Source: an uncultured virus (IMG/VR IMGVR_UViG_3300029258_001891)
Lineage: Duplodnaviria; Heunggongvirae; Uroviricota; Caudoviricetes
Length of the DNA stretch: 64,000 nucleotides
Virus record (IMG/VR): IMGVR_UViG_3300029258_001891
Reading direction: 5' to 3' (one strand)
The notes beneath the pieces were generated by a model. It was not told where the DNA came from. It ran no database searches and saw only the letters and a list, made by a program, of their open reading frames with translations. This document shows positions 1 to 64,000 of the stretch, piece by piece. Made by a program: the position numbers and the translations under genes. Every line of letters starts with the position of its first letter. Position 1 is the first letter of the stretch.

Positions 1-80
1 GGTTTTCTTGTGGCGCTCGCGAGTAGCGAAACGGCAAGCGGGGGGATCTTGTTAACCTCAACTAACGGAAGGAAAAGAAA

Positions 81-308
81 ATGATCGAAGACGAAAGAGA
101 CACAACGGCTCACGATCTGTTGGATGATTTGGAAAATATGCCCTTGTGGCGATTGCGGTACCTGCCGCGCGATCAATGGCCAGACCTCGACGAGATAAAA
201 TCAAGATTAAGCTACTCCGTTGAGTCTGGCGAAAGGGTCGACCAAAATTTTCCGACTCGCCCGATTCTGCAAGGCAATGCAGCCTTTCTTTTTAGGCTGC
301 ATTTTTAG
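81..308 (+). CDS. hypothetical protein
   Basis: 75-aa ORF with GGAAGG upstream. Confidence 0.55.
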   Translation: MIEDERDTTAHDLLDDLENMPLWRLRYLPRDQWPDLDEIKSRLSYSVESGERVDQNFPTRPILQGNAAFLFRLHF

Positions 309-369
309 TCTAGCCTTTGTAGGCTAGGCTTCGTTTCCAATCCCGTTTTCAGCATGGAGGAAAGAAAAG

Positions 370-852
370 ATGAGTGCGCTAATCAAGTGGACTGTCAAAG
401 GTTTTTCAAAAAAGCTGGCGGATCATGCGAACGCAATCGGCGACGTAAAAGGCGTCAAAAGGCTTCAGGAGGAGTTGCCCCGTTGCGTCCGGTACGTTCA
501 AAAGCGGAAGTATATGCGAATCCTCGGAGTGGTATCGAAAGATGGGTCGTTCCATCTTACTTGTGTTCCTCTTTTCCTTCCGGCGGGGGAAAAGGCCCGA
601 CCGAAGGATTGCAAGGCCGCGCTTGTCGATGCGGTCGCGGACCTACGTCCGAAAACGATTTACGATCTTTCCCCCCTCGCAAAATACACCATCGTATCCG
701 AAGCGAAGTACAAGAGAGATGAGGAAAAGGAAAAGATGAGCAAGAAAAAGGCCAAGAAGACGGCCAAAAAGACGAGCAAGAAAAAGATGAGCAAGAAGAA
801 GACGAGCAAGAAGACGAGCAAGAAAAAGGCAAAGCGCAAGGCCGCGCGCTAG
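370..852 (+). CDS. hypothetical protein with histone H1-like Lys-rich C-terminal tail
   Basis: SD GGAGG; C-terminus MSKKKAKKTAKKTSKKKMSKKKTSKKTSKKKAKRKAAR; followed by a terminator. Confidence 0.75.
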   Translation: MSALIKWTVKGFSKKLADHANAIGDVKGVKRLQEELPRCVRYVQKRKYMRILGVVSKDGSFHLTCVPLFLPAGEKARPKDCKAALVDAVADLRPKTIYDLSPLAKYTIVSEAKYKRDEEKEKMSKKKAKKTAKKTSKKKMSKKKTSKKTSKKKAKRKAAR

Positions 853-866
853 AAGTTTCGGCGCAT

Positions 867-909
867 AAAAAACGCCTTCAAGCTTAATCGCTTGGAGGCG
901 TTTTTTTTT
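867..909. terminator. bidirectional intrinsic terminator
   Basis: AAAAAACGCCTTCAAGC-ttaatc-GCTTGGAGGCGTTTTTTTTT, with A and T tracts flanking the stem. Confidence 0.85.
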
Positions 910-1102
910 GGCGTTTCTTTTCCGGCCATGTTGTTTTGAAACTTGCATCTTTATCCGGGTAAGATCGTCTTCTCCCAAAAAGAAAAACGAAGACTGTACC
1001 GTGGCATTAAATTTTTTTGTTTTCAAAAACACTTTGACTAGTGAGACACCCCGCTCAGAATAGTATAGGTTCTCTTCAAAAACAATTTGTTTTAGAGTAT
1101 AT

Positions 1103-1126
1103 TAGTGTACCGACGATTCGGCACAT
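1103..1126. promoter_or_regulatory. putative operator, copy 1 of TAGTGTACCGA-N4-TCGG(C/T)
   Basis: Imperfect palindrome that recurs at 27036-27061 and, reversed, at 28723-28745. Confidence 0.55.
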
Positions 1127-1157
1127 CATTATGAGAAGGGAGTTATCTCGGGGGGAT

Positions 1158-1772
1158 TCAGACGTGCTTCCAAGTGACTCTCTTGGCTATCTTGTGTATC
1201 ACGTCAAAACTGACTTTGAATCTCTTTGCCAACATGCCCTTTGTCGCGGATTCTTGCCTGAGAAGCCTTCTTATCTCAAGAACCTTTTTGTCGCTTAGTT
1301 TTGATTGGTGATGGTTCTCTCCTCTCTGCATGTTCCCGTGTCCTCTTTTGTCCGCCACGTTTTCTTTAGGTGTCCCCCATCTCAAGTTTTTGGTGTTGTT
1401 GTTTGCTGGATTGCCGTCCAGATGCCTGCATTGCTCTCCTTTTCTTCTTGGCCGGACAAAAGTGTCGAGAACTAAGTGGTGTATCTTTCTGTAAATTGGT
1501 TTTTGAGGCTCGGGGTATAACATCGCCTGATCGTACCCCAATGCGTCGTATTTATGCTTTAGTATGACTGGTTTCTTTTTTCCTGCTGTTTTAGAAGAAA
1601 AGTGATAACTTCTTACTTTCCCTGTGTTTGAAACCTCGTATCCTTTGAAGCCGGGACGGAAGGTTCAGCCCCGCGCTTCGTGCTTGGCTTCATAGTCTTT
1701 ATAGAGCACGTAAGTACCGTTGCATTTAAATAATAAATAGCCTTTGGCAACTTCGTACCGTTGTATGTTCAT
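1158..1772 (-). pseudogene. NUMOD4-HNH homing endonuclease interrupted by an in-frame TGA
   Basis: ATG at 1772 reads MNIQRY...EARG*TFRPGFKGYEVSNTGKVRSY...IHHLVLDTF...CRHLDGNPANNNTKNLRWGT; TGA at 1665-1667; HNH part could also start at TTG 1541. Confidence 0.7.
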
Positions 1773-2089
1773 CGTTTCCCCTTTCTCTTCAAGTGCTTCG
1801 AGAGCCAACCCCTGCCCAGCTTCTTCAACGTTTTCGTTTCAACGCCTTCGCACAACTCAAGCGCGGCATCGTGTCGTTTCCATTTGGCTTTGTCTTCCTT
1901 TCGCTCTTTTTCCCATGCCTTCTCGCGTGCGTCATCCCTCTTTTTCACTTCAGACGGCGCGTGTGATTTGCACCACCATTTTCCTTCTTCGTGGTAGCTT
2001 CCGTTGCGAGAGCAGCGATGGAAACCGATGCCAATGTCATCATGTACATGCCCCGCACAAGGATGGACTCCATCGTCTTCAGTCATCAT
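1769..2089 (-). CDS. hypothetical protein, possible Cys/His zinc finger
   Basis: C..C..WWCKSH pattern; ATGA coupling to the downstream ORF. Confidence 0.65.
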   Translation of the reverse strand: MMTEDDGVHPCAGHVHDDIGIGFHRCSRNGSYHEEGKWWCKSHAPSEVKKRDDAREKAWEKERKEDKAKWKRHDAALELCEGVETKTLKKLGRGWLSKHLKRKGKR

Positions 2090-2393
2090 GGCCTTCCTCC
2101 TTTCTTTCCGAATCGAGTGCCTTCAATGCAGCGCCGAGTTCCGCGAGTGCTTCACCCCATTCGGGTTTCGCGCCGAATATTCCTCGGGCGGCGTCGGCGA
2201 CTTGTTTGTATTTCGCGAGATCGCGGAGTATCGCGGCAACCAACAAGCGCAGGGATTTTTCTTCGAGAGGTATCCATATCAACATCTCCATCGCGTCTTT
2301 GCTTTTTCTTTCGAACAGAAGCTCACGGTTCTTCGCGCGGATCGCCCGGTAGAAATTGTTTTCCCAAACGACTTCCGGCATTTGTTTATCCAT
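2079..2393 (-). CDS. hypothetical protein
   Basis: 104-aa ORF in operon, overlaps both neighbours, SD AGGAG. Confidence 0.65.
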   Translation of the reverse strand: MDKQMPEVVWENNFYRAIRAKNRELLFERKSKDAMEMLIWIPLEEKSLRLLVAAILRDLAKYKQVADAARGIFGAKPEWGEALAELGAALKALDSERKEEGHDD

Positions 2394-2637
2394 CGCTGTT
2401 CTCCTTTCCTGTCACGTAGACTTTCTTGTCCGTCCCTGTTTGGAGGGCCTTGGCAAGAAACTTGAAAAGCATTTCGTTTCGTTTCTCTTCGGTGGCTCCC
2501 AGGAATTCGATCCTCCTTTCTTCGGGCGCGAGAAGTTCGGGACGGCAACAAGAGAAATCGGGACAACATATGTCTCGTTTCTTGTCATGCACAGGATCGC
2601 CATTGACCCATTTCACTAGCTGTTCGTTAGCAGTCAT
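2386..2637 (-). CDS. hypothetical Cys-rich phage protein
   Basis: QLVKWVNGDPVH...ICCPDFSCCRPELLAP. Confidence 0.7.
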   Translation of the reverse strand: MTANEQLVKWVNGDPVHDKKRDICCPDFSCCRPELLAPEERRIEFLGATEEKRNEMLFKFLAKALQTGTDKKVYVTGKENSDG

Positions 2638-2765
2638 TTTTTCGTTGTCCTTTTTCCGTTGCTTGGTGTGCCGCTCTTTCGGCGTCTTCGTTTTTCATTT
2701 CTTTTGTCATAGCCATTTCGTTGCAGACGCAGCAAGCGCAATGCTTCTTCGTGCCGTTTACTCAT
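2634..2765 (-). CDS. small basic hypothetical protein (43 aa, not in ORF track)
   Basis: MSKRHEEALRLLRLQRNGYDKRNEKRRRRKSGTPSNGKRTTKK; ATGA overlaps at both ends. Confidence 0.6.
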   Translation of the reverse strand: MSKRHEEALRLLRLQRNGYDKRNEKRRRRKSGTPSNGKRTTKK

Positions 2766-3097
2766 ATTTTCTCTCCTTGGCTTTCGACGTAGTTCTTGAG
2801 CGCCGTGCGAAGGATTTTCGATTTGGACAGATTCTTTTTCCGCATCAGTTTATCTAATGCGGCGTTCATCTCGACCGTAACGTGTGCTCCGATGAATCTG
2901 CATTCGGCTCTTCTTCGTTTGTCGTGGTCAAGCCGGGTTTTGTGGAGGACTTTTATTTCCTCCACTTGCTTTTTTGTGAAGAACCATTTTCCGTTTACCT
3001 TTCTCGGAAACACTTTTTTGGCCCGAATGAGTGTTTCCACGAAGTGGTACGGACACTTCACGAACCGGGATGTCTCTATGATGGTGAACATGTCCAT
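2762..3097 (-). CDS. DNA-binding protein (HTH-like plus ribbon-helix-helix-like C-terminus)
   Basis: FPRKVNGKWFFTKKQVEEI; FIGAHVTVEMNAALDKLMRKKNLSKSKILRTALKNYV. Confidence 0.6.
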   Translation of the reverse strand: MDMFTIIETSRFVKCPYHFVETLIRAKKVFPRKVNGKWFFTKKQVEEIKVLHKTRLDHDKRRRAECRFIGAHVTVEMNAALDKLMRKKNLSKSKILRTALKNYVESQGEKI

Positions 3098-3100
3098 GGT

Positions 3101-3304
3101 TTATTCCCTTTCGTCGAAGGAGATTTTCAAAGTCCCGTTGTCGTCTTCTACAAGCATTCTTTCCATAAAATCCTTTAGCGACATGCTGATGATCTCCTTT
3201 CCGTCTCCACGGCAGACAGGGCACAAGACATGTCCTTTCATGCCTATTCCGTCGCAAGATTCACACACGCGGGAAAGCTGCATCTTCCATTCGTTTGCTT
3301 TCAT
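3101..3304 (-). CDS. small CxxCxGxG zinc-finger protein
   Basis: CESCDGIG...CPVCRGDG (DnaJ-type repeats). Confidence 0.7.
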   Translation of the reverse strand: MKANEWKMQLSRVCESCDGIGMKGHVLCPVCRGDGKEIISMSLKDFMERMLVEDDNGTLKISFDERE

Positions 3305-3316
3305 TTCTTCTTTCCT

Positions 3317-3817
3317 TTACATGTACCGAACCAACTTCGCGTCATTCGGGAGATAGAGAATGTGCTTTGGGTAGCCCATCATCGTTTTCCCGAAACAGTA
3401 CAACTTGAAATCGTATCTGTGTTGCTCCAACATGCACAGAACTTCTGAATCCCTGTTTTGGTGTCCTCCATTAGCACCCCATGCCACCACAATTCGGCTC
3501 GAAATCAAAGCCCTGTTTATTATCCATTCGTCATTATGGCGTCCGACAGGCTTTCTTGTTCTTTTCAGGACATTAGGGTCTTTGGTTCGGCGCGCGAAGA
3601 GATTGCAAAAACATACTCTTGAATATCCCCATCTGTAGGCAAAGCCAATGCCTCTCCGAATAGTGGGATCGTCTTTTTCTTCATCCGCCGTGGATGGGTT
3701 GAGAAGAATGAAAAGCACGCTTCCTTTTTTACCTTTTTTCCACGCGCGTTGAAGTGTGTACCTATATTTTTTGTCGTCGGATATGACGGCTGATCTGTAG
3801 GTTATTTCAGGAAGCAT
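3317..3817 (-). CDS. DUF1643-like protein
   Basis: SAVISDDKKYRYTLQRAW, FILLNPSTADEEKDDPTIRR, NLFARRTKDP, VVAWGANG, GYPKHILY; start ATG 3817 with SD. Confidence 0.85.
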   Translation of the reverse strand: MLPEITYRSAVISDDKKYRYTLQRAWKKGKKGSVLFILLNPSTADEEKDDPTIRRGIGFAYRWGYSRVCFCNLFARRTKDPNVLKRTRKPVGRHNDEWIINRALISSRIVVAWGANGGHQNRDSEVLCMLEQHRYDFKLYCFGKTMMGYPKHILYLPNDAKLVRYM

Positions 3818-4055
3818 CCGTTTTTTCTCCTTTCTTTCCTTTTTGTACCGTGCCTTTAGGATGGATTTCCACTTTGAGGATTCGCACTTTGATGTTCGTG
3901 TCAAGGAAGATCTTTTCCTGATAATGTTTTCTTCTCACTCTTGCTGTTTTGATGTCCATTCGTTCCGTTCCGAGCCAAACGTTTTCCTCTTGCTTGTCTT
4001 CATCCCGGACAAACAACAGCATGTGGGACTTAAACGGCTTTAGTTTTTTCTTCAT
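3807..4055 (-). CDS. hypothetical protein
   Basis: MKKKLKPFKSH..., overlaps neighbours. Confidence 0.6.
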   Translation of the reverse strand: MKKKLKPFKSHMLLFVRDEDKQEENVWLGTERMDIKTARVRRKHYQEKIFLDTNIKVRILKVEIHPKGTVQKGKKGEKTDAS

Positions 4056-4395
4056 CGGCTTTCTCCAATCTTTTGAACGCGGCCACAACACGTGACCACT
4101 CGTTTTCGTAAGTCACTATGTCCAATCCTCCTCCAACAGAATCGCTTTGATGAAGACTGCGATGAGAATGGCCTGTCGAAAACGCATCCATGAAAACTCC
4201 GTCTGCGTTGAATCGAAACGTAACTTGGTCTATTTGTCCAAACACTCCGGTTGTGTTATTCCTGTATAGTTCAAATGCGTCGTAGACATAATACTTTCTG
4301 TGGCGTCCCTTAAAGGGAAACCATGCTGAAGACTTTTTGACCATCCTGAAGACTCTTCCACAATTCGTGACGTAGATGTCACCTACGATCATCAT
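4030..4395 (-). CDS. hypothetical protein, shared C-terminal helix family
   Basis: Paralogous to 4392-4709 (TFRFNADGVFMDAF vs TYKFNEEGKFYGAF); C-terminal EWSRVVAAFKRLEK. Confidence 0.7.
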   Translation of the reverse strand: MMIVGDIYVTNCGRVFRMVKKSSAWFPFKGRHRKYYVYDAFELYRNNTTGVFGQIDQVTFRFNADGVFMDAFSTGHSHRSLHQSDSVGGGLDIVTYENEWSRVVAAFKRLEKADEEKTKAV

Positions 4396-4709
4396 TGGTC
4401 TAACCTTTCTATGGCTTTCACGGCGTCTTCCCAAAGAGGAGGGTGAATCAAATCCCAATCCTTATAAGGTTGTCGTACACAAAAGCCTTTGTTTGTTGCC
4501 TTCACAAACGCACCATAAAATTTCCCCTCTTCGTTGAACTTGTATGTGATTTCCGTATACATTTCGAAATTGAAGCCATTTAAGGTGACATACTCGTGCG
4601 CGAAAAAGATGTCGCAAGCATTAGCGGCGATGTCTGCTCTTACTTTTTTGAAGACATGAAACTCTTTCCCGTTCTTTGCTTTGTACACATTGCCTAGTTC
4701 GAGAGGCAT
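4392..4709 (-). CDS. hypothetical protein, shared C-terminal helix family
   Basis: MPLELGNVYKAKNG...LWEDAVKAIERLDQ. Confidence 0.7.
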   Translation of the reverse strand: MPLELGNVYKAKNGKEFHVFKKVRADIAANACDIFFAHEYVTLNGFNFEMYTEITYKFNEEGKFYGAFVKATNKGFCVRQPYKDWDLIHPPLWEDAVKAIERLDQ

Positions 4710-4710
4710 T

Positions 4711-5166
4711 TCATCTCGCCTTTCTTCGCGTCTTGTCCAATTTATCGATTCGATCAAGGGAAGCTATTGCGTCTTCCCATGATGTTTTCTTCTGTGGATT
4801 TTTTCGATCTTTGGGAATGACTCTCAATGCTCCTTTGTACTTTTCCATTGGTGTTTTGTCTTTGTCCAGCCATGTGAATCTTTGAATCAACCATGCGCTA
4901 AGGGATACCCAAATGTACTCGTCCAACATTACTGCGCTCGGATCGTGTTCTAATTCGTATATCAGTGATTCACCTGTTGAGGCTATCCCTTCTTCTTCGT
5001 AGTCAGCCGCAAGGAGTTGTGACTTGGCAATCCACACGTCTACCTTTGTGTTTTCGGGGTAATACTTGCATCCGATTGACTTAGGCTTTTGTTGGACAAG
5101 ATACAATCCTCCTACGTGGATAGGCGTGTTCTTTCTCGCCCATTGGGCAAAGGATGCGTCTGCCAT
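4711..5166 (-). CDS. hypothetical protein, shared C-terminal helix family
   Basis: SD AGGAG; C-terminal SWEDAIASLDRIDKLDK. Confidence 0.7.
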   Translation of the reverse strand: MADASFAQWARKNTPIHVGGLYLVQQKPKSIGCKYYPENTKVDVWIAKSQLLAADYEEEGIASTGESLIYELEHDPSAVMLDEYIWVSLSAWLIQRFTWLDKDKTPMEKYKGALRVIPKDRKNPQKKTSWEDAIASLDRIDKLDKTRRKAR

Positions 5167-5176
5167 CGTTCTTCTC

Positions 5177-5368
5177 CTAGATTGCCAAGTCCACGTTCAT
5201 CTCGTCGGGTAGTTCTGTGGTGTGGACTTCCTTCTCTTCAAACTCGATTGCTGCCGTATTCATGTTTCCCTTTCCTGGAAAGAACCTCTTGATCGTGTAG
5301 AACTTTCCCTGAAAGCGAACCAAGTCGCCTTCTTTGATGTCGAGTCCGGTGCTGTCCTTGTACCTCAT
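5177..5368 (-). CDS. small SH3/YopX-like hypothetical protein
   Basis: KDSTGLDIKEGDLVRFQGKFYTI. Confidence 0.6.
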   Translation of the reverse strand: MRYKDSTGLDIKEGDLVRFQGKFYTIKRFFPGKGNMNTAAIEFEEKEVHTTELPDEMNVDLAI

Positions 5369-5625
5369 TGCCTTCCCTCCAAAACAGCTTGTCGAAAGTC
5401 TAGCAGTTCTTCAAATATGCCATCGAGCTTTTTTTGCACTTCTTCGTCTTTTTTGTTTTCCACGGCGCGTAAGATGAACTCGTGATGTGCCAACGCGCCA
5501 GCAAAGAACGCTCGCTTCGTTTCTTGGATTTGTGTCTTTCCCGCAGTTTTTTGTGTCTTTCCCGCAGTTTTTGGAACGACATCCAACAGGTATGTTGTCC
5601 AATCGGCTTCAATCTGTCTTTTCAT
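5365..5625 (-). CDS. hypothetical protein
   Basis: QIQETKRAFFAGA motif; SD GGAG. Confidence 0.7.
   Translation of the reverse strand: MKRQIEADWTTYLLDVVPKTAGKTQKTAGKTQIQETKRAFFAGALAHHEFILRAVENKKDEEVQKKLDGIFEELLDFRQAVLEGRQ
5531..5572. repeat. 21-bp perfect tandem duplication (KTAGKTQ x2)
   Basis: TGTGTCTTTCCCGCAGTTTTT repeated twice, in frame. Confidence 0.9.
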
Positions 5626-5959
5626 CTTCGTTCTCCTCCCGTAGAATTTTTTCGGCGGCTCTAAGACCCTCTTCCCAATCGGCTCTGGTTTCCTCTATGT
5701 ACTTCTTCATCCGTTTGAACGCTTCTTCAGCGATTTCGCCCGAAAACTGATTCACGATTTCTTCGATTCTCTTATCGAATATGAGTGGAAGAATTCTTCT
5801 TTGTAGGTCGTCTACAACATATTCTTGGATCGTGCGGATTGCGGCGTATAGTTTTAGATCACTATTCAAGAGTTCCTTCAGGATTTCTCTCTTGAACTCT
5901 TCTTTCCACTCAGGATTGATTTGTACACACGCGCTTATTCCTTTATCTGTACTATTCAC
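5609..5959 (-). CDS. hypothetical coiled-coil protein, paralog of 5952-6335
   Basis: C-terminal MKKYIEETRADWEEGLRAAEKIL. Confidence 0.7.
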   Translation of the reverse strand: MNSTDKGISACVQINPEWKEEFKREILKELLNSDLKLYAAIRTIQEYVVDDLQRRILPLIFDKRIEEIVNQFSGEIAEEAFKRMKKYIEETRADWEEGLRAAEKILREENEDEKTD

Positions 5960-6335
5960 CAGAATCCCCTCCGTTCAGAACTCTTTCAGCCGCCCGTAAT
6001 CCTTCTTCCCAATCCGCCCTCGATTCTTCGATGTAGTTCTTCATCTTTTCAAACAACTTCTCGGATATACCTTCCTTAATTATTTGTGCATCTTCCATCA
6101 CTTGTTCTTTAACGAGTTCTGCTATTTGTGGTTTAAGTCGTAAGAGAACTTCTCTCACGGTTTCTTCTATCACTCGTTTAGTGTATTCGCCTGAAATTCT
6201 CAGACCGTGTTCATCGTTGATGTTGTTGTTAGTGCCGTATTTCATAAACTGGTATTGTGATGGTTTAGAAAAATCTGGTTCGGCGTCGAGTCCTCCATCT
6301 GGCGCGATGTTTATCTGTGTTGGTTGAATGTTCAT
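5952..6335 (-). CDS. hypothetical coiled-coil protein, paralog of 5609-5959
   Basis: C-terminal MKNYIEESRADWEEGLRAAERVL. Confidence 0.7.
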   Translation of the reverse strand: MNIQPTQINIAPDGGLDAEPDFSKPSQYQFMKYGTNNNINDEHGLRISGEYTKRVIEETVREVLLRLKPQIAELVKEQVMEDAQIIKEGISEKLFEKMKNYIEESRADWEEGLRAAERVLNGGDSGE

Positions 6336-6835
6336 CGATTCATCATCTCCTTAAAGATGTGCCAAGCTAAAATGAGAATGCACAAAGCGAAACCGTAGAA
6401 CAATCCGTTTTTGAACGCCCGTTCTTTTTGGTCATGGAGTAGGATGAGCCTTCGTATCATCCAAGTGGCGTCATATTCTTTCTTCTGTTCTTCTTCCGTG
6501 TCTTCCTTCGACATTTCTTTTTCGAGTTGTTCTAATAGAAGCATTGTGTCGCTGAATTTATCCGGCTTGTAGTAATCCATGTTTAGAGCTTTGTACTCTC
6601 CGTAATTCCTGGCGTATGCTTCCATGAGTGTTTCAAAAGAGTCTTTCGGATCGTATTGGCCTACATGGTGTCCATTGCGGTGGAATACTTCTCTCTCATC
6701 TACAACAGCATCCTTGCCTACTTTAGCGGCTACAAAGAAGATTCCGTTTTCGGCATCCGGGAGAAAGAACAAGACCTTGAATGCGCGAACACCGGCAGTG
6801 AGCGTGTCGCCTATCTTGATGTCTTTAGGATTCAT
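6332..6835 (-). CDS. hypothetical protein with C-terminal transmembrane helix
   Basis: N-terminus IKIGDTLTAG resembles the 4030/4392 proteins; TM GLFYGFALCILILAWHIF. Confidence 0.7.
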   Translation of the reverse strand: MNPKDIKIGDTLTAGVRAFKVLFFLPDAENGIFFVAAKVGKDAVVDEREVFHRNGHHVGQYDPKDSFETLMEAYARNYGEYKALNMDYYKPDKFSDTMLLLEQLEKEMSKEDTEEEQKKEYDATWMIRRLILLHDQKERAFKNGLFYGFALCILILAWHIFKEMMNR

Positions 6836-7043
6836 CTTCGTCCAACCTTTCTAGGGCTTCTACGGCTTTGTTCCACTCACTAATTCCGTAGTATTCGGCA
6901 GCTAGATCGTATGGGAAGATACGTTCTCCTCAAATAGAGTCGCACAAAACTAATCGGTAACCTTTGAAGTTTGTATGGTGTGAGTATTCCGTCTTCGCAA
7001 GGAATTCGTTTGACTATTCGGTGTCTTTCTTGCCGCAGTTCAT
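6825..7043 (-). pseudogene. degenerate member of the shared C-terminal helix family
   Basis: Frame ends YDLAAEYYGISEWNKAVEALERLDEDES*; in-frame stops at 7014-7016 (TAG) and 6930-6932 (TGA). Confidence 0.55.
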
Positions 7044-7149
7044 TCATCATTTAGAATCCTTTCCGCTGTGTCTTCTGCGTCCTCCATCGCTCAGTCGCTC
7101 CAATCGCAAGTCGTAGGTCGGCTCCTGATTTTTTTTCGTGTTTTCTCCA

Positions 7150-7178
7150 TTGACGTTCCCTCGAAAACGCTGTATATA
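7150..7178 (+). promoter_or_regulatory. sigma70-type promoter (rightward)
   Basis: TTGACG-17 bp-TATATA. Confidence 0.55.
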
Positions 7179-7182
7179 CAGG

Positions 7183-7210
7183 ATTATGACCGATTCCACA
7201 GGAATGTCAA
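7183..7210 (-). promoter_or_regulatory. sigma70-type promoter (leftward)
   Basis: TTGACA-16 bp-CATAAT on the minus strand, upstream of the leftward cluster. Confidence 0.65.
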
Positions 7211-7258
7211 GGAATATGTTGGAAGGATGTAAATCCTGGCCATGAAAGGAGTTAGCAC

Positions 7259-7555
7259 ATGCTTATGATGAAGGACGGGAAGGCGACAAGGGCCTTTCTG
7301 AAGGCCGTTGCCAAGGAAGACCCCGACGCACTCCAAGCTGTTCTGGAGGGCCTTGGGAAGAATGACGTGATCGGACAAGCGCCTCAGAATCTAATGTTCA
7401 ACACAGTGGGGTACGAGAATATTCTCGTGCATAGGACAGATTTGTTTGACCACACCGATTTCTACAAGGGACTGTTGGATGTGGCTCCTCAAGATATGAA
7501 GCTCGGAGAGGCGTACAGTTGGAACGACGACGCCGTTTGGCGGCATAAGGAATGA
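7259..7555 (+). CDS. hypothetical protein
   Basis: SD AAGGAG; 98 aa. Confidence 0.7.
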   Translation: MLMMKDGKATRAFLKAVAKEDPDALQAVLEGLGKNDVIGQAPQNLMFNTVGYENILVHRTDLFDHTDFYKGLLDVAPQDMKLGEAYSWNDDAVWRHKE

Positions 7556-7878
7556 TGACCATGGCTAAAATGCGTGAAGAAGAGAGGTTGCATCTGGAAG
7601 AAGTAACCGTAGAGTTGAGTAAGATGTTTCCCAATGGTTGTGTTCTTATGTTCAAAGACGCGAGGCATAATCTGAACTTTATGAAAGTCAATAAGTACAA
7701 AGACCCTCTATTTGAGTTGTACGACAGAATCATGCGAAGTGTCGCTGTGGAGATGTTGAAGGAGATGGAAAATGGGAAAAACAAAAAGCAAGCGTTCGAA
7801 GTCAACAAAGAAACGCTTGCCGGAAAAGACGGCGGTGAAAGAAAAGGAAGTGAAGAAGAAAAAGGAGAAGGAGTTTGA
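7552..7878 (+). CDS. hypothetical protein
   Basis: ATGA coupling to the upstream gene. Confidence 0.6.
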   Translation: MMTMAKMREEERLHLEEVTVELSKMFPNGCVLMFKDARHNLNFMKVNKYKDPLFELYDRIMRSVAVEMLKEMENGKNKKQAFEVNKETLAGKDGGERKGSEEEKGEGV

Positions 7879-8152
7879 AAAAGCGAAGGTCTTCGTGATT
7901 TCTTTTGGCAAGTACAAAGGACAAACTCTTGACATGATCGCGTGTACGAAAGAAGGGCTGGAGTATCTTGATTGGCTCGTCGGGCAGGAATGGTGTCGCA
8001 ATTCGGTGAAGGAACACTTGGAGAATTACCTCAGCGATAAAAGTATTCAGAAAGAGTTAAGTGCCGGAGATAACGAATTTGAAGAATTGGGAGACGGAGA
8101 TGTGTTGGAAGGCGACGACATAGCTTTCGAGGAAGGCAGACCGTACTACTAA
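7772..8152 (+). CDS. DUF3820/exonuclease X C-terminal-like protein
   Basis: ISFGKYKGQTLDMI...LEYLDWL motif. Confidence 0.7.
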   Translation: MGKTKSKRSKSTKKRLPEKTAVKEKEVKKKKEKEFEKAKVFVISFGKYKGQTLDMIACTKEGLEYLDWLVGQEWCRNSVKEHLENYLSDKSIQKELSAGDNEFEELGDGDVLEGDDIAFEEGRPYY

Positions 8153-8171
8153 ATCCTGTATATACAGGATT
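8152..8171. promoter_or_regulatory. perfect 20-bp palindrome, putative operator
   Basis: AATCCTGTATATACAGGATT; 16 bp of it (CTGTATATACAGGATT) also at 7170-7185. Confidence 0.6.
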
Positions 8172-8183
8172 GGAGACAACTCC

Positions 8184-8582
8184 ATGGAAATGATGCCTGT
8201 TGTACATATTCTCACTCTTTGTGACCAAACCATCCTTGAGCAAGGCACCGGCAAGATGAGCATCATCGGTATATTCAAGAACTTCAACGCATTCAGTTTT
8301 CCCGCAGTGATGAGAAAGAATGTGTTTATCTCTTTTTCAGGCGGGGGTGGTGATTGTAAAACGAGTTTGCGCATTGTGAAAGTCAGCACGGGAGAAATTT
8401 TAGCGAATCTTGAATTGACGCTTCACATAAAAGACAGAACAGCCTTGGCGACGATTACTGCCGGAGTGGAAGTGAAGTTTGACGGGCCTGATACATACGA
8501 AGTTCAGCTTTGGGGTGGTGGAGAAGTCTTGAAGTCCACGTTGCTGATCGTCAGTCAGATCGTGTTGAGGAAACCGGAATGA
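8184..8582 (+). CDS. DUF6941-like protein
   Basis: LTLCDQTILEQGTGKMSIIGIF...FSFPAV. Confidence 0.7.
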   Translation: MEMMPVVHILTLCDQTILEQGTGKMSIIGIFKNFNAFSFPAVMRKNVFISFSGGGGDCKTSLRIVKVSTGEILANLELTLHIKDRTALATITAGVEVKFDGPDTYEVQLWGGGEVLKSTLLIVSQIVLRKPE

Positions 8583-8935
8583 AAACGAAAAGATTCACTA
8601 GAGCGAAGTGCGAAAAGCGCGGAGATTTGATCGCTAAGTTGTACGGCGAAGGAAAAACTGTCAAGAAACTCGCCGAACGCTTCAAAATGTCGTGCGCTGG
8701 CGTGCGTGTGAATCTCCATAAACGGAATGTGGAACTCCGAGAGAATGTTAGAAACAAAGGTAACTGTCAGCATCCTGAAAGATTGAAGCGAATGCGCCGC
8801 ATGTACGCGAAAGGGATGACTCTTCGGGAAATTGGAAAGACTTTCAGCTTGTCGGGACAAGCTGTGGGAAGTTTTCTTGTTAGATGGGGGGTAACAATGC
8901 GTCCTACAGGACGAAGAAAGGAGAAAACGCCATGA
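8579..8935 (+). CDS. tandem helix-turn-helix DNA-binding protein
   Basis: LYGEGKTVKKLAERFKMS and MYAKGMTLREIGKTFSLS repeats. Confidence 0.75.
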   Translation: MKTKRFTRAKCEKRGDLIAKLYGEGKTVKKLAERFKMSCAGVRVNLHKRNVELRENVRNKGNCQHPERLKRMRRMYAKGMTLREIGKTFSLSGQAVGSFLVRWGVTMRPTGRRKEKTP

Positions 8936-9360
8936 AATTGGAGATGGAGGGGAAGGAACCTCTTGTGATCTTCTTTGGAGTGCCGATTTGCACGGCGGCA
9001 ATCGTTCTCGGGACGCTTTTTGTGTCTCCACCGAAGTTTGTTCAGCCGGTTTATCAGCCTTCTGATGTGAAAGTAACGTCTGAAGTCAAGGCAACGCTCC
9101 CGGAAGGCTCGATTCAGATTCAAAACAACGTGCCGCCTGTCCAAATCCGCGAAGTTGAGCGTGAAGTTGTCCGCGAAGTCGTGAAAGTGCCGGATGTGGT
9201 CGTGAAAAACGATGTTCGAACGCCGCCACCTGTCGTGAAAGTCATCCAGAAAGGAAAAACAGCGGAAAAAGAGCCAATCGAAGCGGTTGACGAAGCCTTG
9301 CCGCCCCCTCTCGGCACCAAAGCACGTGAAGAGTGGGACAGACAACGAAAAAGCCAATGA
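8932..9360 (+). CDS. membrane-anchored Pro/Val-rich protein
   Basis: N-terminal TM PLVIFFGVPICTAAIVLGTLFV; SD AAGGAG. Confidence 0.7.
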   Translation: MKLEMEGKEPLVIFFGVPICTAAIVLGTLFVSPPKFVQPVYQPSDVKVTSEVKATLPEGSIQIQNNVPPVQIREVEREVVREVVKVPDVVVKNDVRTPPPVVKVIQKGKTAEKEPIEAVDEALPPPLGTKAREEWDRQRKSQ

Positions 9361-9590
9361 AAAAATCCGTACAAGTCAATATTCGAGTAGAGAAGTGCCT
9401 TTTCGATGAGCTAAAACGGCTTGTTGAAAAGGGAAAAGTGACTATGACGGACGTTTTCTATATGGGGGCTTGGTCCGCGCTGGCAAAACACAGTCCCAAG
9501 TCGTTCAAGCGCATTCTCAAGGCTGTCGAGAAAGCGAAGAAGTTGAACAAACGGCCAGGAAGACCACCAAAAAGGAGAAAAGCAAGATGA
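9357..9590 (+). CDS. ribbon-helix-helix-like DNA-binding protein
   Basis: SVQVNIRVEKCLFDELKRL; C-terminal RPGRPPKRRK (AT-hook-like). Confidence 0.6.
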   Translation: MKKSVQVNIRVEKCLFDELKRLVEKGKVTMTDVFYMGAWSALAKHSPKSFKRILKAVEKAKKLNKRPGRPPKRRKAR

Positions 9591-10291
9591 GCTACACTAA
9601 CGCGCCCATCATCGTTCTCGGGATGCCTTGTAGTGGCGCTACTCTGCTTGAGGACATTCTCGAAGTCTGTGGAGTCGAGCACGTCGATAAGGGCATTGTC
9701 GATAAAGTGCACAAAGACGCGCAGATGGTATCCGGGTGCGACAAGACCGGGATTCTCTCTGTACCTGCTCCACAGGATGCAAAGACGTTCTTCCCTTACG
9801 GGAAGATCAACAAGTGGAAGAGCCTCATGGAGAGGGAACGGCCTTGGTGCTTCTATGATCCACGAACGCTGCTCTACATCGATGCGTGGCACATGCTCTT
9901 TCCCGATGCTCGTTTCATGCTCGTTATCCGGCATCCCACAAGCGTTGCCCCGGCGATGAAGGCGAACTTCGGCGTACCCACCGGATCGGGCAACGAAGCG
10001 TGGTTCAACTACCACCGGGGGAGGGTGGATCATTTTCTTCAGTCAAACAAGTTCGTGATCTTCGACTTCGAGCGGCTTTGGAAAGACCCTGCCCTTGTCC
10101 CGGCGTTCTTCAAGGCGAAAGAGCCAAGCGGAGACTTCTTTGGAATCCAGCCTTCACCCACGGCGTTTGAAGGCGTGGTGGCGCTCGTCAATCGCTTCCA
10201 TGACATGCACCCGCCGACCACTGAGGGTCTTCCCCCGGCGCTTCAAACGCTCTGGAATACGCTTAAGACGAGGGCTTTTGAGCACGGATAA
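9587..10291 (+). CDS. sulfotransferase-family protein (degenerate motifs)
   Basis: IIVLGMPCSGATLL, PWCFYDPRT, FPDARFMLVIRHPTSVA, FDFERL. Confidence 0.75.
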   Translation: MSYTNAPIIVLGMPCSGATLLEDILEVCGVEHVDKGIVDKVHKDAQMVSGCDKTGILSVPAPQDAKTFFPYGKINKWKSLMERERPWCFYDPRTLLYIDAWHMLFPDARFMLVIRHPTSVAPAMKANFGVPTGSGNEAWFNYHRGRVDHFLQSNKFVIFDFERLWKDPALVPAFFKAKEPSGDFFGIQPSPTAFEGVVALVNRFHDMHPPTTEGLPPALQTLWNTLKTRAFEHG

Positions 10292-10350
10292 TCTTTCCAA
10301 AAGTCTTGACAAAGGAACCCGCCGTGGGGCACCCTTCCAAACCCCTGAAA

Positions 10351-10389
10351 TTTTTCTCTTGACAAGGGGTGCCCTGTCCTGGATAAGAT
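10351..10389 (+). promoter_or_regulatory. putative promoter
   Basis: TTTTTCTCTTGACA (identical 14-mer at 51541) with a GATAAGAT -10 region. Confidence 0.45.
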
Positions 10390-10396
10390 TGTCCTC

Positions 10397-10672
10397 ATGG
10401 CAAAGGGACGTAGGCGCATACCTGAGCGAACGGTACGGCAAACCGTCCGCGAAACGAAGAGACGAGGGGCGTTGTCCACCAAGGGGCTTCGCCCGTCTTT
10501 CTCGTCACAAGACCTTCCCGCGCGATCCGAGGAGCAGGGTCGTCGGAACAAGAACGCAGTCCCACCGCTCCTCAATCCGCCAGTGACCTTCAAGGGCGCA
10601 ACGGTTGGCGACTTGAAGCGTATGGCGCGATCTCCCTCCAAAGCTGCCGCTCGCAAAGGAACCCGCCCATAG
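10397..10672 (+). CDS. small Arg/Lys-rich protein
   Basis: MAKGRRRIPERTVRQ...; low complexity, strongly basic. Confidence 0.6.
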   Translation: MAKGRRRIPERTVRQTVRETKRRGALSTKGLRPSFSSQDLPARSEEQGRRNKNAVPPLLNPPVTFKGATVGDLKRMARSPSKAAARKGTRP

Positions 10673-10773
10673 TCCCCTCGCCATTACAAGACGTGTGGGA
10701 TTGGCTGTTGCTGATCCTGGGAATCGCGGCAACGGTCATTGGCTTTTACTGCCTGATATGAAAGGAGAAGACC

Positions 10774-11310
10774 ATGAAGGATCGGCTACAGCCTACTCCA
10801 TCTCGTCGGTCTGTTGTTGTTGGTTCACTCGTTGTTCTCACGTCGCTGTCTTGTCTTGCTGTTCTTGCCGGGGAAGCGCCCGCTCCTGTTCCGGCTGAAG
10901 GAACGTGGGAGATGCCGTCCTGGCTTCAGTTCGTGCTCACGTTTGAGTTCGTGTGGAAAGGCTTGGCAAGTCTTGGTGGCGCTGCCCTCACATGGATTTT
11001 CGGCTTGGACCTGTGGCACAAGTTGGGCTTTGGTGATGGAGCCGGGAAGGAAGCCTTGGCCGCGCTGGAAGCGGGTGTTCACAAGGCATACGAAGAGTTC
11101 GTGTGGGAAGCGAAGAAGGCGGCTGCTGACGGCAAGTTGTCGAAGGACGAACGGAAGATGGCCCGAGAGAAGGCGATTCTCTTTGCCAAGGAGATTGCCA
11201 CGGGCGATGCAAAGAAGCTGTTGCTGAAGTGGGGAACCCAACGGCTTGAGGCAATCGTTTCGAAGATCGTGAAGAAGATGAAGGAGAAAAAGGAGAAGGA
11301 GGAGGATTAA
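10774..11310 (+). CDS. putative holin (LL-H-like)
   Basis: Hydrophobic segments, then AADGKLSKDE...REKA...LEAIVSKIVKKMK; SD AAGGAG. Confidence 0.55.
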   Translation: MKDRLQPTPSRRSVVVGSLVVLTSLSCLAVLAGEAPAPVPAEGTWEMPSWLQFVLTFEFVWKGLASLGGAALTWIFGLDLWHKLGFGDGAGKEALAALEAGVHKAYEEFVWEAKKAAADGKLSKDERKMAREKAILFAKEIATGDAKKLLLKWGTQRLEAIVSKIVKKMKEKKEKEED

Positions 11311-11312
11311 AC

Positions 11313-11510
11313 ATGTCCGCTGTTGTTACGATCCTCTTGAGTCTCCTTCGGCCCATTTTTGAGGTAATCGCTAATGCCTTCTTCAAAGTCATCACTGAGC
11401 CGGACAAAGCAGAGATGTCTCCCGATCCCGAACCTGTCCTTGAGACGCTTGATCCCGGCCTTGACGATGGTGGTGTTGATCCTGTTCTGTACGAGTTGCT
11501 TGAGGGCTGA
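11313..11510 (+). CDS. small membrane-associated protein, putative i-spanin-like
   Basis: Hydrophobic N-terminus, acidic C-terminus; overlaps the lipoprotein gene. Confidence 0.5.
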   Translation: MSAVVTILLSLLRPIFEVIANAFFKVITEPDKAEMSPDPEPVLETLDPGLDDGGVDPVLYELLEG

Positions 11511-11937
11511 GAGAACAGAAGTACATCACATCGCTCGCGCTACGAAGTTACCTAAGGAAGTGAACGGGATGCTCCGAATCGTCGGAGTGAAGAAGGATCA
11601 ACTCATCGTCAACATGGTCGGACAAAAAGAAGTCGGCCCGTTCGAGATGGAAGCGAGGAGTTCGAAAGGCTCTACGCTGCTTCAAACTATGGGCCGTATG
11701 TTTGACGATCCGAAGTACAGGAAGTTCCTCAACGAACACGCCAGCGATAAGTTCCTCGTTGAAGTCATCCTTGAGGAACGCAAGAAGATCGACGCCACAG
11801 GCTACATCATTAACCACGAACAGGATGTGGCCGCATGGGTGAAGAACACGGCGTTGCTTCAAACGCTTTTGAAAGACCCGATCATACAGAAACGCGCACA
11901 CGAGATGCGCGCAGAGAAAAAGAAGAAGGAGGAGTAG
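11440..11937 (+). CDS. putative lipoprotein (o-spanin-like)
   Basis: TTG start gives signal MRRLIPALTMVVLILFCTS-C with a lipobox-like Cys. Confidence 0.55.
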   Translation: MRRLIPALTMVVLILFCTSCLRAERTEVHHIARATKLPKEVNGMLRIVGVKKDQLIVNMVGQKEVGPFEMEARSSKGSTLLQTMGRMFDDPKYRKFLNEHASDKFLVEVILEERKKIDATGYIINHEQDVAAWVKNTALLQTLLKDPIIQKRAHEMRAEKKKKEE

Positions 11938-11939
11938 CC

Positions 11940-12230
11940 ATGACCAGAAGCGGGATCAAGGGCTTCAAGAAGAGTTCTTCGGGGCTGCAAGCGGATGTAC
12001 ATAAGGGTGCCCGGAGAGATGGGACGGATCGCCCTGGAAAGAGCAAGTCCATTGTTCCAGGCTCTGGCGATTCGAAGTCTCCAACCGGAAGAAAAGTGAC
12101 TGCTCGGCGGAATGCTGCTTACGGCGGAAGTGCAGGCTCTTCTATGCAGAAGGCCATTGGTGGTCCGTACAGCGGCAAGGGTGGGAACCGCGCGAGCAAG
12201 ACTGCGCGAGTTGATCGCTTGAGCAAATAG
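11940..12230 (+). CDS. small basic Gly/Ser/Lys/Arg-rich protein
   Basis: SD GGAGGAG; MTRSGIKGFKKSSSG... Confidence 0.7.
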   Translation: MTRSGIKGFKKSSSGLQADVHKGARRDGTDRPGKSKSIVPGSGDSKSPTGRKVTARRNAAYGGSAGSSMQKAIGGPYSGKGGNRASKTARVDRLSK

Positions 12231-12232
12231 CA

Positions 12233-12724
12233 ATGGCAAAGAAGATCAACTATGCCATTGCTCTGCAAAACGCTGGAAGAGCGCCACAGGGAATCCCCCT
12301 AGACGCATTGGGGGCTTCTTTTGTTTCTGGCGGCAAGAAGTTCTACAAACGGGCGAAGGAATTGAGTGAAAGGGTTCCTCGTGGAAGACCCCCTGAAGAG
12401 TTCCCCGAGTCCGCTTCCGCCACAACACAAGCCCGTGCCGATGGCGTGGATCAATCCCGGCAGAAGCAGCCCATCAAAGGACAGGCTGGTAAGGGAAAAG
12501 CACCGCAAGGAAAGAGTAAAGTACCGGATCGAAGAGGCGCTAAGGCTCCGCGAAATGCAATCGCAAGTTCAATCCGGGCAATCAGCACAAGGCGGGGAAA
12601 GTTTGGCAAGACAAAACTCAAGCCTTCAACCGAGTCCAGTCTCAAACGCAAGGGATTCCGAGTTGGAGCGCCGTCAGAAATTCCTCGAAGAACAGGCCAA
12701 AACAAACCGCGAGGTAGAGCGTAA
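12233..12724 (+). CDS. basic low-complexity protein
   Basis: Starts 2 nt after the upstream stop; K/R/G/S-rich. Confidence 0.55.
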   Translation: MAKKINYAIALQNAGRAPQGIPLDALGASFVSGGKKFYKRAKELSERVPRGRPPEEFPESASATTQARADGVDQSRQKQPIKGQAGKGKAPQGKSKVPDRRGAKAPRNAIASSIRAISTRRGKFGKTKLKPSTESSLKRKGFRVGAPSEIPRRTGQNKPRGRA

Positions 12725-12836
12725 GAAAGAGGCATTCAGAAAAAAGATCGCTCGTCCTCGTGACACAAGAAGGGGAAGTCGGCACGGGAATCTGAATGAA
12801 AGACTTGCGAGGAGCGTTCGGAATAGGAGAGTGTGA
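12366..12836 (+). CDS. basic helical protein overlapping 12233-12724
   Basis: SD AAGGA before GTG; coiled-coil-like ELERRQKFLEEQAKTNREVERKKE; ends 3 nt before the next gene. Confidence 0.45.
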   Translation: MKGFLVEDPLKSSPSPLPPQHKPVPMAWINPGRSSPSKDRLVREKHRKERVKYRIEEALRLREMQSQVQSGQSAQGGESLARQNSSLQPSPVSNARDSELERRQKFLEEQAKTNREVERKKEAFRKKIARPRDTRRGSRHGNLNERLARSVRNRRV

Positions 12837-12839
12837 ATC

Positions 12840-13088
12840 ATGGGGAAGAAAGTCAATCAAGGCCCTCGTGAACCGAAACGGAATACCGCGAAGCGGACGA
12901 GAAAGCAGTCTTCGGCGAAATATACTCCCGATGTGACAATCAACATGGGTAGCGCCAAGAGTGCTTTCAAAAGAGAGGCAGGCGCTTTGCCGAGAGGCGG
13001 AAGAGACAACACGCTTTCTGCGCGTCCCTCCACCGAACGCAGCAACAAGAAGTTTCGGATTCAACGTGGCCGTCAAAGCCCATTGTAA
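12840..13088 (+). CDS. small basic protein
   Basis: SD AGGAG; MGKKVNQGPREPKRNTAKRTRK. Confidence 0.7.
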   Translation: MGKKVNQGPREPKRNTAKRTRKQSSAKYTPDVTINMGSAKSAFKREAGALPRGGRDNTLSARPSTERSNKKFRIQRGRQSPL

Positions 13089-13100
13089 GGAGTGTGAAAG

Positions 13101-13436
13101 ATGGCTGTCACAACTCTTGACTTGACGGACAAACAAGGTGGCATCGTGGATGTCAATCACGACGATGGATCAATCGTTGTATTCGGCCGTCCCATGCGTC
13201 GTTTCATCATCAAGAATCCCCTCACTAACTCGGACAAGGTTTACTATACGCTTGGGAAAGCTGGAATGCTTGGTGGAACGTTGCCGAAGACCGAAGCTGT
13301 TCTTGATGCTTCGTACCCTTTCCTCATTCCGGGCGAAGACCTGGAATTCGAGGAACCGAATCGACAACCTGAGACGCTTGAACTTCTTTGCGGGAACACA
13401 AAAGCTGTAACGGCAATCAGGGTGATGAAAGTCTGA
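13101..13436 (+). CDS. hypothetical beta-rich protein, possible virion component
   Basis: SD AAGGAG; 111 aa. Confidence 0.7.
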   Translation: MAVTTLDLTDKQGGIVDVNHDDGSIVVFGRPMRRFIIKNPLTNSDKVYYTLGKAGMLGGTLPKTEAVLDASYPFLIPGEDLEFEEPNRQPETLELLCGNTKAVTAIRVMKV

Positions 13437-13870
13437 TGGTGAACTTGGACGATCCGACTCTGTGCACGAAATGCGGGATTTGCTGCTACGTGGCACTTCC
13501 TGATGAGAAGGGCGTTTTGTTTTTCACGCCTTTCTATTGCTGCAAGTTGGCGTCCAAACTTTGTTCGTGCTATCAGAGTAGGTTCACAAGGATTCATTTC
13601 TGTCTCACTGTTCGCGAGGCAGTTAAGCAAAGACAACTTCCCAATGGTTGTCCTTACGTTACTGACAGAGCAAACTACAAGGGACCAAATCCCGACTACC
13701 GGCAATCTCCGCAAGTTACGGCCTTGGTCAACAGAATCAACGAACATGGGAATGGTGTCTTCGTTTGGCGCAATCTTTGGTTGAAACGAGATTACGCCTG
13801 GACTCCGAAGACGACCACGTATCCTTTGGCCGTGACGTGTGCGGAGGGTGTCTTAGATGAGTCGCCTTAG
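13436..13870 (+). CDS. YkgJ-like CxxCxxCC Cys-cluster protein
   Basis: LCTKCGICCY...YCCKL...LCSCYQSRF...CLT...LPNGCPYV. Confidence 0.75.
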   Translation: MVNLDDPTLCTKCGICCYVALPDEKGVLFFTPFYCCKLASKLCSCYQSRFTRIHFCLTVREAVKQRQLPNGCPYVTDRANYKGPNPDYRQSPQVTALVNRINEHGNGVFVWRNLWLKRDYAWTPKTTTYPLAVTCAEGVLDESP

Positions 13871-14576
13871 TGCAGCTAGTGGAGTAAGTCAAGCCGTCAT
13901 AGATGCACTGGACTTCAAAGCCAGTGTTCGTGCCGCTACGACGGCACCTGTTGTTCTTGCCAATCTGATACCCGGATTCAATCTCGACGGTGAAGTTCTT
14001 GTTGGTGGCGACCGTGTTCTCGTGAAGGACAATGGGAACTTCGAGAACGGAATTTGGGTAATTCAATCTGCTGGTCCCCCCGTCCGCGCGACGGACGCGA
14101 ACCAGGACCAAGATGTTACTGCCGGACTTGTGGTAGTCGTCACAGAAGGAACGACGAACGGCGATACGGGATGGATACTTGTAACTGACGATCCTATTAC
14201 TGTCGGCGTTACCACACTCACGTTTATGAAAGTTTTTCCCTTGGCCGGTGGGGGAGGAACAACGGATGCGCTGGCCATCGCAGACAAAGGCATTACTGCC
14301 AATGCAACTACCAGCGACGAAGATGCTGCCATGGCTGGCGGCATTTCAATCACGCCTGTAGCAAATGGAATGGTCCTTGTCTTTGTCAACGGGCTTGGTG
14401 TTGAAGTTGGAGACGGTGTTAAGACGAAAGAGTGCTATTTCGCCGATCCAGCTACACCCAGTGTGCCAAGGGCAATCGCCAACATTCAAGCTGGCGATAG
14501 TTTGCGTTGGATGGGGAGCGTAGCGACCTACGAACTAGCCCCGACGGACAAGATCGATCTAGTCTACGTGGTTTAA
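13857..14576 (+). CDS. virion fibre/decoration protein
   Basis: DFKASVRAATTA...LDGEVLVGGDRVLVKD...ENGIW domain; C-terminal domain shared with 14591-15997. Confidence 0.75.
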   Translation: MSRLSAASGVSQAVIDALDFKASVRAATTAPVVLANLIPGFNLDGEVLVGGDRVLVKDNGNFENGIWVIQSAGPPVRATDANQDQDVTAGLVVVVTEGTTNGDTGWILVTDDPITVGVTTLTFMKVFPLAGGGGTTDALAIADKGITANATTSDEDAAMAGGISITPVANGMVLVFVNGLGVEVGDGVKTKECYFADPATPSVPRAIANIQAGDSLRWMGSVATYELAPTDKIDLVYVV

Positions 14577-14590
14577 GGGAGAAAAAGAAA

Positions 14591-15997
14591 ATGCCTCAGA
14601 TCAACGGCAAACAGATCAAGGCGCTGACGATCACCAACTCTCAAATCTCGGCTTCTGCCGCCATCGCGCTTTCGAAATTGGCCGAAGCCGTGATTCAGGC
14701 TGACGGTGGTCAAGCGTTCACTGCTGCTCAGAGTATGGGCAGCAACAAGCTGACCAATCTTGCGAACGGCACCGATTCAACCGATGCCGTGAACAAGGGC
14801 CAACTTGATGCCGCTGTCGCGGGATTGAGTTGGCTTGAACCCGTGCATGTTCGCACGTACATAGGGAACAGGACCGTCGCGGAAATCAATGCTCTTTCGC
14901 CGAGCGCGGGTTGGGCCGTTGTTGCGACGGGAGCCACCGGGACACCGACTGCCGGAACGTCGGACGAACTGGATGAAGGCGACATTGCGGAGTTCGACGG
15001 GACTTCCTGGAAGATCATTGTTGGGCATTCCAGCAACTATCCGCCTGACGGCACTCGTGCTATCGTTTCGGAAAGCGAAACCTTGTACAGTCCTGCCACG
15101 GACGGCACGGATGACGGCAAGATTGCGGAGTGGGATGGGACGAGTCTTACTCCCTCTTTCATCACGGTAACGGATGGCGAAGCTGCGTTGGTTCGTGGTG
15201 AAGCCTGCGTGTTCGAGAACTACGGCTACGTTTTCGACGGCACTGTGCCGACGGGATCATGGACGCAGTTCACCGCTATTACGTCGGCGGGCGCTGGTGC
15301 GGGCCTTGTCGAAAATGGAAGCGATCTCGATGTGGGCGATGCCGGAAAGGGTGTTCAAGTCAACGCCGACAACGTTCAGGTCGATGCCAGTGAAATTGCG
15401 GGCAACGGCCTTGCGCAGACGGCTGGCGGCGGAAATGAACATCTTCTCACTATCGACATCGATTCCGAAACCGGCGGAAACATCCAAGGCGTGAATGTCA
15501 CGTCAAACGGTGTGGGCGTTGACATTGCGGCTATCGCCGGAACTGGAATCGAAGCGGATGGTTCGGCCAATCTGCGTTTGGCTGCTCAAGGGAACGGGAT
15601 TGACGGCGGGGCAGGCGCTACGCTCTCTGTCAAGAACGATGGTACTTCCGTTCTCGTGGCGGCTGGCGGGATCAAGGCTCCGGTGTCCACTCAGAGCTAC
15701 AAGAATCTCACTGCGAACGTCACGTCTTCGGATGGCGACAAGGCCACGGATACCACCATTGCCACGGCGGCTCTGCCAAAGGGCGATTGTGATGTGGCTG
15801 TGTATGTCAACGGTGTGAAGATGTACGTCAGCGACGACAATTCCGGTGAATGCTACTTCGGCCAGGGAGACACCACCACGGCCCGCGATAAGACCAATCT
15901 CGCCAACGGCGATACGCTGCGCTGGAACGGTAGTGTCGCCGGATACGAGTTGGCCGCGACAGATAAGATCGACATCGTTCTGGATACGCATGTCTGA
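14591..15997 (+). CDS. Gly/Ala/Thr-rich virion fibre protein
   Basis: NKLTNLANGTDSTDAVNKGQLD fibre motif; AGxGL/I repeats. Confidence 0.8.
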   Translation: MPQINGKQIKALTITNSQISASAAIALSKLAEAVIQADGGQAFTAAQSMGSNKLTNLANGTDSTDAVNKGQLDAAVAGLSWLEPVHVRTYIGNRTVAEINALSPSAGWAVVATGATGTPTAGTSDELDEGDIAEFDGTSWKIIVGHSSNYPPDGTRAIVSESETLYSPATDGTDDGKIAEWDGTSLTPSFITVTDGEAALVRGEACVFENYGYVFDGTVPTGSWTQFTAITSAGAGAGLVENGSDLDVGDAGKGVQVNADNVQVDASEIAGNGLAQTAGGGNEHLLTIDIDSETGGNIQGVNVTSNGVGVDIAAIAGTGIEADGSANLRLAAQGNGIDGGAGATLSVKNDGTSVLVAAGGIKAPVSTQSYKNLTANVTSSDGDKATDTTIATAALPKGDCDVAVYVNGVKMYVSDDNSGECYFGQGDTTTARDKTNLANGDTLRWNGSVAGYELAATDKIDIVLDTHV

Positions 15998-16018
15998 TCT
16001 TTTTGACGCCGCATGGGA

Positions 16019-16051
16019 AGGGATGGGGGAGTGATTATCTCCCCCATCCCT
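16019..16051 (+). terminator. strong GC hairpin (terminator or mRNA stabiliser)
   Basis: AGGGATGGGGGAG-7 nt-CTCCCCCATCCCT. Confidence 0.6.
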
Positions 16052-16074
16052 AGTCTTCGTTTAGGAGTCTTACC

Positions 16075-18177
16075 ATGCCTCAGGTAGCCGTGAAACAACT
16101 CACGTCTGGAAGTACAGGCGAACTTCTTGTAACAAGAGGCGGCGTGGTCGATCACGAAAAATTGAAACCGGATTCTTTGAACGGACCGACCGCTGCCGCG
16201 AATCAAGTTCCATTTGTTGTAGACACTTTGACCTTTGGAACGGACAACGCTTTCAAATGGAACAACACGGACAAGACTGTTGATCTGAGTGGCGGCGTTG
16301 CTTTCACGGAACGCGCGGATCACCCAGGAACTCCGGCACCCGGAAAAGGCATCTTGTGGGTGAAAAGCGATACTCCGAATGTCATCATGTTTACAGACGA
16401 CGCCGGAACGGATCACGATTTGTCCGGCGGCGGTGTCCATCCTGATCCCCACCAACTTGGAGACGGAACTTCAGGCGCACCGACGTATTCTTTTTCGTCT
16501 AACACGGATTCTGGAATCTACTATAATTCGACGTTCAATCACATGTATATGGTTTTCGACGCGACAAAACACATCGAAATCAACTCCACGGGTGTTTGTA
16601 TCGGTACTGGTTCACAACCCGCTGCTGGATACGCACTTACTGTGTACCAGAATATCTACACTACAGGTAATTCACGAGTAGATGGCCAGCGTCATGCTGG
16701 CTTAGGTTCTGCTGCCACTCCGAGCTACAGTTATTACGGCGATCAAAATAGCGGATCGTATTATCTAAATGTCTCAGGCGGATACGTCATTCATGTATTC
16801 GGCGGTTCTCAACGAATCGTGATGAACGCGACAGGAACATCTATTGGCTCTTCAGGAGCGCCTGTGGTGGGTTATCACTTGTATACGGCAAGTTTATACA
16901 CACAATTTGCCCATCTTGGAAGCGGCTCCGCTGGCGCTCCGGGATGGGGAATGTACGAGAATACGGACTGTGGCGCTTACTATCTCAAAACTGGTGTGGG
17001 TAGTCCCGCTGTTGTATTTGTTTACGACAGCGCCCAACGGATCGTAATGAACGCAACCGGAGTTTCCATTGGCTCTTCCGGCTCTCCCCAGGCTGGATAT
17101 GGCCTCTATGTCGGCGGCAAGATGTGGTCTTCCGACGACATGGAAACAAGTGCCCGTGGAGTTTGGCGAGCGAGTGGTGCCGCTGTTTCATCCGCAAGCA
17201 CCGGAGCAATCCGTTTTTTTACTACAACGAGCAAACTCCAAGTCAGCGAAAACGGCGGGGCTTGGGTCGATCTCATTCCGGGAGGGGGTGGGGGAGTAGG
17301 AGGCGCGGGAAGCGGAACCGACAACTATCTCGCCCGTTGGAATGGAACAACGCTGCTTGAAACGTCTGTAGTCTACGATGACGGAACAAACATCGGGTTG
17401 GGAACGATATCTCCTGACGCAAAGTTGCATGTTTCGAATAAACCCGCAATCGGCGTTGCTTCTTTTCTGGTCGGCGATGACACGTCCATGGGCGGAACCA
17501 TGGCTGCCGGTGTTCCGAAAATTCTCATCGGAGACACACAGGACGCATGGCAAACGTTTCTTTATTTTGCTCACTCAAGCAGCGAGTATGCTTATATCGA
17601 CTACAGTCAAGGAGGTATGCACATAAAAGCATTCAAACATCATATAAACATCGAAGCGACGGATACCAATATGGGCATCACGCTCACATCGAATGCCAGC
17701 GGGCAAGTCACATTGAAACACAGAGTAGGTGTTGGACTTGTGGATGTCGTCGCTGGTAACATCATGGATGTTGCTGGAGATGTAACCATTGGCTCGGGCT
17801 ATGCGGGAACCAATGCGGCTCCCACGGATGGTCTTCTTGTCGAAGGGAAGATCGGAATCGGTCACACCGGAACCGTGAACACGGCGCTCGACATGCTTGG
17901 TGCAATCTCCGTGAAAGAAATGTCTGCCCCCGCTGTCTCTCCTTCAGGCGAAGGCCGAATCTACTTCGACTCCACGAGCAAGACGTTCAAGGTGTCCGAG
18001 AATGGCGGGGCGTACAAGGGACTCTTCATCGGGGATAAGATCACAGGATGGGGCGCTCCCACGGGAACGGACACAAGAACGACGTTTGCCACCAGCACTG
18101 TCACCCTGGAGGAACTGGCCGAAAGAATCCATGCGCTCATTGACGACCTGACGAGCCTTGGTTTCATCGGAGCCTAA
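16075..18177 (+). CDS. long fibre protein with internal repeats
   Basis: Three GxG/AxxPxY...SGxYY...NxTGxxIG repeats; GTNIGLGTISPDAKLHV fibre motif. Confidence 0.8.
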   Translation: MPQVAVKQLTSGSTGELLVTRGGVVDHEKLKPDSLNGPTAAANQVPFVVDTLTFGTDNAFKWNNTDKTVDLSGGVAFTERADHPGTPAPGKGILWVKSDTPNVIMFTDDAGTDHDLSGGGVHPDPHQLGDGTSGAPTYSFSSNTDSGIYYNSTFNHMYMVFDATKHIEINSTGVCIGTGSQPAAGYALTVYQNIYTTGNSRVDGQRHAGLGSAATPSYSYYGDQNSGSYYLNVSGGYVIHVFGGSQRIVMNATGTSIGSSGAPVVGYHLYTASLYTQFAHLGSGSAGAPGWGMYENTDCGAYYLKTGVGSPAVVFVYDSAQRIVMNATGVSIGSSGSPQAGYGLYVGGKMWSSDDMETSARGVWRASGAAVSSASTGAIRFFTTTSKLQVSENGGAWVDLIPGGGGGVGGAGSGTDNYLARWNGTTLLETSVVYDDGTNIGLGTISPDAKLHVSNKPAIGVASFLVGDDTSMGGTMAAGVPKILIGDTQDAWQTFLYFAHSSSEYAYIDYSQGGMHIKAFKHHINIEATDTNMGITLTSNASGQVTLKHRVGVGLVDVVAGNIMDVAGDVTIGSGYAGTNAAPTDGLLVEGKIGIGHTGTVNTALDMLGAISVKEMSAPAVSPSGEGRIYFDSTSKTFKVSENGGAYKGLFIGDKITGWGAPTGTDTRTTFATSTVTLEELAERIHALIDDLTSLGFIGA

Positions 18178-18255
18178 GAAAATAGGTTGCGGAAACTGTC
18201 CGCACAGGATAGAAGGCGCTCGAACACTAACCTTTAGGACACGGAGGAAAGAGCG

Positions 18256-18651
18256 ATGTCGAGGAAAGACGAGAAGGCGTACTCCATGAAGATGGATGCT
18301 TTAACCGTTCAGGCGTGCCACCATCTTCTGTCTAACACGAGCGTCCACACGAGAGGGGAAACGCGCATCCATGCTTCGATCTTCAAGCAAGTGAAGAAAA
18401 AAGGCATGACCTTTGTCGACCCTTTTCGCGGGGCTTACAAGGAGGAAGGGGGAACAATCGAACTGACCGTGACGCAGGCCAAATTCCTGAAGGAAGCACA
18501 CGACAAGTTGTGCGAAACGAAGGAAGGCTTTCCCGGCGTCATGTCTGAAGGCGCGGGCGACTTGTACGATCTGATCGAGGATGTCGAGTCCATGCACGTG
18601 GCCGACACGAAGAAGAACAAGGAGATGGACCATGGCAAGACGCCAGCATGA
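18256..18651 (+). CDS. hypothetical protein, possible fibre chaperone
   Basis: SD GGAGG; follows the fibre gene. Confidence 0.65.
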   Translation: MSRKDEKAYSMKMDALTVQACHHLLSNTSVHTRGETRIHASIFKQVKKKGMTFVDPFRGAYKEEGGTIELTVTQAKFLKEAHDKLCETKEGFPGVMSEGAGDLYDLIEDVESMHVADTKKNKEMDHGKTPA

Positions 18652-18967
18652 TCTTGGTGAGAACGCCGTAAGCGTGGACACGGCAGGCGGAACGCCTGTT
18701 TCCTACGATCATGTGCGCCTTTCAAGATACATCAACTATCCGGCGCTCAGAAGGCTTGAAGCCTTTTGGGAGATCGGCAGGACCGACGGCAGCGATTGGG
18801 TTCCTTCCACGGCTCCCGGCCACAGCGGCTTGAAGGTGTACGAGGACAGTGACTACGACACGTTGATAGGGGAATCCACACCTGCTGATCTGGAAGATCG
18901 GATTTACCTCGATCTCGTGTCAGACGGAGCGATTCTAGGCGGAACTCAAGAGAACTATCCGGCCTAA
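18632..18967 (+). CDS. hypothetical protein
   Basis: SD AAGGAG; MARRQHDLGENAVSVD. Confidence 0.65.
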   Translation: MARRQHDLGENAVSVDTAGGTPVSYDHVRLSRYINYPALRRLEAFWEIGRTDGSDWVPSTAPGHSGLKVYEDSDYDTLIGESTPADLEDRIYLDLVSDGAILGGTQENYPA

Positions 18968-18978
18968 GGAACTGAGCG

Positions 18979-19386
18979 ATGGCTGTAGCGACCGTACTTC
19001 CTACGGAATTCTTGAAGGGAGTGAACAAGGACGCTATCTCTCTAATCAAGGGTCATGTCGTCGCCGTGGACAGTTCAGGAATAGGAGTTTTGCGGGCCAC
19101 ATCGGCAAACAACACGCGCAATGCCATAGGGCTTGTTGTCGCCGGGGCTGCTCCTACTTTTGTCGCGAAAGTTCAGTTTTCGGGAAGATTCGAGTTGAGT
19201 GACTGGACGCCGATAACAGGAACCGTTTCTTTGTCGGCAATGGCGATCTACTATCTCGATCTTGTGAGCGGTAAAATGGCTACCGTTCCACCGACAGGAA
19301 CAGGACAAATCGTTCAGAAAGTTGGAAGAGCTTTGAGTCCGCAGGTTTTGGAGATCAAGATTGAACCCTCGATCATTTTGGCATAA
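18979..19386 (+). CDS. capsid cement/decoration-like protein
   Basis: ISLIKGHVVAV...AIGLV...YYLD...GQIVQKVGRALS; paralog of 19398-19853. Confidence 0.7.
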   Translation: MAVATVLPTEFLKGVNKDAISLIKGHVVAVDSSGIGVLRATSANNTRNAIGLVVAGAAPTFVAKVQFSGRFELSDWTPITGTVSLSAMAIYYLDLVSGKMATVPPTGTGQIVQKVGRALSPQVLEIKIEPSIILA

Positions 19387-19397
19387 GGAGAAGAGAG

Positions 19398-19853
19398 ATG
19401 GCGCTGCGAAAACCTCTTGTCGTCATTCAGGGTCAAAAGCAGGAGCTTCCCGCAGGAGATACCTTGGATGCACCCGTGACCGGTGTCGGCGTTTCCCAAA
19501 TGACGAATGGAAACGCGGGAGCGATCTCCAAAGGCCAAGTGGTCTACATCAACGGAGCCAACTCCGTTGATCTGGCCAAGGCGGATGCCCTTGGAACCTC
19601 CAATCCGACCTACGGGTTCGTTCGAAGTTCGTCCATTGCCCCCGCCGCCATCGGAGACATCCAGCATGATGGCGTCCTGGACGGATTCACCGGACTCACG
19701 CCGGGGGCCAAGCAGTATCTTTCGGCGGCGACGGCGGGATTGCGAACGGAAGTCGCCCCGACCGGAGCGGGCGAAGTCGTGATTCTTCTCGGCAAGGCGA
19801 TCAGCACCACCGAGATCGAAATCGAGATCAGCGACACCGTTCTTCTGGTATAA
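19398..19853 (+). CDS. capsid cement/decoration-like protein
   Basis: AISKGQVVYI...LAKADA...GLTPGAKQYLS...LGKAISTTEI. Confidence 0.7.
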   Translation: MALRKPLVVIQGQKQELPAGDTLDAPVTGVGVSQMTNGNAGAISKGQVVYINGANSVDLAKADALGTSNPTYGFVRSSSIAPAAIGDIQHDGVLDGFTGLTPGAKQYLSAATAGLRTEVAPTGAGEVVILLGKAISTTEIEIEISDTVLLV

Positions 19854-19863
19854 GGACTGAATC

Positions 19864-20742
19864 ATGGCCGTTCGAAGGCCGGTTGTTGTCATTGCTGGAC
19901 AGAAGCAGGAACTTCCTATCGGGGATACTCTTCCTGGTGGGGGTGGTGGTCTTACGGACCAGGAAAAGTTGATCGCGGGCATACCTGTTGCTTCCGCCCT
20001 GGCATTGACAGAGACTCTTGAATTCGATGGAGTCAACGACTGGATTGACATCGGGAATCCGGCAGAGATTCAGTTCGACCGGCTGGACTCGTTTTCTTTC
20101 GGCATTTGGTTTTGCACTCTTGAACTTTCCACTGTCGGCGCTCTTTTGAGCAAGCGGCTGGACGGAGGAACAAGGAGAGGTTGGTCGCTTGTTTACCGTC
20201 CGTCTAATCCCGATTTTGTCGTTGACATAACGAGTACGGATACCTTGAACGGGATCGAAGTGGATTTTCCCATAGGCTACAGAGAAGTCAACAACGGCCT
20301 GTGGCATCATGTGTGCGTGACCTATGACGGAAGCAGCGCGGCTTCAGGTGTGAAGCTGTATTTGGACGGCAAGGAACTAACGCGGAACAACATCACGGGA
20401 GACAACTTGACGGCCACCATAGTCGAAGCGGCGGCGAATCTTGCCATAAGTTCCCGTGACGGATTTAGCAGATTCTTCGATGGATTCTCAACGAGCGCGA
20501 CAATCTGGAACGCTGAGTTGACGGCTGAAGAAGTCCGCGAACTCTATAATGCCGGAACTCCGTCCGATCCGACTTTCCATAGTCTATCCGCGAATCTTGT
20601 CGGCTGGTGGCGCTGTGACCAAACAGACACCGCTCCGACAATCACGGACAACTCCGTCAACAGCAATAATGGGACGATGGTCAACTTCCCCGCGTCCCCG
20701 TTTAGGAACAACTACCCTCCTGGCGGGAGGATGAACACGTGA
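19864..20742 (+). CDS. LamG/concanavalin A-like lectin domain virion protein
   Basis: LEFDGVNDWID, NNGLWHHVCVTYDGS, VKLYLDG, IWNAELTAEEVRELYN. Confidence 0.85.
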   Translation: MAVRRPVVVIAGQKQELPIGDTLPGGGGGLTDQEKLIAGIPVASALALTETLEFDGVNDWIDIGNPAEIQFDRLDSFSFGIWFCTLELSTVGALLSKRLDGGTRRGWSLVYRPSNPDFVVDITSTDTLNGIEVDFPIGYREVNNGLWHHVCVTYDGSSAASGVKLYLDGKELTRNNITGDNLTATIVEAAANLAISSRDGFSRFFDGFSTSATIWNAELTAEEVRELYNAGTPSDPTFHSLSANLVGWWRCDQTDTAPTITDNSVNSNNGTMVNFPASPFRNNYPPGGRMNT

Positions 20743-21062
20743 GCAATGTAGCATACGCAATCGTTCCCTCTACCGAAATCACGCAAGAGATGATTGACGT
20801 GTCCACGTCGTTGTCGCTCGGCACCATGTTGAAGTCAATCGACGGAACACGAGTCGTGGTGGAATTCCTCCCGCCCCAAGAACTATTCGACTCATATGAC
20901 GTGTACGACAACGCGGCCATCAAGGAAATTCTTATGAACGAAGATTGGATGGCCGCTTTTCCAGGTAACATTCCTTCCAGGCTTTTGATAAAGGACAAAA
21001 CAACAGGTGCTCTTTTCCGCATTGTCTGTGACAACGGAGTGCTCGACGTGGAAAGCGTGTGA
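20739..21062 (+). CDS. hypothetical protein accompanying the LamG protein
   Basis: GTGA coupling; 107 aa. Confidence 0.65.
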   Translation: MSNVAYAIVPSTEITQEMIDVSTSLSLGTMLKSIDGTRVVVEFLPPQELFDSYDVYDNAAIKEILMNEDWMAAFPGNIPSRLLIKDKTTGALFRIVCDNGVLDVESV

Positions 21063-21071
21063 GGAACAGGA

Positions 21072-21893
21072 ATGAACATTCAGGCGAGGCTAGCGGCTTT
21101 TGGCGGCGACATTTGGGCTTCTCCCAAGTGTCTCTGTCTGAATCCGCTTCTTTGGCCCGCTGTTGTCTACGGGATGCCAAAAGTGCATTTCACATGGGAT
21201 GACTACCGTTGCTTTACGAGTCTCATGCAGCCCGGAGACTTCATCCTTACACAATCCAGACACTATATTGGTTCCGCGAAGTTCATTCCTGGAGCATGGA
21301 AACATCTTGCTGTGTTTACCGGGCCTGTCACCGGATACAGGGATCAGAAAACGAAGTTCATCTACAAACCTCGATCTCTTGGAGTGGACAGAGTTCATAC
21401 GGGCGGACAACAAGTGGGGACGTTCGTAAGAACGATTACACACGCGATCAGCGAAGGAGTGGTTGTTCAAGACTTGGGAGAACTTCTGTTCCATTCCGAC
21501 TATGCCGCTGTCGTTCGTCCGTGGGTCGTGCATTCGGAAGCGCAGATCATTGTTGATGCCGCATTGAGTCAATCCGGCATCGGCTACAACTTCGATTTCA
21601 AGCCGAGCGGCAAGCCCGCTTCGTATTGCACCGAACTTGGCGCTTTCTGCTGTGACAAGATCAAGCGACATGCTCCGTCGAAGAGGAAAATCAAGGCTTC
21701 TCTGACAGCGATCTTTCTTCCGTTCGATAGATTCAAGCAGAGAGTCTATCTAGCGGATGCGTTCTTGCAGTTCCCGATGATTTGTTGTTCCGTGGCCTGC
21801 AACAATCCAATGTTCAGCAAGCAAAGCATGTGGCCGGAAAAAGTGAGACAGGCAGTGTTGACAGCGCCGGATGCAACGAGGTTCTTGAAATGA
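21072..21893 (+). CDS. permuted papain-like (YiiX/YebB-type NlpC/P60) peptidase/amidase
   Basis: QPGDFIL, WKHLAVF (His), HAISEGV, GIGYNFDF, SYCTELG (Cys). Confidence 0.8.
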   Translation: MNIQARLAAFGGDIWASPKCLCLNPLLWPAVVYGMPKVHFTWDDYRCFTSLMQPGDFILTQSRHYIGSAKFIPGAWKHLAVFTGPVTGYRDQKTKFIYKPRSLGVDRVHTGGQQVGTFVRTITHAISEGVVVQDLGELLFHSDYAAVVRPWVVHSEAQIIVDAALSQSGIGYNFDFKPSGKPASYCTELGAFCCDKIKRHAPSKRKIKASLTAIFLPFDRFKQRVYLADAFLQFPMICCSVACNNPMFSKQSMWPEKVRQAVLTAPDATRFLK

Positions 21894-22447
21894 TACGTGG
21901 CGTCAAAGACGAGACAACTTCTTTGGGCCTTCAGTTGGCTGATAGGGAAACCACGAAGTTTCCTCAAGTGGAAATCTTCATTCCCGGATCGGCAACACCC
22001 TTTGTCACTGTCGATCTTCCGCATCGTTCGGGCGGCTACTATGAAGCGTCCTACACCTTCACTGCCGTAGGGAAGTACAACGCTCGTTTCGTGACGTACA
22101 CCGATGCAGGACACACGACGCTGGACGAATACATTTCGACCGAACTTGAAACCGTGCTCGTGGAAGCAAACGATCTGGATTCCATTCGGACTGCCGTCGA
22201 TACAGTTACCGGAGACGTAACTTCCCTTCTGACCCTCTTGCAAAGAGTCCTTGGGCTTGTCCAAGAGAACTTCAGAATCTTCTCTCCGGTGTATGACGCG
22301 AGACACAACTTGACTTCCGCGACGATCAGGATATACCCTTCCAAGGCGGATACCATCGCGAACACGAACGTTCTCGCGGAATACTCCGTATCGGCGACGT
22401 ACAACGTGGACGACGAGATGCTTACGTATCAGGTGGTCAAGGAGTAG
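21890..22447 (+). CDS. virion-associated Ig-like hypothetical protein
   Basis: ATGA coupling; GGYYEASYTFTAVGKY; RVLGLVQENFRI. Confidence 0.7.
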   Translation: MIRGVKDETTSLGLQLADRETTKFPQVEIFIPGSATPFVTVDLPHRSGGYYEASYTFTAVGKYNARFVTYTDAGHTTLDEYISTELETVLVEANDLDSIRTAVDTVTGDVTSLLTLLQRVLGLVQENFRIFSPVYDARHNLTSATIRIYPSKADTIANTNVLAEYSVSATYNVDDEMLTYQVVKE

Positions 22448-22451
22448 TACG

Positions 22452-22622
22452 ATGGCTTCAGGCGTGTGTTTGGCAACCAAGGGAATGATTTGCAGGCCGA
22501 GAAGAAACTTGTGCCTGCACTTTCCTTTGACGGGAACAATCGTTGTCAAGCGAACCGGCTTGAAAGGAACCATTGTTGACAAGAGCCAACTTGTCGGCAC
22601 CCTAAAGTGCTGTTGCGTCTAA
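22452..22622 (+). CDS. small Cys-rich protein (56 aa, not in ORF track)
   Basis: MASGVCLATKGMICRPRR...VGTLKCCCV; SD AAGGAG; fills the intergenic gap. Confidence 0.6.
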   Translation: MASGVCLATKGMICRPRRNLCLHFPLTGTIVVKRTGLKGTIVDKSQLVGTLKCCCV

Positions 22623-22632
22623 GGAGCGGAAG

Positions 22633-22980
22633 ATGGACGTTGAAATCTTCAGGGGTGACAACCAAACGCTTGAAGTGACCGTTAAGGACGTTGACGGCGT
22701 TGTGTTTGACATCACCGGAAGCACAGCGCGATTCACCGTCCGAAAGGACTTCAACACCACAGCTTTGATCGAGAAGTCTTCTGCCGTTGCTGGCGAAGCC
22801 GCGATCACCGATCCAACAAATGGCGTGCTCGAAATCTATCTTGTTCCCGCTGACACAAGGGAGTTGAACTATTGCGGAAACTTCGTGTATGACGTTGAAG
22901 TAGAGTTGCCTTCTGGCGACATTCACACAGTTCTTCAAGGCGTGTTCAAGATCAAAGGCGACGTGACTTACAGCGGATAG
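22633..22980 (+). CDS. BppU-like Ig-fold adaptor protein
   Basis: IFRGDNQTLEVTV, DITGSTARFTV, LVPADT, YDVEV, GDVT. Confidence 0.75.
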   Translation: MDVEIFRGDNQTLEVTVKDVDGVVFDITGSTARFTVRKDFNTTALIEKSSAVAGEAAITDPTNGVLEIYLVPADTRELNYCGNFVYDVEVELPSGDIHTVLQGVFKIKGDVTYSG

Positions 22981-22989
22981 GAGTGTGAG

Positions 22990-23304
22990 ATGAAAGGTGA
23001 CAGCTACACAATGACGATCATTTTTACGCTCCTTTCGGCGCTCTTAGCTGTCGTTGGAACGTTGATCTTTGTTATTGGGCGGCTCTTTTGGGGCAAGTTG
23101 AAAGAAGTCGAAGGAAGATTGATCGCTCACGAAGAGAAACACCGTGAAGATGTGAGACATCTCTACCAGAGGATAGATGACGCCAAGAAGGACATCAACG
23201 ATCTTGACGCGACTGTTTCAGGTTTTCCGGGAATCTATTTGACCCGGAAAGAGTTCAACGAATGGGATATAGCAACTACACGTAGCGGGAGAGGAAAGCG
23301 ATGA
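22990..23304 (+). CDS. membrane-anchored coiled-coil protein
   Basis: N-terminal TM IIFTLLSALLAVVGTLIFVIG; SD AGGAG. Confidence 0.7.
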   Translation: MKGDSYTMTIIFTLLSALLAVVGTLIFVIGRLFWGKLKEVEGRLIAHEEKHREDVRHLYQRIDDAKKDINDLDATVSGFPGIYLTRKEFNEWDIATTRSGRGKR

Positions 23305-23672
23305 ACATTCTCGTTTTCGATTCCAATAGGGTTTTTGCGAATCATGTTGCGGAGAGGATCGCAGGTTTCGTTCCGCAAGCGTTCGTGGACACATGTCCTA
23401 ATATATACATACTCAAACGTAGGCTGGAAAACAAAACCTACGATTTGATTTTGGCGGATGTGTTGTCCACAATCGATGCAGACGAAGTTATCGCTGTTCT
23501 TTCTGAAATCAAGACTCTCGTCGTCATTTGGACACCGTTGAGCACGGATATGGCGTGGAATCTCATGTCGGAGTGCAAACGGGATTTCATCAGGAAGCCG
23601 TCGTTGCCGGATGTTCAAGCGGCTCTCACTCCTTACGTAGCGAGGGTCAGCAACAGGAGTGCGCCTGTATGA
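23301..23672 (+). CDS. stand-alone response regulator receiver (REC) domain
   Basis: MNILVFD..., YDLILAD (phospho-Asp position), VVIWT, FIRKP. Confidence 0.75.
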   Translation: MNILVFDSNRVFANHVAERIAGFVPQAFVDTCPNIYILKRRLENKTYDLILADVLSTIDADEVIAVLSEIKTLVVIWTPLSTDMAWNLMSECKRDFIRKPSLPDVQAALTPYVARVSNRSAPV

Positions 23673-24055
23673 ACACTTCAACGCTGAAGAAACATGCGTC
23701 GAAGCATGGATTTGAATTGATTAAGTTCGTGCTCGCGCTATGCGCCGCGATCATCGGATTCTACTACACGTTTCTTCAGATGCAGCGGGATGTGAAAGAG
23801 AACAAAGAAGGCATTCAGAGAAACGAAGAGCGCCTTTTGCCGGTCAACAAGCGGAGTTGGGAAAACCACGGCAACATCAAGGACTTGCAGAAAGATAACG
23901 AGCACAACAAGGAGATCACCGAGAAAGCGTACAAGAGAATCGAGCGGCACATGGAAGAACAGAAGGCGTGGAACACAAAGATGGACACGCGCCAGCAACA
24001 GATGCAGATAGACGTGAAAGTCATTCAGAAGGAACTGGAGACGCGGAATCCGTGA
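23669..24055 (+). CDS. membrane-anchored coiled-coil protein
   Basis: TM FVLALCAAIIGFYYTFL then coiled coil; ATGA coupling. Confidence 0.7.
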   Translation: MNTSTLKKHASKHGFELIKFVLALCAAIIGFYYTFLQMQRDVKENKEGIQRNEERLLPVNKRSWENHGNIKDLQKDNEHNKEITEKAYKRIERHMEEQKAWNTKMDTRQQQMQIDVKVIQKELETRNP

Positions 24056-26832
24056 ACAGTCTTATGGAACCCATGGCACCGCGTGTCTGCACGCGGGAAA
24101 CCAGTCAACCGACTGTGCCGTTGGATAGTCTTGTTTTGCGTATTCTCCGTCTTGCCGAAATCCTTTCTCAGAAGAGGCACTTCAAGTATCAGAAGGAGTT
24201 CGGCTATCGTTTTGTGGAAGCCGTTCTTCTCCATGACGGCGACATGCTTACCGCGCTTTGGGCTAGGCAGTCCGGCAAGTCTCAGTTGATTGCGGACATT
24301 CTCGCCGCGTGCTGCTTGATTCTTCCGCTTCTTGCGAGAATGAAAATCTTCGAAGACGATTGGCGCTTGAACTGTACCGACGAGCAAGGCAACTATCGCG
24401 GCTACAAGTACGGTGTCGTTGTCGGCATCTACGCGCCGAAACAGGAACAGGCTGACATCGTTTACAGTCGCCTTCGTGACACGCTCGAAACGGACACCAC
24501 GAAGGAAGTAGCCGCCGAATTGAACGTTGCCCTTGACATCGGCAACGCCAACAAGACTCGTCTTTCGAATGGAAGCCGGATTCGTTCTCAGTCGGCTTCG
24601 GAACAGTCACACATCGAAGGCGACACGTACCACATCCTGATTCTTGATGAGGCGCAAGACATCGGGACGCTGAAGGTGAGGAAGTGTTTTGCTGAAGGCA
24701 CGCTTTTCATTACTTCTGGAGGAATCGAAGTTCCTGTGGAAGAAGTTGTCAAAAAGAAACTGCCTGTGTTGACTCCTTCTGGCTTTTTTGAGTCTCGTGA
24801 TATTGAGTACCATGATAATGGTGTGCAACCCGTGTATCGTGTGACATTAGCAGGAGGAAGATACTTAGACGTTACGGCCAATCACCGGCATTTTGTGCGC
24901 AGCAGAACTCGGAGGGTTCCTTTCGAAGCCTTGACTTACGAAATCCAGCCCGGCTGGCAAATGGCTGTTCCTACACGATTGAATAATGCAGCAGGTGTCT
25001 TAGGGAACTTTGATCGAGGATTCTTGCTTGGCTTGCTTCTTGGTGACGGATGTTTCACTGGCGATAAGCCGCAAATAATTGTTGAGCCTTCTGTAAAGAA
25101 ACTACTTGACCGTATATGTCCGCATGAATTCGGCGTGCGTCCTGTAGTCTATAACGAGCAATCTAGTGGAATGCTTGAATGTGGGCTTACTTCGCCTGGA
25201 AACAAGAAAGGCTCTAATAAGTTGACAGAATGGCTGAAAAAAATCGGCGTTTGGGGGGCAAAGCGTGAGAACAAGCGTATACCCAATCTTCCTTGGAGCT
25301 TAGAATTTCTGCGCGGACTTGCTTCCGGGTTGATTATAGCTGACGGCAGTATAGAAAATCCGACTGTGAAACCTGTTGTTTCATTTTCCAACTGTTCAGA
25401 GTATCTTGTAGACGGCCTTCGGAAAACTTTGTTACACTTCGGCATTCAATGTGCTAAGTTCGAAGGTTTCGTGGAAAGCACAGGGAATTTGCCGGGAATA
25501 AAAGAACGTCTAGGCACCTATATGTACCGACTGCATATAAAGTCTGTTGAAGATGTGCGTGAATTTCATAAGCAGTTTAACTTAGGGCCAAAACAAGACG
25601 CTCTTGAAGCGGGTATCCGCACTATTCAAGGAAAAAGAGGGCGGAGTAGAAGTCAGTTTTATCCTGAAGACATACAGTTTGTTAGTGTTAAATCCGTCAG
25701 ACATATCGGAAAGAAACCCACATACTGCGTGACTGTTCCAGATGAACGGCATTTTGTCATTGCTAATGGAATCGTAACAGGTAACAGCCTTCATCCCATG
25801 GTTGCCGCGTACAACGGCGTCATTGTGAAGATCGGAACTTGTTCGACGGAGAAGTCTGATTTCTACACGTCGATCAAGTCCAATCAGCGTTTGTACGCGC
25901 AAGGCGAAGCGAAGAACCACTACCGATACGACTATCTTGTTTGTCAAAAGTACAACTCCATGTATCGGGACTACATCAAGAAAGAAAAAGTTCGCCTTGG
26001 TGAAGACAGCGATGAGTTCCGTCTTAGCTATTGCTGCGAATGGTTGCTTGAGCGTGGACAGTTCATCACGGACAAGCAGCTTATGACGCCCGCAATCGCT
26101 AAGACGCACGGCGGCTATCACGAGATTTGGCACCGATCTTCTCGTGTGACAACTCAGATCGCCGGGATTGACTTCGGAAAAATCCACGATCCAAGTGTGA
26201 TTACCGTAATGGACGTGGATTGGAGAACTCCCGTCGCTGATGAATGGGTTGACACGCCTGAAGGGAGTTTCCATTGGATCGCCTACAACAAGCGTGTCGT
26301 TGCTTGGCACATGCTTCTCGGCGACAACTACGAGCACCAATTCCACGAGATTGTGAACTTCCTCTCCAATTTCAAAGGACTGAGGAAGATCACTCTCGAT
26401 GCAACAGGTGTGGGGGAATGGGGACTTGACAAGTTCACCGTGTACTACAGCGAGTTTGATCGCGGGAAGGGGGCGGATGGAACGCCTGAAATGGGATTTG
26501 TCGAAGTGCAGGGAGTGAAGTTCACCCCGGCTTCGAAGTCGGATGGTTTTAAGATATTGCATTCCGATCTCATGTCGGGTAGACTCTCCTTCCCTGCCGG
26601 AGAGAAGGCGAGAAAGTCAAGACACTTCAGGCGCTTCGTGGGAGAGATGTTGGACTTGAGAAAGTTGTACAAGAACAACTACATGGTGTGCGAGCATCCA
26701 GACGAACCGGGAGCGCATGACGACTACCCTGTTTCTCTCATGCTTGCCGCCTACGGCGCGCAGGAACCGGCAGACACGGGCGAAATCGAAGTTCAACAGA
26801 ACTTCATGGTAGGAGCGGGGGTAATAGCGTAA
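24052..26832 (+). CDS. terL: terminase large subunit (intein-containing)
   Basis: Walker A ARQSGKS, Walker B ILILDEAQD, nuclease AGIDFGK...HDDYP; lies upstream of the portal. Confidence 0.92.
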   Translation: MNSLMEPMAPRVCTRETSQPTVPLDSLVLRILRLAEILSQKRHFKYQKEFGYRFVEAVLLHDGDMLTALWARQSGKSQLIADILAACCLILPLLARMKIFEDDWRLNCTDEQGNYRGYKYGVVVGIYAPKQEQADIVYSRLRDTLETDTTKEVAAELNVALDIGNANKTRLSNGSRIRSQSASEQSHIEGDTYHILILDEAQDIGTLKVRKCFAEGTLFITSGGIEVPVEEVVKKKLPVLTPSGFFESRDIEYHDNGVQPVYRVTLAGGRYLDVTANHRHFVRSRTRRVPFEALTYEIQPGWQMAVPTRLNNAAGVLGNFDRGFLLGLLLGDGCFTGDKPQIIVEPSVKKLLDRICPHEFGVRPVVYNEQSSGMLECGLTSPGNKKGSNKLTEWLKKIGVWGAKRENKRIPNLPWSLEFLRGLASGLIIADGSIENPTVKPVVSFSNCSEYLVDGLRKTLLHFGIQCAKFEGFVESTGNLPGIKERLGTYMYRLHIKSVEDVREFHKQFNLGPKQDALEAGIRTIQGKRGRSRSQFYPEDIQFVSVKSVRHIGKKPTYCVTVPDERHFVIANGIVTGNSLHPMVAAYNGVIVKIGTCSTEKSDFYTSIKSNQRLYAQGEAKNHYRYDYLVCQKYNSMYRDYIKKEKVRLGEDSDEFRLSYCCEWLLERGQFITDKQLMTPAIAKTHGGYHEIWHRSSRVTTQIAGIDFGKIHDPSVITVMDVDWRTPVADEWVDTPEGSFHWIAYNKRVVAWHMLLGDNYEHQFHEIVNFLSNFKGLRKITLDATGVGEWGLDKFTVYYSEFDRGKGADGTPEMGFVEVQGVKFTPASKSDGFKILHSDLMSGRLSFPAGEKARKSRHFRRFVGEMLDLRKLYKNNYMVCEHPDEPGAHDDYPVSLMLAAYGAQEPADTGEIEVQQNFMVGAGVIA
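24685..25785 (+). mobile_element. intein with LAGLIDADG homing endonuclease (367 aa)
   Basis: N-terminal CFAEGT, block B VTANHRH, LLGLLLGDG and ASGLIIADG, C-terminal FVIANGIVTGN followed by +1 Ser. Confidence 0.9.
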
Positions 26833-27038
26833 TGGCACAGCGTGGCGGACGTGGACAGAAAAAGAAGCTGCCCAAGTTGGGAACCGGGAAACGTTTTCAA
26901 CGGCTTCAACGATCCTTGGGAAGACAGGAAGACGGGATTGAAGACCCAAAGGCTTTGGCCGCTGTCATAGGCCGGAAAAAGTTCGGCGCAAAGAAGATGG
27001 CCAAGATGGCTGCCGCTGGACGCAAGAGGGCTAAGTAG
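26832..27038 (+). CDS. small basic phage protein
   Basis: LGTGKRFQRL...DPKALAAVIGRKKFG...AAAGRK; TAATG coupling. Confidence 0.75.
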   Translation: MAQRGGRGQKKKLPKLGTGKRFQRLQRSLGRQEDGIEDPKALAAVIGRKKFGAKKMAKMAAAGRKRAK

Positions 27039-27061
27039 TGTACCGAATTTTCGGCACACTA
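27036..27061. promoter_or_regulatory. putative operator, copy 2
   Basis: TAGTGTACCGA-ATTT-TCGGCACACTA directly upstream of the portal gene. Confidence 0.6.
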
Positions 27062-27079
27062 ATAGAGTGAGGTTAGACC

Positions 27080-28711
27080 ATGAGCAAAGTGCTTGGCTTC
27101 TTGAGAAAGACTTTCACGGGACGTACCGATACGTATCTCGATTCTGCTTTGTCGGGGAACGATGTCTTGGACGTTACCGGAACTTTCTTTGAAGATCACT
27201 CCCGAGACTACACGCATACACGCCTTGCTCGCTACAAGCGCAACTGGCGCTTTTATCGCGGAGAACACTTCGAAGTTCGAACCATTGACGGGCAAAGAAA
27301 ACTCGCCATCAACTACTGTCGTCCCATTATAAACAAGTCCGTCGATTGGCTCTTTGGCTCCGGGTTTAAGATCACTACACCACCGGGGAACGAAAACATT
27401 GTTCCGCTTCTCGATATGGTGTGGAGAGCCAACGATAGAGACAAGATGCTTTGGGAACACGGACAGATGGGCGCTGTGACAGGCGATGCTTTTCTTTACA
27501 TCACCGTCGAAGATCGTGGTGTGGACGGAAAGCCTCTCCCTCTCGATCAGCAAAAGATCGTCATTCGCAATATAAACAGTTCTTATGTCCACCCCATCTA
27601 CGACGAAAGCGACGAACGGGAGATGTATGCCGTTCTCATCCAGTTCCCGACTGTGTTCAACTCTTCGGACAGACCTTTGCGGGCCATGACATTGAGAAGC
27701 GGACGCCCGCTTGGATTGTACTCCATCATCATCACCCGGAGAGAAGTCGTTGAGTATTGGAACCGGGACGAGATTCCGGGTTCCAGAAGGAAGAACTTCC
27801 TTGGCCGGATTCCTGTCGTCCATACGAGGAACATCCCTATCGCAAGTTCGTTCTTTGGTGAGTCCGACATTGACGACATCATTCCTTTGAATGAGCACAT
27901 CAATGAAGCGGCTAACGACATCGATTCGATCATCAAGTATCATTCCGCTCCGACAACCCTCATCTTCGGAGCGAGAGCGCAGCAACTTGAGAAGTCGCCG
28001 AATCAGGTATGGTCCGGCCTTCCTGAAAAGGCGAGAGTGGAGAACTTGGGACTGGAAGGGGAACTTGAAGCGGCAGTGAATCACTTGAAGTTCCTGAAGC
28101 TGTCCTTGCATGAAATCTCCAATACGCCCGAGAACTCCTTGGGATCGATCCAAGAAATCAGCAACACATCTGCCGCCGCGTTGGAAGTGACCTATCTTCC
28201 TTTGATCGAAAAGACTCGAAGGAAGTACACGACATACGGCAGTTCCATCGTCCAGGCGAACGAGATCGTTCTTCAGATTTTGGATCAACGCTTCGGCGTC
28301 AAGATCGGAGAACAAATCCAGGACAAGACGAGGATGTACGAAACGGGAATTGAGTTCAACTCCCCGTTGCCGCGAGATGAAAAACTCGTGGTGGACATGC
28401 TTGTCGCCAAGATGGAGCAAGGATTGGAGTCCAGAGCGGGAGCACTGAGAACTCTCGGTGTCAAGGACGTGAAGAGGAGGATGCTGGAAATCCTCGCAGA
28501 TCAAAGACAGACGTTGGCCGAAGACGTTGAACGCGCTGTGGCGGCTCTCGGCGAGCGTCCCGTGAATCTGAACGTGTACGCGCTCGGCTCATACGGATTG
28601 AACCTGCCTGAACTGGAAGCCTCTTTCCAGGCGCAGGATACAGCCTATGACGAGCTACTGTCCGAAATGGAGAAGACGGAAGAGGGTGTAGGCGGGGGAG
28701 AAAGTCCTTGA
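27080..28711 (+). CDS. portal protein (SPP1 gp6-like)
   Basis: RLARYKRNWRFYRGEH, NYCRPIINKSVDWLFG, GAVTGDAF, LGRIPVVH, GESDIDDIIPLN, SNTSAAAL. Confidence 0.9.
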   Translation: MSKVLGFLRKTFTGRTDTYLDSALSGNDVLDVTGTFFEDHSRDYTHTRLARYKRNWRFYRGEHFEVRTIDGQRKLAINYCRPIINKSVDWLFGSGFKITTPPGNENIVPLLDMVWRANDRDKMLWEHGQMGAVTGDAFLYITVEDRGVDGKPLPLDQQKIVIRNINSSYVHPIYDESDEREMYAVLIQFPTVFNSSDRPLRAMTLRSGRPLGLYSIIITRREVVEYWNRDEIPGSRRKNFLGRIPVVHTRNIPIASSFFGESDIDDIIPLNEHINEAANDIDSIIKYHSAPTTLIFGARAQQLEKSPNQVWSGLPEKARVENLGLEGELEAAVNHLKFLKLSLHEISNTPENSLGSIQEISNTSAAALEVTYLPLIEKTRRKYTTYGSSIVQANEIVLQILDQRFGVKIGEQIQDKTRMYETGIEFNSPLPRDEKLVVDMLVAKMEQGLESRAGALRTLGVKDVKRRMLEILADQRQTLAEDVERAVAALGERPVNLNVYALGSYGLNLPELEASFQAQDTAYDELLSEMEKTEEGVGGGESP

Positions 28712-28745
28712 CATTTTCGGGGATAACCGAATAATCGGTACACTA
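28708..28745 (+). promoter_or_regulatory. promoter overlapped by operator copy 3
   Basis: TTGACA 28708-28713 with AATAAT -10; reverse TAGTGTACCGA-N4-TCGG at 28723-28745. Confidence 0.6.
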
Positions 28746-28838
28746 CCGTAAGGGCACTGACCGTGGGCGTAGGGACGACTGGGAAGCACGGCGCATCGTG
28801 AAGTTTCGTGTAGACTTGTTTCGGGAAGGAGAAAGATC

Positions 28839-29054
28839 ATGGCTCGTTTCACTCACGGTCTGAGCGATGACTACCTTGGTGGCAGCGATCAGTCCGTAAT
28901 GGAAGGGGCGTTCCGTGCCGGAATGCTCCAGCAACAGGGCACGCAGCAAGGCTCGAAGATGGACGGCGAGCGCGTGACCCGGATGCAAGGCGCTGGACTG
29001 TCTCAGCCTGTCGGCAGGGGCACCACCGTTCGTTCAAAGCCCGCTGGCAGGTAG
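28839..29054 (+). CDS. small Gly/Gln-rich protein
   Basis: SD AAGGAG; 71 aa. Confidence 0.65.
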   Translation: MARFTHGLSDDYLGGSDQSVMEGAFRAGMLQQQGTQQGSKMDGERVTRMQGAGLSQPVGRGTTVRSKPAGR

Positions 29055-29110
29055 TACGTGGATCATGTGGAGTTGCCGACTACTGACTAAGAACAAGAAG
29101 GAGACGAGAG

Positions 29111-30130
29111 ATGGAAACGACTAGTGGAATCCCCGCGTCAAAAGCGACGGCTGCGCTTCAAGCCGCCGAAGAGAAGAAGCGTCTTGGGGCAGAGGGGAAT
29201 CAAGCGGCAACGCCTGCTGTTGTCGAGAAGGTTACTCCGACTCCCGAAGCCCGTTGTCCGTCTTGTGGATGGGATGGGCAAACGAAGACGGAGTATCCAG
29301 CCGACGTGAAAGCTGAACTCGAAAAAGTTCGGCAGCAAGAGAAGCAAAAGTTGTACGACAAACTTTCCAAACTCGAACATTACGAGTCGGAGAACGGAAC
29401 TCTCAAGCAGAACGTTACGCTGTTGACCGATCAGAACGCTGAACTTCAAAGTGCTGTTGACACGCTGAAGGCGAAAGTCGAAAAGGCTTCTTCAAAAGCA
29501 AAGAAAGAAGATAATCCTGGGTTTGATGTCCAAGCGTTGATCGAGGACACAGCCGCCCAAGCCACTGCCGCAATGAAGAAGCAGTTCGATGAAGAGCGTG
29601 CACAGTACACTACCGAGATCAGGGAACTCACTTCTCGCGTCTCGGCCCTGCAAGGCGACAGCTTAGCTGCTTTCCGTCAAAGACTCATCGATGAAGCGGG
29701 TGGGAAGATTGTTGCTGAACTCGTGAAAGGCTCGACGGAAGAAGAACTTCGCGCGAGTGCTCTTGAGGCAAAGGCTGTCTATGCTCGATATTTCCCTGCC
29801 GGAGCAATTTCGAGCGCAGAACCGGCGGCGAATGCTTCATCGTCTGAATCCGCACAGACGCCACAGGGGACCACCCCTACTGCCACCATGCCACAAACGC
29901 ACAGCGTCCCCGCTGCAAATGGGGTGCAACCGGCGGCTCCTACGCCGTTGTCTGCTCCCCGTCCGGCAACTTCGGGCGTCGAAGGCATCCCGGCGCAAAC
30001 CGAAGAAGAAAAACTTCACCAGGATGTGAGAAACATGTCCCCTGAAGATTACGCGGCTAATCGTAAGAAGATTTTGAGCAGAGTGCGGCAGATTTATCCG
30101 CGCAATCCAAATCCTCTTACAAGCCGATAG
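29111..30130 (+). CDS. capsid scaffolding protein
   Basis: Coiled coil EKVRQQEKQKLY, Pro/Ala linker, C-terminal NMSPEDYAANRKKIL; directly before the MCP. Confidence 0.85.
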   Translation: METTSGIPASKATAALQAAEEKKRLGAEGNQAATPAVVEKVTPTPEARCPSCGWDGQTKTEYPADVKAELEKVRQQEKQKLYDKLSKLEHYESENGTLKQNVTLLTDQNAELQSAVDTLKAKVEKASSKAKKEDNPGFDVQALIEDTAAQATAAMKKQFDEERAQYTTEIRELTSRVSALQGDSLAAFRQRLIDEAGGKIVAELVKGSTEEELRASALEAKAVYARYFPAGAISSAEPAANASSSESAQTPQGTTPTATMPQTHSVPAANGVQPAAPTPLSAPRPATSGVEGIPAQTEEEKLHQDVRNMSPEDYAANRKKILSRVRQIYPRNPNPLTSR

Positions 30131-30166
30131 TCTTTGAGGGACTAGACTGTTTGGAGAAAGAGAACA

Positions 30167-31129
30167 ATGGCCATTGCAACCGCAATCGCGTCTGGTGGCG
30201 GCGCTACTCCTCTTCCTGAAGCGATCCTGGAAGTGTACTCGCAGGAAATCATCTTCCAGGCGCAACCCTTGCTGCGCTTTGAACAGGTGGCGAGTGTGAA
30301 GGAAGAGTTGAACGTCCTTCCGGGCCTGACGATCAAGTTCCTAAAGTATTCTTCCCTCACCGGCTCGAATGTTCTCACCGAGAACGTTGACATCGTGCCG
30401 GATGCCCTGGCCGCTTCGCAGATTAGCATCGCTGTTGGCGAGCGAGGCAAAGCCATTGGGGTGAGCGAACTGTTGCTTCGCTCGTCTTTCGATGACATCT
30501 TGGCGAGTTCCGCGCAACTGCTCGGAATGCACTTCGCCAAGACGCGGGACGCGGAAATCCGCGATACGCTGTACACCGTTCCTGGCGCGCTGTACGCGCG
30601 AGGCAGAAGCGGACGTGCCGCTATCACGAGTTCCGACACTTTCGACGTGGACTTGATTCGTGATGCTGTTTCCACCCTGGCAACCAACAAGGCTCCCAAG
30701 TTCAACGGGGATGCCTACATTTGTTTCATCCATCCTCATCAGGCGAAGTTCCTTCGTCGGGATCAGGCGTGGGTGAATGCCGCGAACTACGGCGCTCCCG
30801 ATCAGATTTTCCTTGGGGAGATCGGGCGCATCGAAGACGTTCGTTTCATCGAGACGACTCAGGTTCGGAAGATTCTGAGCACCGATGGATCGATCTACAC
30901 CGACAACGAGGATACCGGCGTGGACGCTGGCGTGTTCAGCACGAACGCCGATGTTTACTCGGCCCTCATCGTCGGGGATCACGTGATTGGCCTTGCCATT
31001 TCCCTGGAAGCGGAAATGCGGGACGATGGCGTGAAGGACCATGGGCGGAAGCACTCCATTGCCTACTACGGCATTTGGGGTACTGGCTTGGTCGAAAGTG
31101 CGCATGGTCTGGTGTTGGAGTCTGCGTGA
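30167..31129 (+). CDS. major capsid protein (N4 gp56-like)
   Basis: VYSQEIIFQAQPLLRFEQ, PGLTIKF, YICFIHPHQ, GEIGRIEDVRFIETT, YYGIWG. Confidence 0.92.
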   Translation: MAIATAIASGGGATPLPEAILEVYSQEIIFQAQPLLRFEQVASVKEELNVLPGLTIKFLKYSSLTGSNVLTENVDIVPDALAASQISIAVGERGKAIGVSELLLRSSFDDILASSAQLLGMHFAKTRDAEIRDTLYTVPGALYARGRSGRAAITSSDTFDVDLIRDAVSTLATNKAPKFNGDAYICFIHPHQAKFLRRDQAWVNAANYGAPDQIFLGEIGRIEDVRFIETTQVRKILSTDGSIYTDNEDTGVDAGVFSTNADVYSALIVGDHVIGLAISLEAEMRDDGVKDHGRKHSIAYYGIWGTGLVESAHGLVLESA

Positions 31130-31133
31130 GTGA

Positions 31134-31303
31134 GCAAGGCAACCGTGCAGGGAGGTTACATCATGCCGTGGTGGCACAAAGGACTGCACTCCATGTCCAC
31201 CACGGGGAACTTTCCTCAGACCCCTGGCCGGTACGTGCATGATGGCGTGGAGGGGGCGGGCATGACCCGCTTAGACCAAATGGTCCCCGGAATCCGGCCT
31301 TGC
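31134..31303 (+). ncRNA. putative structured RNA with kissing-loop pseudoknot
   Basis: Closing stem GCAAGGC/GCCTTGC; CATCATGC/GCATGATG; CGTGGTGG/CCACCACG; complementary loops GTGCAG and CTGCAC; further hairpins. Confidence 0.6.
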
Positions 31304-31320
31304 CTTGTTTTGTGGAGCGC

Positions 31321-31386
31321 AGTACATAGGGGGATAGGGGCAACGGTGGCGAGTGTTTCAAAGCCGTTCCTATCCTCCTTTGTGCT
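31321..31386 (+). other. long RNA hairpin just upstream of the next RBS
   Basis: AGTACATAGGGGGATAGG pairs with CCTATCCTCCTTTGTGCT (G-U pairs, one mismatch). Confidence 0.6.
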
Positions 31387-31401
31387 AAAAGGAGAAATCG
31401 G

Positions 31402-32217
31402 ATGAGCCGACAAATCAACGATGCCGATCCAAATGTCTTCGGAGACGGGTATAAACCTCAACGTGAATCGCCGCCTGTTGAAGTCATTGGCGGCGTTCTT
31501 GACGAAGCGGACCTTGGTGGTGTCACAAAGCACAGTGGCGCGACCAATCACGATGCCGGGGCGGGCACTTACGACATGAGTGTGACTGCCGACCAACTTC
31601 TCAACACGTACTTCAGCGAAGACAACGGGGCTTCGTACAAGAAAGTCTCCATCGATGGTCTTGTGGGCGCTACGCCTGCCGCGACCACGGCGGCTGAACT
31701 TGCCGCGCTTCTTGCCGCGAATGCCGTCTTCGACAAGTACATCGCCGCGTCAGACAACGGTGGAACGCTTCGGCTGAACGCGCGAATGCCTTCCAGTCGT
31801 TTCAAGATGTATTTCACTGGCGCTGCTGCCGCGAAGTTGGCTGGTGTTTTCACTACTGCCGTTGCTCCGGGAAGTGCTGTTGGTGGTGCGGATCAAGCGG
31901 GCGGGGCTTTTGAGTTCACCGTGCAGGATCAGGAAGGAAATGTTCTTTCCAACAAGAAAGTGTTCCTGTCCGCGTTGGATGCTTCTGGAGTTGTCATCGC
32001 TACCACGGCTCTTGGCCTTATGTCTCTTGGTCAACTTCTTGACACGGAGGCAGGTGGAAACGATGGTGTGGAGATGTTGAGTGACGCTGACGGGAAAGTG
32101 AGCGGCTACGTCGCCGACACGGCGGCGGAAGATGTCTACGTGACTGCTCGTGTTGGAAGCAATACCGCTGCGTTGGCGGTTCTTTCGCAAGGGCAGAAGA
32201 AAGTCACCTTCGTCTAG
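31402..32217 (+). CDS. putative head decoration/minor capsid protein
   Basis: Ala/Gly/Thr-rich, Ig-like C-terminus; follows the MCP; SD AAGGAG. Confidence 0.7.
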   Translation: MSRQINDADPNVFGDGYKPQRESPPVEVIGGVLDEADLGGVTKHSGATNHDAGAGTYDMSVTADQLLNTYFSEDNGASYKKVSIDGLVGATPAATTAAELAALLAANAVFDKYIAASDNGGTLRLNARMPSSRFKMYFTGAAAAKLAGVFTTAVAPGSAVGGADQAGGAFEFTVQDQEGNVLSNKKVFLSALDASGVVIATTALGLMSLGQLLDTEAGGNDGVEMLSDADGKVSGYVADTAAEDVYVTARVGSNTAALAVLSQGQKKVTFV

Positions 32218-32303
32218 GGAGACGAGGATGTGAGTAGAGAGAATGACACGTGGACTCTCTCGAAACAACCGTGTCGATTTTTCACTAACAAAGGAGAAAG
32301 ACC

Positions 32304-32888
32304 ATGGCGAAGGACAACAAAACTCCCCCGAAGAATGCGGGCACGAACGAAGCACCGAAGGACGAAGGAAAAGGCGATGTGGGCACGGCTACTGCCACGT
32401 CCCCGTCTGCTTCTCCAACAGCGGAAACAATCGTACCACAAAGTTCCGCTGCCGTGAACAACCCGGCGAAAGTTGCTGAGATGAATCAGCCGCGATCAAC
32501 AAGGCCAGGAAAGTTTCTGCACGAGTTTGAGTTTGTGGATGAAGCTGCTTTGCGAGAAGATGGCTCGGAAGTTCTTTCCGCTGGCGGTCTTCGCTCGCAG
32601 AACACGATGGAAAAAGTTCGTCAGCGAAAAGCTCTTCAAGCGAAGATCGACAACGCGGCGAAAAGGTTCATGCAGACATATCAACCCACGGATGCGAATC
32701 CGACTTTGGCGCGCAGTACGGAACTCGTCACGATTCGCGCCATGAAGTCGCACCATCCCGCACCGACGATAGGCACGTTTAGTTTTCAGGACGTGTACAA
32801 CAGCTTTCTCGACGGGATGAAATACGTTTGCCCCCGTTTCGTGGCAGACGCGCTTGAAGAGGGAGACAACGCCATCACGCTTGAGTAA
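32304..32888 (+). CDS. head-associated hypothetical protein
   Basis: Disordered N-terminus; C-terminal FLDGMKYVCPRFVADALEE. Confidence 0.7.
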   Translation: MAKDNKTPPKNAGTNEAPKDEGKGDVGTATATSPSASPTAETIVPQSSAAVNNPAKVAEMNQPRSTRPGKFLHEFEFVDEAALREDGSEVLSAGGLRSQNTMEKVRQRKALQAKIDNAAKRFMQTYQPTDANPTLARSTELVTIRAMKSHHPAPTIGTFSFQDVYNSFLDGMKYVCPRFVADALEEGDNAITLE

Positions 32889-32899
32889 GGGGAATTACG

Positions 32900-33712
32900 A
32901 TGTCTTTCGAAGTGATGTTGCTGGATCAGTACAGTGTGATCGATTCCCCGAAGCGTCTGGAACTCATCGGGCGGTTGCGCTCTATGGGAAGCGTGCCGCA
33001 CGATGAGCTACCAGACAATGAACTCTCGGCGTTTCTTTTTGACGGCGCTCGTCTCTTCAATGAAGAGATTCAAAGTTTCGATGAAGTGAAACCCATTGAA
33101 GAACCTGCAATTCTTCTTTGGGCCGCGATGATGGTAACTGATTCGCGCCTACTCCACTTCGCCAAGTATTTCCTGATTGATTCTCGTGTCGGGAAAACCG
33201 ATCCAGGCCAAAGCGTAAAAAACAATGCGCTCATCAAAAAGGAACTTCGGCAACAGTTCGAACGTTACTTGGATGATTCTCAACTCACTCTCGGTGACGA
33301 GAGCATTCTTCAAGGAGAACTCATCCGGCGAGATATTGTGATCGATGCTATGGTTCCTACGGATGTTCAACACACTCCTCCGAAAACAACGCTTCAGTTG
33401 TTGAAGAAGACGGACACGACGATTGACATCCAGTGGACGCGGGCAACGGTGAGTGACTTCTACTCTTACGTTGTCTACATCGATACGCTTCCTGAGATTG
33501 AAGATAAGACGCGCCTTTCTTCCGCTTTGACAAATCCAGGCGTGAGAGAAGGGCTTGAACCCATTCTTGTCATCTCTCAGGAACAGTGGCAGAACGCCGC
33601 TAGACTGAGTGACTTGACTCCCGATACCGTCTATTGGATCGTCGTTGGGACGACGGACTACAATGGGCGCATCGCCATCTCCAACGAACTTCAGGTGAGG
33701 ACAGATGCCTAG
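32900..33712 (+). CDS. putative head-tail connector with C-terminal fibronectin type III domain
   Basis: Helical N-terminus; TDTTIDIQWT...YVVY...LSDLTPDTVYWIVV...SNELQVRT. Confidence 0.7.
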   Translation: MSFEVMLLDQYSVIDSPKRLELIGRLRSMGSVPHDELPDNELSAFLFDGARLFNEEIQSFDEVKPIEEPAILLWAAMMVTDSRLLHFAKYFLIDSRVGKTDPGQSVKNNALIKKELRQQFERYLDDSQLTLGDESILQGELIRRDIVIDAMVPTDVQHTPPKTTLQLLKKTDTTIDIQWTRATVSDFYSYVVYIDTLPEIEDKTRLSSALTNPGVREGLEPILVISQEQWQNAARLSDLTPDTVYWIVVGTTDYNGRIAISNELQVRTDA

Positions 33713-33899
33713 AATTCTTGACAAGAGAGTAGCGGCACTCAAGCGGCAAGGCTTCGACGAAAGCCGTGCTTTTGCCATCGCTACGTCTGCCCTTCAGAAA
33801 GAAGGGAAGATGGAAAAAGGATCGCAGAAACTTGTCCGGGGCGGACGTGGAAAAAGTGTACCGAAGAAACGGACAGGGAAAAAGAATCGGAGAGCGTGA
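33705..33899 (+). CDS. small basic protein (ChaB-like helix)
   Basis: MPRILDKRVAALKRQGFDESRAFAIATSALQK plus basic tail. Confidence 0.7.
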   Translation: MPRILDKRVAALKRQGFDESRAFAIATSALQKEGKMEKGSQKLVRGGRGKSVPKKRTGKKNRRA

Positions 33900-33900
33900 T

Positions 33901-34221
33901 ATGGACGCCACGATGGAAGCACGTTGGGATAAATGTATCGATGACGTTCTCGCTGGCGAGATCAACATCGATGTTCCCAACGATTTCGTGTGCGCGTGGG
34001 CTGACTGTCCAAAGGAGAAGGGCGACCCCGACAGGTACATCATAGGAGTGTTGAAGTGTCGCATTTGTCTGAGAAAGCATCTCGCGGCATGGCCGAAAGA
34101 CATCTTTGAGGATTTTACCCAAGAGTGCGATCATTGTTTTCATCGCACATGCGAGCCTGTGACAGACGATGTGGTGTTCGCCGAGTTCACCAAACCCATC
34201 GTTCCGCTGAAGGAGATTTGA
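33901..34221 (+). CDS. Cys-rich putative zinc-binding protein
   Basis: CAWADC, CRIC, CDHC. Confidence 0.65.
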   Translation: MDATMEARWDKCIDDVLAGEINIDVPNDFVCAWADCPKEKGDPDRYIIGVLKCRICLRKHLAAWPKDIFEDFTQECDHCFHRTCEPVTDDVVFAEFTKPIVPLKEI

Positions 34222-34222
34222 G

Positions 34223-34993
34223 TTGGCTCTTCTTCCGAACTTTCCAAAGGGGCTTGGTCCTCGTGAAGTCGTAACCTTTAACGAGGAACTCAAATCAATT
34301 TTCCATCAAGAGCGTTCATTGCTGAATGATCCTCTTGTAGACTTTCACCAATACGCTTTTTGTCGGGAAGACCTTGGAAGCGGAAACATTCGGCCTAGAA
34401 GGGAATTGGTGAAACAGTACACTGCCATTCCCGCCAGTGTGCCGAATCTGGATGACGAACAAATCGCCAACAGCGGCGGATTGATTCTTCCCACGGATCG
34501 TTTTTTGAGTGTGTACGATGTAAACCCGAACATCCTTTCCGTGGTTACTTGGCCGTCTGGATCGGGCAATCTGTTCACGATCAAACGAAAGGAGTACAAC
34601 CCTGCAAGTGGACGCTGTGAAATGCTCATTCGCCAAGACAACCATTTGAAAGGTGTTGTGTACACGCGAATCAAGGCTCAGACATTTGCAGGGCCGTCTT
34701 GGCAAGTGACAGACGACGTTGAAAAGATCGTACTGACTGTAAACAAAAGCGACGTGGACATGGAAGCCGAGTTGATCTTTTCGGGGATCATCGCTGTTGG
34801 AGATGTCGTCTTTTGGGCGTTGAAGGAAGAATTCAAGTTGCTTGACGAAACGGAATTCCGGCCAACAATGGAAGATAGGATTCTTGACACGGATCATACC
34901 GGAGCGGATCAAGAGTTCATTGTTGTCGGCGTTCGTTTCGATCCGAGAGAAGACTTCTACCGGCTGTTGTGTCGCCGGTACGGGGAGAACTGA
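34223..34993 (+). CDS. putative head closure/head-tail adaptor
   Basis: Position; beta-rich; FRPTMEDRI...EFIVVGVRFDP...YRLLCRR. Confidence 0.6.
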   Translation: MALLPNFPKGLGPREVVTFNEELKSIFHQERSLLNDPLVDFHQYAFCREDLGSGNIRPRRELVKQYTAIPASVPNLDDEQIANSGGLILPTDRFLSVYDVNPNILSVVTWPSGSGNLFTIKRKEYNPASGRCEMLIRQDNHLKGVVYTRIKAQTFAGPSWQVTDDVEKIVLTVNKSDVDMEAELIFSGIIAVGDVVFWALKEEFKLLDETEFRPTMEDRILDTDHTGADQEFIVVGVRFDPREDFYRLLCRRYGEN

Positions 34994-35007
34994 CCGAGAT
35001 GTCATAC

Positions 35008-35502
35008 TTAAACGTGTTTCCAGAGTTCGTAGGATTTGATCCTAGAAATGCAGGAAGGATCAACTCTGAACTTCTTGGCTATTCGTTTGAGGCTCCAACC
35101 TTTTCGAATAAGGCGTCGAATGCGTTTCACTTTTTGTTCCGTAAGGCGGCTCATTCCGTGGTTGGAACCTTGGTTTACTTTAACGCCTCTGTCTCTGTAG
35201 GCGTTAAGGTGGTTTTCAGAGCGTGTGACGTACTCAAGATTGTCTCGTCTGTTGTTGGTTCTTTTTCCGTCAATGTGGTTGACTTCAAGGCCAGGAGGGC
35301 AAGGACTGACGAAGGCAAGCATCACAAGACGATGGATGTTTATGCGTTTGCGCTTTCCTTTCTTGGAAAGATCAACGCTTACATATCCTGTTTTGCCCGT
35401 TGGCGAAGGCTTGAGTATTTTTTCCGTAGTGTCTCTTCTCACAAGTCCTGTGTGGGAGACACTGTAGAAGCCTTCGTAGCCTGGAATCTGTTTCCATCTC
35501 AT
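35008..35502 (-). CDS. NUMOD4-HNH homing endonuclease
   Basis: WKQIPGYEGFYSVSHTGLVR, IHRLVMLAF, VNHIDGKRTNNRRDNLEYVT; antisense insertion with TTGACT-17-TAATAG upstream. Confidence 0.9.
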   Translation of the reverse strand: MRWKQIPGYEGFYSVSHTGLVRRDTTEKILKPSPTGKTGYVSVDLSKKGKRKRINIHRLVMLAFVSPCPPGLEVNHIDGKRTNNRRDNLEYVTRSENHLNAYRDRGVKVNQGSNHGMSRLTEQKVKRIRRLIRKGWSLKRIAKKFRVDPSCISRIKSYELWKHV

Positions 35503-35545
35503 GTCTTAACTATTACACGAAAATCGTGCGATAGTCAAGTCAGAA

Positions 35546-36028
35546 ATGGGAATAAAGATGAGGAGGGCACTAACGATTAGTTACGAGATTTTGGAAGCTG
35601 TTAGACGCGCGTTGGTGGCTTCTGACGATCCTACCACGGGCGTTGGGCCGCTTGTTGGTGATCGGATTTATCCGTCCGACAGCAAGATGCTTGAGGATTT
35701 GACAGACGGCAAGCTGCCTGCCGTAACGTTTAACATGCTGGCCGAAACTGTTGATCCTTGCGGAAGGATCGACGGGACGGTTCAGATCGATGTGATTCAC
35801 AAAGGGCAGACGAAGGAGAAGAAAACCATTTGGTTGGTTCACCGGGCCATTCAGTTGGCCGTGACCCCAAGGCTTCTTCAAGCCGTGGTTCCGTCTCCCG
35901 TGCCGGATTTGAAGATCAATGTCGCTCTTTTCCGGCAAGAGTCGGTTGAGGATAACGTATTCGATGAGAGAACGGATACGTACCGGCTCCGCAGTCAGTG
36001 GGCCACTAAGTATGTTAGGACTCCATGA
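35546..36028 (+). CDS. putative tail terminator/completion protein
   Basis: LVGDRIYP...LPAVTF...VQIDV; start uncertain. Confidence 0.7.
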   Translation: MGIKMRRALTISYEILEAVRRALVASDDPTTGVGPLVGDRIYPSDSKMLEDLTDGKLPAVTFNMLAETVDPCGRIDGTVQIDVIHKGQTKEKKTIWLVHRAIQLAVTPRLLQAVVPSPVPDLKINVALFRQESVEDNVFDERTDTYRLRSQWATKYVRTP

Positions 36029-36549
36029 TGGCTGAAAGCAGATTGGCAGTCATGCTTGGGACTGACAAACAGCGTGCCCGCAGAGAATTCCGCGAGGCGT
36101 TGCGGAATGTTGGTGTGAGACTCGAAAAGGAGATTCGAAGAACCGCACCGCGCGGGGATAAGAATGCTCCCGGTCCTTATCGTAGAGAAACAGGAAAAGG
36201 ACTAGTCGATTCTCTCCGTGTTGTCGTCCGTGGCGATAGCGTTACTGTCGTTTCGGATGCCCCGCACTTGTTGCCGTTGACTGAAGGCTTCGGCCCGAAC
36301 TTCATCTTCGCAAAGAGGGCGGGGGGAATACTGGCCTTTCCTAACAAGAACTTTTTGTTGCGGAAAGGGACAGACACGCTTCGTCGAAGACGGAGCAAAG
36401 CACAAAGGAAGGGATTGGGTAAGGGGAATCTCTACAAGCAATATGCCACTCACGTACTTCACCCTGGAGCGAAGCCCAATCGTTTCTTGCAAAAGGCTGT
36501 GTCCAAGGCGAGGAAGTTTCTCCTTGAGGAACTGAGACGCCTTCGATAA
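36025..36549 (+). CDS. HK97 gp10-like neck/tail completion protein
   Basis: IRRTAP...GLVDSL...VLHPGAKPNRFLQKA. Confidence 0.75.
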   Translation: MMAESRLAVMLGTDKQRARREFREALRNVGVRLEKEIRRTAPRGDKNAPGPYRRETGKGLVDSLRVVVRGDSVTVVSDAPHLLPLTEGFGPNFIFAKRAGGILAFPNKNFLLRKGTDTLRRRRSKAQRKGLGKGNLYKQYATHVLHPGAKPNRFLQKAVSKARKFLLEELRRLR

Positions 36550-36573
36550 GGACAAAGACAGGAGTGTGGAACA

Positions 36574-37389
36574 ATGGCTCATTACGAGCGCCCAAGTCCC
36601 TACAACTACACTCTTGGGGGCATTCGTTTGTGGGTGAACGAACTTCTCGATGCTTCCGCAACTCCGCCTAAGTATCGCGGATTTGTCGATCTTGGCTGCA
36701 TCGAAGAGGCTCCTTTCGCACAAGCGATTGACTTTCAAGAGCACTTCTGCGCGTCCACCGGAACGCGGGTGAAGGATCGAAAGATTGTCAAGGAAATCTC
36801 TTCGACCATCACTGTCACCATCGTTGAAGCCGATCCCGAGAACCTTCGGCTCTTCTTCCTTGGTGGGGACATCACGGACGTTGCTGCTTCTCCAGGTGGT
36901 GGGAGTGTGACAACCGAAGTGATGAAGCTGACCGGAACGGAAAGGCGCATTCTGAAGGATGGTGTCAACGCCTCTTCGGTTGTTGTTGAACCGTATGGTG
37001 GCGGCGCTGCGTTCACTGTCACGACCGACTACGTGATCGAGGATCATTTCGGCCACAAGGCCATCCGTCGTGTTGCCACTGGCAGCATCGGCGATGGCGA
37101 CTTCGTTGAAGTGGACTACACGCATGATGTTTTGGAGAGCAGAAGTTTCAATCCGCTCACCCAAATTCTCAAGACTGCGCAGGTCCAGTTCATCGGTGTG
37201 TCGGATACCGGACAGGAAATGATCGCACAGTTTGACAACGTTCAGATCAATCCGACTGGTGACTTCAGTTGGAACAGCGACGACTGGACTTCGTTCCAGT
37301 TGGAACTGGACATTCTGGACAACAGCCTTGCTGCGCCGAGTGCGCCCTACGGGGTCATTCAGCAACTTGGGGCTGGCCAGAACATTTAG
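36574..37389 (+). CDS. major tail tube protein
   Basis: NYTLGGIRLW, FVDLGC, DPENLRLFFLG, INPTGDFSWNSDDW; precedes chaperone and tape measure. Confidence 0.85.
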   Translation: MAHYERPSPYNYTLGGIRLWVNELLDASATPPKYRGFVDLGCIEEAPFAQAIDFQEHFCASTGTRVKDRKIVKEISSTITVTIVEADPENLRLFFLGGDITDVAASPGGGSVTTEVMKLTGTERRILKDGVNASSVVVEPYGGGAAFTVTTDYVIEDHFGHKAIRRVATGSIGDGDFVEVDYTHDVLESRSFNPLTQILKTAQVQFIGVSDTGQEMIAQFDNVQINPTGDFSWNSDDWTSFQLELDILDNSLAAPSAPYGVIQQLGAGQNI

Positions 37390-37426
37390 TCGATAGCATG
37401 TGCTGTCGGCTGTTACTGTCCGAAAA

Positions 37427-37468
37427 GGAGAGAGGGAGTGAGGGCCTTGAACCTCACTCTCTCTCTTT
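37427..37468 (+). terminator. long hairpin after the tail tube gene
   Basis: GGAGAGAGGGAGTGAGG / CCTCACTCTCTCTCTTT. Confidence 0.6.
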
Positions 37469-37483
37469 CATTTATCACGGGAG

Positions 37484-38101
37484 ATGACTGACATGAACGG
37501 AGAAGCCACGAAGGTAGACGAGTTGGCGGCGGAAAAAGAAGAAAAAGCAAAGCAGGAAGTTCCTGAGAAGAAGGAAGAAACCGAAGAAGAAAGAAAGGCA
37601 AGGCTTCGGAAACTTCTTACGACGAGAGAAGAAGAGTATGAACCTCTCGGCATGTACGCGGAAAAGCGCCCGAAGAAACTGATTCTTCGTCGCTGGCCGT
37701 GGGGCTTGGGAATGACACTTCTACCCCAAGGCGTTCAGATTTTCGGCTCTTCTCTTGGAGGTTTGATTTCTCCCCAAGGAGAGTTGGCAATCAGCATTTC
37801 ATCCATGATCGGCATTTTCACCGAAGACAACATCGGAAAGATGCTCACGGACAATTCTGCGTCTGTGACGGAAATCATCGCAAAGACGCTCGCGCAAACA
37901 GATGACAACAAAAGGCCGTACAACTTCAGCAGCGAAAAGGAGGCTTTCGATTACGTCCATGAACTTGAGTTCTTCGACATCGTTGAACTTGGAAAGATCA
38001 TCTTCGAACAGAACTTTGAGTTCATCCTAAAAAACCTGCTAAGCGGACTGGTGACGATGGAAAAGATCGCCAGTCCGAACCTGTCTCCGACGCGCAAATA
38101 A
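37484..38101 (+). CDS. tail assembly chaperone (gpG-like)
   Basis: Lies between tail tube and tape measure; slippery site near the 3' end. Confidence 0.8.
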   Translation: MTDMNGEATKVDELAAEKEEKAKQEVPEKKEETEEERKARLRKLLTTREEEYEPLGMYAEKRPKKLILRRWPWGLGMTLLPQGVQIFGSSLGGLISPQGELAISISSMIGIFTEDNIGKMLTDNSASVTEIIAKTLAQTDDNKRPYNFSSEKEAFDYVHELEFFDIVELGKIIFEQNFEFILKNLLSGLVTMEKIASPNLSPTRK

Positions 38102-38457
38102 TCTCGCGCTTGGTAAGGCACGGGTACACGATAAGGAACATCTTGTGGGAGTTCAGCGAAGAGGAGATCAGCATCTTGTACAAGGAAGTCATCACGGGGG
38201 AGTTGGAGGACATCAAACAAATGGCCATCGCCACTCGTCTTGGCGTCAATGCCGACGCGAAACAGTTCAAACGAGTGATGAAAGAGTACGACGAAGCCGG
38301 AAAGGGAGATCGACCAAAAGAACGCGGGATCAATTCTCAGTTTGTGGAGAAGTTGCAAGTGCTCAACAAACTTAGAGGGAGCGGGGCAAGAAACAAGGGA
38401 CGACCGAACTACAAAGGACGAGTCCCTAGAAGACCCCCGCCGCCCTCTATGGGGTAA
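38029..38457 (+). CDS. tail assembly chaperone -1 frameshift extension (gpGT-like)
   Basis: Slippery A-AAA-AAC at 38029-38035; -1 frame open (PAKRTGDDG...IISRLVRHGYTIRNILWEFSEEEI) to 38457. Confidence 0.8.
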   Translation, partial: KKPAKRTGDDGKDRQSEPVSDAQIISRLVRHGYTIRNILWEFSEEEISILYKEVITGELEDIKQMAIATRLGVNADAKQFKRVMKEYDEAGKGDRPKERGINSQFVEKLQVLNKLRGSGARNKGRPNYKGRVPRRPPPPSMG

Positions 38458-38469
38458 GGGAGCAAGACC

Positions 38470-41400
38470 GTGGCCGAAACCATTCTGATTAGGCTTCAAC
38501 TCGACACGCGAAGTATTCAAGTCGTTGAAGAACGCTTGAAGAAGTTTAAGACGCGAGTCGAAGCAAGGCTTAACCTGAAGATCAAAATCAATCAGGCTGC
38601 GCTTACGGCTACTCTCAAAGCCGCCGAAAAGAAGCTGGATGCTTTTCGGAAACGAGCACAAGACAGACTTGTTATCAAAGCGAGAATCCAAGTTGACAGC
38701 GCGGCATTGGCCGGACTCCAAACGGCACTCGCTTCGATAAACAACTTCACTCGGAAGATCGCTGCATCTACCACGGCGGCATCTAAAGGCTTCACTCAGT
38801 TTTCTACTGTGGTGAATCAAGCCAACAAAGCAATCAGAGACTTGAACCGCGCTCGTATTGCCGGTGGTGCTGGTGGAGCATTCGCGGAAACCACGAAGTC
38901 AGCGGGATTGCTCAATCGTGCTCTCGGAATAACGAGACAGTCGTTCTTCGGCTTTGTGGCGGCTGCCGCGATAGGCCAGCGTGTCTTGCGCAGCGTTGTT
39001 GAAACGTTCACCGAGTTCGAAACAAAACTTGTTCGTGTCGGGCGTTTGGTTGGAAAGTCCGGCGATCAGTTGCGGGACTTGGGAGAAGAACTTACGAACG
39101 TTGCAAGCAGTCTCGGCATCGCAACGAACGAAGTTCTCGATCTTGCGGAAGCGGCTGCGAGGTTGGGCGTTGCTCAAGACAATCTCGTGCAGTTTGTCAA
39201 GCAAGCCCAAAAAGTCGCTATCGCGTTGCAGTTGACCGGACAGGAAGCGGCTGAAGCGTTCAAGTCGTTTACGCTTCTCTTCAAGATCGACATTGCGAAC
39301 ATCACCAAGATCGGCGACGCATTCAATGCCGTGGCCGATGCTTCAGCCGTCTCCGCTGCTTCTCTCGTTCGTTTCGTGCAGTTCCTTGGACCTGTGGCGA
39401 ATCAGTTCAACATTCTCGGCACGGAAGGCATTGGAGCTATGACGGCTCTTGGTGCCGTGCTCGCGGAGTTGGGTGTTTCGGCGCAAGTCACAGGAACAGG
39501 CTTGCAGAGAATCCTCGCGCAGATCACAGACCGTTCCAGGGAAGCGGCAAGAGTCGCGGGCGTTTCCTTCGAAGAGTTCTCGAAACTCCTCAAAACGGAT
39601 ATGCTCGGCGCTCTCGATCTTGTGTTGAAGGGATTCAATGCTCTTGATGCGCAAGGAAAGATCACGGCGCAAACGCTTCTCGGCCTTAACAACATTCGCG
39701 TTGGACGTGTTCTTAACTTACTGGCCGCGAACACGGAACGAGTGGCACAGAAACAACTCATCGCCAATCAGGCTTTCCGAGACGGCGTCTCCGTTGAAGC
39801 GGAGGTGCAACGGCAGTTGGCAACGCTTCAAAGTCAGTTCCAGCAAACGGCGAATGAAATCGGGCGTGTTATCAGAGATGCGTTCGAACCGTTCGGTAAG
39901 ATCGTTAAAGACGTGCTTTTCCAAGTGCGCGAATGGATCAAGGAGAACCCTGAGTTCGCAAAGCAGATCGCAACGCTTGCCATTGAGTTTGGTGCGTTGG
40001 TTGCTGTGCTTGGCACCGTGGCGACAGCGGCATTCATCTTCATCGAAGTTTTTGGAAGTGCGCTCGGTGTCATAACGGCTTTCGTTGGTTCTGTGGGAAG
40101 ACTTCTTCTTTGGTTGGCCAGACTTGTTCCCGCGTTTGGAGCAGCTTCAAGGGCCATCCTTTTCTTCTCGGTGGCTTCGACAAGAGCAGCAAAGATTGCC
40201 ATTGCCAATCTCATCGCGGCTATCACAGGAGCAGGTGTGGGCGGCGTGAGTCTTATCGGCGCGCTCGGAAAAGTGCGTATCGCTTTTCTTGCAGCATCTA
40301 AAGCCGCACTCATCTTCCTTGCATCCGCAGCAAAGATCATTGCCGTTGTCGGAATCCTTGTTGCTGGCCTTGTGGCCATCATCGATCTTGCTTCCGAATT
40401 AGCCTATGCTCTTGGTCTGATTCAAAAGCCTACGGAATTCTTGAACACTGGATGGAAAAAACTCGGAGAGACGTTCGGCTTTGTCGAGAAACAGACGGAG
40501 AAAACCAGGAACAGGCTCAGGGAAATACGTGAAGAAGCAAAGAAATCGGCAGAAGAAACCGGCGCGTTGACGAACGCTGTGAACGTTTTGAACCAAGAGT
40601 TCAAGACGATTGCGGATGCTACAGAGCGTGTCAGCACGGGGTTGAAGGACTTCACGGAAGTTTCAAGAGAGTCCATCAACAATTTGCTCACGCAGTTTAG
40701 TCGTACAGACGTAAAACTTCAAGAGTTGATCGATCAGGAAGGTTTGACCGAAGGCATCGCAAGAACGCTTCGGCAAGGCGCTGTGGGCGTGCGGCAGGCT
40801 TTCGATCAATTCATACAGGAAGCGTTGACAAGCCGTGAAGGCAAAGTAGGCGAAGAGGAAGCTATTGCTCGCGTTCAGCGCGTTGTGGATCGGATCAACT
40901 TCATCGTAGGAAAGGATGCGCCGCAATTCAAAATCGAAGTTGATAAAGCCAATTTCGATAGAGTGCGCGGACAAGTCAACGAGTTTATCAAGGCACTTGC
41001 TTTTGAAGCTGTCTCCGATGACAGCGAAAAAGCAAGTAAAGCTCTCGCCAAGTTTCTTCAAGTCTTTGGTGCTATCGACGCAGCCACTTTTGGTGCCGAA
41101 GCTCTTAAACAATTTGATAAAGACCTGCAAAGCCTTCGAGAAACTTTTCACATCACATCGGAACAGGCGCTTATCTTCGCCACGAAACTCCAGGCAAGCC
41201 GGATTCCTCTTGCGCAAGTTGCTGGTGGCCTGAATCCTTTCATGTTCCAGCTTGAACGACTATTCGGGAGTGGACAGCGTGGAATAGAAGTGTTCGATGA
41301 GTTCATTAACACGCTCACAAAATTCCGATCCAGTATTGTTTCTATTCCTGACATCGATTTTGTTTCGGACCTGAAATTGGATACGGCCAACGAGTCATTG

Positions 41401-44400
41401 CGAACGTTCGTCAATTTGACGGCGGAACAGCAAACCAAACTCGTTGAGATCGTGGAGCAACAGAAAGTTCGTGCTAAACTACAAAAAGGCATTGCGGATA
41501 ATGCTAAGGAAATTGCTAGACAGGAAGAAAAAGGTCTTACAGCACTCCGCAAGCGTTTGAACTTTCAGAAAGAAATACTGCGCTTCATCCAAAGGAATTT
41601 GGAACTTCAAGGTAAGGACAAGTCGCCAGAACTGCTTAAAGATGAAGAAAATACCAAAACAATCATTCTTCAGCTTGAAGAAAAGATTGCGAAGGAAACG
41701 AAGAAGACCCAGGATAACGACAAGGAACGTGTGCGGATCAATCGTCTCCTTGAGCGAATCAATCGGCGTAACGAATCTCTTCTCGCGCGACAGGCGGAAA
41801 CTGCAAAGGATATGGCGGCGCAAATCGAAGCGATTCATAAACGCGAGATGGCAATCGTCGATACACTGCGTAAGCAAGGAGCGACTGCCCAGGACATCGC
41901 GAAGGCGCGTGTCAAGGCCACACAAAATGCCCTCCTTGCTGAAACAACTTTCTTGACGAAGCAGCTTGAAGTTTTCCGGCGCGAACAGCAAAAAGCCGTT
42001 CGTGACTTGGACAAACTTCAGAAGAGCGGAGAAGCGTTCCTTCGAAGACAACTTCGGCTGCTCGATCCTAACAAGCAGATCAACGCTCTTGAAGACCTGT
42101 TTGATGAGTTCCAGAAGGAAGCCCTCAAGGGCGGCTTCGTAGGTCTTGAACGTGTGGCTCTCACGCGCTTCCAGAAGCGTTTCCAGCAAGTCGCGGCAGA
42201 ACAAAAAAAGGAAGATCAGACTCAACTTCAAGACTTGTTCAAGAAACGGATTGAAGTCCAAGAGAGGCTTCAGGAACTCGGTTTCGAAGACGAAAAGGCC
42301 AGACTCGATTCTCTCAACCAAAATCGTGAACGTCAGTTGTTGCGTGAGAAGGGCTTGAGAGGACAAGCACTCGAACTCGAATTGCAGAAGCGGATGTTTG
42401 AAATCGAACAGGAAGACAGGGTTCGAAACCGCAATTTCGAAAGTGCTACCAAAGAACTTGAAGAAACCGAAACCAAAATCACAGACATCCAAAACAGGAC
42501 GTTCAACAATCAAGGCAAAGTACAAGCTCTTTACAAAAGCGCGTCTGCTGAATTGCAGAAAGCCTTTGCTATTGGCGATGCTCGCGTGAAAGAGATGGAG
42601 AGACGCGCCAAGAATGCTTCCAACGGTATTATCACGGCTTCGCGTGAACTTGCCGATGCGGCAAGGAAACTTGAAGAAGCCGCGAAGCTGGCGTTCTTCC
42701 GCCGAATCTTCAAAGAAGAGTTCGATCAGCAAAAAGCCACGAACGAAGCGCGCTTGGATGCCGCAAACGCGACCATCAAAACATTCACCAGTCTCCAACA
42801 GCTTTTGGATGTCGAATTCCGAGAGAAGCTGAGTGAGTTCGCGCGAACGTTCGAAGACTTCGGCACGGAGTTTTTGACTTCAGGAAAGAAGTTGGTTGCC
42901 ATCAATGCTAGTCTTGGTGAGACGGAACAGTTGATCCGTCAGCTTAAACTGAAGGAGACTAGCGGAGAGATACTCACTGAAACTGAAAGGGAAGCCCTTC
43001 TAAACGCCGAAGCGCGGCAAAAGAGTCTCAAGAGGGACAGGAAGAGGCTTGAGGAAACCGAGAAGCAAAACAGGGAAACGCTGAGAGCGTTCCGGGAAAA
43101 GCAAGGTGCTTTGGCTGTTGAGTTCGCGGAAAGACTCAAAGAAGCCTTTCCTGAAAGAGAGGACTTGCAGAAAGCCTTTGCTGAAGGCTTCGATAAAATC
43201 CTCACGTCCGTTGAAAGGGCTGGCCCGACACAAGAGGCTTTTGGTTTTGTCAGTGAACTTACCGACAAAGCCATCCGCGATCTTATCAACGACATCAACT
43301 TCAGGCGCACTGAGATCGAGAAGAGCACGCAGAAGTTGTCCGACAAAATGGACACGTTCCTTGAGGCGCTTCCCAAAACAATCGAAAAGACTTTCGAAGC
43401 GTTCAAGAAGGGTAATGAAAAACTGAATGAAGCCGCTGACAAAGCGGAAGACATCGCGAAGCGCGCTCTCTCGAAGCCTGAAGTTGTCAAGCCCGTCGAA
43501 GAAGCGGCGAAGGCACCTGCCGAGCGTGAGAAGAAAGCCGCCAAGGTGAGTAAGGAGGATACGTTTGAGTTCACTCAGTTTGCCCTTGATCTTGTCAAGG
43601 CCCAAGCAGAAGTGTACGACGTTGACTTGACTGACGAAGGCGCTGTTGCCGCCGCAAGAGAAAGGCTGATTCAGGCAACGGCCGCTTTGAATGACTTCTG
43701 GAGCAAACAAAGCAGCGCGAACAAAGAACTCTTCGACAGGATGTTCACGCTCATAGAGAACGCCGGGAAAGCGGCTTTTGACGCGGCAGAGTTCCCGCTT
43801 GATAAGGCGTTTGCTTTCAGACACGCCGCGATCACGCAGATGAACGAACTCTTCAGGCAGTTCCAGGAAACTGATTCAAGGCTTCGTCACACGGTTGTTT
43901 CTCTTGCTGAAAAACAACAAAAGGAAAAAGAGATAGAGCGCGAAATTCAAGAAGTTATGAAGGAAGAAATAGGAGCCGAAGGCGCAAGAGGAGTCGAAGG
44001 AGCTACGGAAGCCGCCGAAGCCGCTCCTATCGCGGAACCCGCCGTAGAAGCCACAGATCGTGTCAAGACGGCTACAGAAACCTTCACGGCCAAAGTTCAA
44101 GAAGGATTCACGGCTGTTGCAGGAAAGTTGAATGAAGTACAAGCCGTTTTTGACAAAGCTATCGTGCCGTTTACCGAAATGCTGAAAGGCATTAACTTGG
44201 AAACACTCAGTGAGGCAACTACAACCTTGAATGATTCCGTCGCTGACGCGAATGCTTCGCTCACAGGTCTTCTCGATGTTCAAAGTGAAAACATCGAAGC
44301 CATCAACGGGCTTGCCGAAAATGTCGCTGATTTTGCGTTACAGTCCGCCGAGAAGACGAGAGAGCACACGAACTACATCGCGGAGAAAAAAGAGAACGTG

Positions 44401-44439
44401 GCGACGGCACAGGAAATCCTCAACAGCGCAACTTTGTAG
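38470..44439 (+). CDS. tape measure protein (TP901-like core)
   Basis: 1989 aa, Ala-rich helical; FTEFETKLVRV...GTGLQRIL; central hydrophobic segments. Confidence 0.92.
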   Translation: MAETILIRLQLDTRSIQVVEERLKKFKTRVEARLNLKIKINQAALTATLKAAEKKLDAFRKRAQDRLVIKARIQVDSAALAGLQTALASINNFTRKIAASTTAASKGFTQFSTVVNQANKAIRDLNRARIAGGAGGAFAETTKSAGLLNRALGITRQSFFGFVAAAAIGQRVLRSVVETFTEFETKLVRVGRLVGKSGDQLRDLGEELTNVASSLGIATNEVLDLAEAAARLGVAQDNLVQFVKQAQKVAIALQLTGQEAAEAFKSFTLLFKIDIANITKIGDAFNAVADASAVSAASLVRFVQFLGPVANQFNILGTEGIGAMTALGAVLAELGVSAQVTGTGLQRILAQITDRSREAARVAGVSFEEFSKLLKTDMLGALDLVLKGFNALDAQGKITAQTLLGLNNIRVGRVLNLLAANTERVAQKQLIANQAFRDGVSVEAEVQRQLATLQSQFQQTANEIGRVIRDAFEPFGKIVKDVLFQVREWIKENPEFAKQIATLAIEFGALVAVLGTVATAAFIFIEVFGSALGVITAFVGSVGRLLLWLARLVPAFGAASRAILFFSVASTRAAKIAIANLIAAITGAGVGGVSLIGALGKVRIAFLAASKAALIFLASAAKIIAVVGILVAGLVAIIDLASELAYALGLIQKPTEFLNTGWKKLGETFGFVEKQTEKTRNRLREIREEAKKSAEETGALTNAVNVLNQEFKTIADATERVSTGLKDFTEVSRESINNLLTQFSRTDVKLQELIDQEGLTEGIARTLRQGAVGVRQAFDQFIQEALTSREGKVGEEEAIARVQRVVDRINFIVGKDAPQFKIEVDKANFDRVRGQVNEFIKALAFEAVSDDSEKASKALAKFLQVFGAIDAATFGAEALKQFDKDLQSLRETFHITSEQALIFATKLQASRIPLAQVAGGLNPFMFQLERLFGSGQRGIEVFDEFINTLTKFRSSIVSIPDIDFVSDLKLDTANESLRTFVNLTAEQQTKLVEIVEQQKVRAKLQKGIADNAKEIARQEEKGLTALRKRLNFQKEILRFIQRNLELQGKDKSPELLKDEENTKTIILQLEEKIAKETKKTQDNDKERVRINRLLERINRRNESLLARQAETAKDMAAQIEAIHKREMAIVDTLRKQGATAQDIAKARVKATQNALLAETTFLTKQLEVFRREQQKAVRDLDKLQKSGEAFLRRQLRLLDPNKQINALEDLFDEFQKEALKGGFVGLERVALTRFQKRFQQVAAEQKKEDQTQLQDLFKKRIEVQERLQELGFEDEKARLDSLNQNRERQLLREKGLRGQALELELQKRMFEIEQEDRVRNRNFESATKELEETETKITDIQNRTFNNQGKVQALYKSASAELQKAFAIGDARVKEMERRAKNASNGIITASRELADAARKLEEAAKLAFFRRIFKEEFDQQKATNEARLDAANATIKTFTSLQQLLDVEFREKLSEFARTFEDFGTEFLTSGKKLVAINASLGETEQLIRQLKLKETSGEILTETEREALLNAEARQKSLKRDRKRLEETEKQNRETLRAFREKQGALAVEFAERLKEAFPEREDLQKAFAEGFDKILTSVERAGPTQEAFGFVSELTDKAIRDLINDINFRRTEIEKSTQKLSDKMDTFLEALPKTIEKTFEAFKKGNEKLNEAADKAEDIAKRALSKPEVVKPVEEAAKAPAEREKKAAKVSKEDTFEFTQFALDLVKAQAEVYDVDLTDEGAVAAARERLIQATAALNDFWSKQSSANKELFDRMFTLIENAGKAAFDAAEFPLDKAFAFRHAAITQMNELFRQFQETDSRLRHTVVSLAEKQQKEKEIEREIQEVMKEEIGAEGARGVEGATEAAEAAPIAEPAVEATDRVKTATETFTAKVQEGFTAVAGKLNEVQAVFDKAIVPFTEMLKGINLETLSEATTTLNDSVADANASLTGLLDVQSENIEAINGLAENVADFALQSAEKTREHTNYIAEKKENVATAQEILNSATL

Positions 44440-44449
44440 GAGAAAAGTA

Positions 44450-44980
44450 ATGCCCGTGATTGAGCCAATGGTCCTGGAAATAGGCTGCGAGATCGCCTCT
44501 CGATTCACCTTCGAGAGGACACAAGGACCGAGCCAAGGATTGAAAGACATAGGAGTATACTATACTCTTGTGTCCGATCAAACGACGCCAGCCGCCAGTG
44601 GAACACTTGGTTTGGGGATTGGCGGCTTTTTGAATCCCAATCCTACTCGTGACTTCGGATTGAACTGGCAGGGATTGGCTCGTTCGACTCCAGCACCGTT
44701 GTTGCTGGGAACCACAAGCAAGTATGCGCTTGTTCTCGACAAACTGTACTATCATGGGCGGAACATTCAGGAAGTGGAAGACTTCATCCGTGCCGCTCCG
44801 AACGCCATCGGGCCGTATGCTGGAATTTTGCGTGTCTATGAGGACGACTACACCACAGTCTATCGAAGATATGTGAACAGTTACTATCGGAAGATGAGTC
44901 ACGCTTACGATGGGTCGAAGAACTTCGTGGAGTACAGCTTGCTTTTCGAGACTTCGGAAGAACCTTTGGTGGGACCATAA
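44450..44980 (+). CDS. putative distal tail protein
   Basis: Immediately after the tape measure; SD AGGAG. Confidence 0.65.
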   Translation: MPVIEPMVLEIGCEIASRFTFERTQGPSQGLKDIGVYYTLVSDQTTPAASGTLGLGIGGFLNPNPTRDFGLNWQGLARSTPAPLLLGTTSKYALVLDKLYYHGRNIQEVEDFIRAAPNAIGPYAGILRVYEDDYTTVYRRYVNSYYRKMSHAYDGSKNFVEYSLLFETSEEPLVGP

Positions 44981-44981
44981 G

Positions 44982-46778
44982 ATGCCTGAAGTCACAACCC
45001 TTACGGGATTTAGAGAGGATCAACTTGAGATGCAGTTTGAAAGCGCATGGCGTTTGTCGTTCACTCTTGTTGAGAAGAGATCGGATGACACTCCTCTTGA
45101 CATGGATTTGGTCTGGACGTACACGATCAACGGAACCGTTCGGCTGAAAGGTCGGCTGCGTACATTGGAAGAACAGATTTCTCCTAACGAAGACTTCCAG
45201 CGTTACGAATTGACGGACGGATTCGATGACGTTTCCAGGGAACCTTTTCTTCGTGACCGTGAGTACCCCGATTCTTCATCGGAAACGACGGCACGCTTTG
45301 CTTTCAATGACGAACGCTACACCGGAGAAGAAAATCTTGAAGACGCATTGAATGCAATCGTGAACGCGAGCAGCATCCTTACAGGAACGACGTTCGTTGA
45401 TCCCGTTCCTAGTTCCGTGCTGATCGAAAAGAACATTCAAGTCGAGGGGCGCAGCATCGGAGAGATGCTGACGCAAATCCTCAAGTTTGGTCCTGCTTGG
45501 CGCTGGTACTACGACTCGTTGAATGACAAGGCGAAGTTCATCGATTTGACTGTCGTCAAACAGAAAGAGATTCGCCTTAGCAAGTTGGTCGGCCAATGGC
45601 ATCTTCGGACGCCAAAATGGGACAACCTCGTCAAGTTGAATCTTCGGATCGACAAGTCAGACTGCTACGAGAAGATTCGGCTTGAAGGTCTTGGCCGATT
45701 CCGCTACAGGCCGGATGTCCAACTCTTGCCGGGATGGTTTAGTCAGTGCATAGAAGCAGAACACAAACCGGCGTGCTTCAATCTTGTTGAGCCTTATTTC
45801 CCGGAAGAGATTTCGGGATGTCCGCCGTTCGCTTGTCGCTATCTCTTTCCGAACGACATAAGACCTGCCGCGTTCTCTTTCAAGGAAGAGGACGGGAAGT
45901 TTTCCGTTGTGGGAGACAATCAGATTGTCGTCATGGCGAACATCCCAAAGAGAAATCTCGGACGTTGCAAAGAGGCTGAAGACTATCCGGGGGGCGAGAT
46001 TCCAGAAGGCGTCGATCCTCATTGCGAAAAGCAAGAGACGCCTTGGGAATGGGCTGACTTCGAACTTGTAGAGGTTGCTACGATCACACCACCAGCAGAC
46101 AAGAATTCTTGTGGTGAGTACGTAGTTTCCTTCTGTCCCAAGCGCCTCATGTCCATGCTTCCTTTTTGGTCGCCTGAAGGTAGCGAACATGTTGACGAGT
46201 ATCCCACCGATCCGAAAATCTTGGTGTGGGATTTGTTCGCGAACCTTTGGGAAGACCTTGGCGAACTTGTTGTGGTGAAGACCGGAGGATGTCCGAACGG
46301 AAGAGTCTATCAGCGATACAACATCGATTGGGTGAAGATTCTCGATCAGAGCGGAGGCGTAGTCAGAGACGATGAGGCTTTCCTGATAGACTTCGCCGAT
46401 CAACTCATGGAACAGATCGGGCGTCCTAAAGTGTCCGGCGAAATTCAAATTCATCTCCATCCCCGGCATACGGGAACGGGAGACGAAAGCTACACCAGAC
46501 CCGACATCATACCCTATATCGACTATCTCGGAATCGAACTTGGCGATTCGATCAATGTCATGTACGATCCTACCGAGACTTTCGGAGTCGATCCTTACCC
46601 AGATGGTAAAGGGGTGGTTCCCGATGCTGGACCGGCAGGCACAGACTTGACGTGGGAAACGATGGACCTTCGTGTAATGGGGATGTCGTTCAACAGGGCG
46701 AAGCAATCGCTCGTCCTAAGAGTCGCCAACAGTCCGTTCATCTTTGGCGACAGGCCGCTTACCAACTTACAACGGTGA
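44982..46778 (+). CDS. putative tail hub/tip protein
   Basis: Position; DCYEKIRLEG, PKVSGEIQI, IELGDSINV motifs. Confidence 0.65.
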   Translation: MPEVTTLTGFREDQLEMQFESAWRLSFTLVEKRSDDTPLDMDLVWTYTINGTVRLKGRLRTLEEQISPNEDFQRYELTDGFDDVSREPFLRDREYPDSSSETTARFAFNDERYTGEENLEDALNAIVNASSILTGTTFVDPVPSSVLIEKNIQVEGRSIGEMLTQILKFGPAWRWYYDSLNDKAKFIDLTVVKQKEIRLSKLVGQWHLRTPKWDNLVKLNLRIDKSDCYEKIRLEGLGRFRYRPDVQLLPGWFSQCIEAEHKPACFNLVEPYFPEEISGCPPFACRYLFPNDIRPAAFSFKEEDGKFSVVGDNQIVVMANIPKRNLGRCKEAEDYPGGEIPEGVDPHCEKQETPWEWADFELVEVATITPPADKNSCGEYVVSFCPKRLMSMLPFWSPEGSEHVDEYPTDPKILVWDLFANLWEDLGELVVVKTGGCPNGRVYQRYNIDWVKILDQSGGVVRDDEAFLIDFADQLMEQIGRPKVSGEIQIHLHPRHTGTGDESYTRPDIIPYIDYLGIELGDSINVMYDPTETFGVDPYPDGKGVVPDAGPAGTDLTWETMDLRVMGMSFNRAKQSLVLRVANSPFIFGDRPLTNLQR

Positions 46779-46782
46779 AACA

Positions 46783-47901
46783 ATGGCTTGGGAAACCGAA
46801 GTAGCAAAAAGACTTCTCTTCCTCCAGAAAGAACTGGTGGAAAAGGATGCTCGTATTGGATGGCTCGAAAACGAGTTCAGAAAAGTCCAGGCTCAACTCA
46901 ATGCTCTTTCGTCTTCAGTGAGCGGAGTCACGGACGAAGAAGTAGAAGACGCGGAAGAGCCTTCTGAACCGGGCAAAGATGGTGTCGGAGGGTTAGGTAA
47001 TCAGATCAAACCTGTCACGTGCGAAAACGATCCTGGAATGGCAAAGGCGAAAGCCCCGTTCAATCATCAACATCAAGGCGTTGGCTCTATCAAGATGTTC
47101 GAGCCTTGCGATGGTGCCGGGGGAAACGACAGGCACGTTGGAGACGTACAACTCAAAACCATAAATACAACACAACTTCTCAGACAGAATGACGGCTTTC
47201 GTGTAAACGACCGACAAGGGAACGCTGTAAACGCCGTAAATTGGAATCCGACGAGATGCGATCCCACTTTGACTATTCTTCATCCTTGGAACGCTTTCGC
47301 GGCAGGCATAGCTCCGGGGGGATGTGTAAACGTAGGATGTCCACAGGCAGACAAAGGAAACGCAATGCCTGGAGGGATCGATTGCGATAATCTCATCTTT
47401 CCCAAAGTCATTGAAATCGATTGTAGCGGGCACGTGAAAGGCGTTGAAACTTATCGGCTGTTGCTTCCTTCGACAGAAGAGAACTACGAAGGAACTCTTG
47501 ACTGTTGCGAAGAACTTCATGTAGTTACCGGAATGACTTTTTCTTGTACACCGTCTCCAACTTCAACGCAGTGGAAATTGACGTACAATACGAAAGAGAT
47601 CGTGATTCCTGAAGACGACTGGACTCCTACATCTCCTCCAGGTTCTTGTTCCGGGAGTGAAACAGAAGTTGTCACGGGAATAACTGTGGCGTCCAAAGGC
47701 GACTGTCAGTGTGGAAAAACGATCACAGTTACCTACGGCTGCATCGAAGAGGGCGGCGGGCTTACGCACACGTCTGTTCAGGTTCTACATGACATCTGTT
47801 TTGATACAAGTACGTGTGTGTTGAAAAAGAGATTCATCACGATTGAAGTGGTGAACCCAGGAACTCCGGGAAGCTACACTGACGTTGGCAACTGTCCGTA
47901 G
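46783..47901 (+). CDS. Cys-rich tail tip/spike protein
   Basis: N-terminal coiled coil; about 17 Cys; repeated VVTGxT motifs. Confidence 0.65.
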   Translation: MAWETEVAKRLLFLQKELVEKDARIGWLENEFRKVQAQLNALSSSVSGVTDEEVEDAEEPSEPGKDGVGGLGNQIKPVTCENDPGMAKAKAPFNHQHQGVGSIKMFEPCDGAGGNDRHVGDVQLKTINTTQLLRQNDGFRVNDRQGNAVNAVNWNPTRCDPTLTILHPWNAFAAGIAPGGCVNVGCPQADKGNAMPGGIDCDNLIFPKVIEIDCSGHVKGVETYRLLLPSTEENYEGTLDCCEELHVVTGMTFSCTPSPTSTQWKLTYNTKEIVIPEDDWTPTSPPGSCSGSETEVVTGITVASKGDCQCGKTITVTYGCIEEGGGLTHTSVQVLHDICFDTSTCVLKKRFITIEVVNPGTPGSYTDVGNCP

Positions 47902-47910
47902 AGGATCACG

Positions 47911-48951
47911 ATGGCTGTTCCGGCAATGTCTCCACATCCTGATTGTTGTTGTGACAATTCCGACATTGCCATCGGATGCGCACAGGATTCCCTTGACTTG
48001 GGAAGCATCGGAACAATAACTGTTGGCCCTTCGGATTGTGCAACACCACCGCCGTTGAAACTCTACGCTACCGGATGGACAAACAAGACAATCTGTTTCA
48101 TCCGTCCTTACGGCCAGTGTATAGCTATAGACGGATTCACACTTACTTACACAGTGGACGTGTTCAATAACACTACCTGTGCCATCGCTGTGAGAGGAGC
48201 GGTTACAATCAACAGTTACAGAGAAGGATGTCTTCTCTGTCCCTCTTCAACCGAGTTCATCGAATCGCTTGCTTCCCGTTGTTGGATCAACGCCGGGGAA
48301 ACAAAGACGATTTCCGTTACGTTGAAAAACACGGCAGACGAACTTTGCTCTTGCTGTGAACTGAATGTAGATGTGGGAATCGAGTTGAACCTTTGCTGCA
48401 CGGGAGATGTGCCTGTGCCTTGCGCTCCAGGAGCACACACGTTTCTCATGCCTGTTTGGTCACAAGCCGCCCCAGGGTGGAGCGCGAACTGCTTTGTTCC
48501 AGCATATGTGCCTGTCAGCGGCGTTTCCATGAATGTCTGCACGGGCCGAAGGCCGGGCGGTCCTCCAGACGCTACACATCTTCTCAGGATTTCCAGTGTC
48601 AACAACACTGTTCCATCGAGATGTATAATGACGCTGATCCGTTTTACAAACATCTTCGGCGTGTGCCCTACAAAACTGTGCACAACTTTGGTTTCAGGCG
48701 GATGTACTCCGTGTGGAAACTTGATCGGTGGAGGACCGGGAGGGGCAAAGTATTTTCAGTGTCTTTGTCAGCCTTTTGGGAACATCGTGACAACGGACAT
48801 CGCATTTTGGGTTGATGACTTCAACTGTCTTCCTTGTTGCGGGAGCTACGGATTCACTGTGGAAATGGCAGCGTGTTGTGTTGACTTCGCGAATCCAGGC
48901 TTCTGCGCGGCTCAGTTGCCGCCCTGCATTACGTGCAACACTTGTCCGTAG
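47911..48951 (+). CDS. very Cys-rich tail-associated protein
   Basis: About 35 Cys in 346 aa; starts PDCCCD, ends CITCNTCP. Confidence 0.7.
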   Translation: MAVPAMSPHPDCCCDNSDIAIGCAQDSLDLGSIGTITVGPSDCATPPPLKLYATGWTNKTICFIRPYGQCIAIDGFTLTYTVDVFNNTTCAIAVRGAVTINSYREGCLLCPSSTEFIESLASRCWINAGETKTISVTLKNTADELCSCCELNVDVGIELNLCCTGDVPVPCAPGAHTFLMPVWSQAAPGWSANCFVPAYVPVSGVSMNVCTGRRPGGPPDATHLLRISSVNNTVPSRCIMTLIRFTNIFGVCPTKLCTTLVSGGCTPCGNLIGGGPGGAKYFQCLCQPFGNIVTTDIAFWVDDFNCLPCCGSYGFTVEMAACCVDFANPGFCAAQLPPCITCNTCP

Positions 48952-48960
48952 GAGAAGACG

Positions 48961-49380
48961 ATGCCGGAAGAGTATGTGGGTGACAGCGGGGCAACGGAAG
49001 ACGCTCCCCGAGAAGAAGAAACCGCCGAGACTCGGCATCAAAGGATTGTCGATCAAATGGCTTCCGAAGGGCATGACTATACGGCCATCGAGAAAGCTAA
49101 AGACATGGTGAAGGCAGCGTATCAGCTTTCTAAGGCTGTGGTCGGTCCGAAGGTCGAAAGAGAGGAGTTTAACGAAAGACAGGCTATTTGTGAAGCGTGT
49201 ACGGCATTGAATCCTGAAGGAAAGAGACTCTTCAGGATGGCTTGGCAAGGCGCTCCCGTGTGCGGACAACCGAAGTACCTGGACACGGAACCTAGAAACG
49301 AAACCGAAGAAGGATGCGGATGTTTTTTGACTGTGAAGTGGAAAGCGAAGAACGAACACTGCCCGTTGGGAAAGTGGTGA
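48961..49380 (+). CDS. CxxC...CGC...CPxxKW protein (DUF6171-like)
   Basis: ERQAICEAC...VCG...GCGCFLTVK...EHCPLGKW. Confidence 0.75.
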   Translation: MPEEYVGDSGATEDAPREEETAETRHQRIVDQMASEGHDYTAIEKAKDMVKAAYQLSKAVVGPKVEREEFNERQAICEACTALNPEGKRLFRMAWQGAPVCGQPKYLDTEPRNETEEGCGCFLTVKWKAKNEHCPLGKW

Positions 49381-49390
49381 GGATACTGCC

Positions 49391-49849
49391 ATGGACACGA
49401 TCACGATGACTTCACCGGATGAAACGCCCATAGAAGTTCCTGTGAGCGTGATAAACGTTCATGCTGTGAACTTCAAGAACTGTCCTGCAAAGACAGCCAT
49501 CATGCAGGGAGATGGAAGCGTTTATCTCGTTCTTGAGAACTTGGACGTTGTGAGAGAGGCGTTCAAGCAGCACATCTACAAAGAACCGCCGTTGCCGCAA
49601 AGGATTCAGGAAACGGCGGCAATGTACAATCTTGTTCTCATCCAAACGGAAGGTTGGTTTGCGAAGTTCTGTTTCGGGAACAACAGGGATCACACGATCA
49701 CCATTGACTTGAAAGGAAAAAGCATAGAAGACGAGATCGCCAAGGCGCACATGAACTTGACTGTCATGTACCGGGACGCGGGCAAGAAACCCCCGTCCAT
49801 TGCCATCAACACGAACGTAAGGAGCGGATGCTGTGGCGGACATGGTTGA
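49391..49849 (+). CDS. hypothetical protein
   Basis: SD GAGG; C-terminal SGCCGG. Confidence 0.7.
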   Translation: MDTITMTSPDETPIEVPVSVINVHAVNFKNCPAKTAIMQGDGSVYLVLENLDVVREAFKQHIYKEPPLPQRIQETAAMYNLVLIQTEGWFAKFCFGNNRDHTITIDLKGKSIEDEIAKAHMNLTVMYRDAGKKPPSIAINTNVRSGCCGGHG

Positions 49850-50231
49850 TCCAAACAAGGCTCGCTATGCGTTCTACATGAAAGCAAACATGTCGGACGA
49901 GTTGAAATTGATGGCGAGCGGGGTGCGGCAGTTCGTCTTTTTGGCGTATGACGAGAAAGCGAAAGTGTTTCGGCTGGCGTCGAATGTGGCCGAGAAAGAC
50001 CTGGAACCCTTCATCAAAGCCTTGAGGGATTCCAAGGGAGAGAAGCGAGGGGAAAGAGCGGAAGAAATTGAGTTTGACAGTCCTGAAGAAGCGGCTAAGA
50101 TGATTGCCGCTTTGGAACGTTCAGGGATCAAAGTAACGAGGGAAGAGGAGGTAGAAACTGATGAGCGTGGAAGCACAAAACGTGCTGACAAGAGCGAAGT
50201 CAGTAGCGAAGTATCTTCGCTCGGCGAATAA
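49842..50231 (+). CDS. hypothetical protein
   Basis: Overlaps neighbours; protein-like composition. Confidence 0.6.
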   Translation: MVDPNKARYAFYMKANMSDELKLMASGVRQFVFLAYDEKAKVFRLASNVAEKDLEPFIKALRDSKGEKRGERAEEIEFDSPEEAAKMIAALERSGIKVTREEEVETDERGSTKRADKSEVSSEVSSLGE

Positions 50232-50460
50232 CTTGGTGAGCGACGTTCGGGAAGCCTATGTTTCAACAGGCGTACAGGCTGAAGTCGCCGCGCTTGCTAC
50301 GCCCACAACGCCTGTTCCCGATGTGTCTCCCGAGATCACGAAAGAAAAGTATCAAGAGTTCATGGAGGTTCTCGATGAATTCGAGAACTTCTTCAGGAAT
50401 GCGGCTGTCGCGACTCAAGACAATCAGAGTCGTGTGAACAAAGTGTTCCAGGGAGGTTAA
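50161..50460 (+). CDS. hypothetical protein
   Basis: SD GGAGG; helical, 99 aa. Confidence 0.65.
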   Translation: MSVEAQNVLTRAKSVAKYLRSANNLVSDVREAYVSTGVQAEVAALATPTTPVPDVSPEITKEKYQEFMEVLDEFENFFRNAAVATQDNQSRVNKVFQGG

Positions 50461-50463
50461 ACG

Positions 50464-51483
50464 ATGGCGCACAATTCAGACATTGAACTTTTCCACAGCA
50501 AGTCCGCCGCTGCGGCGGATGACGAAGCCGGACACGATGGTTTGGGCGGCAGGATAAGTGCCGATCTTGTTTCCAGCCTCATCGCGCGTCCTATGCTCGT
50601 CCTGAGTGCCGTCACTATCACGAAGATAGGCGGAAAGAACCTCAGTGGCGTGGGAAAGTTTGTCTTCAAGAACTCAGGACAGACGCTTGCTTGGCAGGCA
50701 CCGAGAGACAAGACAGCCGGAACATCCGTGGCCGTGGGTGCCGGGGGGACTTTCGAACTCGAAAGCAGCACGGAAAACGCTTGGATCGAAGTCAGTGTCG
50801 TGGCTGTCGATCTTCCTATCGCAGACACGGAAGAAAACGCCGTCATCGATGCTGTCAAGAACGTTCTCTTTGACGACGTTTCTTTGGATGAAGCGATGAA
50901 GGGCACTCCGAACTACGCATGTCTTTTCCTGAAGAACACGGGGGCTGTGAGCTACAAGAATGTTGTTCCTGTCATCGAAGTTCCCGGTCTTCCAACAAGA
51001 GTTCGTTGTCAAGGATACTATCCTCAGAGCGGAGATGTGCAGATCGAGATCGACGACGCCAGGAACTTTCCTTCGAGCTACTACATCCGCAATACACGCA
51101 CACAGGAAATCATGTACTACAACAGCCGTGGAGGGACGGACGGGCGAACACTTGTTGTTTCTGCCGCTGCAAGAGGACAGCGGATGTCTTCTCCAGCCGA
51201 AGGAAACGAAGGCGATACCATCGAACTTGTTTCGCCAATTGACATGTCGATTGGAATGTATAATTCAACCACAGGGGAGCCGGTCATCGTTCAAGACAGT
51301 GTGGCTCCTTCAGGGATCAACTTCTTTGCGCCCCCCACGTCCGATCCGCCGCACTACCAGACAGCCTTCACTCTTGCGGCAGGAGAGGTTCTTTCCGTGT
51401 GGCTGAAGAGGAACGTTCCGAAGGGCGCTATCAACATCGCGGCCCTTCCGCTCCGTCTTGGCTTCAAGTACGATCCTGTCTGA
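50464..51483 (+). CDS. virion structural protein
   Basis: GLGGRIS...LFDDVSLDEA...YACLFLKN...LAAGEVLSVWLKRNVP. Confidence 0.7.
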   Translation: MAHNSDIELFHSKSAAAADDEAGHDGLGGRISADLVSSLIARPMLVLSAVTITKIGGKNLSGVGKFVFKNSGQTLAWQAPRDKTAGTSVAVGAGGTFELESSTENAWIEVSVVAVDLPIADTEENAVIDAVKNVLFDDVSLDEAMKGTPNYACLFLKNTGAVSYKNVVPVIEVPGLPTRVRCQGYYPQSGDVQIEIDDARNFPSSYYIRNTRTQEIMYYNSRGGTDGRTLVVSAAARGQRMSSPAEGNEGDTIELVSPIDMSIGMYNSTTGEPVIVQDSVAPSGINFFAPPTSDPPHYQTAFTLAAGEVLSVWLKRNVPKGAINIAALPLRLGFKYDPV

Positions 51484-51515
51484 TCCACGCTCGCGCTTCC
51501 CCTGGATTGTCCCCT

Positions 51516-51577
51516 TAACTCCTTGCTCCACAAGGAGTTATTTTTCTCTTGACACAACGTGTGGAACCCCCTAGCCT
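51516..51577 (+). promoter_or_regulatory. terminator followed by replication-operon promoter
   Basis: TAACTCCTTG/CAAGGAGTTA + TTTTT; TTGACA(51549)-17 bp-TAGCCT. Confidence 0.65.
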
Positions 51578-51671
51578 TTCCCCAAAACAGTTAGCTCGCA
51601 CAGCTTTCACAGCTTGCGATTTTCCGGGCCGTTTGGGCGTAGGAGTGCTTCAAGAGAAGGGAAATCCTCTC

Positions 51672-53219
51672 ATGGGAAGTCTACGCTTTGTCGTAGGAAG
51701 GAGAGTTGGTGTCTCAGGATTCAGAAGATCGGTAAGAGAAGGAATCAAGGACCATTTGACCATACCCAACCCTGTTTTCCAGAAAGCTGTGAAGTATTCC
51801 GGCATAAATCCGGCCTTTATTAAGAACGTCGAGAAGTACATAGAGATGTATGATGAGAAGGGTAAGACGATCTACGTTCCACGTGGATACGTCTTCGAAA
51901 GCGGCGTTATAGGTAAGGACGCATACGATGCTTTAGGCCGAGCAGAAGTCATAGACAAGAGAATCTTCTGTGACATCGAAGAACCGTATCCCGATCTTCA
52001 AGTTTCTCCTCGTAAGGAACAACAAGTCTCTCTCGATCAATTCCGAAAAGACATCCTGGCCGAAGACAGGCAACGTCCGTTGGGCACTTACCTCAATGTG
52101 ATGGAGGTTGCTGCAGGAAAAACTATCGGCGTGATCCTCATGGCCATGCAACTGGAACAGAAGACGCTCATCTTCACTCACACGAGCGTAGTGATGAACG
52201 CATGGATTCACGATCTTATGAAGGCGTTCGGCGAAGAGTACAAAGAAAAGATCGGGATCATTCGAGGACCGAAAGCTACGTTAGGCCCGCATTTCACCGT
52301 CGCCATGGCGCAGACGTGGTTCAAACGCCAAGAGCATTGGAAGACATGGGAAAAGAACTTCGGATGTGTTGTGTTCGATGAGTGCCATGTCTGTCCCGCG
52401 AGAACTTTCCTCGAATGCGTCAACCAAAGTCCTGCCGCGTATCGGATCGGAATCACCGGAACACCTAAGAGGAAAGACGGGATGCACAAAGTCATGTACC
52501 GAGTATTCGGTACAGCATTCTATAGCATGGAAGGAACGTTTGGAAAAGAAACCGAGAACTCGTTGCCTATCGCCGATGCTGAATTGTTGAAGTTGGAAAC
52601 ACGGCTGCCGAAAAAGATAACCCGCATCGTGAAAGCAAAGATCGATGGACGATTCGTGAAGAAGAAGATCAGGGTTCCTCCTGACGGCGAACGCGACTAC
52701 AAAGTTGTCCTGGATGTTGTCACCGAGAGCGAGGAGAGAACGGAGATCATCGCACAGAGAGTGTACGAGGAATTGAAAGCGGACAAGAGCAATTCCGTTC
52801 TTGTGGTCACACACCGAGTGGCACACGCCAAGGCTCTACGCAAAGCCATTAAAAGAGTCTACAAGAAAGGCGTCGCAATCATGCTCGGCGGCAGTCGAAA
52901 GAAAGTCGAGAAGTACGAAAACATGCTTCGGGAAAGGAAACTCCGCTGTGTTGTCGCGACGATGCAGCTAATCAAGTCGGGCGCTTCAATTCCCCCGCTG
53001 AATCGGCTTTTCATCACAACTACGGTTGGGGGAGAGCAAGACTTGGAGCAAGTTGTGGGCAGGATCAGGCGGAAAGCGGAAAAGAAGAAGGATGCGAAGA
53101 TAATCCATTGTGTCGATTGGGAGATTCCGATGTGTCGTCGGCATTTCATCAAGCGTGCAGTTCCGTTGTATCGAGACAAGTTGAACATTCCTCGATACCG
53201 GGATATGTACATCGCATGA
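51672..53219 (+). CDS. superfamily 2 (DEAD/DEAH-like) helicase
   Basis: VAAGKT, VFDECH, GITGTPKRKDG, EQVVGRIRR. Confidence 0.9.
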   Translation: MGSLRFVVGRRVGVSGFRRSVREGIKDHLTIPNPVFQKAVKYSGINPAFIKNVEKYIEMYDEKGKTIYVPRGYVFESGVIGKDAYDALGRAEVIDKRIFCDIEEPYPDLQVSPRKEQQVSLDQFRKDILAEDRQRPLGTYLNVMEVAAGKTIGVILMAMQLEQKTLIFTHTSVVMNAWIHDLMKAFGEEYKEKIGIIRGPKATLGPHFTVAMAQTWFKRQEHWKTWEKNFGCVVFDECHVCPARTFLECVNQSPAAYRIGITGTPKRKDGMHKVMYRVFGTAFYSMEGTFGKETENSLPIADAELLKLETRLPKKITRIVKAKIDGRFVKKKIRVPPDGERDYKVVLDVVTESEERTEIIAQRVYEELKADKSNSVLVVTHRVAHAKALRKAIKRVYKKGVAIMLGGSRKKVEKYENMLRERKLRCVVATMQLIKSGASIPPLNRLFITTTVGGEQDLEQVVGRIRRKAEKKKDAKIIHCVDWEIPMCRRHFIKRAVPLYRDKLNIPRYRDMYIA

Positions 53220-53233
53220 GAAAGGAGAGGCGA

Positions 53234-53692
53234 ATGGCAAAGGCAAAAGCGAAACCGTTAAGCCTTGTGACGGAAGAGGACAAGAACGTGGCTCTCTACA
53301 AAGCTGAAGTAGAAGGGCTTGAGTATATGGGACTCAAGCAAGCGGACAAGGACAACAAAAAACGCGAAGAAGCAATCAAAAACACATTCATGCCTGTTAT
53401 CAAAGAATTGGGCGAACAGGAAGACGAAAATCATCTTGTCGTCCGATCCGGCTCCGTGAAAATGTCAATCGAAACGCGGGAAAGAGGAGCGTTCAATCCA
53501 GACAAAGCGGAAAGAGTGCTCAAGCATCGTGGCGTTCTCGAAAAGGCGCAGACACGGATAACCATCATCGAAGAAGAGAAGGTTGAAGGGCTGTTCGCGG
53601 ACGGCGATTTGACCGAAGACGACATCGCCAAGATGTACGACACGAAAATGAGCGAAGCCTTTCTTGTGGAGAAAAACGATGCCGAGACGTAA
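53234..53692 (+). CDS. hypothetical protein
   Basis: SD AGGAGAGG; IEEEKVEGLFADGDLTEDDIAKMY. Confidence 0.7.
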   Translation: MAKAKAKPLSLVTEEDKNVALYKAEVEGLEYMGLKQADKDNKKREEAIKNTFMPVIKELGEQEDENHLVVRSGSVKMSIETRERGAFNPDKAERVLKHRGVLEKAQTRITIIEEEKVEGLFADGDLTEDDIAKMYDTKMSEAFLVEKNDAET

Positions 53693-54257
53693 GATCAACC
53701 TGAAGAAGTTCAAGAAGAAAGTGTTGGCATGTACTTTGTGCGGAAAGAAGTTTCACGGAACTCCGCGACTGACAAGTCCAAAGGGTTACTTGGACGCGGA
53801 TACTGTCATGCTCATGCCCGCACCAACTATTCCCGATATGTGCGAAGCCAACATCATGTTTTCATCCAAAGCCCATTGGTTTCTCGATACGCTTTTGGAT
53901 GTCGGTGGGTTCGATGCTAGGCATGAAGGTTTACAAGTCCCGGTCACGTTCTGCATCTCAAAAATGACCGTGACATGCGCCAGGAATTGTTTCGAATTTA
54001 CCAGCCTCTTTTTAACGAAAGCCAAACTGGTAATTGTTTGCGGAAATGACGTGTATAAAGCCTTCTTCAACGACGGGGGAATCCCGGAATTGTTGTATGG
54101 AACCGGCCATAAAGAAGCAGCCTATCCCTATCCTTTTTTCTTCTTTTCCGACTATAGAAAAGTGGACCTGGAAGAAGCCTACGAAAACGACTACTGGCGT
54201 CGTAGGATCGTCAAAGAGATACGGGCATTCAAGTCGTACACGGAACGTAGGAGGTAG
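53679..54257 (+). CDS. degenerate uracil-DNA glycosylase family 4-like protein
   Basis: ACTLCG...PKGYLDADTVML...FC...C..NC...AKLVIVCGNDV; lacks GE(A/G)PG and HP. Confidence 0.55.
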   Translation: MPRRKINLKKFKKKVLACTLCGKKFHGTPRLTSPKGYLDADTVMLMPAPTIPDMCEANIMFSSKAHWFLDTLLDVGGFDARHEGLQVPVTFCISKMTVTCARNCFEFTSLFLTKAKLVIVCGNDVYKAFFNDGGIPELLYGTGHKEAAYPYPFFFFSDYRKVDLEEAYENDYWRRRIVKEIRAFKSYTERRR

Positions 54258-54261
54258 ACCA

Positions 54262-54585
54262 GTGGCACAAGCATTGACAAAGAAAGTCTTCATTGGAGAT
54301 GCGGAAGTTGCTGTATTCTCTCCTAGATACTTGGGGATGAAGTTGCATCGCGGGCCGCAAACGATTCGGAGATGGGAATGGAAGAAAGTTATTCCCAAAC
54401 CGATTCTCAAAACGAAAGACGGCTGGCGCTGGTACACGGAAGGAGAAATTGAAATCTACGAGCGCATAGCCGAAGAGGAACAAGTCAAACCCGGCAAAGG
54501 CTTCGGCGAAACCAAGTTTACAGAGCGTGTCTTTGCAGAAATACAGGCGCTCAAGAAACGTCTGGAGAAGGAGATTAGGGCATGA
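54262..54585 (+). CDS. MerR-like HTH DNA-binding protein
   Basis: LHRGPQTIRRWEWKKVIPKP...GWRWYTEGEI. Confidence 0.8.
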   Translation: MAQALTKKVFIGDAEVAVFSPRYLGMKLHRGPQTIRRWEWKKVIPKPILKTKDGWRWYTEGEIEIYERIAEEEQVKPGKGFGETKFTERVFAEIQALKKRLEKEIRA

Positions 54586-54839
54586 CAGTAAAGAAGAAAC
54601 TGACGAAGAAAAAGGCGGGAAAGATCGTTGAAGTGTTTTTCTCGCAAGATGTGAAGTTGAGCCATGAATACCAGTCGATGGGAACAACGGCAGGAATGAA
54701 AGCCGCCATTGACACGTCGAAAGGAGAATCCGTCAAACAGACCGTCGCGAAGCTGAAGAGAACTGTTGACGAGGTTCTTGAAGTCGAAGTGCCTGACATG
54801 AAGAAAGCGTTGCGTGCACTTGCGAGGCAAATGAGATAA
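54582..54839 (+). CDS. hypothetical protein
   Basis: ATGA coupling; VKLSHEYQS motif. Confidence 0.7.
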   Translation: MTVKKKLTKKKAGKIVEVFFSQDVKLSHEYQSMGTTAGMKAAIDTSKGESVKQTVAKLKRTVDEVLEVEVPDMKKALRALARQMR

Positions 54840-54854
54840 CTTTGGAGAAGGATC

Positions 54855-55466
54855 GTGGAAACCTACATCGCCTTGGTGTGTAGGTGTCCCGGCCTGAGCG
54901 ACGGAGCCAAAGTTACGCTGACGGAAATGCTTTTGCACTTCGACAGAGGAAAACTGCCTTCGTTGAATGAGCTAAAGCGGATAAGGAACACATCTCGATC
55001 AACGATACAAAAGCATTTGAGCGAGTTGGTCGAAATGGGCGTGCTGAGGAAATCCGCCGGGGAAGGAAACCGGGTCGTCTACAAGTTGCGGCTGAAGAAG
55101 TTGTTGAGGTTGAATGGATTGAAGCGAGAGACACAAGTCAAGCCTTGGATTTGGCGCTTTGCGGCTGTCGAATCGAAGAATCCCGATGTCGTGGAGTCTT
55201 TGACTTCAAATCCACGAGATTGGCAACCAAGGGACGCGATGCACTACTTCGATCTTCTAGGTAGGCGAAAGGATCAGAAATGCAAGCGCAAGAAATCGGA
55301 CAACACAAGGCACTTGTCGTTGCTTCGAAAAGTGCTTACGGAGTTCGGGGGGAAGAAAACAAAATTGATGTTGGAGTTCTTTGCCGACAACTTCGTTCGA
55401 ATGAAACAGGAATACGACGCCGAAACATTTTTCAAAATGCGCAGCAACATCTGTCTTCGCCTGTAG
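54855..55466 (+). CDS. winged-HTH replication initiator-like protein
   Basis: LSDGAK...PSLNELKRIRNTSRSTIQKHLSELVEMGVL; upstream of origin-like region and loader. Confidence 0.7.
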   Translation: METYIALVCRCPGLSDGAKVTLTEMLLHFDRGKLPSLNELKRIRNTSRSTIQKHLSELVEMGVLRKSAGEGNRVVYKLRLKKLLRLNGLKRETQVKPWIWRFAAVESKNPDVVESLTSNPRDWQPRDAMHYFDLLGRRKDQKCKRKKSDNTRHLSLLRKVLTEFGGKKTKLMLEFFADNFVRMKQEYDAETFFKMRSNICLRL

Positions 55467-55620
55467 ACCTTCTTGTACTAGTACACTGCATACGCAATAT
55501 AATTATTATAATATGTCTCTATATATCACTCGCTTCGCTCGTGATATATAGAGACACCTATGTTACTATCGTAACAGAGGATGTCATTGAAGTCTTCTTT
55601 TATGCGCGTGCGCGCGTTCT
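55467..55620. other. putative replication origin
   Basis: AT-rich; 16-bp inverted repeat TGTCTCTATATATCAC (55514-55529 / 55541-55556); palindromes GTACTAGTAC and TGTTAC-N4-GTAACA. Confidence 0.55.
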
Positions 55621-55634
55621 TGGGAGGATTCAAC

Positions 55635-56246
55635 ATGGAAGTTGAAATGACCGAAACGCAGTTGCTTCAAATCGGCTTCAGCAAAAAGTTCCTTGGGAAG
55701 TCGTTGAAGAACTTCCTCGGGAATTCAAAAGAACGGAAGGTTGTTCGAAGCTACATGAAGTACATGAAGTCCAAGGCTTCAAAGGGCGAAGGACTTTTGA
55801 TTCAAGGAGCGGATCAAAGCGGAAAGAGCTTGCTTGCAAACTTGATCGGCATGTCTGCTTTGGCTTATGGATTCAAAGTCCAGCTTCTTTCGCTTTCAGA
55901 ACTCACAGCTTTGAAATTCGACACAGGCAACTTCGATGAAACAGCGTTTGATGAAATCCTAGGAATAGATTTTCTCATTATTGATGGATTGAAGCTAGAG
56001 CATCAAGCGGATAAGTATGCTATCAACGATGGAATGGTTGCAGCGTTTTATGACGTGCTGAAATTCAGGGATAAGCAAGTTCTTCCAACAGTCGTAACAA
56101 CGCGAATGACCGATATTGAAATTGAAAAGACTTTTGGAGACAGTGTAATGGGATTGTTAGAAGAAAATTTCATGCCGCTTGATTGCATTCGAGTGGCAAA
56201 GTGGAAACGGAAACGAGTGAGGGATGACGATGGCACTGACGAATGA
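55635..56246 (+). CDS. DnaC/IstB-like AAA+ helicase loader
   Basis: GLLIQGADQSGKSLLA, DFLIIDGL, PTVVTT. Confidence 0.8.
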   Translation: MEVEMTETQLLQIGFSKKFLGKSLKNFLGNSKERKVVRSYMKYMKSKASKGEGLLIQGADQSGKSLLANLIGMSALAYGFKVQLLSLSELTALKFDTGNFDETAFDEILGIDFLIIDGLKLEHQADKYAINDGMVAAFYDVLKFRDKQVLPTVVTTRMTDIEIEKTFGDSVMGLLEENFMPLDCIRVAKWKRKRVRDDDGTDE

Positions 56247-56652
56247 GTCTCTACCGCTTTTCGCGCTCGACGTAGATGTCTTGTTGCTGAAGCCGCCGCC
56301 GAAATGGAAAGTGATGAAACCGTTTGCACGTCCGTTGGACATGGCGAACATAGACGCGGAGTACATGGCGATTCAGTTGAAAAAGGTCGCCGTGGTTTGT
56401 TTGCTTTGTGACTATGAAATCTGGCGGCTTCAGCTCGCGGAGAAAGTGATTGAACCCGCTTGTTACAACTACCTGATTCGAACGTCTTGTAAAGCCGAGT
56501 TCGAAATGTTCAGGGACAGGTTCTTTCCTCACACCATTCACAGCAACATCCCGCAACGACTGTGGAAAGGGGAATACAACGATGTCTACGAGTACCCTGA
56601 AGGGGATTGGCTGTCTGTCTTCAATTCAATACGAGAAGAAATCATCTTTTGA
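56224..56652 (+). CDS. hypothetical protein (HAD-like N-terminus)
   Basis: LFALDVDVLL; in operon. Confidence 0.6.
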   Translation: MTMALTNESLPLFALDVDVLLLKPPPKWKVMKPFARPLDMANIDAEYMAIQLKKVAVVCLLCDYEIWRLQLAEKVIEPACYNYLIRTSCKAEFEMFRDRFFPHTIHSNIPQRLWKGEYNDVYEYPEGDWLSVFNSIREEIIF

Positions 56653-57256
56653 GAAGTTGTGTGATGTTCAAAACAAGTGGCGTCGTTGTATGAAATGCGA
56701 GTTTTCCGCTTACCGGACCAACATGGTTTGGGGGAAAGGAAAACTGGATAGCGGCATCGTCTTGGTTGGCGAAGCGCCGGGGAGAGTGGAAGACGAGGAA
56801 GGCGTCCCGTTTGTCGGGGAGTGTGGAGAAAATCTCGACAACGCGATGCGAAGAGCCAAACTCCGGTACAAGGGAAAGAACTCGAACTGCTTTATAACTA
56901 ATGCGCTCGGATGCCGCCCGTGCAACGACTTCAACCGAGTGAAGAACAGACGACCCACGTCGAAAGAGTTGGAGAATTGCAGGCCACGGCTTCAAAGCAT
57001 CCTGAGGGCCGCGCGTCCTCGACTCGTGATTCTTCTAGGGAACAGCGCGACAGAAAGCGTTTTTGCGCTGACTCACATTCCCGCGAATCTGAAGATCGGC
57101 GGCGTTAGCTTTGTGAAGTCCCTTCATCCTGCCGCCATCATGTACAATCGCGGAAGAGAAGACGAGTGGGAAGCCTTCTGGAAGGCGATGAGGAAAGTGA
57201 TCGTGAACTTCAAGCACAAGAAAACGACAATCCGGTGGAAGCTGCCGTTGGGATAG
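56582..57256 (+). CDS. uracil-DNA glycosylase family 4
   Basis: CMKC, VLVGEAPG..ED..G.PFVG, ITNALGCRP, NRRPT..E..NC, SLHPAA; start uncertain. Confidence 0.9.
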   Translation: MSTSTLKGIGCLSSIQYEKKSSFEKLCDVQNKWRRCMKCEFSAYRTNMVWGKGKLDSGIVLVGEAPGRVEDEEGVPFVGECGENLDNAMRRAKLRYKGKNSNCFITNALGCRPCNDFNRVKNRRPTSKELENCRPRLQSILRAARPRLVILLGNSATESVFALTHIPANLKIGGVSFVKSLHPAAIMYNRGREDEWEAFWKAMRKVIVNFKHKKTTIRWKLPLG

Positions 57257-57267
57257 GAGGAAACCGC

Positions 57268-58542
57268 GTGGCTGTCAACATTGAACGCCTTGTGCTCTCG
57301 CGTTGGCTTCGCGGAAACAAGGCAACGAGAGCGAAGTTTGCTGCGTATGGATTCGTGAGCGACATGTTCCACACGTACACGGCGCATTTCAATTTTCTGC
57401 AAGACTTCGAAGAGAAGTACGGCAAGCCGCCTAGCAAGGCCGCGTTCAAGCGGAAGTTCAAGGACTTCAAGATTGTCACTACGAAGGAAGGGATGGAGTA
57501 TTACTGCGATCAACTAGTCGAGCGTGAGAACCTGATTCGCTTGAAGGAACTCAGCAAAAACATATCGCCTTTGATCGATCAAGGCGATGTATCGAAAGCG
57601 ATTTCCGAATTGCGGATAGGGTTGGAAACAACGGCATTGCACACGTCGTCAAAGGCGCTCGATTGGAAGAAAAAAGGAACGTTGCGCTACAAGAACGCCG
57701 TGGTGCGACGAAGGAAGCAGCTTATGAGCGGAGATGTTTTTGATACACCGTATCCGAAATTGAACAAGTACATCATATCTCTTCGACCTGAAAATCTTAT
57801 CACGATAGCGGCACGTCTCGGCATCGGAAAGAGTTGGCTCTTGTTGAAGTTCGCGCTGCATTACTTTTGGAGCGGGGCGAAGGTGCTGATTATCACAAAG
57901 GAAATGTCCGAACAAGAGTTTGAGGATCGTTTGGACGCGATAGACGCGAGACTAAACTGGACGGATTTCCTGAGTGGTTCCTTGAAGCCCGTCCAGAGAA
58001 AGCGATACAAGAAGCGTTTGCGGGCAAGGAAGAAGTGCAGCGGTGTCATTCAGATCGTCGGGGAAGAAAGTATAGAGGCGCAAGGATTGGACAGCCTTGT
58101 GCGGGAGATCGACAACTTTGGTCCCGATGTTGTTCTCGTGGACGGAATCTATCACTACGAAGTCACGGGCGTTCGGGATGAAGTCCAACGCTTGATAAAG
58201 GTCGTTCGAACAGCGAAGCGCATTGCGAAAGCTAGGAAAGTTCTCTTCCTACAAACCGTTCAGTTGAACCGTCAAGCCGAAGGGAAGAAGAAAGGCGGCG
58301 GCGTGGCAACGCTTTCTTGGTCCGATACCGTGGGACAGGAATCGGACATCGTGTTGGAACTAATCGCGCCTGAAGGAAGAGATAGGCCGTTTAGAGTGCT
58401 CAAGATCATCAAGGGAAGGAACACGCAGTACGGGGAAGTTCACATCAACATGAACATGAAGCCTGTTGACCTTGGCGAAATAGGGGCAGCACGGGGCGGG
58501 AAGAAAGGGAAGATGTTCAAGATGCGCAAAATCATGGAGTGA
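57268..58542 (+). CDS. dnaB: replicative DnaB-like helicase
   Basis: AARLGIGKS, TKEMS, VLVDGIY, QLNR, QESDIV, IKGRN; SD AGGAGG before GTG. Confidence 0.88.
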   Translation: MAVNIERLVLSRWLRGNKATRAKFAAYGFVSDMFHTYTAHFNFLQDFEEKYGKPPSKAAFKRKFKDFKIVTTKEGMEYYCDQLVERENLIRLKELSKNISPLIDQGDVSKAISELRIGLETTALHTSSKALDWKKKGTLRYKNAVVRRRKQLMSGDVFDTPYPKLNKYIISLRPENLITIAARLGIGKSWLLLKFALHYFWSGAKVLIITKEMSEQEFEDRLDAIDARLNWTDFLSGSLKPVQRKRYKKRLRARKKCSGVIQIVGEESIEAQGLDSLVREIDNFGPDVVLVDGIYHYEVTGVRDEVQRLIKVVRTAKRIAKARKVLFLQTVQLNRQAEGKKKGGGVATLSWSDTVGQESDIVLELIAPEGRDRPFRVLKIIKGRNTQYGEVHINMNMKPVDLGEIGAARGGKKGKMFKMRKIME

Positions 58543-58545
58543 GCC

Positions 58546-59367
58546 ATGAACATACGAGTGACGCGGCGTTACAGGAAACGTGACGCGGATGGGTCATATC
58601 TGTTTCCTGGAATCACGTTGAGGAACAAAGTGAATAAGCCTCAGTTCGCGGCGCAGCTTACGGGGGAGATTTTCGAACGCCTGTCTCTTGTGATCGGCGG
58701 AAACCGGTGGAAGCGTCTGACCACGGATTCGGACAACGACCTTTGTCCCGATCTTCTCAACAGCGGCACTAGGACGTATATCGAAAGCAAAGCGGCACAG
58801 AGAAGTCATTGTTTCAAGTTGTCCAGTATGCAATTCGACTTGTACGAAGAACTCGTAAAGGAACATGCTTACGAGGGGGAGAACTATCAGGTGGTGTACT
58901 ACCTGTGGACGTACACGGCTCTCAATTTGGTGAAAGAGTCCAAGAACGTCCGGCACATGATCGAGAGAGTCCTAGCCAGCGTCAAGTGCTTGGACATCAT
59001 TCATTGGACGATCATAGACCGTATTTGCCGAGAGGAGCCGGATACGTGCTATTATCGGGAGTATCAGACTTGGCGCAATGAAAAGGGAGAGGAGTATAAA
59101 GTGATTCAGATCGGACACCGTTTTCTGGAGAAGCTGAGAGACGCGCCTTTTCAAGCGTTTGTGGAGGACTTGTGTTTCGATATAGCAGAATGGGATGAGT
59201 ATGTTGTGAAATCTCCGAATCGTGTTGTGGAAGGTGCTGAAGTTCGATTCGAGGACGTGTCGTTTCCTGTGCATTCGTTTCCTGTGTACTCATACACTAG
59301 GCCGAAGGGATTCAAGGAGTTTCCCGAACTGTTGGCGAAAAAACCGGACGACGTAGCTCCTTTCTGA
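58546..59367 (+). CDS. PD-(D/E)XK nuclease-like protein
   Basis: GEIFE...CPDL...YIESK. Confidence 0.6.
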   Translation: MNIRVTRRYRKRDADGSYLFPGITLRNKVNKPQFAAQLTGEIFERLSLVIGGNRWKRLTTDSDNDLCPDLLNSGTRTYIESKAAQRSHCFKLSSMQFDLYEELVKEHAYEGENYQVVYYLWTYTALNLVKESKNVRHMIERVLASVKCLDIIHWTIIDRICREEPDTCYYREYQTWRNEKGEEYKVIQIGHRFLEKLRDAPFQAFVEDLCFDIAEWDEYVVKSPNRVVEGAEVRFEDVSFPVHSFPVYSYTRPKGFKEFPELLAKKPDDVAPF

Positions 59368-59406
59368 GAAAATACTTTTGTACATAGAAAGGCAGGAGGT
59401 GTTGAG

Positions 59407-59847
59407 ATGAAGAAAAAAACGAAAAAAACGAAAATATGTTTCAAGTGTGGGAAGCGACAAAAGCTGTGTGATTTTTATGCGCACAGAGAAATGCGCGACG
59501 GGTGTGTGAATAAGTGTAAGAAATGTACGAAAAAAGATGTTAAAGCAAACAGACTTAAACGGATTGAGTATTATCGGGCGTTCGATAGAAAACGGGGAAA
59601 TAGACAATCGCCAGATTACGGTAAAAAGTATGTAATACGCTATCCGAATAAGAATAAGGCTACATGCATTGTTTTTCGTGCTATTAAAAATGGGAAGTTA
59701 TCTCGTCAACCGTGTGTAATTTGTGGATCAAAAAAAGTTCATGCACATCACGACGATTACGCTAAACCACTTAACGTAAGATGGCTTTGTGTTGCACACC
59801 ATAGTCAATGGCACGCTAAACATGGGGAAGCCTCTAATTCGTTTTGA
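59407..59847 (+). CDS. HNH endonuclease-like protein
   Basis: CFKC...CKKC...QPCVICG...HAHHDDYAKPLNVRWLCVAHH; AT-richer than flanks. Confidence 0.85.
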   Translation: MKKKTKKTKICFKCGKRQKLCDFYAHREMRDGCVNKCKKCTKKDVKANRLKRIEYYRAFDRKRGNRQSPDYGKKYVIRYPNKNKATCIVFRAIKNGKLSRQPCVICGSKKVHAHHDDYAKPLNVRWLCVAHHSQWHAKHGEASNSF

Positions 59848-59857
59848 GGAGAACGTG

Positions 59858-60811
59858 ATGGAAAGTGACGAACTCATGTTTTTGTTGGACACGTTGAAGA
59901 TCGAGCGGCTGAAGATGACTTCAAGGGGGAACGAGATAACCGGCCTTTGTCCCTTCCATGACGAGCATCGTCCTTCGTTCGGCGTGAGCACGGAGAAACT
60001 GATATTCAATTGCTACGGGTGCAGGGCTTCCGGCACGCTCCTCACGCTCGTAGCTCGACTGAAGAAGTTCACTCTTGAGAAGGCGCTTGAGTTCATAGAG
60101 GACTTTGGTGAGTACGGGATAGAACTCACTGACAGGGAGAATCTTCTTTTCGCGTGCAAAGACAAGAAGCAAATCGAGATCGTCTTGCCTTCGAGATATG
60201 CGCCCTTCACGTCAAGAGAGAATCTCGAACTCGCTCATGCGTACCTTCGGCAGCGTGGGGTGTTGTACCGAAAATCCGGTACACTAACCAAGACTTTTCA
60301 CGAGATTGGCTACGATCTTGAACAGTATCGTGTGATGTTTCCGTGGTATGATTCGGATGGGAATTTCTATGGATGCACTGGAAGATCGATTGTGAACAAA
60401 AGCGGCATCCCACGATACATGCCATACTTCGGGCTGAAGAAAAGCAACCATCTCTTTTTTGGCCACATGAAGTGGCAGAGATACGAACCGTTGGCCTACG
60501 TCATTGTGGAGGGCGAAATCGATGCCATACGAGTGAGTCAGACGTACAAGCAGACCCGGATGTTGGGCGTCGGGTTGGGGAACTGCAAAGTTTCAAAGGC
60601 CCAAGTTAAACAGTTGCGGGAGATCGGTGGACCGTTCGTTGGTGGACTGGACAATGACGAGGACGGCAACGAGGGAACGACGATACTGGAAATGACATTG
60701 GGTAGCTCCTGCCCCCTGAAGCACGTTCGCTGGCCGGAAGAAGACCCTGGCTCTTGCAGCCATCTCCAGATCATTAAAGCCCTCACAAGTTCCAACTGGC
60801 TAGGAGTTTAG
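59858..60811 (+). CDS. dnaG: DnaG-like primase (CHC2 zinc finger + TOPRIM)
   Basis: LCPFHDEHRPSF...FNCYGC; IVEGEIDA; LDNDEDG. Confidence 0.9.
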   Translation: MESDELMFLLDTLKIERLKMTSRGNEITGLCPFHDEHRPSFGVSTEKLIFNCYGCRASGTLLTLVARLKKFTLEKALEFIEDFGEYGIELTDRENLLFACKDKKQIEIVLPSRYAPFTSRENLELAHAYLRQRGVLYRKSGTLTKTFHEIGYDLEQYRVMFPWYDSDGNFYGCTGRSIVNKSGIPRYMPYFGLKKSNHLFFGHMKWQRYEPLAYVIVEGEIDAIRVSQTYKQTRMLGVGLGNCKVSKAQVKQLREIGGPFVGGLDNDEDGNEGTTILEMTLGSSCPLKHVRWPEEDPGSCSHLQIIKALTSSNWLGV

Positions 60812-60892
60812 GAGAATATGTTTTTACTGCTTGCAGCACGCTATCAGTCTGCTATAGTGTGGACTGGCTTACGTCGGCAGGAAGGGGGAAGT

Positions 60893-61081
60893 GTGTCCGC
60901 TTTTATCCGCTACATGGGTCAGTTCAGCAAGGAACAGTTTGCTTTTCTGAAGCGTGAAGCGAAGGAACGGGCCAAACGGGACGGGGGAAGGCCGTCAGTG
61001 GCAAGAACGTTGCGGGAGATTGTCGAGGCATACAGAGAGAAAGGAGCACGCAGTCATGGCAAAAAGGACTCGCCGAAGTAA
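60893..61081 (+). CDS. small ribbon-helix-helix-like protein
   Basis: QFSKEQFAFLKREA...SVARTLREIVEAY; TGcTATAGT extended -10 upstream. Confidence 0.55.
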   Translation: MSAFIRYMGQFSKEQFAFLKREAKERAKRDGGRPSVARTLREIVEAYREKGARSHGKKDSPK

Positions 61082-62024
61082 GAAGTCACGGAAAAAGACG
61101 AAGAAAAAGAAGCGCAAGGCTGCTCGTCCTGTCGAAGATGAAGAGGACGAAGAGGAAGAAGACGACGACGAAGAAGTTGAAGTTGAAGAAGATGAAGAGG
61201 ACGAAGAGGACGAAGAGGAGGAAGACGAAGAAGAGGAAGAGGACGAAGAGGAGGATGAAGAAGACGAGGAGGATGAAGAGGAAGAGGACGAGGATGAGGA
61301 AGACGAAGAAGACGAAGATGAGGAGGATGAGGAAGACGAAGAGGATGAGGATGAGGATGAGGAAAGTGAGGACGAAGACAAGGAAGACGACGATGAAGGT
61401 TGGTATCATCGTGGGAAGAAGGCGGATCGCCGCCTAAAAACACATCAGAAAGAAGTCGCTGCAAGTTTTCGTCCTGTGACCTATCTCACCGAGAAGGAGG
61501 ACAAGAAGACTTTCCGCTTTCGCAGCAACGAACCGATTGCCATGCTGTTCATGCACACGGTTCCGTCTCGCAGCAGAGGGGGAAAGGCTGTCTTTCCGAA
61601 GTACACTTGTTCGGAAAAAGACTCGTGTCTGTTCTGTCAACAGAATATCCCTCGTTCCGTCGTCTTCCTGTACGAAGTCGTTGACTTCACTAAATATCGT
61701 TCGAGAGCGACGAAGAAAGTCGTGAGGATGAATTCGAGATTCTACGAAGTCAACGAAGCGCGGCACAAACAGATTCAGATGATCCGCAAGAAGAAAAAGG
61801 ACAAGCTGCCTCTGTGGCTCGTTGAAGTCAGCCGAACCGGGGAACGGCGGAATGTGGCCTACACTTTCTGGCCGGAAAAGAAGAGTCCGGCAAAGGCCGA
61901 CGAAAAGAAACTGCCGAATCTCACGAAGAGGTTCAAGAAATACTACGCTCCGCTAAAGAGTAAGGAAGCAAAGAAGGTCATTCGTGGCCGTCTGAGCGAA
62001 GGCGCGGAGATGGACGAGGATTAG
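61056..62024 (+). CDS. putative ssDNA-binding protein (gp32-like) with basic N-terminus and long acidic tract
   Basis: FRFRSNEP...MH...YTC...CLFC...VSRTGE...YTF; between primase and polymerase. Confidence 0.65.
   Translation: MAKRTRRSKKSRKKTKKKKRKAARPVEDEEDEEEEDDDEEVEVEEDEEDEEDEEEEDEEEEEDEEEDEEDEEDEEEEDEDEEDEEDEDEEDEEDEEDEDEDEESEDEDKEDDDEGWYHRGKKADRRLKTHQKEVAASFRPVTYLTEKEDKKTFRFRSNEPIAMLFMHTVPSRSRGGKAVFPKYTCSEKDSCLFCQQNIPRSVVFLYEVVDFTKYRSRATKKVVRMNSRFYEVNEARHKQIQMIRKKKKDKLPLWLVEVSRTGERRNVAYTFWPEKKSPAKADEKKLPNLTKRFKKYYAPLKSKEAKKVIRGRLSEGAEMDED
61134..61397 (+). repeat. GAR/GAY low-complexity tract encoding 88 mostly Asp/Glu residues
   Basis: EDEEDEEEEDDDEE...DKEDDDE. Confidence 0.95.
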
Positions 62025-62055
62025 ACATCCTCTCCTACCTAAATGGGGGTGTCTC

Positions 62056-62106
62056 GGGGAACAGGGTGGTTGAGTTGCGAGCCTCTTCCACCCTGTCCCT
62101 ACTTTT
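62056..62106 (+). terminator. hairpin/terminator after the SSB-like gene
   Basis: ACAGGGTGG/CCACCCTGT stem followed by a T-run. Confidence 0.55.
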
Positions 62107-62118
62107 AAGGGAAAAGCG

Positions 62119-62475
62119 ATGGCAAAAAAGATAAAGACGATTCCAGTGTTTCGACTGAGGGAGAAGAAGTTTGATTCTCACGCTTTTCTTCGTGTTTCTA
62201 TTGAGATGTGGCGCAATCGAAGGGAGACGCTGAACGACGGAGAAGCACAACCTGGATATGTTTACATCGGGCGTATGGACGGATTCACTCCGACAACCCT
62301 CAGAAGGTTGAGAAAACACTTGGCCAAGTTGAAAGTAAAGGACGATTCCAATGAGCGAGGAAGAAAAAACGCCGCAAGAGGAGCCGCCGAAGTCATCGGG
62401 GAAAGTCAAGTCAATCGACATTCTCATGGGAGTACCAAACCAAGACGAAGAAGAAAAGGAAAAGCAAAAGTATAG
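62119..62475 (+). CDS. hypothetical basic protein
   Basis: 118-aa ORF; overlaps the next gene. Confidence 0.5.
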   Translation: MAKKIKTIPVFRLREKKFDSHAFLRVSIEMWRNRRETLNDGEAQPGYVYIGRMDGFTPTTLRRLRKHLAKLKVKDDSNERGRKNAARGAAEVIGESQVNRHSHGSTKPRRRRKGKAKV

Positions 62476-62779
62476 TACCGTTGTCACCCTTCGTGAAGGA
62501 ATCTCCTACTTCACGTGCTTGAGCATTCTGTACGAAGACAACATCAACAGCGTCGGATTGTTCAACATGAAGATCGTCCATGACAGCAACATTCCCGGCG
62601 AGAACATCCAACTACATCGGTCTTTGCTTCAAGCGCATGTGGTGAACCTGAAGCAAATCACGCAAGCAGCCGCGATGAAGACAAAGCCGAATGCGGGAGG
62701 TATCATCACGCCCGGAAGCCCTCAATACCGAAACAAGTTTGGTCCTCCGCCTAGAAAGAAGAGAGGAAGAGGACGATGA
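62351..62779 (+). CDS. hypothetical protein
   Basis: ATGA coupling to the polymerase gene. Confidence 0.65.
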   Translation: MSEEEKTPQEEPPKSSGKVKSIDILMGVPNQDEEEKEKQKYSTVVTLREGISYFTCLSILYEDNINSVGLFNMKIVHDSNIPGENIQLHRSLLQAHVVNLKQITQAAAMKTKPNAGGIITPGSPQYRNKFGPPPRKKRGRGR

Positions 62780-64000
62780 AGATAAAGACTGTCAAGACGA
62801 AGAAGGACTTGCGTCTTCTGTGTGAATATCTTGAGGAAGTCAGCAAGCGCAAGAATCCGTTCTGGCGGGCTTTTGCTTTCGACACGGAGACATATGCTCC
62901 GGGCGGAAAGAAGACTTTTAAGAAAGAGGGGTTGGTTATTGACCGTGGACGTGTGATGTTCATATCCATCGCGCGAAAGAATCGTGCATGGGGAATCCCT
63001 CTATCCAGCTTCGATCCGGCGTATCTCGACACACAGTACGTTATGAAGAAGCTGGAACCTTTCTTCGCGGACAGAAGACTCACCAAGGTAATGCATCATG
63101 CCAACTACGACATCAACATGGTTATGAACCACGGCGTGAAGTTCGATCTTCGCTCCATCTATTGCACGATGATTGCGGGACACTGTTGGGACGAGAGAAT
63201 ACCTAATGCGCTCAAGGAACGCGCTGTTCTTATCGGAATGCGGCTTAGAAAAACGTCCAGTGTGGACATGAAGAACATCGATGAAATTGTTCCCTATGCC
63301 TGTAACGATGCTATCTCCACGTGGAAACTTTATGACGCATATGAGCGTGGGTACAAAGCCAGGACCGTTGACGGCGTTCGCAACATGCTGTTGAAAGGAA
63401 CGCGCCGAAAGTTTTTCGAGATGGAAATGGAAAGCCTCGCAGGTGTGATTCGCATGGAACGCCGGGGAATCAGACTGAATCCGAAAGGGATCAAGAGGAT
63501 AGATCGTCTTTTGGCAGATAAGATGGACAAATGTGCGGCCAAAGTCTATCAAAAGAACGGGAAGGAATTCAATCTCAATTCCAAGATACAGCTAGGAAAG
63601 TTTCTTTTCGGAAAATTGGGATTGGAACCTGTGGAGAAGACACCCACAGGCAGGCCGAAAGTTGACAAGGTTTGCTTGGCGTATTTGCTGGATGAACATC
63701 CGTTGGTGAAACAGATTGTCAACTACAACGCCTATCTCTCATTACGTAGATTTACCGGGCCGGATACGGGACTCTTTCTCTACTGCGACGATAACAACAG
63801 GATTCATACTACCTATTCGCAAGTGGGAGCGCGCACGGCCCGGTCTTCGTCGTCCAACCCGAATCTTCAACAGATTCCCTCTAAAACGGACATCCTTCAT
63901 ATCCGCGAATGCTTCGTGCCGAAACCTGGAAACAAACTGATTGTCGCGGATATGGAACAACTTGAATTGCGTCTTATGGCAATCTTCAGTTTGGATAAAA
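62776..64000 (+). CDS. polA: family A DNA polymerase (3' end truncated by window)
   Basis: Exonuclease motifs AFDTET, HHANYD, YACND; MERRGI; EFNLNS; SSSNPNLQQIP; motif A IVADMEQLELR. Confidence 0.92.
   Translation, partial: MKIKTVKTKKDLRLLCEYLEEVSKRKNPFWRAFAFDTETYAPGGKKTFKKEGLVIDRGRVMFISIARKNRAWGIPLSSFDPAYLDTQYVMKKLEPFFADRRLTKVMHHANYDINMVMNHGVKFDLRSIYCTMIAGHCWDERIPNALKERAVLIGMRLRKTSSVDMKNIDEIVPYACNDAISTWKLYDAYERGYKARTVDGVRNMLLKGTRRKFFEMEMESLAGVIRMERRGIRLNPKGIKRIDRLLADKMDKCAAKVYQKNGKEFNLNSKIQLGKFLFGKLGLEPVEKTPTGRPKVDKVCLAYLLDEHPLVKQIVNYNAYLSLRRFTGPDTGLFLYCDDNNRIHTTYSQVGARTARSSSSNPNLQQIPSKTDILHIRECFVPKPGNKLIVADMEQLELRLMAIFSLDK

Follow-up and report, generated by a model that had tools for sequence, protein, structure and literature searches.

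The stretch of DNA behind the major capsid protein (MCP) gene of this uncultured tailed phage is probably, though far from certainly, a composite. It would consist of a conserved hairpin (31321-31386), most likely a partial terminator and/or a barrier to 3' exonucleases, and of a lineage-specific insert or spacer (31130-31320) that carries an orphan open reading frame (ORF) and no conserved non-coding RNA (ncRNA). The window, i.e. the whole stretch of DNA that was analysed, has a length of 64,000 nucleotides. A first-pass annotation had described the region behind the MCP gene as one large multi-stem ncRNA with a kissing loop, possibly comparable to the pRNA of phage phi29 or acting as a ribozyme. 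This description is not supported: only the 3' hairpin is conserved, and the 5' 170 nt are absent in the two closest relatives. The value of the analysis is mostly corrective, in that a hand-drawn multi-stem RNA gives way to a conserved, ordinary post-capsid hairpin and a lineage-specific insert that is read as an orphan ORF by gene callers. The features concerned are listed in Table 1.

Table 1 Features of the window that bear on the stretch behind the capsid gene
Feature	Position	Strand	Remarks
Large terminase gene	24064-26832		The whole window is a tailed-phage contig
SPP1-type portal gene	27080-28711		
Scaffold-like gene	29111-30130		
MCP gene	30167-31129	+	320 aa; stop TGA 31127-31129
Lineage-specific spacer/insert	31130-31320	+	Contains the 5' multi-stem domain (31134-31303) and a T-rich tract
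Predicted multi-branched fold	31134-31303	+	Closed by GCAAGGC/GCCTTGC; best-supported inner hairpin 31167-31204
Shine-Dalgarno-like GGGAGGT	31150-31156	+	6 nt before ATG 31163 (-13 to -7)
Orphan ORF (predicted)	31163-31405	+	80 codons from ATG 31163; 91 codons from GTG 31130 (31130-31405)
Conserved interrupted hairpin	31321-31386	+	25 bp; helices of 6+12+5+2 bp; purine-rich 5' arm; 4 G-U pairs
Ribosome-binding site of downstream gene, AAAAGGAG	31387-31394	+	Abuts the hairpin directly
Downstream gene	31402-32217	+	271 aa; weak Ig-like Big_1 signal; kept in L123 and L003
Major tail protein gene	36574-37389		
Tape measure gene	39439-44439		

The MCP was assigned to the major head protein family phrog_1357 (E 2.5e-55) and to Pfam Phage_capsid_3, and its C-terminus (...LESA*) is common to relatives. 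The large terminase ORF is of unusual length (922 aa); terminase profiles match its residues 40-203 only, and a weak recombinase-like match is found at residues 541-575. A palindrome, TGTACCGA-N4-TCGGTACA, recurs with variants in intergenic positions (1103-1125, 27036-27058, 28727-28746, 52492-52514 and 60261-60283), including one on either side of the portal gene, close to its ends. The palindrome forms a short hairpin and is a possible binding site for a regulator or a possible small terminator. In the tail/baseplate region, a 346-aa protein with 10.1 % cysteine (47911-48951) adjoins a 372-aa protein with 4.6 % cysteine (46783-47901). Further along, a 322-aa protein (61056-62024) consists for 33.5 % of Asp and Glu; its coding sequence is a long run of triplet repeats of the GAA/GAC/GAG type.

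Relatives were collected in MCP-based searches, which yielded 14 and then 80 loci in viral contigs, 23 loci in metagenome contigs and 54 loci in genome contigs. Apart from identical copies, the MCP identities found were 82 %, 72 %, and then 59 % or lower. The closest relative beyond the identical copies is L123 (MCP 82 % identical), followed by L003/L004 (72 %). L123 is a 7.3-kb contig in a MAG labelled Candidatus Saccharibacteria, which is either a host hint or the result of mis-binning of a phage contig.

The long hairpin at the 3' end of the stretch, already pointed out in the first-pass annotation, is real and is conserved in the nearest relatives. It folds at -33.6 kcal/mol; the fold z of this region is -3.22 and none of 200 shuffles folded as well. 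The hairpin is located at the same place, before the same downstream gene, in the window, in L003/L004 and in L123. In L003 the helices measure 4+10+4+2 bp, displaying the same four-helix architecture, and the L123 hairpin follows the same plan (z -4.14) and is matched by the covariance model at E 6e-4. The sequence (U)AAAAGGA(G) directly follows the hairpin base in the window, L003 and L123, and the start codon is found 15-17 nt further. Covariation in homologs, which had been proposed as a check on the supposed large RNA, was found for the 3' hairpin: 8 of 20 pairs were changed on both sides and 91.7 % of the cells were paired in an alignment that comprises three sequences only and was fitted to the model, a number of changed pairs reached by none of 500 shuffles. 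In slid controls, with structures shifted by 1-3 columns, at most one pair was changed on both sides, and a plain MAFFT alignment of the window and L003/L004 gave 4 of 20 such pairs. An additional match of the covariance model, R1 (window 17276-17353, E 0.008-0.025), lies inside a gene; it was attributed to chance and was excluded from the covariation count. The minus strand folds worse (z -1.95 vs -2.90), which together with the G-U pairs indicates an RNA of the + strand. As judged from these sequence comparisons, the hairpin is conserved in both structure and position.

Strong hairpins behind the MCP gene are found throughout the relatives. Among the 80 viral loci, 62 were examined, the other 18 being cut at the end of the capsid gene or apparent duplicates. 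These 62 loci gave 39 distinct gaps of 40-300 nt; gaps outside this range and the copy in the window itself were not counted. A fold z below -2 was obtained for 26 of the 39 gaps (median -2.9), and a hairpin of -12 kcal/mol or better is present in 32 of 40 gaps (the 39 and L123). Behind the stem of these 32 strong hairpins, at least five of the following eight bases are T in 5 cases, and at least four in 10 cases. Within the capsid family, the position of post-capsid stem-loops is conserved and their sequence is not. Elsewhere in the window, a 17-bp hairpin with a purine arm (37428-37470, z -5.6) is located right after the major tail protein gene and has a U-rich tail, UUUCAUUUAU. A 13-bp hairpin, also with a purine arm (16019-16050, z -4.5), follows the gene at 14591-15997; these two are the strongest local folds in the window. 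Shortly before a DnaC-like helicase-loader gene (55581-56246) there is an AT-rich, perfect 16-bp hairpin (55514-55556, z -6.2), which may be related to an origin or to regulation.

The hairpin is most likely a post-capsid-gene terminator or an mRNA-stabilising hairpin of a known kind; indeed, it is a stable stem-loop on the coding strand, directly between the MCP gene and the next gene. Located at the 3' end of the capsid message, it would act as a partial terminator and/or as a barrier to 3' exonucleases, and either activity would keep the capsid mRNA above the messages of the genes behind it. It would be one of a set of hairpins placed by the phage after its most abundant structural genes. 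Such a role is close to the capsid-stoichiometry regulator suggested as an alternative in the first-pass annotation. Counted from the outermost pair, the tails in the three close lineages are AAAAGGAG, TAAAAAGG and AAAAGGAG, with no good U-run. When only the 12-bp stem is considered, the tail in the window is UUUGUGCU, which is not a canonical U-rich tract. A scan for consensus terminators did not flag the hairpin at 31321-31386. Classical intrinsic termination is uncertain, because a U-run is missing in all three close lineages, and the hairpin may work as an exonuclease barrier, as an RNase III site or through an effect on downstream translation.

Terminators behind capsid genes are known from other phages. 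The T-phi terminator of T7 follows gene 10. In SPP1, the annotation places a Rho-independent terminator at 8775-8815, with MCP gene 13 ending at 8777 and gene 14 starting at 8828 (PMC6316719). According to a long-read study of a Pseudomonas phage, which cites T7, most phage terminators are leaky and balance expression (PMC9163698). Like the SPP1 terminator after gene 13, the hairpin studied here is a stable GC-rich stem-loop in a short non-coding stretch that leads from the capsid gene to the next late gene. Unlike that SPP1 terminator as annotated, the hairpins of this phage and its two nearest relatives are long (20-26 bp, interrupted), have no clear U-run and lie against the next Shine-Dalgarno (SD) sequence. 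Moreover, in this phage 191 nt separate the capsid stop codon from the hairpin, instead of just a few bases.

Alternatively, the hairpin would be no terminator. It would instead be an RNase III-type processing site, or stabilise the downstream message or act on its translation, since it abuts the ribosome-binding site of that gene. In favour of this are the 25-bp stem with its internal loops and the three close lineages, which all lack the U-run and in which only 0-2 nt separate the base of the hairpin from (U)AAAAGGAG. In several distant relatives (L047, L062, L082, L087, L095 and L100), the post-capsid hairpin likewise runs straight into an SD-like tail, AGGAGG or AAAGGAG. However, canonical terminators do occur among the post-capsid hairpins of the relatives, if as a minority (5/32 or 10/32, depending on the T content required), and the sister hairpin behind the tail gene continues into UUUCAUUUAU. 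In a compact genome, furthermore, a hairpin against an SD sequence may just reflect lack of space. On balance, such a processing, stabilising or translational role in place of termination is considered rather unlikely.

The remainder of the stretch has no counterpart in the relatives. The gap after the MCP gene measures 109 nt in L123 and 129 nt in L003/L004, and the 5' domain is absent from both. The spacer between the MCP stop codon and the hairpin is about 24, 49 and 191 nt long in the three closest lineages and wholly different in sequence. The blastn alignment of L123 with the window ends where the capsid gene ends. The downstream gene is kept; of the 271 residues of its product, 150 are identical in L123 and 131 in L003. 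None of the MCP-related loci in viral, metagenome and genome contigs carries the 5' domain, identical copies excepted. Blastn and tblastn searches with the 5' domain against all collected loci gave no match, and neither did its covariance model, consisting of a single sequence and its MFE structure, elsewhere in the window or in 45 loci picked from the 80 viral loci. Likewise, no match was found by blastn with 30167-32217 among GenBank phages, and the downstream protein used as query in viral contigs retrieved identical copies only. Because it is absent from L123 and L003/L004 and unmatched in these searches, the 5' domain is regarded as specific to this lineage.

A single, identical copy of the stretch is present in the nearest full virus record. 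The 276 nt do not differ between the 7 copies checked, and a comparison of 4 runs over 30600-31900 revealed no differing letters, indels or joints; no RNA run was found to contain the stretch. The sequence is unchanged in samples of 7 studies, an invariance that is uninformative on constraint because there are no variants at all. Within the window no further copy of the stretch was found, and it is therefore no multi-copy element here. Most likely, 31130-31320 is an insert or spacer of this phage lineage, either a moron-like orphan ORF or plain spacer.

The region had been presented as a gap of 270 nt in an otherwise tightly packed operon. This gap is in fact spanned completely by an ORF, in its longer (31130-31405) or shorter (31163-31405) version, and the stretch is not free of ORFs. 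Gene callers from three sources predict this ORF, with a length of 91 or 80 aa. GTG 31130 is the codon directly after the MCP TGA, in the same frame, and the stop codon of the ORF (TGA 31403-31405) overlaps the ATG of the downstream gene at 31402 (ATGA). The 11-mer CAGGGAGGTTA before ATG 31163 is identical to that before gene 50464; a 5-mer SD sequence precedes 13 of 30 gene starts vs 6.1 % of 758 other ATGs. The ORF thus possesses a start codon, a ribosome-binding site and an open frame in operon orientation. The probability that this frame is open by chance is P = 0.046 in shuffles, and 14 % for any + frame.

Codon usage differs along the ORF. Codons 1-58 score 0.169, which corresponds to the 25th percentile of windows from real genes (P = 0.024 vs open shuffles). 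The last 33 codons, encoded by the hairpin that is non-coding in relatives, score -0.055 (0.9th percentile), like random sequence, and the ORF as a whole scores 0.088 (5.7th percentile). The Asp+Glu content of the ORF product is 4.4 %, below that of all 29 genes compared, and its Trp and His contents are high. AF2 modelled the product with a pLDDT of 52; the Atlas model has a pLDDT of 0.35, and its structural neighbours in the Atlas all have a TM below 0.5. No Pfam or PHROG family was found for the ORF, nor a homolog among 5.8 billion clustered proteins, and searches of viral and genome contigs with the ORF retrieved nothing but the ORF itself. An exhaustive HMMER search of 1.84 billion representatives returned only the ORF itself and three repeat proteins, whose scores are inflated by a single short match that is counted repeatedly. 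The match to P0005 (E 1.6e-9) was rejected as a homolog, as one 24-residue match (13/24 identical, 28.5 bits) had been counted five times in a repeat protein; a single repeat-unit match is far from significant in that library. Pfam searches with P0005 and P0006 were uninformative.

Translation of the predicted ORF has, in our estimation, a chance slightly short of even. A conserved protein-coding gene had been named as a finding that would speak against the RNA; an ORF is indeed present, but since it is not conserved, it is not such a gene. It rather resembles the morons, extra genes that individual phage lineages carry between conserved structural genes, as in HK97 and HK022. Like morons, the ORF has its own ribosome-binding site and separates two genes that are neighbours in the nearest relatives. 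Unlike morons, it has no promoter of its own that could be found and no homolog, it is predicted here, and the hairpin downstream belongs to the backbone and not to the insert. Such an 80-codon moron-like ORF, with its strong ribosome-binding site, would read through the hairpin and end on the start codon of the next gene.

A base-by-base check confirmed that all complementary segments that had been paired by hand in the 5' part are present where they had been reported. These are the closing stem (GCAAGGC 31134-40 and GCCTTGC 31297-303), AACC and GGTT flanking GTGCAGGGA, the stem segments CATCATGC (31159-66) and GCATGATG (31237-44), and the inner stem segments CGTGGTGG (31167-74) and CCACCACG (31197-204) with the cap GGA-CTGCAC-TCC. 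The segments of the proposed second pseudoknot, CCCCT and AGGGG, also exist in the sequence. Pair probabilities are high for the closing stem (0.98) and for the CGTGGTGG/CCACCACG hairpin (0.94), and about 0.001 for both the AACC/GGTT hairpin and the CATCATGC/GCATGATG stem. As for the kissing loop, the hexamers GTGCAG (31145-50) and CTGCAC (31184-89) are complementary, but the AACC/GGTT hairpin that should present the GTGCAG loop has a probability of 0.001. The nested structure as drawn has an energy of -52.1 vs -76.1 kcal/mol for the MFE structure, which puts it 24 kcal/mol higher. Because the helices needed are at about 0.001 and the drawn structure is far above the MFE, what is left of the kissing loop is a pair of complementary hexamers in an unsupported architecture. 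Its appearance in the drawing is put down to hexamers that happen to be complementary in a GC-rich sequence.

The folding of the 5' part is only modestly unusual. The whole 253 nt fold at -112.6 kcal/mol (z -2.90, 200 dinucleotide shuffles). The fold z of the 5' 170 nt is -2.38, and 5 of 200 shuffles were equally good. Compared with dinucleotide-shuffled controls, the 5' part is therefore better by a narrow margin, and it is the 3' hairpin (0/200) that clearly stands out. Among random 170-nt windows of the same phage, 4 of 94 reached the z of the 5' part, which ranges from -2.4 to -2.6, and the 5' part ranked 408-450 of 3192 windows in a GC-adjusted scan. It contains two perfect inverted repeats of at least 8 nt (0.30 expected, P = 0.039) and four of at least 7 nt (1.15 expected, P = 0.027), counts that are matched by about 2-4 % of the 170-nt windows of this phage. 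Taken together, complementary segments and fold z exceed chance, in the 5' part only modestly so. The T-rich tract of the insert is located at 31304-31315.

Given these data, it is very improbable that 31134-31386 is a structured ncRNA, be it a pRNA-like ring, a ribozyme or a processing element, in which complementary loops of one molecule or of different molecules engage each other. The existence of all complementary segments, the fold z of the whole stretch and of its 5' part, the enrichment of inverted repeats (P about 0.03-0.04) and the robustness of the closing stem and one inner hairpin are in its favour. However, Rfam gave no match at E up to 10 in 30000-32500 and none at gathering score over the whole window; a tRNA/tmRNA scan detected none. 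The 5' part is missing from the relatives with 82 % and 72 % capsid identity, which have the same capsid and portal families, and its covariance model found nothing in the 45 loci. The helices presenting GTGCAG are hardly ever predicted to form and the drawn structure lies well above the MFE. A motif scan found no promoter-like site in the stretch. Finally, the phage has a 922-aa large terminase and an SPP1-type portal, and not the phi29 packaging system. The 5' domain shares with phi29 pRNA its size of about 170 nt and, in the hand-drawn structure, two mutually complementary loops. It differs from phi29 pRNA in genome type and packaging machinery, in lacking an Rfam match, in not being located at a genome end with its own promoter, in its loop-presenting helix, which is not predicted, and in its absence from close relatives. 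The comparison fails in every feature tested, i.e. curated family match, two presented loops and conservation among phages sharing the packaging machinery, and a pRNA-like ncRNA is not supported.

A rival explanation, that the insert is a non-functional spacer, is judged unlikely. The 5' domain would then be what is left of an insertion or replacement where the sequence between the capsid stop codon and the conserved hairpin evolves fast, and the ORF would be a chance open frame in GC-rich sequence. This agrees with the varying length and wholly different sequence of the spacer in the three closest lineages, with the chance openness of the frame (4.6 % of shuffles, 14 % for any + frame), with the atypical composition and the lack of a confident fold of the ORF product, and with folding that is unexceptional in this genome. 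In addition, a comparable spurious ORF, of 86 codons, crosses the hairpin in L123. Against it argue the strong SD sequence at the right spacing in an open frame, the ATGA by which the ORF overlaps the next gene, the gene-like score of codons 1-58 and the somewhat better folding of the 5' part than of shuffles; the constancy of the insert in samples of 7 studies is uninformative, as there are no variants at all. It is improbable that one lineage recently acquired the 170-nt insert as a functional module, be it a structured RNA in the 3' UTR of the capsid mRNA or a translated element, i.e. the 80-codon ORF or a tail made by read-through of the TGA. Nothing specific speaks for the structured RNA or for the tail. 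In the last case, the 91 codons after the capsid TGA would be reached by programmed read-through, stimulated by the RNA structure behind the stop codon, and a 10-kDa tail would be present at the C-terminus of a minority of the capsid subunits. Extended minority capsid species are a comparable outcome in Q-beta (A1) and T7 (10B). The ORF lies in the capsid frame, with a single TGA between them, and is open to the next gene; RNA structure begins 5 nt past the MCP stop codon, and codons 1-58 score like a gene. The in-frame position, however, is a 1-in-3 chance, and the relatives show no long in-frame MCP extension other than simply the next gene. TGA is an ordinary stop codon here, ending 13 of 29 genes, and for that reason recoding of TGA was rejected. 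For the 91-codon extension there is no homolog, its composition is atypical and the confidence in its fold is low, and its C-terminus is encoded by the hairpin that is non-coding in relatives. The likelihood of programmed read-through is accordingly considered minimal.

The preferred reading remains that of a conserved hairpin preceded by a lineage-specific insert. If the insert is a translated module, ribosomes would melt the conserved hairpin, coupling downstream expression to translation, and an attenuator-like switch would have been laid on a terminator of the backbone. If the ORF is translated through the hairpin, the arrangement would lend itself to testing whether a terminator in a phage late operon is controlled by translation. 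For the capsid family, a strong hairpin after the MCP gene is a positional constant (32/40 gaps), and those that look like canonical terminators are a minority.
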